DNA of 24,818 bases from Candidatus Methylopumilus sp. GTDB taxonomy: Bacteria > Pseudomonadota > Gammaproteobacteria > Burkholderiales > Methylophilaceae. The position numbers and the translations under genes were made by a program. Positions 1 to 24,818 of this stretch are shown here, piece after piece. Every line of letters starts with the position of its first letter. Within the stretch, counting starts at the first letter, position 1. The notes beneath the pieces were generated by a model, which was not told the origin of the DNA, searched no databases, and saw only the letters and a list, made by a program, of their open reading frames with translations. Location of the stretch: NCBI GenBank assembly GCA_041662005.1, contig JBAZTJ010000028.1:1-24818 (forward strand), in the 5' to 3' direction.

Positions 1-456
1 TGCAATCAGACTGACCAGCCCGAATGCCAGCGACAGGAACAATCCATGCATGGCCGGCACGGGCAGATGATACAGCAAACCCATGGGATAACTCACCAGC
101 GCTACCGGAATACCTATGCCCACAAAGCTCGCGGTGATCTTGCCGGCACACAGTGCGGATAGCGAAAAACCTGCCGTGCGCATCTGTGCCAAAGCGCCAT
201 GCTCTTCGTCCATATCAAACAAACGGCTGGCTCCCATCAGCACCGCCAGCATGGCACTCATCCAGAATACGCCGGGGGCGATGCGCTGCAGCATTTCCGG
301 CTGTGCGCCTATGGCAAGCGGGAACATGCTGACCACCATCAGGTGAAATACGGCAGGCCAGATGATATCCACCGGCCTGGCTGCAATCAGCTTGAGCTCA
401 CGACGCAGGGTACACCAGTAACTTGCGGTTGGTGTTAGGTGTACAGCTGACGCCAT
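1..456 (-). CDS. ccmB: Heme exporter permease CcmB, 3'-truncated at the window edge. ATG at 456..454; reads in-frame with the upstream ccmA without an intervening stop.
   Basis: Manual minus-strand translation gives MASAVHLTPTASYWCTLRRELKLIAARPVDIIWPAVFHLMVVSMFPLAIGAQPEMLQRIAPGVFWMSAML...; this is hydrophobic and polytopic, and the IGxxPExLxRIAPG motif is typical of CcmB. The ORF runs off the window, so it is absent from the ORF track. Confidence 0.7.
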   Translation of the reverse strand, partial: MASAVHLTPTASYWCTLRRELKLIAARPVDIIWPAVFHLMVVSMFPLAIGAQPEMLQRIAPGVFWMSAMLAVLMGASRLFDMDEEHGALAQMRTAGFSLSALCAGKITASFVGIGIPVALVSYPMGLLYHLPVPAMHGLFLSLAFGLVSLIA

Positions 457-1155
457 GGTGGCCGCGACTACAGGCTGAGCGGGCTGTGGCTCAAAATGTC
501 CAGCCTGTGCGGCAATATTGAGTTTACCGCCCAGAAATGGCGCCAATTGCGGCAATACCTGCTGCAGGCTGATGTGCGTAGCGACGATAGCCGCGCCGCC
601 TTGCTGCAAATGGTCCGCCAATAATGAGGCAAACAGGGTTTTTGCCTGTTCATCCAGCGCATTCAGCGGCTCATCTATCAGCCACAATCTGCGCCGACTT
701 TTTGCCATCACTAACAATAATAAGCGCCGGTGCTGCCCTTGGGAGAGTTCACGCATCTGTAGACCGGCCTGCTTGCGTAGCCCAGCAGTCTCCAGCACCA
801 AGGCTACATCTGCTGGCCGTATCGCGACACCCAGCATCTGCAGGCTCAGTACCAGCTGATCTGCCACTTTCAACTCGGGGCGAAACCCGGCCTGGTGCGC
901 GAAATAGAAAGCCGGGTATTCGCTGGTTTTTCTGGAGTCTTGCTCCGAGTTCTGCTGGCGCCCATGCTGTGCGCCCAAACCGGCGATCAGTCGCAATAAG
1001 GTAGTTTTACCGCTGCCATTGGCGCCACATAGCTCGATATAACAGCCTGCGCCCACCTGGAATGCAATATCGCGCGCCAGCCTGCGGCCGCCGCGAACCA
1101 GCTGATAAGGGCCAAAGCGCATCAATGCGCTTGCATCAGCGACCGGCAAGGTCAT
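457..1155 (-). CDS. ccmA: Heme exporter ATP-binding protein CcmA (ABC ATPase). There is no in-frame stop before ccmB; its start ATG overlaps the ccmI stop (ATGA).
   Basis: Manual translation from ATG 1155..1153 gives MTLPVADASALMRFGPYQLVRGGRRLARDIAFQVGAGCYIELCGANGSGKTTLLRLIAGL... It has a Walker A (GANGSGKTT), an ABC signature-like LSQGQHRR, a Walker B (LWLIDEPLNALD) and an H-loop (ATH). The frame stays open to the window edge. Confidence 0.8.
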
Positions 1156-2447
1156 TGCACGGCCGACTGAATCACCAGATGCAACCCTTGCAAACCGACC
1201 TTGACACTGGGGATAACGACACCCAAGTCGCCTGGCTGCTTGATCGCGTTGCCGGACATGGAGAGCCGGGCTTCGAGCTTCACTTCAGTCGATGCGGACA
1301 GCTTCATGGCAGGACTCATGGCCATGCTGTCATCCAGCTTGAATGGGACTTTATTGCCTGCTAGTAAAGCTTGCGGTGAAGTACGCAACACAGCCAACGG
1401 CATGGGCGGGCCAGCAACCATCTTGGCAAACACGTAAAGCATGGCGCTCTGCGGCACCGGTTTTTGACGCAGTTCGGCCAACAGTTTGGGATCAAGTACG
1501 ACATCACCCTCTATACTTGCTATAGAGGGTGTAACGGTCTCGCTCGCGGCAGGAGTCTGCTCCTGATTGGCAGTAACCGGTGCACCAATTTCAGCCAGAA
1601 TCTCATCGATTCGCGCCACATCTGGTGCATTGGCAGGAAAAGTCGCGCGCAGTTTGCGCCAGTAGTTAGCCGCAGCTATTTTATCCTGCTTCTGCATGGC
1701 CTCGGTGGCGGCAAGCGCCAACCCCTTTTGGTGCTGCGGATCCGCTTTCAACACTTGCGCTATCAGCTCACTTGGTTTGCCCGCCAGGGATTTATTATTC
1801 ACCATGGCCAGCGTGTCAGCCAGATCGGCCATCAAATCGGGGTGGCCTGGCGACAGGCGCAAGGCTTGCTGCAGCGCCTCCGCCTCACCCTTGAAATCAC
1901 GCTGGACTCCACGTGAGCGCGCCAGCAATACCCACTTATCCACATCCTCCGGATTTTCTTTCAGCTTCTGTTCCAGCTTGGCGATGCGCTCTTCCAGCGT
2001 CTCGCTGTCGCCCGGATGTTTTGCGCCATCGGCTGGAGGCGGCTCAGCCGTAACCTCGAGTGTATTGTTTTGTGCTGCCTGGGGCTTCTGCAACGCAAGC
2101 GGGTCTAACCGCCCAATAGACATATAGGTGAAGAGTGCCACCAGCACTACGCTACCCGACAGGCAGGCTACCCAACCCTTCGGCATGGGCTTTGCTTTAT
2201 CTGCACCAGACTGCTCTTGAGCAACCGCAAGTACCTGATCGGCAGTGGTCGCCCACTCGGCTCGCAAAGTTTCTCGGGTAACCTCGGAGATAGTCTGGTC
2301 CTGCTCGATTTCATCACGCTTGATGACTAGGGCTTGCCACTCGGGATCCTGCAAATGCGAGGCGATAGACTTGCGTGACCAGATTTGAAAAATGACGGTA
2401 ACAAAAACTACCAGCAAAGTGAAGGAGACTAAGAGAAAAAATGTCAT
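1152..2447 (-). CDS. ccmI: Cytochrome c-type biogenesis protein CcmI/CycH-like. It has two N-terminal TM helices and a periplasmic TPR domain.
   Basis: 430-aa ORF with an N-terminal TM (FFLLVSFTLLVVFVTVIF) and a second TM (WVACLSGSVVLVALFTYM). TPR-like helical repeats follow (LQQALRLSPGHPDLMADLADTLAM...), and the C-terminal region ends ...SMSGNAIKQPGDLGVV, as in CcmI proteins. Start ATG 2447 is preferred over TTG 2450. Confidence 0.65.
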   Translation of the reverse strand: MTFFLLVSFTLLVVFVTVIFQIWSRKSIASHLQDPEWQALVIKRDEIEQDQTISEVTRETLRAEWATTADQVLAVAQEQSGADKAKPMPKGWVACLSGSVVLVALFTYMSIGRLDPLALQKPQAAQNNTLEVTAEPPPADGAKHPGDSETLEERIAKLEQKLKENPEDVDKWVLLARSRGVQRDFKGEAEALQQALRLSPGHPDLMADLADTLAMVNNKSLAGKPSELIAQVLKADPQHQKGLALAATEAMQKQDKIAAANYWRKLRATFPANAPDVARIDEILAEIGAPVTANQEQTPAASETVTPSIASIEGDVVLDPKLLAELRQKPVPQSAMLYVFAKMVAGPPMPLAVLRTSPQALLAGNKVPFKLDDSMAMSPAMKLSASTEVKLEARLSMSGNAIKQPGDLGVVIPSVKVGLQGLHLVIQSAVQ

Positions 2448-2467
2448 CAAAAGTTCAATAATTTAAG

Positions 2468-2495
2468 TTGGCACTAATATAGCTTTATGTATAAT
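2468..2495 (+). promoter_or_regulatory. Candidate sigma70-type promoter in the AT-rich divergent intergenic region (-35 TTGGCA 2468-2473, 16-nt spacer, -10 TATAAT 2490-2495). It would drive the cytochrome operon.
   Basis: Hexamers read directly from the sequence. The region 2451-2597 is markedly AT-rich relative to flanking genes and lies between divergently oriented ccmI and the 2598 ORF. Confidence 0.3.
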
Positions 2496-2597
2496 AAATG
2501 TCATTACTTGAAACGCGCTTTATATAATAAAAATAAGATTTTAAGTACATGCCTATTTCAACGGGGATCCAGTCTTTTTGGTTAATGATAAAAATAA

Positions 2598-3485
2598 ATG
2601 TATCAAGAAAACGTATTAACCTACAACAACCTCAGATACCTTAAGTGGTCACTGATACTGATTTTGCTCTGTGTCGGCTTTTACATTGCCGAAACGCCCC
2701 CTATCCGCCAGGGAGGCGGCACCTGGCTTGGTTACACATTGGGTACCATAGGCGCAGTCATCATTGTCTGGCTGATGTTTTTCGGGCTCAGGAAGCGCGC
2801 TTATAAATCCAACCTGGGTACCGTGCGTGGCTGGCTTTCCGCCCATATCTACCTTGGCCTGTCGCTCATCGTGATCGCCACCCTGCACGCTGCATTTCAT
2901 TTCGGCTGGAACATACACACGGTTGCTTACATCCTGACCATATCAGTGGTACTTAGCGGGATGTGGGGCGTTGTTATTTACCTCAGGAATCCCATCCTGA
3001 TGAGTAACCTGCTCAATGGCAGGACGCTGGCACAATGTGGCGAAGCCCTGCTTGAGTTTGACGAACAAAGCAGGAAGCTCGCCAAAAGCATGAGCCCGCA
3101 AATACAGAAACTGATTGAGGGCTCGGCTAACGGGCCCATCTTCGCTCACTTCTGGCAACGCTACTTCGGCAAAAACCGCCGTTGCAAGACTGCAAAAGCC
3201 GTCATGCTGCTCACCAAGCACTACTCACAAGCCAAAGTCCAGGAAATATATTCCGATACCGTAGTCCTAAATGCTGCTGAGTTGCATGCGGCGATTGCCA
3301 TGCCGCAAATGCAGGAGGAACTCTACACCTTGCAATTACGGCGCCAGATACAGCTAAACCAGATCCGTGAATACCTGCGCCTGAAAGGCTGGGCCGAAGT
3401 CTGGCTACTGTTTCATGTTCCATTGTCCTTCGGTTTACTGGCTGCGCTCTCCGCGCATATTGTTTCCGTTTTCTTCTACTGGTAA
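2598..3485 (+). CDS. His-rich polytopic inner-membrane protein with about 5 TM helices and a roughly 130-aa soluble loop. It is a possible heme b / quinol-interacting subunit and the first gene of the cytochrome operon.
   Basis: Hydrophobic helices with conserved-looking His residues (SAHIYLGLSLIVIATLHAAFHFGWNIH; LFHVPLSFGLLAALSAHIV). The next gene starts 15 nt downstream. No confident family assignment. Confidence 0.6.
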   Translation: MYQENVLTYNNLRYLKWSLILILLCVGFYIAETPPIRQGGGTWLGYTLGTIGAVIIVWLMFFGLRKRAYKSNLGTVRGWLSAHIYLGLSLIVIATLHAAFHFGWNIHTVAYILTISVVLSGMWGVVIYLRNPILMSNLLNGRTLAQCGEALLEFDEQSRKLAKSMSPQIQKLIEGSANGPIFAHFWQRYFGKNRRCKTAKAVMLLTKHYSQAKVQEIYSDTVVLNAAELHAAIAMPQMQEELYTLQLRRQIQLNQIREYLRLKGWAEVWLLFHVPLSFGLLAALSAHIVSVFFYW

Positions 3486-3500
3486 AGCATCGCTAAGACA

Positions 3501-5156
3501 ATGGCTGAAAAACAAAAAAATGCCCCCTTGATAGAGGAAATCCTCGGCGCGCAAAAGATACGCAAGGGACGGCGTCTGCTGTCGTGGTTTCTTTTCCTGA
3601 CATTGCTGATGGCATGCCTGCTGATTCCTTATGGCGTCTCCATGCACCCTGATGAGGCCGCAACTTTCGTCAAGGAACACCCGTGGGCAGAGCAAACTGT
3701 TAAGCAACTTGCCAAACTGGGTATTACCCCGGCACCCACCAGGAAAATGGATGACGCCAGCATTAACAAAAAGCTGCTCCCATTTACTGCTGATGCGCAA
3801 AACTTTCGCCATACCCGCAGCACCCAACCCGCCTTCCTCAGCCTCGATAAAGTGTGGAACCCGGGACACGAGCTGGATAGTGCCCACAAACCGTGGGCCA
3901 ACGACTGTAAAGTCTGCCACAGCACCCCCTTCGTGCAAGTACAGGACAAAGACTGCCAGAGCTGCCATCGCAATATCGGCGACCACGTAGATCGCAAGAC
4001 AGCGACTGTCAGCGCGCTGGCTGACCAGAAGTGCGCCAGCTGCCACCGCGAACATAACGGCGAAGATAGCCTGGCCAAGCAGAACAAGAGTTACATGACA
4101 GAGAACTGTGCCTCCTGCCACGGCGATATCAAGAAGTCATTCGCAAAAACCAAGACAGGCAATGTCGAGGATTTTGCGACCAAGCATCCTGAGTTCAGGT
4201 ACCAGTTGGCATTGAGCAGCAAACCCAAAGACCTGGAGCGTACCCGCCTGATCAAGGGACAGATGCTCAAGGAAAAAACCGCACTGAAATTCCCGCATGA
4301 CGTTCACCTTAAGGCCGACGGCGTAAAAAGTCCCAAAGGCAAGGTCAAGGTTGAGTGCGCCAGCTGCCACAAACCGAACCCCGATGGCTTGGGCTTCGCT
4401 CAGGTCACCATGAAAGACCACTGCCAGTCATGCCATGACCTCAAGTTCGAACCTGCCGTCTCCAATCGTGAGGTACCGCATGGCTCGGTAGAACTCGTAC
4501 TATCTACCCTGAGGGAGTTCTACAGTTACGTACAGGTCAATGCGGTGCCGATTGATAGCAGTCCGCTGACGGCTCCCATCAACCTGGTACGGCCAGGCAA
4601 GGATTTGCCACGGGTAGCCAGCTTCGTGCACTCCAATGGCAACTCCCGCTCACGGGCTTCCGAGGCGGCAATATCGCTGTTCGAGAAAACCTCCTGCAAA
4701 GTCTGCCATGAGATCAGCCGCGTCAGCGAACCGGGACGCCAAGGCACTAGCGGCCGTGACTTACCACAATGGAAAGTGGCACCGCTAACACCGCGCCACC
4801 CATGGCTGACGCAATCCCAGTTTAACCATGCCAAACACCGCATTGCAGACTGTACGGATTGCCATGCTGCCAACAAATCGAAAAAGGCTGAAGAAGTATT
4901 GATGCCTGCGATCAAGGTTTGTCGCGACTGCCATACCGGCAGCACGCCAGAATCCAACAAACTGGTATCGGATTGCGGCCTGTGTCATGGCTTCCACCTG
5001 CCTGGACACGAAGCCTCCAAAGGCTCAACCAGGCAAGACACCTTAAAAAGCATCATCAAGTCCGCACTTGATAAAACCACCGTGAAACCTGACACCTCAA
5101 CCTCAGGCACCATAAAATCAAGTTCAGCTCAGCTGAATGAAGGAGAAATGCATTGA
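3501..5156 (+). CDS. Decaheme c-type cytochrome built from cytochrome c7/c3-like modules, with an N-terminal membrane anchor or uncleaved signal.
   Basis: 10 CxxCH motifs (CKVCH, CQSCH, CASCH x3, CQSCH, CKVCH, CTDCH, CRDCH, CGLCH). Several have c7-type F-x-H-x-x-H pre-motifs (FPHDVH, FNHAKH). TM segment LLSWFLFLTLLMACLLIPYGV. The stop overlaps the next gene's start. Confidence 0.9.
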   Translation: MAEKQKNAPLIEEILGAQKIRKGRRLLSWFLFLTLLMACLLIPYGVSMHPDEAATFVKEHPWAEQTVKQLAKLGITPAPTRKMDDASINKKLLPFTADAQNFRHTRSTQPAFLSLDKVWNPGHELDSAHKPWANDCKVCHSTPFVQVQDKDCQSCHRNIGDHVDRKTATVSALADQKCASCHREHNGEDSLAKQNKSYMTENCASCHGDIKKSFAKTKTGNVEDFATKHPEFRYQLALSSKPKDLERTRLIKGQMLKEKTALKFPHDVHLKADGVKSPKGKVKVECASCHKPNPDGLGFAQVTMKDHCQSCHDLKFEPAVSNREVPHGSVELVLSTLREFYSYVQVNAVPIDSSPLTAPINLVRPGKDLPRVASFVHSNGNSRSRASEAAISLFEKTSCKVCHEISRVSEPGRQGTSGRDLPQWKVAPLTPRHPWLTQSQFNHAKHRIADCTDCHAANKSKKAEEVLMPAIKVCRDCHTGSTPESNKLVSDCGLCHGFHLPGHEASKGSTRQDTLKSIIKSALDKTTVKPDTSTSGTIKSSSAQLNEGEMH

Positions 5157-7078
5157 GTCCTTTTGTATTGCCTTGCCCACGCGCACTACTCCTCGCCCTG
5201 CTCAGCACTTTGCTGGTCGCTTGCGGCGGTGGAGGCAGCGCTAGCAGTTCATCCTCCAGCAGCGTCAATTGCAGCTTCCCGATAGCCAGCACACCGCAGT
5301 CATTAACTGCGGCTGAAACCGAACGCATTATTGCCCAGGCCGAGCAGGCTGCCATGAGTGTTGGGGCACAGGCAACCATTGCAGTCGTCGACCGCGTTGG
5401 TAACGTATTGGGTGTTTACAACACAGCCGGCAATGCTGCAGCGACTGTCAACCTGCGCAGCGGCAGGGCACTTACCAGCTTTCCACAGGGTCTGGATGGA
5501 TTGGACAACACCATTCCCGCCTCTTTGGCAGCCATTGCCAAAGCCGTTACTGGCGCCTATCTATCCTCCTCTGGCAATGCATTCAGCACACGCACTGCCA
5601 GCTATATCATCCAGGAACATTTTCCACCGACGGTGGATTTCCAGGCTGGCGGTCCGTTGTTTGGTGTGCAGTTCAGCCAGCTGCCTTGTGGTGATTTCGT
5701 TACCCGCGGCATAGGGGCAACCACCGGACCAAAACGCTCGCCTCTTGGGCTTGCCGGCGATCCTGGCGGCTTCCCGATATATAAGAATGGCGTAGTGGTC
5801 GGCGGCATTGGCGTAATGTCTGATGGCGTTTATGGCATTGATTTGAACCCTGTTGCCGGCACTACAGACAGCGATGAAAGAATTGCGCAGTCCGCACTGG
5901 CTGGCTTTCAGGCTCCGGATTGCATACGTGCCAATCGAATTACACTGGGCGGCCAAACCCCGAGTTATAGCAATGCGGATAATGCATTGGTCTCCGTTAG
6001 CTCAACCACAGTGAATGCGGCTAACTTTATCGCAGTGCCAAGCTACTTCACCGCAGGGGCAGCGCTGGCGGGTAGAGCGTATGGCAATGCCGACTCCGGA
6101 TTTACCGCCGATGGCAGCGGAACCCTTGGCGCTGGTGCGTTTGTAGTCACCAACGGTGCGGCCAACCGATTTCCGGCCGTTGCATCCACCACCCCCGCAC
6201 CGGCAACTGGCTTGAGTGTCCCTGAAGTAACACAGATCATCAGCTCAGCCATAGGTGTCGCCAACCAGGCACGTGCACAGATTCGCCGCCCGCTCAACTC
6301 CCCGGCTCAAGTCACCGTTTCGGTAGTTGACCTTGACGGCAATGTATTAGGTGTTGCAAGAACGCCTGACGCGCCTGTCTTTGGGGCTGATGTTTCATTA
6401 CAAAAAGCCCGAACAGCCGCATTCTTCTCAAGCGCTAATGGAGGTGCCACGATCAATGCTCAATCGAACGTGACCTACCTGCTGGCAGGCCCTACTATTA
6501 CTTTAAGCAGTTACGTATCTGCTTCCAACACCTTTGGCAGCACAGGTTTCACCGGAACCACGGCATTCTCTGCGCGAGCCATAGGCAACATTGCACGGCC
6601 GTTTTTCCCCGACGGTATCAACGGGGCACCTAATGGCCCGCTATCAAAGCCAATTAATATATGGAGCCCTTTCAGTACAGGCTTGCAACTCGACCTTGTT
6701 TACAACGCGTTAACCTTTGCAATTCTTAATCCTGCCGATGCAAATGCCGACTGCAGCGCATCGCCGCCAGCAGCAGGAATAGGCCGCATTCAAAATGGTA
6801 TCCAGATATTCCCGGGCGGCGTCCCCATCTACCGCGGCAGCACTTTAATTGGAGCGATCGGCGTCTCTGGCGACGGCGTAGATCAGGATGACATGATTGC
6901 ATTCCTCGGCTTGAGCCGTGCTGGCACTGCGCTTGGTAACGTTATAGGCAATGCCCCATCGGGTATCAGAGCCGACACTCTGAGTATTCCTGGACAAAGT
7001 TCAGGTTTACGTTACGTTAACTGCCCGCAATCGCCCTTTATTAACAGCAATGCCCAGAACGTCTGCGCAGGGATTTAA
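5153..7078 (+). CDS. Lipoprotein with two tandem GlcG/DUF336 (HbpS-like heme-binding) domains and a poly-Ser linker. It is translationally coupled through a TTG start.
   Basis: Lipobox LLVAC-GGGG. Two copies of the DUF336 signature: ATIAVVDRVGNVLGV...GGFPIYKNGVVVGGIGVMSDG and VTVSVVDLDGNVLGV...SLQKARTAAFF...GGVPIYRGSTLIGAIGVSGDGVDQDDMIAFLGL. RBS AGGAG 7 nt upstream of TTG 5153. Confidence 0.85.
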   Translation: MSPFVLPCPRALLLALLSTLLVACGGGGSASSSSSSSVNCSFPIASTPQSLTAAETERIIAQAEQAAMSVGAQATIAVVDRVGNVLGVYNTAGNAAATVNLRSGRALTSFPQGLDGLDNTIPASLAAIAKAVTGAYLSSSGNAFSTRTASYIIQEHFPPTVDFQAGGPLFGVQFSQLPCGDFVTRGIGATTGPKRSPLGLAGDPGGFPIYKNGVVVGGIGVMSDGVYGIDLNPVAGTTDSDERIAQSALAGFQAPDCIRANRITLGGQTPSYSNADNALVSVSSTTVNAANFIAVPSYFTAGAALAGRAYGNADSGFTADGSGTLGAGAFVVTNGAANRFPAVASTTPAPATGLSVPEVTQIISSAIGVANQARAQIRRPLNSPAQVTVSVVDLDGNVLGVARTPDAPVFGADVSLQKARTAAFFSSANGGATINAQSNVTYLLAGPTITLSSYVSASNTFGSTGFTGTTAFSARAIGNIARPFFPDGINGAPNGPLSKPINIWSPFSTGLQLDLVYNALTFAILNPADANADCSASPPAAGIGRIQNGIQIFPGGVPIYRGSTLIGAIGVSGDGVDQDDMIAFLGLSRAGTALGNVIGNAPSGIRADTLSIPGQSSGLRYVNCPQSPFINSNAQNVCAGI

Positions 7079-7080
7079 TC

Positions 7081-9138
7081 GTGAACATACCTAAAAAATA
7101 TCTGCTGACGATTATCAATGCCGCGCTGATGGCATCCCTGGCACAACCGGCGTTTGCAGAGGAGCAGCCAGCAAAGGCCCAACCCGCAGGCATCCAATTA
7201 CAGGTGCTGTCGCCAACGATCAAGGTCTATGCATCCCCGCAGGCCGATGCTCTTTTGCTGTACGAAATCCCCAAAGGCAATTTGCTGGATGTGATCGAGC
7301 AGCAGGGTAACTGGTTCAAGATCAAGGTCAACTCCTACCAGGAGTTTGGCTGGGTGCGTCAGGAGCCCTGGGAGTATGGCGAACTGACGCTTTCGGTGCT
7401 GCCGAATAAAGGCGAGGTGAGTTATGCGCAAGAGCAGGTTGGCGCTACAGCACCTGAGGATGCGCCACAAACCAGGCAGTTTCAACCGGCAAAACCGAAT
7501 GTGATTGCCACATTGCCCCCGATCGACTCAGAACAGGTACCAGCGCCCAGCCCCAACCTGCCTCGCGAAACCATCCCTATCCAGGATCGCTGGCGCATCA
7601 TGCAGGCGCTGGGTTTCAAGTTTCCGTGGTATGACCCGTTTAACCAGAATCACTTGAAGGGCGATTTACCCGTACTTAAGGAATGGGGCGAAGACCTGTT
7701 CTTTAACTTGGGCGTGATCTCCGACACGGTAATCGAGTCCAGAAGAGTGGCGACGCCTGTCGCCAACCAGGTTTCAACTGGGCCTGGGGCTAACAACACT
7801 TACGGCGGTAGCGAGCAATTCATCTTCAACCAGAACCTGATTCTGAGTTTTAGCCTGACCAAGGGCAATACTACATTCAAACCGCCTGAGTATGAATTCA
7901 GGTTTGTGCCGGTGCTGAATTACAACTTTGCCGATGTGAAAGAAGCAGGCGTGTTGAATGCCGACCCCAGAAAAGGCACGACCCGCGAAGATGGCTTTGT
8001 CGGCGTGCAGGAACTGTTTGCCGACGTGCATTTGCGCAATGTGTCGGATCGCTATGACTTCGACAGTATCCGTGTAGGCATACAGCCTTTCATCAGCGAT
8101 TTCAGGGGTTTCCTGTTCCAGGATACGCCGTTCGGTGTGCGTCTATTCGGCAACCGCGCTAACAACCGTTACCAGTACAACGTGGCCTGGTTCCGCCGTA
8201 TGGAAAAAGATACCAACAGCGGCCTCAATGATGTGGGGCAGAGCCTGCGCAACGACGACATTTATGCTGCCAATCTGTATATGCAGGATTTCCCGGCACG
8301 TGGCTTTACTTCGCAAGTCTCGGTTACGCACAACCGTAATAACGAAAAGCAGCGCGAGTACGACACTAACGACTTTCTGGTGCGGCCTGCATTGCTGGGC
8401 GACTTACGCCCGCATTCTTATGAAGTCACCTATCTGGGTTATACCGGTGACGGCCATTTCGGAAAATGGAGCCTCTCCACATCCAGCTACCTGGCCGTTG
8501 GTAGCGATTCACGCAGCCCGATAGCGCAAACCAAACAGGATATTTTTGCGGGTTTCCATGCCTCCGAGTTGGCGCGCGACTTCGACTGGATACGTTTGCG
8601 AGGCAACCTGTTATTAGCCTCCGGTGACAAGAATCCTTACGATGACAAATCTACCGGCTTTGACGCTATTCTGGAAAACCCGCAGTTTGCCGGCGCATCC
8701 ACCAGCTATTACATACGTCAGAGCATCCCCCTCATTGGTGGCGGTGGCGTTGGACTATCAGGACGTAACGGTTTGCTGCCCTCTTTGCGGTCTTCGCCCA
8801 TCCAGGGACAATCCAATTTCGCCAACCCTGGCCTGGTGCTATTAGGGCTTGGCGCCGACTTTGACCTGGGCCCGCAGCTCCGCGTGTTTGGCAATATCTC
8901 CGACCTGCATTTCATGAACACCTCTTCGCTAGGCGTGTTGCGCAACGAGGAAATCCCGTCGAAACATCTTGGTGTAGATGCTTCGGTAGGCTTCCACTGG
9001 CGGCCCTTGTTTAACCAGAACATTATCATCAACGGTTCGATGGGCGCTTTAATGCCGGGTGATGGTCTGAAGCAGTTATACGGTAATGACCAGAGCACTT
9101 TGTATTCCGCATTAATCAATGCCTTGATTACTTACTAA
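7081..9138 (+). CDS. Outer-membrane beta-barrel protein with an N-terminal SH3b-like domain. It is a candidate porin/sheath partner for the adjacent cytochromes.
   Basis: GTG start with AGGGA RBS. Signal peptide ...ASLAQPAFA-EE. SH3b-like IQLQVLSPTIKVYASPQADALLLYEIPKGNLLDVIEQQGNWFKIKV. About 520 aa of alternating hydrophobic/beta-rich sequence, ending in an aromatic residue (…ALITY). Confidence 0.75.
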   Translation: MNIPKKYLLTIINAALMASLAQPAFAEEQPAKAQPAGIQLQVLSPTIKVYASPQADALLLYEIPKGNLLDVIEQQGNWFKIKVNSYQEFGWVRQEPWEYGELTLSVLPNKGEVSYAQEQVGATAPEDAPQTRQFQPAKPNVIATLPPIDSEQVPAPSPNLPRETIPIQDRWRIMQALGFKFPWYDPFNQNHLKGDLPVLKEWGEDLFFNLGVISDTVIESRRVATPVANQVSTGPGANNTYGGSEQFIFNQNLILSFSLTKGNTTFKPPEYEFRFVPVLNYNFADVKEAGVLNADPRKGTTREDGFVGVQELFADVHLRNVSDRYDFDSIRVGIQPFISDFRGFLFQDTPFGVRLFGNRANNRYQYNVAWFRRMEKDTNSGLNDVGQSLRNDDIYAANLYMQDFPARGFTSQVSVTHNRNNEKQREYDTNDFLVRPALLGDLRPHSYEVTYLGYTGDGHFGKWSLSTSSYLAVGSDSRSPIAQTKQDIFAGFHASELARDFDWIRLRGNLLLASGDKNPYDDKSTGFDAILENPQFAGASTSYYIRQSIPLIGGGGVGLSGRNGLLPSLRSSPIQGQSNFANPGLVLLGLGADFDLGPQLRVFGNISDLHFMNTSSLGVLRNEEIPSKHLGVDASVGFHWRPLFNQNIIINGSMGALMPGDGLKQLYGNDQSTLYSALINALITY

Positions 9139-9196
9139 CCAGGCACTGATTAAACCGGCGCAGTCATTAGATCCAGTGCAATTACCCAATTATTAA

Positions 9197-12100
9197 ATGA
9201 GAAGTATGCTTTTTAATCACTCTTTAAAGTCTAGCGTTTATCGTGCCGGTTCGATTGTTGCGCTTGCGTTCCTGGTCCTGTTGCCCATCAACGGGATTTC
9301 ATCGGAGGAGCATCTAACGCATCGCGATTACACGGTAGCGCCTGATGCGCCAAAAACGCAGACGGAAGCAGCTGCTAAAGAGAAATCTGACGGCTGCATG
9401 AGTTGCCATAGCGCGACAGACAGACACACCATGCACGCCAACCCTGGCGTCATTATTGGCTGTACCGACTGTCATGGCGGCAATGCTGCCGTGGCTGTTA
9501 ATAAACATGTCAGTGAGGGTGACCACAAAGCTGCAGAGTATCGCGAAGCCATGGAAAAAGCCCACGTGTTGCCGCGTGATGAGAAATTGTGGAGCTCCTC
9601 GGCAAACCCCCAGGTTTCCTATGCCAGGCTCAACAAAGAGCACCCAGCCTTTATCCGCTTTATCAACCCTGGCGACTTGCGCATAGCACGCCAAGCCTGC
9701 GGCAGCTGCCATTTGCCTATCATCCAGGCACAAGAACGCAGCCTGATGTCGACATCTGCCATGCTGTGGGGCGGTGCCGCCTACAACAACGGCATACTGC
9801 CTTACAAGCGATATATCATCGGTGAGGCATACACCCATGATAGTGAGCCGGCGGCGCTTGTTAACCCGATCAAGCCAGACAATGATTTATTCATGTTCAA
9901 AGGCATACTGGACAGGCTCTACCCATTGCCTGCCTGGGAAACCATTCCCCCCGCCGATATTTTTCGGGTGTTCGAACGGGGCGGCCGCGTCATCAACAGC
10001 ACCTTCCCCGAAGTTGGTTTGCCTAACAGCTCCGGCACGCTGCAAAAACTGGATGAACCGGGTCGTCCCGATATCAAGCAATCCAACCGCGGGCCGGGCA
10101 CCGGCAGCAACATCGCCGTGCCTGTTATCAATATCACCAAAACCCGTTTGAATGACCCGCACCTGTGGTTTCTCGGCACTAATGAGCAAGCGGGCGATTA
10201 CCGCTCATCCGGCTGTAGCGGCTGCCATAGCATCTATGCCAATGACCGTGACCCTTTGCACTCAGGCCCTTATGCCAAGTTTGGCAACAGTGGCAGCACG
10301 CAGACCATAGACCCCACGATTCCCAAAGACGAATCCGGCCACCCGCTCAAGCATGAATTTACGCGCGCCATTCCATCCTCACAGTGCATGGTCTGCCATA
10401 TGCACCAGCCCAATATTTTCGTGAATTCGTTCTATGGCTACACCATGTGGGATTACGAATCCGATGCGCCCAGTATGTGGCCGGAAAAACAGACATACCC
10501 TACCGATGCCGAGATACGCGCCATCAACGAGCGCAACCCTGAGGAAGCAGCCATCCGCGGTAAGTGGAGCGACCCGGATTTCCTGAAAAATGTCTCCACC
10601 CTCAACCCCACGCTCAAAGACACGCAATTTGCCGACTATCACGGGCACGGCTGGAACTTCCGCGCGATTTTCAAGCGCAACCGCAAGGGCGCACTGCTGG
10701 ATGCCAAGGGTAATATCGTCGATGACAATGATCCCAAGAAATTCAGCAAAGCCGTACACCTCAGCTCTATCCACATGGATATCGGCATGCAGTGCGTGGA
10801 CTGCCACTTCGCGCAGGACATGCACGGCAATGGCCATATCTATGGTGAAGTAGCGGCGGCGATTGAGGTCGACTGTTCCGACTGCCACGGCACCGCGACC
10901 ACCTACCCTACCCTGCACACCTCCGGCCCGGCCGCACGCCCGGGTGGCTTGGACCTGACCACCCTCACCACGCAGGATGGACGTCGCCGCTTTGAATGGA
11001 TAGATGGCAAACTGATCCAGCGCTCAGCCATTGACCCCAACAAAGAATGGGAAATGTCGCTGGTGAAAGATACCGTCAACCCCAACCACCCAAAATACAA
11101 TGCCAAGGCGGCACGTGCCAAGTTGATGGGCGCCGGCGAAGAAGGACAACAAGGGCAATGGGGGCTGGGAGTCAAAAAGCTCGCGCATGACAACAGCAAG
11201 ATGACCTGCTTTACCTGCCATTTATCATGGACCACCAGCTGCGCCGGTTGTCATTTGCCGATACAGGCCAACTGGAAAACAGAGCGTCACCATTATGAAG
11301 GCGGCGAGACCAGAAATTACGCCACCTACAACCCGCAAGTAGCGCGCGATGAAATGTTCCAGCTCGGCCTGAGCGGACCGGTGAAAGGGTCCAAGGTCAC
11401 CCCTGTGCGCTCCAGTTCGGCGCTGATCCTGTCCTCGACCAACAGCAATCGCGAGCGGATTTATATCCAGCAGCCGCCTATCGCTGCCAGTGGTTTCTCA
11501 TCGCAGGCTTTTGCCCCGCACTACCCGCATACCGAGCGCAAGGAAGAAACCAAGACCTGCACCGACTGCCATGTCTCCAAAGACAATGACAACAACGCCA
11601 TCATGGCGCAGCTGCTGCTACAGGGCACCAACTTCGTCAATTTTGTCGGCTTCAACGCATGGCTGGGCGAAGCGCATCATGTCGAAGCAGTCACCGTGAC
11701 CGAGTGGGACGAGCCCCAGGCGGTGATCGGCAGTTATCTGCAACGCTACGCTTACCCGGATTACTTCAAGGCGCATCAGGATCGCAAGCTGGAGCTGCCT
11801 GAAGCCTTTGATCATGGCGCCGCCGATAATGTTAACTGCCTGCAGATGCGCGGCGAGTATCTTTACGCGGCCGAAGGCAAAGGCGGTTTCCGCGTTTACG
11901 ATATTGCCAATATTGGTAATAAGGGTGTAGCCCAGCGCATCATCACCGCACCATTTTCATCGATAGGCCAGGACACGCACGTAGCCAGCAAAAATGCCAC
12001 CTGCATGGCATTGCCCACCAATCAGTCGATTGCACCCTCCAGGAATCCGGATGAAAGCAAGGACAAAGCACGCTTTGAGCTGATGCGTAAAACTAATCAG

Positions 12101-13039
12101 GAGCAGGCCTTCCACCCCATCTACCACTACGCCTTCATCACCGATGCCGTAGAGGGACTGATTGCCGTGGATGTGGACACGCTGGCGGATGGCGAACCCC
12201 GCAACAACTTCCTCAAGCGCGCTGTCACCTGGAACCCGGATGGCCTGCTCAACAATGCGCGCCACATTACCCTGGGCGGGCATTACGCCTATGTCGCCAC
12301 TCCCAAGGGCATGGTGATTCTGGACCTGGATAATCCGCTCAAGCCTAAACACATCAAGACCATCGCGCTGGATGATGTCAGAGGCTCAGCAGTGCAGTTC
12401 CGCTACCTGTTTGTAACCGACCCCAGCGGGTTGCGGGTGGTGGATATTACCAAGCCGAAAGAGCCTGTTTTGTTACCGGCACAGATTCCACTGGCCAATG
12501 CACAAAAACTCTATCTCGCCAGAACCTATGCCTACGTAGCAGCGGCCGAGCAAGGCCTGGCTATCATTGATATCGAGAAGCCGGAAAGCCCTGTCGTTTA
12601 TCAGATGTACACCGCGGACGGCAAACTCAATGACGCACGTGATGTGGTTGTAGGCACCACTAACGCCTCACTATTTGCCTATGTGGCTGACGGTAAAAAT
12701 GGCCTGAAAGTCGTACAATTGACAGCACCGGATACGCAACCGCGCTTCTACGGTTTTTCACCGGACCCCAAGCCCAACCTAATTGCCTGGCGCAATACCC
12801 AGTCAGCAGCGCTGGCAGTTTCCAAGGGGCTGGACCGTGACCGCGCAGTAGATGAAACCGGGCACCAGATCGCCGTATTCGGGCGCATCGGGTCACGGCC
12901 ATTCAACCGCAGTGAGATGGATAAGCTCTATATGCGCCCGGATGGCAATATATGGACAGTCAGTGACAAACCTAACGATAAAGACATGATTCCTAAAAAA
13001 TCAGCCAAGCCAGCGCCCTCGCAGGAGCAGATTCGATAA
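9197..13039 (+). CDS. Large secreted decaheme c-type cytochrome fused to a C-terminal LVIVD-repeat beta-propeller.
   Basis: Signal peptide. 10 CxxCH motifs spread over about 790 aa (CMSCH, CTDCH, CGSCH, CSGCH, CMVCH, CVDCH, CSDCH, CFTCH, CAGCH, CTDCH). The C-terminal ~480 aa carry at least 6 LVIVD-type repeats (GGFRVYDIANIG, GLIAVDVDTLADG, GMVILDLDNPLKP, GLRVVDITKPKEP, GLAIIDIEKPESP, GLKVVQLTAPDT). Confidence 0.9.
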   Translation: MRSMLFNHSLKSSVYRAGSIVALAFLVLLPINGISSEEHLTHRDYTVAPDAPKTQTEAAAKEKSDGCMSCHSATDRHTMHANPGVIIGCTDCHGGNAAVAVNKHVSEGDHKAAEYREAMEKAHVLPRDEKLWSSSANPQVSYARLNKEHPAFIRFINPGDLRIARQACGSCHLPIIQAQERSLMSTSAMLWGGAAYNNGILPYKRYIIGEAYTHDSEPAALVNPIKPDNDLFMFKGILDRLYPLPAWETIPPADIFRVFERGGRVINSTFPEVGLPNSSGTLQKLDEPGRPDIKQSNRGPGTGSNIAVPVINITKTRLNDPHLWFLGTNEQAGDYRSSGCSGCHSIYANDRDPLHSGPYAKFGNSGSTQTIDPTIPKDESGHPLKHEFTRAIPSSQCMVCHMHQPNIFVNSFYGYTMWDYESDAPSMWPEKQTYPTDAEIRAINERNPEEAAIRGKWSDPDFLKNVSTLNPTLKDTQFADYHGHGWNFRAIFKRNRKGALLDAKGNIVDDNDPKKFSKAVHLSSIHMDIGMQCVDCHFAQDMHGNGHIYGEVAAAIEVDCSDCHGTATTYPTLHTSGPAARPGGLDLTTLTTQDGRRRFEWIDGKLIQRSAIDPNKEWEMSLVKDTVNPNHPKYNAKAARAKLMGAGEEGQQGQWGLGVKKLAHDNSKMTCFTCHLSWTTSCAGCHLPIQANWKTERHHYEGGETRNYATYNPQVARDEMFQLGLSGPVKGSKVTPVRSSSALILSSTNSNRERIYIQQPPIAASGFSSQAFAPHYPHTERKEETKTCTDCHVSKDNDNNAIMAQLLLQGTNFVNFVGFNAWLGEAHHVEAVTVTEWDEPQAVIGSYLQRYAYPDYFKAHQDRKLELPEAFDHGAADNVNCLQMRGEYLYAAEGKGGFRVYDIANIGNKGVAQRIITAPFSSIGQDTHVASKNATCMALPTNQSIAPSRNPDESKDKARFELMRKTNQEQAFHPIYHYAFITDAVEGLIAVDVDTLADGEPRNNFLKRAVTWNPDGLLNNARHITLGGHYAYVATPKGMVILDLDNPLKPKHIKTIALDDVRGSAVQFRYLFVTDPSGLRVVDITKPKEPVLLPAQIPLANAQKLYLARTYAYVAAAEQGLAIIDIEKPESPVVYQMYTADGKLNDARDVVVGTTNASLFAYVADGKNGLKVVQLTAPDTQPRFYGFSPDPKPNLIAWRNTQSAALAVSKGLDRDRAVDETGHQIAVFGRIGSRPFNRSEMDKLYMRPDGNIWTVSDKPNDKDMIPKKSAKPAPSQEQIR

Positions 13040-14382
13040 TGAAAACACTACAGAGACTCAGCATAAAACTATGGCTGGCCACTAGCCTACTTTTGAGTCT
13101 GGCCACCAGCGCCCATGCCACCATGCCCAACCTGTCGCATGACCAGACAGTGGGTTCGGTAAATTGTGCGAACAGCTTTTGCCACGGCTCGATAACGCAT
13201 TGGGATGAATCCAATGTGCTGCAGAATGAATACACCACCTGGGAGCGTCTGGACCGGCATACCCAAACCTACCAGGTATTGCTCAACAAGCAATCCAAGC
13301 TGATCGCCAAAAACCTGGGCCTGAAAAAACCTGCCCATGAGTCCAAAGTCTGCCTGGATTGCCATGCGCATAACCCGGCTGCGGATCAACGCGGCGAACG
13401 TTTCATCATGAGCGAAGGCGTGGGCTGCGAGGGTTGCCATGGCCCGGCCGGACGCTGGATCAAGTCGCACACGCTGGCGGGCGCCAGCCATGCCGACAAC
13501 ATTGAAAACGGACTTTACCCGACTGACTCGCCTGTAGCGCAGGCCAAGCTTTGCCTGTCTTGCCATTTTGGCGACCAGAACCGCTTTATCACCCACCGCA
13601 TCATGGGGGCCGGGCATCCACGCATCTCTTTTGAACTGGAGACCTTTACTGCCATCCAGCCCGCCCACTTCCGTATCGATGATGATTGGCACAAACGTAA
13701 AGGGGATTACAACCCGATCAAGGTCTGGGCCATTGGCCAGGTCATCGCCTCACAGCAGTTGCTGAATGCGTTTGCCGACCCTAAGCTGGGACGGGACGGC
13801 ATCTTCCCCGAACTGGTATTGTTTGATTGCCATGCCTGCCACCACCCCATGAGCGAGAAAAAATGGACACCGCGCCTGGGCGTTGGCCCTGGCCGTATCC
13901 GCCTGAATGACAGCAACCTGCTGATGCTACGTGCCATTGTGCGAGTGGTCGATGCCAGCAATGCAGCAGAATTTAACAAGCGCATCATGCAGATGCACCA
14001 GGCAGTTTCTGGTAATGGCGACCCTACCGGCATCAGCCCGACCGAGTCTGCGCAAAAGGTAGCGGCATCGCTGGAAACCTACGTTACGCTGATCAAAAAC
14101 CAGAGCTTCAACCTGCCGCAGCTCAAGCAGGTGTATCAGGCTTTGATTGATGAAGCGATTGATGGCCAGTTCTCGGATTATGCTGGCGCTGAGCAAGCCT
14201 ATATGGCCATCTCCAACCTGTCGCTGTCATTGGCAAAAATGGGCGGATTGAAGTCAGCGCCAGAGGTGAATCGCCAGTTGGCAAACATGCGTAAAACGCT
14301 CACCAATGACGAAACGTACCAACCCAAAGTATTTGCCAAACAATTGGCTGATTTGAAATATACCGTATCGCAAGCGAGGTAA
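13039..14382 (+). CDS. Periplasmic pentaheme c-type cytochrome (c554/NrfB-like motifs) with a heme-free helical C-terminal domain. Its start overlaps the upstream stop (TAATG).
   Basis: Signal peptide ...ATSAHA. 4 CxxCH motifs (CLDCH, CEGCH in GVGCEGCHGPAG, CLSCH, CHACHH) plus one CX4CH (CANSFCH). RBS GGAG upstream. Confidence 0.85.
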   Translation: MKTLQRLSIKLWLATSLLLSLATSAHATMPNLSHDQTVGSVNCANSFCHGSITHWDESNVLQNEYTTWERLDRHTQTYQVLLNKQSKLIAKNLGLKKPAHESKVCLDCHAHNPAADQRGERFIMSEGVGCEGCHGPAGRWIKSHTLAGASHADNIENGLYPTDSPVAQAKLCLSCHFGDQNRFITHRIMGAGHPRISFELETFTAIQPAHFRIDDDWHKRKGDYNPIKVWAIGQVIASQQLLNAFADPKLGRDGIFPELVLFDCHACHHPMSEKKWTPRLGVGPGRIRLNDSNLLMLRAIVRVVDASNAAEFNKRIMQMHQAVSGNGDPTGISPTESAQKVAASLETYVTLIKNQSFNLPQLKQVYQALIDEAIDGQFSDYAGAEQAYMAISNLSLSLAKMGGLKSAPEVNRQLANMRKTLTNDETYQPKVFAKQLADLKYTVSQAR

Positions 14383-14385
14383 GCC

Positions 14386-16884
14386 ATGAGTCAGCCCAAT
14401 ATCAATCCGAGCAAAAGTAGCCATGCAGACATGCTGTTTGCCGAGGCGGAAGCGCAATACGACATTATTATCGTAGGCTCAGGCCCGGCAGGGCTTTCCG
14501 CCGCGGCACATGCCAAGGCATTGGGCGCCAGCCATCTACTGCTGGAAGCAGAAAGCCACACGGCAGATACCATCTACAAATATCAGAAACGTAAACACGT
14601 GATGGCTGAGCCCGGCATCATCCCATTACGCTCAGACCTCAAGTTTGCTGAGGGCCTGCGCGAGACAGTCCTGCAAAACTGGGATGATGGAATCACAGGC
14701 CTTGGTGTCAATATTGAGTATGGCAAGCGTGTTAATTTCCTGCAACGCGACGAAGCCAGCCGCACCTTTACTATCAAGTGCGAGGACGGGAGCGAATATA
14801 CCTCACGCACCGTTGTTCTCGGCATTGGCCTGCAAGGCAACCTGCGCAAACTGGGTGTGCCAGGTGAACATGCGCAGAGCGTGCAATACACCCTATCCGA
14901 CCCAGATGAATTCAAGGGTGAAACCATCATCGTGATTGGCGCTGGTGATGCCGGGATTGAAAATGCACTCGCCTTGATGGGACAGAACACCGTTTACATC
15001 CTTAACCGCCAAACCGAATTTGCGCAGTGCAAAGAAGGCAACCGCAATTTAATTACCAAAGCGGAAAAGTCAGGCAGTATCAACGTACGCTACAGCGCCA
15101 ACACGGTGCGTATTGATGAGGCCGACCGCAGCACCAACAAAGATTTACCACCGTATATTTTCGTTTTCAACGACAAAGACGGTGAAGCTGCCGTGCCTTG
15201 CCATCGGGTAATTGCACGTCTGGGTGCTACAGCCCCGCGCAAGCAGGTGGAAAGCTTCGGCATCAAATTCCCGAATGACAACCCGGCATCTGTGCCGGTG
15301 CTGTCAGAGCGCTACGAGTCCAATGTGCCCGGCTTGTTCATCGTCGGTGCGCTGGGTGGTTACCCACTGATCAAGCAGGCCATGAACCAGGGTTACGAGG
15401 TAGTGGAAACCATCCTTGGTCGTGAAATCGAGCCTGTCGATGAACCACTATTAAAAAATAAAATCCGGCCATGGCGGCCATTATCGACCGTCTCGGAAGC
15501 GCTGGACTTCATACTCCACGGAGTACCGCTGTTCCAGGCCATGTCCAAGCTGCAACTGCGCGAATTCATGCTGGACTCGACCATACTGACGCCACGTAAA
15601 GGCTCGGTTGTCTTTAAAAAGCTGGACTATACCAACACTTTCTTCTCCATTGTGGAAGGCGATGTAGAAGTCGAGATTGAAGACAAGGATGGCAAGAAAA
15701 AACGGATCAAGCTGCCCACAGGCTCCTTCTTTGGTGAAATGGGGCTGATTTCCGGTCGACGCCGCACCGCTACCGTATTTGCCGGCGAACGCTGCGTGCT
15801 GCTGGAAACCCCCCGTAATACCATGCTGCGCCTCATTGCCGCAGTGGATGATGTGCGTCGCCAGATTGATGAATCTTTCCTGCGCAATGCGATTTACAAC
15901 TACATTGGCCCCATGCTGAGCCGTGAAGCCGTGGATGCGCTGGTCAACAGCGGGGTAGAAAAACGCAAATACCAGGCTAACCAGGTGCTGTTCAGTGAGG
16001 GCGATGATGCTGATGGTTTGTATCTGGTGCGTAGTGGCTCGCTGACCGTATCCAAAGTCATCGATAACCAGGAAAAAATCCTGTCCTACGTTTCTGCCGG
16101 CAATTACGTCGGAGAAATGGCACTGGTCAACAACTCCAAACGCACCGCCACAGTAAAAGCTGCCGTGTATACCGAGGTTTTGGTACTCAAGGCCGATGCC
16201 TTCAAGCAACAGCTTGCCCTCAATCCCGCATGGCGCCAGGCTATCGAAAGCGTGATGGCGGAACGTACCCGTGCCAACGTAATGGCCACCGAAAAAACCG
16301 GCCAGGAAAGCGACTTGATACGCTTCATGCTCAAGCAAGGCCTGGGCGAGGCTTCTGATGTACTCATCATCAACGAGTCCATGTGCATCCAATGCAATAA
16401 CTGTGAAACCGCGTGTGCCGAAACGCACAAAGGTACCTCACGCCTGAAACGGGAGGCTGGCCCTTCTTTTGCCAACTTCCACCTGCCCGTAGCTTGCCGC
16501 CATTGCGAAAATCCCAGCTGCATGAAGGATTGCCCACCGGATGCGATTACCCGCTCCAAGGAAGGCGAAGTGTTCATCAGCGATGCTTGTATAGGTTGCG
16601 GCAATTGTGAGCGTAATTGCCCTTATGGCGTGATCCAGATGGCTGTACAAAAACCGCCGAAAATGGGTGCCAACATGCTCTGGCTGTTATTTGGCCTAGG
16701 CGCAGCCCCTGGTGAGAGGCAGCCGGATTATGACCCGAATGCCGCCAAAAAAGCCGTCAAATGTGACCTGTGCTCCGGCCAGAGTGGTGGCCCGGCATGC
16801 GTGCGGGCATGCCCTACCGGTGCCGCCATACGCACATCGCCGGAAAAAATCTTTAAACCCATCAGCATGGGCTTTGATGAATAA
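14386..16884 (+). CDS. Multidomain redox protein: a TrxR-like FAD/NAD(P)-binding oxidoreductase lacking the CxxC, two cyclic-nucleotide-binding domains, and two 2x[4Fe-4S] ferredoxin domains. Predicted soluble.
   Basis: GxGxxG (VGSGPAGLSAAAHA) and a second Rossmann motif (VIGAGDAGIE). cNMP-binding signatures FFGEMGLISGRRRTATVFA and YVGEMALVNNSKRTATVKA. Cys clusters CIQCNNCETAC / CRHCENPSC..DCP / CIGCGNCERNCP / CDLCSG...CVRACP. Strong RBS GAGGTAA. Confidence 0.9.
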   Translation: MSQPNINPSKSSHADMLFAEAEAQYDIIIVGSGPAGLSAAAHAKALGASHLLLEAESHTADTIYKYQKRKHVMAEPGIIPLRSDLKFAEGLRETVLQNWDDGITGLGVNIEYGKRVNFLQRDEASRTFTIKCEDGSEYTSRTVVLGIGLQGNLRKLGVPGEHAQSVQYTLSDPDEFKGETIIVIGAGDAGIENALALMGQNTVYILNRQTEFAQCKEGNRNLITKAEKSGSINVRYSANTVRIDEADRSTNKDLPPYIFVFNDKDGEAAVPCHRVIARLGATAPRKQVESFGIKFPNDNPASVPVLSERYESNVPGLFIVGALGGYPLIKQAMNQGYEVVETILGREIEPVDEPLLKNKIRPWRPLSTVSEALDFILHGVPLFQAMSKLQLREFMLDSTILTPRKGSVVFKKLDYTNTFFSIVEGDVEVEIEDKDGKKKRIKLPTGSFFGEMGLISGRRRTATVFAGERCVLLETPRNTMLRLIAAVDDVRRQIDESFLRNAIYNYIGPMLSREAVDALVNSGVEKRKYQANQVLFSEGDDADGLYLVRSGSLTVSKVIDNQEKILSYVSAGNYVGEMALVNNSKRTATVKAAVYTEVLVLKADAFKQQLALNPAWRQAIESVMAERTRANVMATEKTGQESDLIRFMLKQGLGEASDVLIINESMCIQCNNCETACAETHKGTSRLKREAGPSFANFHLPVACRHCENPSCMKDCPPDAITRSKEGEVFISDACIGCGNCERNCPYGVIQMAVQKPPKMGANMLWLLFGLGAAPGERQPDYDPNAAKKAVKCDLCSGQSGGPACVRACPTGAAIRTSPEKIFKPISMGFDE

Positions 16885-16922
16885 GTGAACTAACAAGCTT
16901 ATCCATTTTCAACAAGCAACTG

Positions 16923-18680
16923 TTGTTATCACCTGAAAGTATCGACTCACCACTCTTGTTAAAGCCGTATGTGAAGGCCGTACATCAGCGGACAAATGGC
17001 ATTGCCATGCTTCCAACGAACCATGATAATGTATCCAAGCCTATGACTCAGCCTGTGATTCGCGGATTTCCCAGTAAATTAGAAGATCGCTTAAGTGTTC
17101 CACTTAAACGCTGGGATATCTACGTCGCAGAAGGCCGCTTTGAACAGTTCATCGAGTTCACAGTCGCGGTCAACAGCCTGACTGAACATTTCAATGCCTT
17201 GCGCCTGCCGGGTTTGGTACGTTTATGCACAGGCCTGGAAAATGCAGCTCTCGACAAAATAGACGATGAGCACGCCCACCCGCTTTCGCAAGAGGATGTC
17301 CTACTACTGCAAAGCCAGATCAATGCACTGATAGGCGCTATCTCCACCCTGCAACCACCAGCGCCTGATAAACGTGCGAGTAAAACCGCCCCCATGCCCG
17401 ACCATGACTGGATCAAGCCGCGTTCAGTATGGGTGGTTGCCTCTCCAGAAAAACGCGGCATGGCAGAAGCGCTCGGCAGCCAACTTGGATTCTTTGGCTT
17501 CAAGGCATCACAGTTAGACTGGGATGCCACACCGTTAAACGCAGACATGCCTTTAGCCGTGCTTTTCATCCCCGCCAACAGCACAGCACATGCTGAAGAG
17601 CTGGCTTGTATCGCCAATATTCGCGCTGCATACCCTACCAGCCAGTTAATCTATCTTGGCGAACAATCGAGTATCGAGCCTATCGTCGCCCTCATGCGTA
17701 CCGGCATCGACATCACGATCCCGTTTGAGGATCAGCCTTCCAGAGTGCTTAACTGCATCCTGGATCTGGTAAAGAGCAATGATCAGGAGAAAAGCCGCGT
17801 ACTAATCGTGGAAGATTCGCGCGTCGCTGTCACTGTGATTCAACGCACTTTGACAGAACATGGCATTGATACCCATGCCATCAACGATCCGGGAGAGTTG
17901 CTGACTGTGCTTGCGTCCTACCGTCCGGACCTGATCCTGATGGATATGTATATGCCCCGCTTCAATGGTATTGAGGCTACCCGCGTATTGCGCCAGCTGG
18001 CTGATTACAGTTCGCTGCCTATTGTGTATGTATCAGGCGAATCCGAAGTGAGTATGCAGGTTGAGGCTTTACGTCTGGGAGGCGACCAGTTTCTCATCAA
18101 GCCGTTCAACCCGGTGCTGCTGGCAGCCGTCGTCAAAACCAAGATCGAACGCTATCGTGAAGCCCAGCGTTCCAGCCGTACAGATGGCCTGACCGGACTG
18201 CTGAACCATACCGCCGTTAAATCCGGCTTGAAATCCCTGGTTGACCAAATGCCGGCACAGGACTCGCTAACCGTCGCCATGATCGATATTGACCACTTCA
18301 AGTCCGTCAATGACACCTACGGCCACCCTGTTGGTGACCAGGTGATACGTAGTCTGGCGTGGCTACTCAAGGGACATCTGCGTTCAAACGACCTGATTGG
18401 CCGTTATGGTGGCGAAGAGTTTCTGCTGGCACTGCCTGGCATTAACATCGAACAGGCGGAGGCGGTCATCAACCAGATTCGTATAGACTTTGCAGCGCTA
18501 CCGCATGCGCATACCAATGGTTCGCTGTATTGCAGCTTCAGCGCCGGCATTGCTTGTTACAGCATAGCCGATACGGCAGACAGCCTGACAGAAGCCGCCG
18601 ATGATGCCTTGCTACAAGCCAAGCGCAATGGGCGCAACCGTATAGAAAAAGCCCCTGTTGACAAAAATTTGTTAGCCTGA
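16923..18680 (+). CDS. PleD-like response-regulator diguanylate cyclase (N-terminal extension, degenerate REC, REC, GGDEF). The start codon is uncertain.
   Basis: REC motif VLIVEDSRV...DLILMDMYMP...KP. GGDEF domain with active-site GGEEF (RYGGEEFLLALPG) and DxLTGL linker. Begins 38 nt after the cytochrome operon. Confidence 0.85.
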   Translation: MLSPESIDSPLLLKPYVKAVHQRTNGIAMLPTNHDNVSKPMTQPVIRGFPSKLEDRLSVPLKRWDIYVAEGRFEQFIEFTVAVNSLTEHFNALRLPGLVRLCTGLENAALDKIDDEHAHPLSQEDVLLLQSQINALIGAISTLQPPAPDKRASKTAPMPDHDWIKPRSVWVVASPEKRGMAEALGSQLGFFGFKASQLDWDATPLNADMPLAVLFIPANSTAHAEELACIANIRAAYPTSQLIYLGEQSSIEPIVALMRTGIDITIPFEDQPSRVLNCILDLVKSNDQEKSRVLIVEDSRVAVTVIQRTLTEHGIDTHAINDPGELLTVLASYRPDLILMDMYMPRFNGIEATRVLRQLADYSSLPIVYVSGESEVSMQVEALRLGGDQFLIKPFNPVLLAAVVKTKIERYREAQRSSRTDGLTGLLNHTAVKSGLKSLVDQMPAQDSLTVAMIDIDHFKSVNDTYGHPVGDQVIRSLAWLLKGHLRSNDLIGRYGGEEFLLALPGINIEQAEAVINQIRIDFAALPHAHTNGSLYCSFSAGIACYSIADTADSLTEAADDALLQAKRNGRNRIEKAPVDKNLLA

Positions 18681-18766
18681 CTTTATATCTACTACCCTGT
18701 AGCCAGAAAATAGATTAGTCTGTTCACTAGACAGAAAATTGCTGCTTCAAGAACAGACCCCACCTC

Positions 18767-20404
18767 ATGGCGTTACTAAATACCCTCTGCCGCTATTGCC
18801 ACCAAGTCACGCCTTACCGACTGATATTAATGCTATTGCTCGCGCTCTGTCCGTGGACAGTATGCCAGGCTAAGCCTTTCGAGCTAACCGGACAATGGTT
18901 ACAAGCCCCGCAGCAATGGCAGTACCAGCAACAAAGCCAACTCAATAGCCCTGCTCTGATACCAGTAACACATCCGAAACCAACCGGCGGGCATTACTTT
19001 TTCCAGGCAGATTTTGATGTCACCCAGCTAGGCACACTGGTGATTGATTTCAAAAATGCGAGCGTACTGGGCCAGTTCCGCCATTTTGTGTTTGATCGCC
19101 AAGGGCAACTGGTCGCCCAGGTTGAGGGCGGCATCCAGAACCACACTGCCAACCCCTTCTTTTTACGCCATGGCCGCGAGTTGCAACTGGCGCCTGGCAA
19201 CTACCGCCTGGTCACCGAACTATCTTCACCATTCTTCATCGCCCAGCCTCAGCCCTATATAGACTCCCTCGAAAATTACCGGCAAGCCATTAAGCCAGGC
19301 AATGCCCTGTCGCTGATCTGTATGGGCGTGTTCCTTGGTCTGGGCATTTATTATCTGACACTGGCTGGTGTGCGACAACGCAGAACGGAAAGCATGTATG
19401 CCCTGTTTATCCTGGGCAACCTGCTATACAACGGCACGGCACTACTCATTTTTCCGGATTTGTTCGGCACGCACTGGTTCTACCTGATTAGCATCCCTAT
19501 CCTGTTTTCCAATATTGCTTACGTACTCTTTGTGCAGTCGCTATTGGATATCCGGCGTGACCAGAACCCACGCCTCTACTGGGCCGGCATAGCCATCATA
19601 GGCCTGATGGTGGTCTTTATAGGCTTGGCGGCACTCTATCCAAACTGGTCGCTTGAATTTGATCGCTACGGCGTTGGGCTGTTCCTGACTTACGGCCTGG
19701 TCTCCGGGATCACCCGTGCCCGGCAGGGCAATCATTCTGCGCGCTATTATCTCGTAGCCATACTGGCGTTTTGTATATTAGGCTTTGGCGCCCTCACGCT
19801 GGGCGGTTTCGGTGGTGAATTTACACTCTATGTAGAACACCTGGGGCTGGTAGCGGTCACCGTCGAAGTAATACTGCTGGCGTTGGTGCTCTCCTATCAG
19901 TTCTCACAATTACACCGCGAAAAAGAACATGCACTGTCCAGCCTGAAACATACCCAGCACATCGCACTGACCGACGCCTTGACCGGACTACCCAACCGCT
20001 ATGCGCTTGAGGATAGCCTGGCACAGCTACCCGCCCACGGCAGCCTGACTTTTCTTGATATTGACGGGCTGAAATACTACAACGACCATTTCGGGCATGA
20101 CCGAGGCGATGTATTGCTGCGTGAATTTAGCCATATACTGCGTGAAAGTCTGGCATCACACGGCAAGCTGCATCGTCTGGGAGGCGATGAGTTTGCCATC
20201 ACCTGCCCAAGCGGCAACCTTGATCCCATTAAAATAGCCATATCGCAAACCATGGAAGCACTGCATGCGCGTGACTTCGAGTTCGCTGGCGCCAGCCATG
20301 GCTCTGTGCATATTCACGAGCATGAGGAAAGAGGCTATCTCATGCACATGGCTGATACGCGTATGTATGAAAGTAAACGCAACCGCAAAACATCAATAGA
20401 TTGA
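18767..20404 (+). CDS. 7TMR-DISM-type membrane diguanylate cyclase: a periplasmic sensor domain, a 7-TM region and a GGDEF domain.
   Basis: Signal peptide, an approximately 150-aa extracytoplasmic domain, seven hydrophobic helices, then LTGLPNRYALED...HRLGGDEFAITCP (GGDEF). Confidence 0.85.
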   Translation: MALLNTLCRYCHQVTPYRLILMLLLALCPWTVCQAKPFELTGQWLQAPQQWQYQQQSQLNSPALIPVTHPKPTGGHYFFQADFDVTQLGTLVIDFKNASVLGQFRHFVFDRQGQLVAQVEGGIQNHTANPFFLRHGRELQLAPGNYRLVTELSSPFFIAQPQPYIDSLENYRQAIKPGNALSLICMGVFLGLGIYYLTLAGVRQRRTESMYALFILGNLLYNGTALLIFPDLFGTHWFYLISIPILFSNIAYVLFVQSLLDIRRDQNPRLYWAGIAIIGLMVVFIGLAALYPNWSLEFDRYGVGLFLTYGLVSGITRARQGNHSARYYLVAILAFCILGFGALTLGGFGGEFTLYVEHLGLVAVTVEVILLALVLSYQFSQLHREKEHALSSLKHTQHIALTDALTGLPNRYALEDSLAQLPAHGSLTFLDIDGLKYYNDHFGHDRGDVLLREFSHILRESLASHGKLHRLGGDEFAITCPSGNLDPIKIAISQTMEALHARDFEFAGASHGSVHIHEHEERGYLMHMADTRMYESKRNRKTSID

Positions 20405-20433
20405 CGGCCTCACTTCACTGAAGGAAATACATC

Positions 20434-21147
20434 ATGGCTAATAGCAACTATACGGTACTTATTACAGGCGCCAATCGTGGCCTGGGCCTGGAGTTCACCC
20501 GGCAATACGCAAACGATGGCTGGCAGGTGATTGCCTGCTGCCGTGACCCGGAATCGGCAACCGCCCTCAATACGCTGGCTGCTTCGACAGGCAATACACC
20601 AGCTCGACCAATCGAAGTACGGAAATTGGATGTCAACGACTTTGCGCAGATAGACCAGTTGGCCCAGCAACTCAGCGGACAGAAGATAGATTTGCTTATC
20701 AACAATGCAGGTGTTTACCCGCAAAGCGCTTGGGGGCACATCGACTATGAAGCGTGGGCGCAGGCATTCAAGATCAACACCATGGCGCCATTGAAAATGG
20801 CCGAGGCTTTTGTTGAGCATGTGGCAGCCAGCCAGCTCAGGAAAATCGTCACCCTCAGCAGCAAAATGGGCAGCATGGACGACAATACCAGCGGCGGTAG
20901 CTACCTGTATCGCACCAGCAAAGCTGCAGTCAATATGGTGATGAAAAGCCTGGCAATAGATCTTAAACCGAGAGGGATTGCTTCAACCATACTTCACCCC
21001 GGCTGGGTGCAAACCGATATGGGTGGCCCCAACGGGCTGATCAATACCGAGCAGAGCGTTACCGGTTTACGTAAAGTGATAGAGCAGCTAACACTGGGAA
21101 ACAGCGGTAGATTCATGGCCTATGATGGCAAGGACATTCCCTGGTAA
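20434..21147 (+). CDS. Short-chain dehydrogenase/reductase, CsgA/sniffer-like SDR subfamily.
   Basis: TGANRGLGLE cofactor motif, NNAG, catalytic YRTSK, HPGWVQTDMGG. RBS AAGGAAA. Confidence 0.85.
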   Translation: MANSNYTVLITGANRGLGLEFTRQYANDGWQVIACCRDPESATALNTLAASTGNTPARPIEVRKLDVNDFAQIDQLAQQLSGQKIDLLINNAGVYPQSAWGHIDYEAWAQAFKINTMAPLKMAEAFVEHVAASQLRKIVTLSSKMGSMDDNTSGGSYLYRTSKAAVNMVMKSLAIDLKPRGIASTILHPGWVQTDMGGPNGLINTEQSVTGLRKVIEQLTLGNSGRFMAYDGKDIPW

Positions 21148-21157
21148 CACGCTGTCA

Positions 21158-22465
21158 TTACCAGCGGCGACTCAGCATGAAGTGCATAAACAAGGCTTCA
21201 TTCCTGACTTGTGCATTACCATATAGAGGGTTTGAATAATCTACCTTCACCACTGGTGAATACTCCACACCACCTGTCATTTGCCATTGCGGACTAATCT
21301 GGCGTGCCGCGCCCAAGGTAAAGTGATGCTCCAGTATCGCTGCCAGCAAAGGGCTGGAGCTTTCTGCGGGTACCGGATTACGGCCATAGTTGTATCCGGC
21401 ATATAAGGTGGTACGTTCGTTAAGCGTATAGGCCAGGCCAGTGGCAAACACCAGCTGGTTTTTCCAGCTTTGAGGTGTCACTACAGTGTAGTCCGCAGGT
21501 GCAAGTGAGTTGCCTGGATCAGTGGCATGCAATGTCGCCGTAGAAACTGCATCAGCCCAGTTCAACCAGTTAAGCTTGAACGAGAGCAACCAAGGCTCTG
21601 CAGGCCGAAAAGCCAAACCCAGGGCAACTTCACGTGGCAATGCAAATCCCTTGAAGCTGGCATTTTGATACCTCACCTTCCCCAAGCCAACCGCCGTAAA
21701 ATTGACATCAAGCTCGCCACCCGTCAGCGGCAATTCGGTCTTTTCGGTATAGGTTGCAGCCAGGGTAAGGGATGGATTAACGCGATATTGCGCACCGAGC
21801 TTTAAACCAAACCTTAGCGCGCTGGCATCCTTAAGATAGTAGCCAGGGAACTGGGCATTAGATGTCTCCGGGAACACTTTCTGCTCTACGCTAGCATAGA
21901 CAAGCGCCAGACTCGCTCCCAGCGAGAGCGCATCATTGACCTGACAACCGAAGCCTGGAATGACCTTGGCAATACCAAACAATGAGGAAAGCTCATCGCG
22001 TGTACCGAATGCAGTATTCAGGTTCTTGAAAACCCCACCCGCCCCGCCTTGCGCAAACAACCCAACACCCGCTGTACACGGTAGGTTTTCCAACGAAGTG
22101 GCATAACCGCCACCGCCCAACAGCGTATAGTGGTTAGAGGCATGCTCATTATTGCCCAGGCTATCTTGATGGGAAAGATCAAGAGTACGCAGCACCGATG
22201 CAAAGCCATCAAAAGCCTGCCCGCGGATTTGCACCAAGCCCGCAGGGTTGGTATTCAGTGCGCTGGTATCTCGAGCTACTGCAATATCGGCACCGGCCAT
22301 CAGCGTAGATTCAGCGCCGAAACCGATGAGGTTGATTCCGTTGGTAGCGCTGGCGGATGGGCTGCCCAGAAATATGAGTACCGCCACGCAACATACAGAA
22401 AATTGTTTCAACCTACTTCTGCAATAGCCTCGGCAATGTATAACCAGAAAACCTCTCAACTTCAT
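21158..22465 (-). CDS. FadL/OmpP1/TodX-family outer-membrane hydrophobic-compound transporter.
   Basis: Long signal peptide, then TNGINLIGFGAESTLMAGADIAVARDTSALNTNPAGL (FadL N-terminal hatch signature). Beta-rich. Ends in an aromatic residue. RBS AAGGGTGG. Confidence 0.8.
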   Translation of the reverse strand: MKLRGFLVIHCRGYCRSRLKQFSVCCVAVLIFLGSPSASATNGINLIGFGAESTLMAGADIAVARDTSALNTNPAGLVQIRGQAFDGFASVLRTLDLSHQDSLGNNEHASNHYTLLGGGGYATSLENLPCTAGVGLFAQGGAGGVFKNLNTAFGTRDELSSLFGIAKVIPGFGCQVNDALSLGASLALVYASVEQKVFPETSNAQFPGYYLKDASALRFGLKLGAQYRVNPSLTLAATYTEKTELPLTGGELDVNFTAVGLGKVRYQNASFKGFALPREVALGLAFRPAEPWLLSFKLNWLNWADAVSTATLHATDPGNSLAPADYTVVTPQSWKNQLVFATGLAYTLNERTTLYAGYNYGRNPVPAESSSPLLAAILEHHFTLGAARQISPQWQMTGGVEYSPVVKVDYSNPLYGNAQVRNEALFMHFMLSRRW

Positions 22466-22728
22466 ATACTGCCACCCTTTGATTTTTTAATATTTTTATA
22501 TCTCATGGTTAAGTGTAGCAAACGGTGTCATAAGATACTTCTGGAATAGGCTTGGCAATACCATTTAAATTGCCGGATAGCCGCATATTGCTTGACGGTA
22601 AGTCAGTTTTATCCACCGTTTCAACTTGATCAATCGCATTTCCCGTGCGCTACGGATTTCAGCTAATATCCCGTCTGTGATCGCTCTATAGTCCGACTCA
22701 CCACCCATCTAATAAGGATAATAATGCC

Positions 22729-24174
22729 ATGTTTGATCTCATTAATTTTTTCCCCAGTTTTAATATAGTGACCTCCGCATTTGCATTTCTTGCATTCATC
22801 ATTCTACTTTCTGTTTGGCTCAGGCGCGTGGTGCCGACAAATGAAGTACACATCGTGCAATCTGGCAGTAAAACCATCTCATATGGCAACGGGCATGAGG
22901 CTGGGAACACCTATTTCGAATTTCCGGCATGGGTTCCAAAGCTAGGGGTTCTCGTATCTAAATACCCGGTTTCAGTGTTCTCGGAGGAACTGGTAGATTA
23001 CGAAGCCTACGATCAAGGACGGCTGCCTTTTGTCGTGGACGTAAAAGCCTTTTTCAGAATCAGTGATAGCAATACCGCAGCGCAGCGTGTCTCTTCATTT
23101 GAGGAAATGAAAAGCCAGCTAAATGCTATTTTGCAAGGTTGTGTGCGCAGCATTCTGGCTTCCAATGATATCGAATCCATCATGCAGGACCGCTCAAAAT
23201 TTGGTGAGGCATTTACCAAGGAAGTGGAAGCACAATTGGCTTCATGGGGTGTTTCAACTGTGAAAAGTATTGAGTTGATGGATATTCGAGATGCAGAGGG
23301 CTCTACTGTGATCCGCAACATCATGGACAAAAAGAAATCCCAGATAGAAATGGAAAGCCGTGTTGAAGTCGCAAAAAACAAGAAGCAGGCGGAAATTTCT
23401 GAAATTGATGCACAGCGCGAAACCGAAGTAAAAAAACAGGAGGCGCTGCAACAAGTGGGGATGCGTACTGCTGAGAAAGAGCGTGAAATCGGCATTGCCA
23501 ATGAAAAAGCCACTCAATCTATTTCAGAACAACAGAAAGTTACCAAAGAAAAGGAAATGGAAGTTGTGCAGGTGAGCGAAGTAAAGAAAGCTGAAATTGA
23601 TAAGCAAGTACAGGTGGTTGAGGCCGAAAAAATCCGGGAAACCTCTGTAATCAATGCAGAAGCCGAAAAGAAAACTTCGGTGATTAAGGCCGAAGCGGTA
23701 AAAGAGTCAACCTTAATCAAGGCTGAAGGGGAAAAGTCATCTTCAATTCTGATTGCAGATGGTAACTTCCAGGCCAAGCAATTTGAAGCTCAAGGGATAG
23801 AAAAAGAAGGTTCCGCCAAAGCTGCTGCTGAAAAAGCCATGCAACTGGCACTGGTGGAATCACAAATCACACTGGCCAAAGAAATCGGCACCAATGACGG
23901 CTATCAGCATTATCTGATTTCATTGAAGCAGGTCGAGGCGATTATTCAAGTAGGCACCGAACAGGCAAAAGCACTGGAGAAAGCTGACATTAAAGTCATC
24001 GCCAACGCCGGCGATGTTAATTCCGGCATCAACAAGGTGATGGACTTGTTCAGCGCCAATGGCGGAACCCAGATAGGCTCTATGCTGGAAGCCCTCTCAC
24101 AAACAGATGCAGGGAAGTCGCTAATTACCAAGTTTGCAGATAAGTCGGGATTAAAAACCCCAAAAACCGACTAG
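22729..24174 (+). CDS. Flotillin-family SPFH/band-7 protein with an N-terminal membrane hairpin and C-terminal E/A/K-rich flotillin repeats.
   Basis: N-terminal hydrophobic segment. SPFH-domain motifs. Repeated roughly 11-residue units (ETSVINAEAEKKTSVIKAEAVKESTLIKAEGEK). RBS AAGGA. The gene has noticeably lower GC than its neighbours. Confidence 0.85.
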   Translation: MFDLINFFPSFNIVTSAFAFLAFIILLSVWLRRVVPTNEVHIVQSGSKTISYGNGHEAGNTYFEFPAWVPKLGVLVSKYPVSVFSEELVDYEAYDQGRLPFVVDVKAFFRISDSNTAAQRVSSFEEMKSQLNAILQGCVRSILASNDIESIMQDRSKFGEAFTKEVEAQLASWGVSTVKSIELMDIRDAEGSTVIRNIMDKKKSQIEMESRVEVAKNKKQAEISEIDAQRETEVKKQEALQQVGMRTAEKEREIGIANEKATQSISEQQKVTKEKEMEVVQVSEVKKAEIDKQVQVVEAEKIRETSVINAEAEKKTSVIKAEAVKESTLIKAEGEKSSSILIADGNFQAKQFEAQGIEKEGSAKAAAEKAMQLALVESQITLAKEIGTNDGYQHYLISLKQVEAIIQVGTEQAKALEKADIKVIANAGDVNSGINKVMDLFSANGGTQIGSMLEALSQTDAGKSLITKFADKSGLKTPKTD

Positions 24175-24182
24175 CTGAATTC

Positions 24183-24213
24183 GCGCGGATGGGCTTTAGC
24201 CGCTCATCCGCGC
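24183..24213. terminator. Candidate bidirectional intrinsic terminator hairpin between the convergent flotillin and ppc genes.
   Basis: GCGCGGATGGGC-tttagcc-GCTCATCCGCGC forms a stem of about 12 bp including one G·U pair. A T-rich tail on the + strand is weak (CTCTT). Confidence 0.4.
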
Positions 24214-24227
24214 TCTTGATAGCAAGG

Positions 24228-24818
24228 CTAACCGGTATTCCTCAACCCTGCTGCAATGCCGTTGATCGACAGATGGATGCCAAGTTTCAGGCGTTCATCG
24301 GTTTCCCCGGCGCGGTAACGTTTGATCAGCTCCACCTGTAAGTGATTCAGTGGATCCAGATAAGGCAGGCGGTTCTTGATTGAGTTGGCCAACGTGGGGT
24401 TGTTACACAATCGCACTTCGCTGCTCAACAGTAGATTCAGGGCTTGTGTGGTTAACATGTACTCGTGCTCAATGCTGCTGAAAATCTCTTCGCGCAGCAC
24501 CTCATCTTCCACCAGCTGGGCATAGCGGCGTGCCACCACCAGGTCGGTTTTAGCCAGCACCATATCCACATTGGCGACTAAGGTCTTGAACAATGGCCAT
24601 TCATCCAGCATTTCGCGCAGGACTTGCGTACGCGACTGCCGAGCTTTTTCGTCGACGTCCAGATACTGGTGGATGGCACTACCCAGGCCAAACCAGCCCG
24701 GCAACAGCAACCGGCACTGTCCCCAGGAGAAGCCCCAGGGAATGGCGCGTAAATCTTCTATCCGGCGCGTGGACTTTCTGGCGGCCGGGCGGCTACCTAT
24801 ATTGAGCTCAGCGATCTC
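24228..24818 (-). CDS. ppc: Phosphoenolpyruvate carboxylase, C-terminal portion. The gene continues beyond the window edge.
   Basis: The C-terminus ...LSINGIAAGLRNTG matches the conserved PEPC tail. Upstream residues LLPGWFGLGSA and the in-frame extension beyond the ORF-track Met are typical PEPC motifs. Confidence 0.85.
   Translation of the reverse strand, partial: EIAELNIGSRPAARKSTRRIEDLRAIPWGFSWGQCRLLLPGWFGLGSAIHQYLDVDEKARQSRTQVLREMLDEWPLFKTLVANVDMVLAKTDLVVARRYAQLVEDEVLREEIFSSIEHEYMLTTQALNLLLSSEVRLCNNPTLANSIKNRLPYLDPLNHLQVELIKRYRAGETDERLKLGIHLSINGIAAGLRNTG

Follow-up and report, generated by a model that had tools for sequence, protein, structure and literature searches.

A decaheme cytochrome fused to an LVIVD beta-propeller, encoded in a widespread gene cluster for a candidate envelope-spanning electron-transfer system

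The 24,818 bp stretch of Candidatus Methylopumilus sp. analysed here (the window; contig JBAZTJ010000028.1) encodes a secreted multiheme cytochrome that carries a beta-propeller at its C-terminus. On balance, though with much room for doubt, it is best explained as the terminal and most constrained redox subunit of an unnamed porin-cytochrome-like electron-transfer system spanning the cell envelope. The gene cluster is widespread, occurring in hundreds of bacterial species, but is unstudied and has no name yet; no literature on the cytochrome family was found. Full-length relatives of the cytochrome are present in at least 596 species genomes and in thousands of metagenomic protein clusters, covering Alpha-, Beta- and Gammaproteobacteria, Acidobacteriota, Planctomycetes and Nitrospirota, and almost all of them keep the ten hemes and the propeller.

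The cytochrome and its domains

The gene and the parts of its product are as follows.

9197..13039, + strand: secreted decaheme c-type cytochrome with C-terminal LVIVD beta-propeller, 1280 aa, ATG start
9197..9301, + strand: predicted Sec-type signal peptide, aa 1-35 (hydrophobic core aa ~16-32), without lipobox
9302..11641, + strand: heme domain, aa 36-815, ten CxxCH
9395-9409, 9461-9475, 9698-9712, 10214-10228, 10385-10399: motifs of hemes 1-5
10793-10807, 10874-10888, 11207-11221, 11240-11254, 11558-11572: motifs of hemes 6-10
9971..10102, + strand: loop, aa 259-302 (FERGGRV...EPGRPDIKQSNRGPGTG), the sole part of the structure model predicted to be disordered
11249..11521, + strand: seven-stranded beta domain, aa ~685-775, between hemes 9 and 10
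11648..12886, + strand: beta-propeller, aa ~818-1230, six LVIVD blades and a putative composite closing blade

The preliminary description of this ORF as a 1280-aa decaheme cytochrome with an LVIVD propeller is confirmed by the ORF itself, by its ten CxxCH motifs and by a Pfam LVIVD match at the C-terminus (E 1.7e-19). The motifs, at aa 67, 89, 168, 340, 397, 533, 560, 671, 682 and 788, span aa 67-792 and hold 20 of the 22 cysteines; when the protein was shuffled 20,000 times, never more than two CxxCH motifs arose. All ten are intact in 81 of 82 genomic loci and in 114 of 121 distant homologues, and heme 3 takes the form CX4CH in 26 distant homologues. One lineage (P0132) has 18 extra, densely packed N-terminal hemes, which suggests that electrons may enter or leave at heme 1, with the propeller at the opposite end. 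The signal peptide is predicted from a hydrophobic segment (aa 13-37) and from inspection of the sequence. A lipobox-like pattern was matched in 12 of 120 close homologues and is absent from the window protein.

The structure model has a pTM of 0.90 over 1200 residues, because of which the heme domain and propeller are predicted to form one rigid body with a fixed interface. The heme domain is largely helical (pLDDT >85, model 2). A non-heme insert of ~170 aa separates hemes 3 and 4 and includes the loop of aa 259-302 (model residues 224-267, pLDDT <50), which is nevertheless conserved in close relatives, with many A1/A2 positions invariant; as a speculation, it may contact a partner. The beta domain is drawn from DSSP strands at model residues 650-739 (pLDDT ~85-95).

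The C-terminal region, previously proposed to be a propeller, adopts that fold with high confidence in the structure prediction. Its best structural matches are seven-bladed propellers, and it is probably seven-bladed itself. Heme 10 (C788) lies ~28 residues ahead of the hairpin assigned to the closing blade, and a heme adjoining the propeller is plausible in the model. Among the structural neighbours are propellers of the cell surface or outer membrane that dock onto barrels (a surface lipoprotein complexed with a Bacteroides B12 TonB-dependent transporter, a BAM-complex chain, and S-layer YVTN propellers), along with the cd1-type proteins NirS and NirN. This structural comparison covers the propeller, whose matches filled the fold-search lists.

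The fusion is genuine

An earlier concern was that a frameshift had joined two separate genes. This is ruled out, as the frame is continuous and full-length relatives are abundant. A protein 98% identical to the target (P0001) is present on eight contigs examined, two of them from different sequencing runs. The 120 close homologues listed are all 1205-1357 aa long, with query coverage of 95-100%. In 80 of the matching species genomes, which number at least 596, the tblastn alignments begin no later than about residue 60 and reach aa 1257 or beyond. A few database entries (P0172, P0180, P0198, P0135) do appear to be cytochrome-only, as would be expected if the fusion were an assembly or annotation artefact or the propeller a degenerate, non-folding tail, but these entries are themselves frameshifted, with long Arg/Pro/Ala-rich out-of-frame stretches. 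The full-length architecture is found in 82 of 82 loci and ~240 full-length proteins from independent assemblies, and the junction (aa 800-870) is conserved. An artefactual fusion is refuted by these three lines of evidence, and the chance that this explanation holds in any form is negligible. In answer to the question of whether the propeller is always fused, it is so in every intact homologue seen.

Gene neighbourhood and synteny

The cytochrome gene is flanked by the following genes.

1152..2450, - strand: CcmH/CycH gene for cytochrome c maturation, which opens a ccm operon and is transcribed divergently
2598..3485, + strand: inner-membrane protein, 295 aa, two WX3HX13H motifs (aa 79, 269) and SGxxG (aa 120)
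3501..5156, + strand: membrane-anchored decaheme cytochrome, 551 aa, c7/c3 type, N-terminal anchor
5153..7078, + strand: HbpS-like lipoprotein, lipobox LVAC, at least two HbpS/GlcG-like (DUF336) domains
7081..9138, + strand: partner outer-membrane protein, 685 aa, with signal peptide, SH3_3, Pro-rich linker and ~500-aa putative beta-barrel ending ...LITY
13039..14382, + strand: c554-like periplasmic cytochrome, 447 aa, four CxxCH and one CX4CH
14386..16884, + strand: cytoplasmic flavin/FeS protein, 832 aa, TrxR/FNR-type FAD-NAD(P)H domain, two cNMP-binding domains and HycB-like poly-[4Fe-4S] ferredoxin domain

The inner-membrane protein carries the motifs defined for PCC3/PCC4 inner-membrane proteins (He et al. 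2017, PMC5566968), which have been likened to ferric-reductase/NOX domains (PMC5566968), and is a putative di-heme-b transmembrane electron carrier of that type. At least two HX13H motifs are found in 54 of 55 of its homologues. Against cytochrome b561/Ni_hydr_CYTB it scores 18.9 bits (cut-off 30.1), and no quinone-reactive family matches above threshold. The anchored decaheme has ten CxxCH, a Cytochrome_C7 match (E 6e-16) and a TM segment at 24-49, and retains ten hemes in 56 of 59 loci. The lipoprotein matches HbpS-like in Pfam over two stretches (E 3.2e-20), and its PDB sequence matches are EfgA/GlcG-type proteins and 4nkp, a putative extracellular heme-binding protein.

An SH3_3 domain (E 5.6e-6) and no TM helix were found in the outer-membrane protein, some homologues of which weakly match Alginate_exp and DESULF_POR1; we infer a beta-barrel. 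The c554-like gene overlaps the stop codon of the target by 1 nt (13039). Its four CxxCH and one CX4CH indicate that the product is probably a pentaheme cytochrome, and this 4+1 pattern is retained in 49 of 52 loci. The flavin/FeS protein has neither a signal peptide nor a TM segment; its domains are assigned by Pfam, and its PDB sequence matches are TrxR-type ferredoxin-NADP reductases and HycB polyferredoxins. In locus L001, ccmH is followed by ccmAB and ccmC, and the CcmH neighbour recurs in many betaproteobacterial loci.

The target is always co-encoded with a dedicated outer-membrane protein, the gene of which lies immediately 5' of it in 75 of 79 loci. Of 80 loci from Acidobacteriota and Alpha-, Beta- and Gammaproteobacteria, nearly all share one gene order: inner-membrane protein, decaheme, HbpS-like lipoprotein, outer-membrane protein, target. 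The genes for the c554-like cytochrome and the flavin/FeS protein may stand at either cluster end, the latter downstream in Beta- and upstream of the inner-membrane protein gene in Alpha- and Gammaproteobacteria. The functional set recurs in three distant loci (Planctomycetes, Acidobacteria and a third), which have a gene for ~530-560 aa directly upstream of the target, two multiheme cytochromes, a ~285-aa protein and a cNMP+Fer4 protein, plus an FHA+FAD/NAD protein in two of the three. The flavin/FeS protein is split into cNMP+Fer4 and FHA+FAD/NAD proteins in distant phyla, and the HbpS-like lipoprotein, syntenic in proteobacterial loci, is missing from the three distant loci. Homology to the window proteins was confirmed for the Acidobacteria locus, where the ~528-aa upstream protein is 29% identical to the outer-membrane protein (E 4e-57) and the inner-membrane protein also has a homologue (E 1e-8); the two further loci have same-sized genes without Pfam match at the upstream position.

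A candidate conduit and its direction

In the envelope-spanning system favoured here, electrons would pass between the cytoplasmic NAD(P)H/FeS protein and the periplasm via the b-heme protein, and travel by way of the membrane-anchored decaheme and the pentaheme cytochrome to the ten hemes of the target. The target would be placed at or in the outer-membrane protein, with heme 10 abutting the propeller. The propeller could dock onto the co-encoded outer-membrane barrel, bind a terminal redox partner, or both; docking and a substrate or mineral platform are equally good readings. The cNMP domains may gate electron flow, and candidate acceptors are Fe(III), Mn(IV), humic substances, O2 or an oxyanion. 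The conserved gene order, the recurrence of the functional set in the distant loci, the exact PCC3/PCC4 signature of the inner-membrane protein, the barrel-docking propellers among the structural neighbours and the dedicated ccm operon adjoining the cluster support this arrangement. Counting against it are the absence of a lipobox, present in a minority of homologues, and the family hints of the outer-membrane protein, which are limited to the two families named above and leave a cytochrome-wide barrel putative; AlgE, an 18-stranded barrel, would be too narrow for a cytochrome. Also unfavourable is that most hosts are heterotrophs, mainly aerobic, with no known extracellular electron transfer.

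Outward (reductive) flow is more likely, given an NAD(P)H-type oxidoreductase on the cytoplasmic side. The converse, in which the target would take electrons from a donor outside the cell or in the periplasm (Fe(II), Mn(II), reduced humics or a cathode-like mineral) and deliver them to the inner membrane, is improbable. An inward role was proposed for PCC3/PCC4 in iron oxidisers, inner-membrane proteins of this type first came to notice in gene clusters from neutrophilic Fe(II) oxidisers (PMC5566968), and porin-cytochrome conduits can run either way (PMC10734462). A module made up of an inner-membrane protein, a ~550-aa nine-heme cytochrome and a ~800-aa redox protein is found in Gallionella. 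However, reduction of NAD(P)+ by Fe(II) or Mn(II) at an NAD(P)H/flavin/FeS partner is uphill, an energy-coupling component was not seen in the cluster, the hosts are mostly heterotrophs, and the inner-membrane protein has the sub-threshold quinone-reactive match noted above.

Electron-transfer protein or enzyme

The low heme density was previously taken to indicate a catalytic enzyme. Density alone does not do so: much of the sparse spacing is due to the insert between hemes 3 and 4 and the beta domain between hemes 9 and 10, and the surface electron-transfer decahemes MtrC and OmcA have a similar density. The catalytic reading is further weakened by the absence of CxxCK, or any other known catalytic heme signature, from the target, and by twelve non-motif histidines conserved across phyla (80, 123, 382, 386, 403, 482, 521, 526, 543, 664, 699, 778). 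As these suffice for ten distal ligands, all hemes could be bis-His, and the sequence fits an all-bis-His wire; they also exceed the number needed by two, which would suit an enzyme.

The less likely explanation, with a minor but real chance, is a multiheme enzyme of the periplasm that acts, reductively or oxidatively, on one particular small molecule (an N-, S-, Se- or O-species). The outer-membrane protein would then be a substrate or product channel, in keeping with its channel/porin family hints, and the propeller would help to form the active-site pocket or a substrate tunnel. No other member of the cluster is as conserved as the target (median identity 66%, against 35-54% for its neighbours). 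Its identity is 60-76% between proteobacterial classes and 41-50% between phyla, and its propeller is as conserved as its heme domain. A median of 66% across proteobacterial classes is unusually high for a cell-surface protein and fits a small-substrate enzyme at least as well. The cd1-type structural neighbours point the same way, but no conserved His or Cys able to hold a metal centre or cofactor is found in the propeller, and three multiheme cytochromes with ~25 hemes are more wire than a periplasmic enzyme usually needs.

Precedents would be cytochrome cd1 nitrite reductase (NirS, with NirN), hydrazine synthase and quinohemoprotein dehydrogenases, in which a c-heme module is likewise covalently fused to a beta-propeller. 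In these enzymes one or two c-hemes accompany a catalytic cofactor (heme d1, PQQ or a special heme) that conserved ligands hold in or on an eight- or six/seven-bladed propeller, whereas the target has ten hemes and an LVIVD-type propeller. The sole PDB sequence-profile matches are NrfA and octaheme nitrite reductases, with short di-heme patterns at hemes 1-2 (C..CH..IE.MH...C..CH) and 6-7 (IH..G..C.DCH...G.LY...C..CH), but these are borderline and below significance (E 0.012-0.03). In hhalign no counterpart to the catalytic heme 1 of NrfA was found, and the control NrfB, a pure electron-transfer pentaheme, scored 93% against 79% for NrfA; the similarity is therefore of a generic multiheme-cytochrome kind.

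Comparison with known conduits

Like MtrCAB of Shewanella (MtrC/MtrA/MtrB; also Mto/Pio), the cluster combines an outer-membrane protein with two decahemes, one facing the periplasm and the other of low heme density with non-heme beta domains, giving a similar heme total (10 + 10), and some distant target homologues weakly match the MtrC/MtrF domain II/IV model PF22113. Unlike in MtrCAB, the neighbouring decaheme scores 28.6 bits against DmsE/MtrA (cut-off 192.2) and 16.8 against OmcA/MtrC (cut-off 209.3), while the target matches neither family model, lacks a lipoprotein signal and has a propeller, which no Mtr protein does. The outer-membrane protein here has an SH3 domain and a ~500-aa core, against ~700 aa for the MtrB barrel, and the inner-membrane link would be a b-heme protein with an NAD(P)H/FeS protein rather than a CymA-type quinol dehydrogenase. 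LVIVD/YVTN surface propellers (archaeal S-layer 1L0Q; Bacteroides 8BN0 and 8BMX chain D) have no redox cofactors and no cytochrome fusion.

PCC3/PCC4 share the ~300-aa inner-membrane protein with two WX3HX13H and SGxxG, and PCC4 likewise unites a porin gene and several genes for multiheme cytochromes with that of an Fe-S (PF13247-type) redox protein, which adjoins the inner-membrane protein gene (He et al. 2017, PMC5566968). PCC3 cytochromes, unlike the target, are low-complexity wires densely packed with heme (median 21-34 hemes, one per ~26-30 aa; PMC5566968). Compared by description, the periplasmic cytochromes of PCC4 number three, with 4, 5 and 10 hemes, and a propeller is lacking (PMC5566968), whereas the counts here are 10, 10 and 4+1, the key protein bears an LVIVD propeller and an HbpS-like lipoprotein is added.

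ExtM of the Geobacter extHIJKLMNOPQS cluster (NF040943) matches the target locally at hemes 6-7 (57.4 bits, E 8e-16), far under the cut-off of 800 set for an equivalog. With 12 hemes and 68 kDa, ExtM lacks a propeller, and the Ext cluster has a Rieske/cytochrome b pair and a rhodanese-like protein, unlike the target cluster. Both ExtM and the target are large multiheme cytochromes clustered with a porin-like protein and a b-type cytochrome.

Heme motifs and domain architecture

The preliminary description placed a decaheme cytochrome with an LVIVD-repeat domain in this part of the window, and both elements are borne out, by ten CxxCH motifs and a Pfam match, in the following reading frame:

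nt 9197–13039, + strand: propeller cytochrome, single long ORF with an ATG start, 1280 aa

The protein has exactly ten CxxCH motifs (hemes 1–10, starting at aa 67, 89, 168, 340, 397, 533, 560, 671, 682 and 788), which account for 20 of its 22 cysteines, while more than two such motifs appeared in none of 20,000 shuffles of the protein. No CxxCK motif occurs in the sequence. It is not of low complexity, averages about 128 aa per heme, and begins with a hydrophobic signal segment. With ten CxxCH motifs and export, it is a predicted multiheme c-type cytochrome. All ten motifs are conserved across phyla, and the full set is retained at 81 of 82 genomic loci and in 114 of 121 distant proteins. Twelve histidines outside the motifs (aa 80, 123, 382, 386, 403, 482, 521, 526, 543, 664, 699 and 778) are at least 90% conserved in the divergent set, enough to supply ligands for ten hexacoordinate hemes, and three methionines are conserved to the same degree. 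Covalent heme attachment is suggested indirectly, by these twelve candidate distal ligands and a co-encoded ccm operon (see below). A lipobox is found in a minority of homologues, and so is no guide to surface anchoring.

The attachment site of heme 3 (nt 9698–9712) is variable within the family. It is CxxCH in Proteobacteria and most other members, and CX4CH (e.g. CGTAGCH) in 26 of the 114 distant homologues.

A search of the protein against PF08309 (LVIVD repeat) gave 69.3 bits relative to a cut-off of 20.2 (E 1.7e-19), and the same family was matched by 16 of 16 divergent members. About six LVIVD-type blades had been proposed, and six units fitting the pattern (Y/F)AYVA...GLxhhDh are discernible from aa ~885 to aa ~1176.

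Conservation and distribution

The fusion of heme domain and propeller could have been an artefact of assembly, but this is excluded: a 98%-identical protein (P0001) was read on 8 contigs, two of which come from different sequencing runs, with the same neighbours. The propeller also proved to be always fused, as no intact homologue without it was found. A few apparent 'cytochrome-only' relatives from the representative search were rejected as frameshifted entries. The best 120 database relatives listed are all 1205–1357 aa in length, with 95–100% query coverage and 71–98% identity. Named sources among them include Janthinobacterium, Duganella, Undibacterium, Limnobacter and Moraxellaceae, and their annotation is limited to hypothetical, 'LVIVD repeat-containing' or 'multiheme c-type cytochrome'.

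When one genome per species was scanned, at least 596 species proved to have a relative. The best 80 of these belong to Beta-, Gamma- and Alphaproteobacteria and Acidobacteriota (61–76% identity), and their matches start no further in than about residue 60 and extend at least to aa 1257. A profile built from divergent members retrieved further full-length relatives, mostly of 1100–1340 aa, from Planctomycetes, Acidobacteria, KSB1, Nitrospirota, Wallbacteria and Xenobia. The architecture of the protein, its constancy and its distribution can be stated firmly, as can the identity of its genomic partners (see below).

Two relatives are larger. A metagenomic protein of 1648 aa (P0132) has an N-terminal extension with 18 additional CxxCH motifs at close spacing, giving 28 hemes in total, and a protein of 1702 aa (P0136) has large non-heme insertions. 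To judge from such sequences, the ten-heme/propeller core tolerates N-terminal wire extensions.

Predicted structure

A first structure model, based on a shallow alignment of sequences all more than 70% identical, was good only in the C-terminal third, and the heme domain had a pLDDT below 50. After about 114 distant homologues were added, the alignment comprised 143 sequences of 41–92% identity, and the final model (aa 36–1235) reached a mean pLDDT of 90.3 and a pTM of 0.90. Scores this high imply that the protein is one rigid body and not a set of loosely strung domains. The C-terminal region was predicted to fold as a closed beta-propeller, as anticipated.

Elements of the predicted structure of the propeller cytochrome
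aa 36–815: heme domain, mostly helical
aa ~685–775: seven-stranded beta domain, between heme 9 and heme 10
C788: heme 10, after the beta domain, followed by a short helix and a long hairpin (aa ~820–833)
after the hairpin to aa ~1228: propeller

From the strand pattern of the model we infer a seven-bladed propeller, in which six LVIVD blades are joined by a closing blade made of the hairpin and C-terminal strands. Heme 10 and the propeller are likely to be closely apposed, because the tether between them is only about 28 residues and the pTM is high. Across the 143 sequences there is no His or Cys of at least 90% conservation in aa 818–1230; the conserved propeller residues are Gly, Asp, Asn, Arg, Glu, Pro and a single Tyr (Y1070).

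Gene cluster and neighbours

The gene lies in a tightly packed operon on the + strand, with overlaps of 1–4 nt at nt 5153–5156 and at nt 13039.

Other genes of the cluster, and the divergent ccm operon
nt 1152–2450, - strand, and nt 1–3250 of L001 (the homologous contig closest to the window locus): ccm operon, upstream of and divergent from the cluster
nt 2598–3485, + strand: inner-membrane protein, 295 aa, with two WX3HX13H motifs and SGxxG
nt 3501–5156, + strand: membrane-anchored decaheme cytochrome, c7/c3 type
nt 5153–7078, + strand: lipoprotein with HbpS/GlcG-like domains
nt 7081–9138, + strand: presumed outer-membrane barrel, secreted, 685 aa; SH3 domain, Pro-rich linker, and a core of ~500 aa whose last residue is Tyr
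nt 13039–14382, + strand: c554-like cytochrome with four CxxCH and one CX4CH (CANSFCH, aa 43)
nt 14386–16884, + strand: cytoplasmic protein combining a flavin domain of the TrxR/FNR type with two cNMP-binding domains and a HycB-like polyferredoxin

The motifs of the inner-membrane protein are WLSAH-X13-H (aa 79), WLLFH-X13-H (aa 269) and SGMWG (aa 120). The outer-membrane protein matches no curated family; it lacks transmembrane helices, has an aromatic C-terminal residue and is conserved upstream of the propeller cytochrome. The 4+1 heme-motif pattern of the c554-like cytochrome is kept at 49 of 52 loci, so that this protein is probably a pentaheme, and the overlap of its ATG by 1 nt with the stop codon of the propeller cytochrome suggests translational coupling. 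The ccm operon encodes a CcmH/CycH-type TPR protein, a gene with CcmA-type ABC and CcmB matches, and CcmC. Recurrence of the CcmH neighbour at many betaproteobacterial loci suggests a dedicated maturation system.

At 80 other loci the genes for the inner-membrane protein, the decaheme, the HbpS-like lipoprotein, the outer-membrane protein and the propeller cytochrome follow one another in a nearly invariant order, and the outer-membrane protein gene is immediately 5' of the propeller cytochrome at 75 of 79 loci. The flavin/FeS and c554-like genes follow downstream in Betaproteobacteria, while in Alpha- and Gammaproteobacteria the flavin/FeS gene is upstream of the inner-membrane protein. The loci of Planctomycetes and Acidobacteria, and a third distant locus, have a ~530–560-aa gene without a Pfam match directly upstream of the propeller cytochrome. 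In two of these three, the genes after the propeller cytochrome encode a multiheme cytochrome, a cNMP+Fer4 protein, a ~285-aa protein, a second multiheme cytochrome and an FHA+FAD/NAD protein. The Acidobacteria locus has homologues of both the outer-membrane (E 4e-57) and inner-membrane (E 1e-8) proteins of the window. The propeller cytochrome is the most conserved member of the cluster (median identity 65.6%), followed by the outer-membrane protein (54.1%), the flavin/FeS protein (52.9%), the HbpS-like lipoprotein (49.4%), the c554-like cytochrome (48.5%), the inner-membrane protein (38.5%) and the decaheme (34.6%).

Some features vary between phyla. The SH3_3 domain and Pro-rich linker (aa ~100–183) at the N-terminus of the outer-membrane protein (nt 7081–7630) are absent from the Acidobacteria homologue; the genes at this position in the two other distant-phylum loci are similarly short, and the HbpS-like gene is absent from those distant loci. 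The SH3_3/linker region and the lipoprotein gene may have been acquired together, and the HbpS-like lipoprotein and SH3 domain look like proteobacterial additions.

A loop of the propeller cytochrome, aa 259–302 (nt 9971–10102; FERGGRV...EPGRPDIKQSNRGPGTG), has many invariant positions among close relatives, is shorter or variable in distant phyla, and is the sole segment modelled as disordered (pLDDT <50) in the high-confidence model. One possibility is that it makes contact with a partner confined to Proteobacteria, such as the HbpS-like lipoprotein or the SH3 domain.

Relation to described systems

The cluster would function like a porin-cytochrome conduit of the MtrCAB type, or like the candidate conduits PCC3 and PCC4 of He et al. 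2017 (PMC5566968), yet its proteins do not belong to the MtrA/DmsE and MtrC/OmcA families. The propeller cytochrome matched neither the OmcA/MtrC family model TIGR03507 nor PF22113 (domains II/IV), and only 4 of 16 divergent homologues matched the latter (best E 3.7e-10). The decaheme neighbour (nt 3501–5156) scored 28.6 bits against the DmsE/MtrA model TIGR03508, far below the cut-off of 192.2. A match to ExtM of Geobacter (NCBIfam equivalog NF040943) is local, being best at aa 523–573, and its 57.4 bits against a cut-off of 800 place the protein outside that family.

The inner-membrane proteins of PCC3 and PCC4 are about 300 aa, carry SGxxG and two WX3HX13H motifs, and were compared with the di-heme-b domains of ferric reductases and NOX (PMC5566968); the inner-membrane protein of the window has the same signature. 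The heme complement differs. In PCC4 the three periplasmic cytochromes carry 4, 5 and 10 hemes, and PCC3 has heme-dense repeat wires of about 21–34 hemes (PMC5566968), while the window cluster has 10, 10 and 4+1, conserved across loci; for PCC4 the comparison is with its published description. Supplementary Table 6 of PMC5566968 lists, for Gallionella capsiferriformans ES-2 and relatives, a three-gene module without a porin, consisting of a 544–556-aa nine-heme cytochrome, a 308–310-aa inner-membrane protein with two HX13H motifs and a 796–805-aa redox protein. This module resembles the inner half of the cluster described here; if it is that half, the outer-membrane protein and propeller cytochrome would form a separable outer module. 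Three features set the cluster apart from all described conduits: the cytochrome-propeller fusion, the HbpS-like lipoprotein and the presumably cNMP-gated flavin/FeS partner. Literature searches turned up no publication on the family, and neither surveys of novel multiheme cytochrome families, including MHCscan, nor the peat 'EET1-4' preprint mention a propeller/LVIVD protein.

Searches of PDB sequences with the protein alone, or with a shallow profile, found no relative, and a deeper profile gave only borderline matches to NrfA/octaheme nitrite reductases (E 0.012–0.03). A specific relationship to NrfA was rejected. Aligned by hhalign, E. coli NrfA gave a probability of 79% and the control, pentaheme NrfB, 93%; catalytic heme 1 of NrfA has no counterpart in the alignment, CxxCK is lacking, and the best PDB profile match is only E 0.012. 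Since the electron-transfer protein NrfB aligns better than NrfA, whose catalytic heme is unmatched, the similarity is treated as generic. The cd1-type heme-c/propeller enzymes are recognised by conserved cofactor or metal ligands (His, Cys or Tyr) in the propeller, whereas the propeller here has no conserved His or Cys and only the one conserved Tyr, Y1070.

The main rival explanation is that the protein is a periplasmic multiheme enzyme whose soluble substrate enters via the outer-membrane protein. Its very high conservation favours this rival, but the lack of a catalytic-heme signature and the large share of 'wire' in the cluster speak against it.

Possible function and significance

The preliminary interpretation is supported in part; what follows on the function of the propeller cytochrome, the direction of electron flow, its location and its substrate is inference. 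Electrons would pass from the cytoplasmic NAD(P)H/flavin/FeS module to the b-heme membrane protein, the anchored decaheme, the pentaheme and finally the propeller cytochrome, positioned at the outer-membrane protein as the end of the path. Its N-terminus would be the input end and its propeller the output end, as suggested by the N-terminal heme-wire fusion of P0132 and by the position of heme 10. By analogy with other surface propellers, the propeller may dock on the presumed outer-membrane barrel, and/or bind a redox partner. Outward (reductive) flow is the more likely direction because the cytoplasmic partner is of NAD(P)H type; inward electron uptake is possible, but would be thermodynamically awkward with such a module.

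A tentative and rather doubtful reading is that the protein is the working end of a previously unrecognised envelope-spanning system, NAD(P)H-fed and cyclic-nucleotide-gated, in hundreds of common aerobic or facultative heterotrophs, and that the propeller wired to heme 10 forms an active or binding site of a novel type. It would then be a candidate extracellular or outer-membrane reductase of Fe(III), Mn(IV) or humic substances, or of O2 (extracellular superoxide production). The hosts would include Oxalobacteraceae, Limnobacter, Xanthomonadales relatives, Rhodospirillales, Acidobacteriota and Planctomycetes, and such a system would be a bacterial counterpart of NOX/FRE-type oxidoreductases, stretched over two membranes.

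If this is true, many ordinary freshwater, soil and marine heterotrophs not regarded as electroactive own a conserved electron route across the whole envelope, ending in a protein that resembles no characterised one. It would bear on the enzymes behind extracellular metal and humic reduction in oxic-anoxic transition zones, and behind extracellular reactive-oxygen production by heterotrophs, with the propeller cytochrome gene as a defined and highly conserved marker. A propeller held rigidly against a ten-heme wire would also represent a new module for coupling multiheme chains to a surface for binding or catalysis. Widespread and under strong constraint, the family is structurally distinctive and unstudied, and as several cultivable hosts are genetically tractable (Janthinobacterium, Duganella, Limnobacter), the hypothesis is directly testable.

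Regulation and flanking DNA

No FNR/CRP or Fur boxes were found at the mismatch levels allowed, and a promoter/terminator scan returned sites no commoner than chance, with one plausible exception, TTGGCA-16-TATAAT at nt 2468–2495. The cluster is followed by two diguanylate cyclase genes, a response-regulator-GGDEF (nt 16923–18680) and a 7TMR-DISM-GGDEF (nt 18767–20404). Both are conserved in the closest relative, L001, and not at other loci, so that any regulatory link is local. Near the end of the window, which has a G+C content of about 53%, an ORF on the - strand (nt 24228–24710, ending ...GIAAGLRNTG) resembles what we take to be the C-terminal part of phosphoenolpyruvate carboxylase.

Follow-up and report, generated by a model that had tools for sequence, protein, structure and literature searches.

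A flavin, cyclic-nucleotide-binding and iron-sulfur fusion protein encoded with multihaem cytochromes in Candidatus Methylopumilus, a possible gated input for electron export

NOX/FRE ferric reductases export NADPH electrons via two stacked b haems, and the Tmc and Hmc complexes of sulfate reducers work in the inward direction. A putative marine gene cluster, ptdABCDEFG ("ptd"), has been reported from Alphaproteobacteria UBA11136 and others, and its describers call its function completely unknown (bioRxiv 10.1101/2023.11.21.568154). Its PtdC, a stand-alone FAD/NAD(P) oxidoreductase, resembles FNR and flavohaemoproteins and would be the input of the cluster, whose hosts, Nitrospirales among them, come from saline habitats only (bioRxiv 10.1101/2023.11.21.568154). 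Here we analyzed a window of 24,818 nucleotides from Candidatus Methylopumilus sp. (contig JBAZTJ010000028.1), in which a module of seven forward-strand genes, g1 to g7, ends with a fusion of flavin, cyclic-nucleotide-binding (CNB) and iron-sulfur domains. Literature searches by domain, host and cluster terms yielded no description of this seven-gene cluster; the Tenderiales uet cluster and a paper on FeOB candidate genes turned out, on reading, to concern different systems. The arrangement of g7 is widespread and of a barely described kind, and we know of no experimentally studied member.

Gene g7 (positions 14,386 to 16,884, forward strand) starts with ATG and encodes 832 amino acids, a reading frame re-found exactly as an earlier note on this DNA had called it. 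The strong ribosome-binding site and the 3-nt spacing given there were likewise recovered: GAGG (14,376 to 14,379, forward strand) lies 6 nt upstream of the start codon, and the TAA stop of g6 occupies 14,380 to 14,382. Pfam models matched Pyr_redox_3/Pyr_redox_2 (residues 25-336), cNMP_binding, and then Fer4_11, Fer4_9 and Fer4_7 (residues 660-815). A hydropathy scan detected zero transmembrane (TM) segments, in agreement with the earlier note, and the protein is soluble and most likely cytoplasmic. A Foldseek comparison of the g7 model with the PDB returned single-domain matches only, none of them spanning the whole architecture.

The N-terminal domain (residues 25-336; 14,458 to 15,393, forward strand) was identified by Pfam, Foldseek and alignments as a two-Rossmann, TrxR/YpdA-like flavin and NAD(P)H domain. 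Both GxGxxG motifs are intact; in a set of 62 homologs reaching down to 32% identity, G31/G33/G36, E54 and G185/G187/D188 are invariant. The "GD" FAD motif reads "GA", with A322 invariant. The TrxR "CAVC" aligns to "TLSD" and no CxxC occurs anywhere in residues 1-360, so the domain does lack the redox-active CxxC, as had been claimed. The accompanying likeness to YumC holds for the TrxR type and the missing CxxC, but by both HMM and fold the nearest relatives are YpdA/Bdr enzymes, with TrxR-type FNRs second. Compared with YumC-type FNRs, g7 has the same fold and both GxGxxG motifs, invariant, but has "GA" for "GD" and is part of a fusion with CNB and Fe-S modules, whereas those FNRs are stand-alone enzymes of ~330 residues. 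TrxR-type FNRs (YumC; PDB 2zbw, 3lzw, 6gar), YpdA/Bdr (7a7b, 7a76) and g7 have in common a two-Rossmann TrxR fold without CxxC, at an identity to g7 of ~20% and with g7 HMM scores far under the family cut-offs. Assignment as a thioredoxin-disulfide reductase (TIGR01292) was rejected at 72.1 bits against a cut-off of 343.45 and for want of a CxxC; assignment as a YpdA/Bdr bacillithiol disulfide reductase (TIGR04018) failed at 93.1 bits against 339.9, despite a Foldseek TM score of 0.85 to Bdr/YpdA (identity only ~20%). At the position that we take to correspond to Cys14 of the YpdA GGPCG motif, g7 has Ala.

Two CNB domains follow, delimited by Pfam, alignment to the PKA-R tandem and motif conservation: domain A (residues ~385-507; 15,538 to 15,906, forward strand), with its phosphate-binding cassette (PBC) at 446-466, and domain B (residues ~510-636; 15,913 to 16,293, forward strand), with its PBC at 572-592. 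PF00027 (cNMP_binding) scored 135.2 bits over two stretches against a gathering score of 27.5. The cassettes, FFGEMGLISGRRRTATV and YVGEMALVNNSKRTATV, are both canonical. Among the 62 homologs, G450, E451 and R460 of the first are kept in 62, 61 and 48, and G576, E577 and R586 of the second in 59, 49 and 52; the Gly-Glu and Arg-[ST]-Ala motifs are also retained in more distant CNB-FeS proteins, both FAD-less and NuoG-fused (see below). Since both cassettes are canonical and are kept even by relatives with as little as 32% identity, the domains are not degenerate, and the earlier claim of two canonical cNMP-binding domains stands. The tandem domains of the PKA regulatory subunit and PKG align over g7 residues 403-610, and the PBC of both g7 domains reads R-T-A-T-V, as in PKG. 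The PKA-R tandem regulates a kinase, whereas the g7 domains are embedded between redox modules. Whether cAMP or cGMP is the ligand is not readable from sequence. A Crp/Fnr-type transcription factor was considered and rejected: there is no HTH among the Pfam hits, and the CRP model covers the CNB part only (90.8 bits against 266).

The C-terminal module (residues 660-815; 16,363 to 16,830, forward strand) is a four-cluster ferredoxin of the HycB/HydN/DmsB type. PF13247 (Fer4_11) scored 36.4 bits against a cut-off of 26.2, and the top PDB sequence match was HycB (7z0s_B, E 3e-21), with HycB3/4 of HDCR (7qv7) also matching. Its 16 Cys, arranged as CxxCxxCxxxC, CxxCx4CxxxCP, CxxCxxCxxxCP and CxxCx8CxxxCP, are invariant across the 62 homologs, which predicts four [4Fe-4S] clusters. 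The four Cys groups agree with the two dicluster ferredoxin domains read earlier, but they make up a single module and not two independent domains. HycB, HydN, FdnH and DmsB, whose four Cys groups show the same family spacing, are wires that dock on membrane subunits. They are separate subunits, whereas the g7 version is a C-terminal domain with a conserved hydrophobic insert (residues 762-776), and its proposed partner, unlike theirs, is a novel 5-TM, probably dihaem protein.

This partner would be g1 (2,598 to 3,485, forward strand), a 295-residue, PtdF-like protein assigned from a TM scan, invariant His and sub-threshold Pfam hits. According to the positive-inside rule, a helical loop of ~135 residues between TM4 and TM5 faces the cytoplasm. 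Four His are invariant in 53 homologs, H83/H97 on TM3 and H273/H287 on TM5, giving H-x13-H twice with one His pair near each membrane face; because of these, g1 is probably a dihaem cytochrome b. Pfam hits of the family remain below threshold (Ni_hydr_CYTB in 51/53 homologs, Ferric_reduct in 22/53), the AF2 model has a pLDDT of 86.6, and a PDB sequence search gave nothing beyond one chance-level match (E 1.8). Homologs of g1 adjoin those of g7 in every lineage examined. The earlier note had overlooked g1 as a membrane link.

The divergent intergenic region upstream of the module holds a promoter-like site, TTGGCA-16-TATAAT (2,468 to 2,495, forward strand; 11/12 consensus matches), in a region where the number of such sites is not above shuffled expectation. 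Downstream of g1, all on the forward strand, g2 (3,501 to 5,156) encodes a 551-residue, PtdG-like decahaem c-type cytochrome with 10 CxxCH, one N-terminal TM anchor (residues 26-44) and Pfam hits to Cytochrome_C7, Cytochrom_c3_2 and Paired_CXXCH_1. Gene g3 (5,153 to 7,078) encodes a 641-residue lipoprotein (lipobox LVAC-GGGG) with two HbpS/GlcG-like stretches by Pfam, whose closest PDB match is EfgA/GlcG, and g4 (7,081 to 9,138) a secreted protein of 685 residues whose N terminus carries an SH3_3 domain (Pfam); both are conserved within the module. A PDB sequence search found no relative of g4, whose C-terminus (...LITY) makes an outer-membrane barrel possible. Conservation within the module is highest for g5 (9,197 to 13,039), at 59-78% identity across Beta- and Gammaproteobacteria. 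Its secreted product of 1280 residues carries 10 CxxCH and has an LVIVD beta-propeller at its C terminus (motif count and Pfam). It has a homolog in soil-lineage clusters as well, found no relative in a PDB sequence search, and is a candidate terminal reductase. Finally, g6 (13,039 to 14,382) encodes a 447-residue periplasmic, c554/c552-like and perhaps PtdA-like cytochrome, weakly matching the T. tepidum pentahaem c552 (5ze8). With 4 CxxCH plus one Cx4CH, it is fairly called a pentaheme protein, as it had been.

Full-length relatives of g7 occur in at least 535 species genomes. We examined 84 loci, 81 of them informative for linkage, and in all 81 g7 lies within the same seven-gene module. 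The adjacency to multihaem cytochrome genes that the earlier note had proposed to check therefore holds in every informative locus, and g7 is not common in unrelated contexts. Two gene orders, each with g7 attached to the module, were seen: g6 followed by g7 (56 loci) and g7 followed by g1 (24); in one further locus g2-g5 lie directly upstream and g6 is displaced. The description of g7 as ending the operon hence suits this window, where it comes last after the pentaheme gene, but not the 24 of 84 loci in which it comes first, directly before g1. Hosts include Oxalobacteraceae, Limnobacter, Methylophilaceae, Lysobacterales, Steroidobacteraceae and uncultured soil lineages. Two GGDEF genes (16,923 to 18,680 and 18,767 to 20,404) lie downstream of g7 in this window. 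A functional tie to them was rejected because they are conserved neighbours in 0 of 84 loci and these genomes are rich in GGDEF genes.

Beyond this family, more distant relatives still combine a CNB-FeS protein with a probable dihaem b protein and a multihaem cytochrome, but with a different input module. FAD-less CNB-FeS proteins, 33% identical to g7, retain the PBC and the 16 Cys, and downstream of their genes there is always a g1-like gene together with a multihaem gene. In a metagenome scan with a conserved stretch from a four-sequence alignment, the order CNB-FeS, g1-like, decahaem held in 75 of 80 loci. Among the FAD-less relatives, locus L089 has the g1-like and multihaem (g2-like) parts fused in one polypeptide. 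As input, 47 soil loci carry a NuoE-NuoF fusion gene directly upstream, and 56 of the 80 soil loci have an Fe-S module resembling the NuoG N terminus fused ahead of the CNB domains. In both fused architectures examined, the CNB domains are flanked by the input module on one side and the four-cluster wire on the other. Three non-homologous NAD(P)H-oxidising modules (TrxR-like, NuoEF/G-like and FNR-like) would serve one CNB-FeS core.

Drawing on the domain content, residue conservation and gene linkage observed for g7, and inferring from them the gating, the direction of flow and the terminal acceptor, we propose, with a probability of roughly 0.6, that the module is a quinone-independent electron export line from NAD(P)H to periplasmic cytochromes, with g7 as the cytoplasmic input and its cNMP-binding domains as a gate. 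Since a two-heme membrane protein and a ten-heme cytochrome always accompany g7, its most likely role is to pass electrons from NAD(P)H to the other side of the membrane under second-messenger control, and with g1 as the membrane link a path from cytoplasm to periplasm is physically plausible. The comparison thus favours the earlier reading of g7 as a cytoplasmic flavin/Fe-S oxidoreductase exchanging electrons with periplasmic haems. In our model, NAD(P)H would reduce the flavin of the TrxR/YpdA-like domain, and electrons would move along the HycB-like wire, with its four [4Fe-4S] clusters, until they reach the two b haems of g1, on whose cytoplasmic helical loop g7 may dock. From g1 they would cross the membrane to the anchored decahaem g2 and on to the periplasmic or outer g6 and g5. 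The PKA-R-like domains, placed between input and output wire, would act as a second-messenger gate on this transfer. Electrons on this route would go around the quinones without any energy being conserved, since the membrane potential helps electron export; an on/off gate would for these reasons be physiologically sensible.

Alternatively, g7 might be a constitutive NAD(P)H:cytochrome reductase whose CNB domains bind neither cAMP nor cGMP and serve as a spacer, a dimerisation element or a site for another ligand; other ligands are common among bacterial CNB-fold domains, CooA, NtcA and CprK being examples. Within this window there is no cyclase gene, and only a few lineages have a cyclase next to the module. 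However, those with a class III nucleotidyl cyclase as neighbour number at least four (Limnobacter-lineage loci, L009, L072 and L081) and represent both gene orders, and the Gly-Glu and Arg-[ST]-Ala residues that contact the ribose and cyclic phosphate are kept in both domains throughout the fused family and its FAD-less and NuoG-fused relatives. We therefore consider a constitutive reductase unlikely. The fuller claim, that cAMP or cGMP is a post-translational switch opening or closing a quinone-independent line from cytoplasmic NAD(P)H by way of a dihaem b protein to periplasmic or extracellular multihaem cytochromes, built on a core with three unrelated input modules in several phyla, is put forward tentatively.

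It is quite improbable that g7 and g1 instead form an NAD(P)H:quinone oxidoreductase, with g1 a quinone-reactive cytochrome b of the FdnI or HyaC kind and the quinol pool, not g7 directly, feeding the multihaem proteins. The top profile hit of g1, Ni_hydr_CYTB, does have quinone-binding members, and four-cluster Fe-S subunits dock on such cytochromes, as in Fdn and Nar, but the fusion in L089, the g1-like-then-decahaem order fixed in 75 of 80 loci and the failure to identify a quinone-site motif argue against this reading. A quinone branch and the export line are not mutually exclusive.

Inward flow, from periplasmic multihaem cytochromes through g1 and g7 to NAD(P)+, would fit the resemblance of the cytoplasmic Fe-S protein, cytochrome b and periplasmic multihaem layout to TmcB/C/A and HmcF/E/A, and some hosts are lithotrophs needing reverse electron flow, such as Ferrovum (L005) and Nitrospirales (bioRxiv 10.1101/2023.11.21.568154). 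With the membrane potential opposing it and -320 mV as its target, such flow would need very low-potential donors; moreover, most hosts, as named in the sequence records, belong to mainly aerobic organoheterotroph groups (Duganella, Janthinobacterium, Lysobacterales, Limnobacter), and the NuoEF-type inputs of the relatives are classical NADH oxidisers, all of which makes this direction very improbable. Despite the GGDEF genes after g7 in this window, the alternative raised earlier, a pure redox or second-messenger sensor without catalytic throughput that would signal to other proteins how reduced the periplasmic haems are or how much NAD(P)H is present, is very improbable, since g7 has no output domain (HTH, kinase or GGDEF), the same CNB-FeS core is fed elsewhere by bona fide NADH-dehydrogenase modules such as NuoEF, the GGDEF neighbours are not conserved, and a 16-Cys four-cluster wire with an intact NAD(P)H site bears the hallmarks of an electron conduit.

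If the export line operates as proposed, common soil and freshwater bacteria own a switchable NAD(P)H route to periplasmic or outer multihaem cytochromes that does without quinones. This would bear on the reduction of extracellular iron, manganese and humics or on extracellular reactive oxygen in mainly aerobic groups, and on the disposal of excess reductant. If cAMP or cGMP does work the switch, electron flow in a respiratory-type redox chain would, to our knowledge for the first time, be seen to be gated directly by a cyclic nucleotide. As a defined, purifiable protein, g7 is suited to the study of direct second-messenger control of electron transfer.

Among known systems, the Tmc/Hmc complexes and NOX/FRE ferric reductases are functional analogues, each with a redox module in the cytoplasm, a dihaem b protein across the membrane and an acceptor on the outer face. 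However, g7 has no detectable homology to the HdrD-like TmcB/HmcF or to the FNR-type NOX dehydrogenase domain, and its cNMP-binding domains have no counterpart in either. The ptd cluster is more alike: by its published description, PtdE (cNMP-binding and 4Fe-4S protein), PtdF (ferric-reductase-like membrane protein) and PtdG (decahaem) can be likened to g7, g1 and g2, which are all in the window and are contiguous as g7-g1-g2 in 24 loci and in 75 of 80 metagenome loci. The ptd cluster also includes a FAD/NAD(P) oxidoreductase and a pentahaem c552-like protein, likened to g6 through a shared weak match to c552 (5ze8). No gene for a separate FNR/flavohaemoprotein-like PtdC or a tetrahaem PtdD was found in the window; the flavin module here is of the TrxR/YpdA type and fused to the CNB-FeS protein, whereas ptd has the separate, FNR-like PtdC. 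Two clusters were counted for PtdE, whereas g7 has four cluster motifs. Unlike ptd, the periplasmic set here comprises an HbpS-like lipoprotein, an SH3 protein and a 10-haem LVIVD propeller, and the module is carried by Beta- and Gammaproteobacteria of fresh water and soil in place of the exclusively saline hosts. If the export line operates as proposed, the g7 module may also provide a mechanistic handle on the ptd cluster.

The gene under study, g7, is an 832-codon, ATG-initiated open reading frame at 14386..16884 (+). Pfam searches confirmed the flavin, cNMP-binding and Fe-S domains that the earlier note had assigned to it: Pyr_redox_3 and Pyr_redox_2 (residues 25-336), two cNMP_binding stretches (135 bits, cut-off 27.5) and 4Fe-4S dicluster families including Fer4_11 (residues 660-815). 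The preceding pentahaem gene, g6 (13039-14382, +; four CxxCH motifs and one Cx4CH), stops at 14380-14382, leaving the predicted 3-nt gap, and the expected ribosome-binding site is present as GAGG 6 nt before the g7 ATG. As also claimed, a hydropathy scan detected no transmembrane segment, and the flavin domain has no redox-active CxxC: in a residue-level alignment, "CAVC" of lactococcal TrxR pairs with "TLSD". The best NCBIfam matches were YpdA (93 bits, cut-off 340) and TrxR (72 bits, cut-off 343); other top matches were CRP and AegA/HydN/DmsB-type Fe-S subunits. Since the YpdA and TrxR scores lie far under their cut-offs and the CRP match covers the cNMP-binding (CNB) part only, g7 falls outside all of these named equivalogs. 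The top structural match of its AF2 model (pLDDT 77.6) was Bdr/YpdA (TM 0.85), with TrxR-type FNRs next; the comparison returned no solved protein with the whole architecture.

Residue conservation was assessed in 62 aligned full-length relatives (lowest identity 32%). The invariance of both GxGxxG motifs and of Glu54 makes flavin binding likely; it is not certain, because the C-terminal FAD "GD" motif (residues 321-323) reads "GA", Ala322 being invariant in the 62 homologs. The CNB tandem (residues 403-610) aligns as one unit to the regulatory modules of PKA and PKG, and its phosphate-binding cassettes are FFGEMGLISGRRRTATV and YVGEMALVNNSKRTATV. These domains may not bind cyclic nucleotides at all, but cassette conservation argues against this: at each position of the Gly-Glu pair and at the cassette Arg, 48-62 of the 62 sequences keep the residue, and a search for degeneracy found none, in line with their earlier description as canonical. 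The R-T-A-T-V in the cassettes is the PKG-like form, which is not enough to choose cGMP over cAMP as the ligand.

All 16 Cys of the Fe-S part are invariant and fall into four groups typical of HycB/HydN/DmsB-type four-cluster subunits; among solved proteins, formate hydrogenlyase HycB (7z0s_B, E 3e-21) is the best match. Because of these Cys groups and this match, the region is best read as a single four-cluster wire. The dicluster assignment of the earlier note thus stands, but not its division into two independent ferredoxin-type domains. Between motif groups III and IV lies a hydrophobic insert, "MLWLLFGLGAAPG" (residues 762-776), in which W766, G770, G772 and G776 are invariant.

A membrane partner is suggested by g1 (2598-3485, +), a 295-aa protein with five TM helices and no Pfam match at default thresholds. 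Its N-in topology is set by a strongly basic loop after TM2, and, according to a TM scan, the helical loop of ~135 residues that joins TM4 to TM5 is cytoplasmic (AF2 pLDDT 86.6). Four His are invariant among 53 homologs, H83 and H97 on TM3 and H273 and H287 on TM5, forming H-x13-H twice with one pair near each membrane face, as expected of a pair of bis-His b haems in a stack. It is followed by g2 (3501-5156, +), which encodes a decahaem protein with one N-terminal anchor. Taken together, the His pairs and the anchored decahaem would, with g7, supply an Fe-S wire in the cytoplasm, a dihaem protein across the membrane and a multihaem cytochrome facing outward. The g7 insert and the g1 cytoplasmic loop are candidate docking contacts.

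The exact g7 protein is on record from a Methylophilaceae MAG as "cyclic nucleotide-binding domain-containing protein". Full-length relatives form more than 120 clusters at 56-90% identity, including Janthinobacterium, Duganella, Undibacterium, Limnobacter, Silanimonas and Moraxellaceae, and relatives occur in at least 535 genomes when each species is represented by one. An exhaustive HMMER search at E<1e-30 gave 827 50%-identity clusters, the full architecture persisting to identities as low as 32%. When the window genes were compared with 84 loci, the order g1-g2-g3-g4-g5-g6-g7 was found in 56; in 24, mostly Lysobacterales and Steroidobacteraceae, g7 comes first, directly before g1, followed by g2-g3-g4-g5; in one, g2-g5 lie directly upstream of g7 and g6 is displaced. 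The remaining three have too little flanking sequence to tell. Called genes and Pfam marks identify the same module in Janthinobacterium, Limnobacter humi and a Silanimonas-type contig. Because it recurs around g7 in all 81 loci with a decisive flank, g7 is tied to multihaem genes and is not common in unrelated contexts. In one Janthinobacterium locus (L001), the conserved module ends at an IS110-family transposase (12591-13742) that immediately follows the g7 homolog.

More distant relatives (~450-480 aa, 33% identity) consist of CNB domains and the four-cluster module only, and keep the cassette residues and the 16 Cys. In three loci (L090, L091, L093), a g1-like gene and then a gene for an anchored multihaem protein come after such an FAD-less gene; the g1-like genes that follow FAD-less genes match the g1 profile at E 1e-18 to 1e-31 and carry both H-x13-H pairs. 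In L089 (4263-5801), a g1-like dihaem membrane domain with two H-x13-H pairs is fused to a multihaem domain (at least 5 CxxCH) directly after the FAD-less gene, a Rosetta-stone fusion reminiscent of Geobacter CbcL. The g1 protein could also house a quinone site, a possibility alongside direct transfer to the multihaem protein, for which this fusion speaks.

A metagenome scan added 80 loci (L095-L174), mostly from soil and peat. The CNB-FeS gene directly precedes a g1-like gene in 75, with a 10-CxxCH gene next where sequence allows; the other five have no g1-like match, mostly because the contig ends just past the CNB-FeS gene. None of the 80 has the TrxR-like domain. Instead, 56 have a NuoG-N-terminus-like module (2Fe-2S, His-type 4Fe-4S and two 4Fe-4S) fused ahead of the CNB domains, and in 47 the gene immediately upstream encodes a NuoE-NuoF fusion, which in complex I is the module that binds NADH and FMN. 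L126 (5602-9473), for example, shows both features. Genes for c554-like (g6-like) and multihaem LVIVD (g5-like) proteins are present in both metagenome loci checked. The Nuo-type fusions carry two or three CNB domains, and about 24 of the 80 loci have a shorter ~520-aa form with three CNB stretches by Pfam.

Three unrelated NAD(P)H-oxidising flavin modules thus serve one CNB-FeS/dihaem-b/decahaem core: the fused TrxR-like domain of the window, NuoEF with the NuoG-like N terminus in soil lineages, and a separate FNR-like protein, PtdC, in marine bacteria. Their convergence is our strongest argument that the core draws electrons from cytoplasmic NAD(P)H. From the observed domains, conserved residues and gene linkage we infer the cofactors and a path in which g7 would dock on g1 and pass electrons outward to the g2 multihaem. 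The flow may be inward, as in Tmc/Hmc, but energetics and host physiology speak against it; outward flow is favoured, since the membrane potential assists export and the reverse needs donors well below -320 mV. Such an outward route would run without quinones and without conserving energy, and this would give a rationale for a post-translational switch. In both fused architectures examined, the input module and the four-cluster output wire flank the CNB domains. This is the place expected of a gate, and we propose that cNMP may gate electron transfer there. A pure sensor is unlikely, as g7 has no output domain and its relatives are coupled to NuoEF. The main reading of the earlier note, a cNMP-gated oxidoreductase working with the cytochromes, is supported by the comparative evidence and extended by the g1 membrane link.

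Eight loci of the Limnobacter lineage, together with L009, L072 and L081, have a class III cyclase of the CHASE2 or GAF-PAS type next to the module, and both gene orders are represented. This lends some support to a cyclic-nucleotide input, as a suggestive and not a statistical result. In the Limnobacter lineage (L003/L010, 12487-22481; also L011, L012, L015, L018, L020 and L061), the CHASE2-adenylate/guanylate cyclase gene is convergent to g7 and accompanied by FecR-like, two-partner secretion (TPS) and ShlB/POTRA genes; a CHASE2 cyclase and a ShlB gene take up the corresponding place in L009.

Of all the module genes, g5 (9197-13039, +; 59-78% identity from Beta- to Gammaproteobacteria) is the best conserved, ahead even of g7. 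Its 1280-aa product, with 10 haems and an LVIVD propeller, is a candidate terminal enzyme; it has no solved relative, and its only named match is a weak one to the selenite/tellurite-operon cytochrome ExtM (57 bits, cut-off 800). The lipoprotein g3 (5153-7078, +) has two HbpS/GlcG-like stretches. Among solved structures it is closest to the Methylorubrum formaldehyde sensor EfgA (6bws, E 4e-9), a curious match for a methylotroph MAG; g3 also occurs in non-methylotroph hosts. Divergently upstream (1-2450, -) lie cytochrome c maturation genes: a CycH/CcmI-like gene (1152-2450, -; Ig_CycH and TPR_CcmH_CycH) and a possibly ccmA-like 386-codon frame (-; ABC ATPase Walker A "GANGSGKTT") that continues past the left edge. 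In L034 the module likewise has a ccmH-like neighbour. Two diguanylate cyclase genes follow g7 (16923-18680 and 18767-20404, both +), one response-regulator-GGDEF, with ~290 N-terminal residues lacking any Pfam match, and one 7TMR-DISM-GGDEF; in the 84-locus comparison they are not conserved neighbours. A promoter-like site at 17002-17030 suggests that the first is transcribed separately and truly starts later than the TTG at 16923. An SPFH/Band 7 gene (22729-24174, +; G+C 0.45 versus 0.53 for the window) may have been acquired separately.

Literature searches for this cluster found one related description, the putative ptdABCDEFG operon of marine bacteria, with examples from saline habitats only and a function that, per its describers, "remains completely unknown" (bioRxiv 10.1101/2023.11.21.568154). 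It comprises PtdA (pentahaem), PtdB (porin), PtdC (FAD/NAD(P) oxidoreductase, with a stated likeness to flavohaemoproteins), PtdD (tetrahaem), PtdE (cNMP-binding with 4Fe-4S), PtdF (ferric-reductase-like membrane protein) and PtdG (decahaem) (bioRxiv 10.1101/2023.11.21.568154). We conclude that g7 is a widespread fused variant, itself uncharacterised, of a kind that the literature has noted only once and has never analysed. By the paper's description, the C-terminal two-thirds of g7 would correspond to PtdE, and g1 and g2 would be the counterparts of PtdF and PtdG; g6 and PtdA both weakly match the pentahaem c552 of T. tepidum. The flavin module is the separate FNR-like PtdC in ptd, whereas in g7 it is a fused TrxR-like domain.
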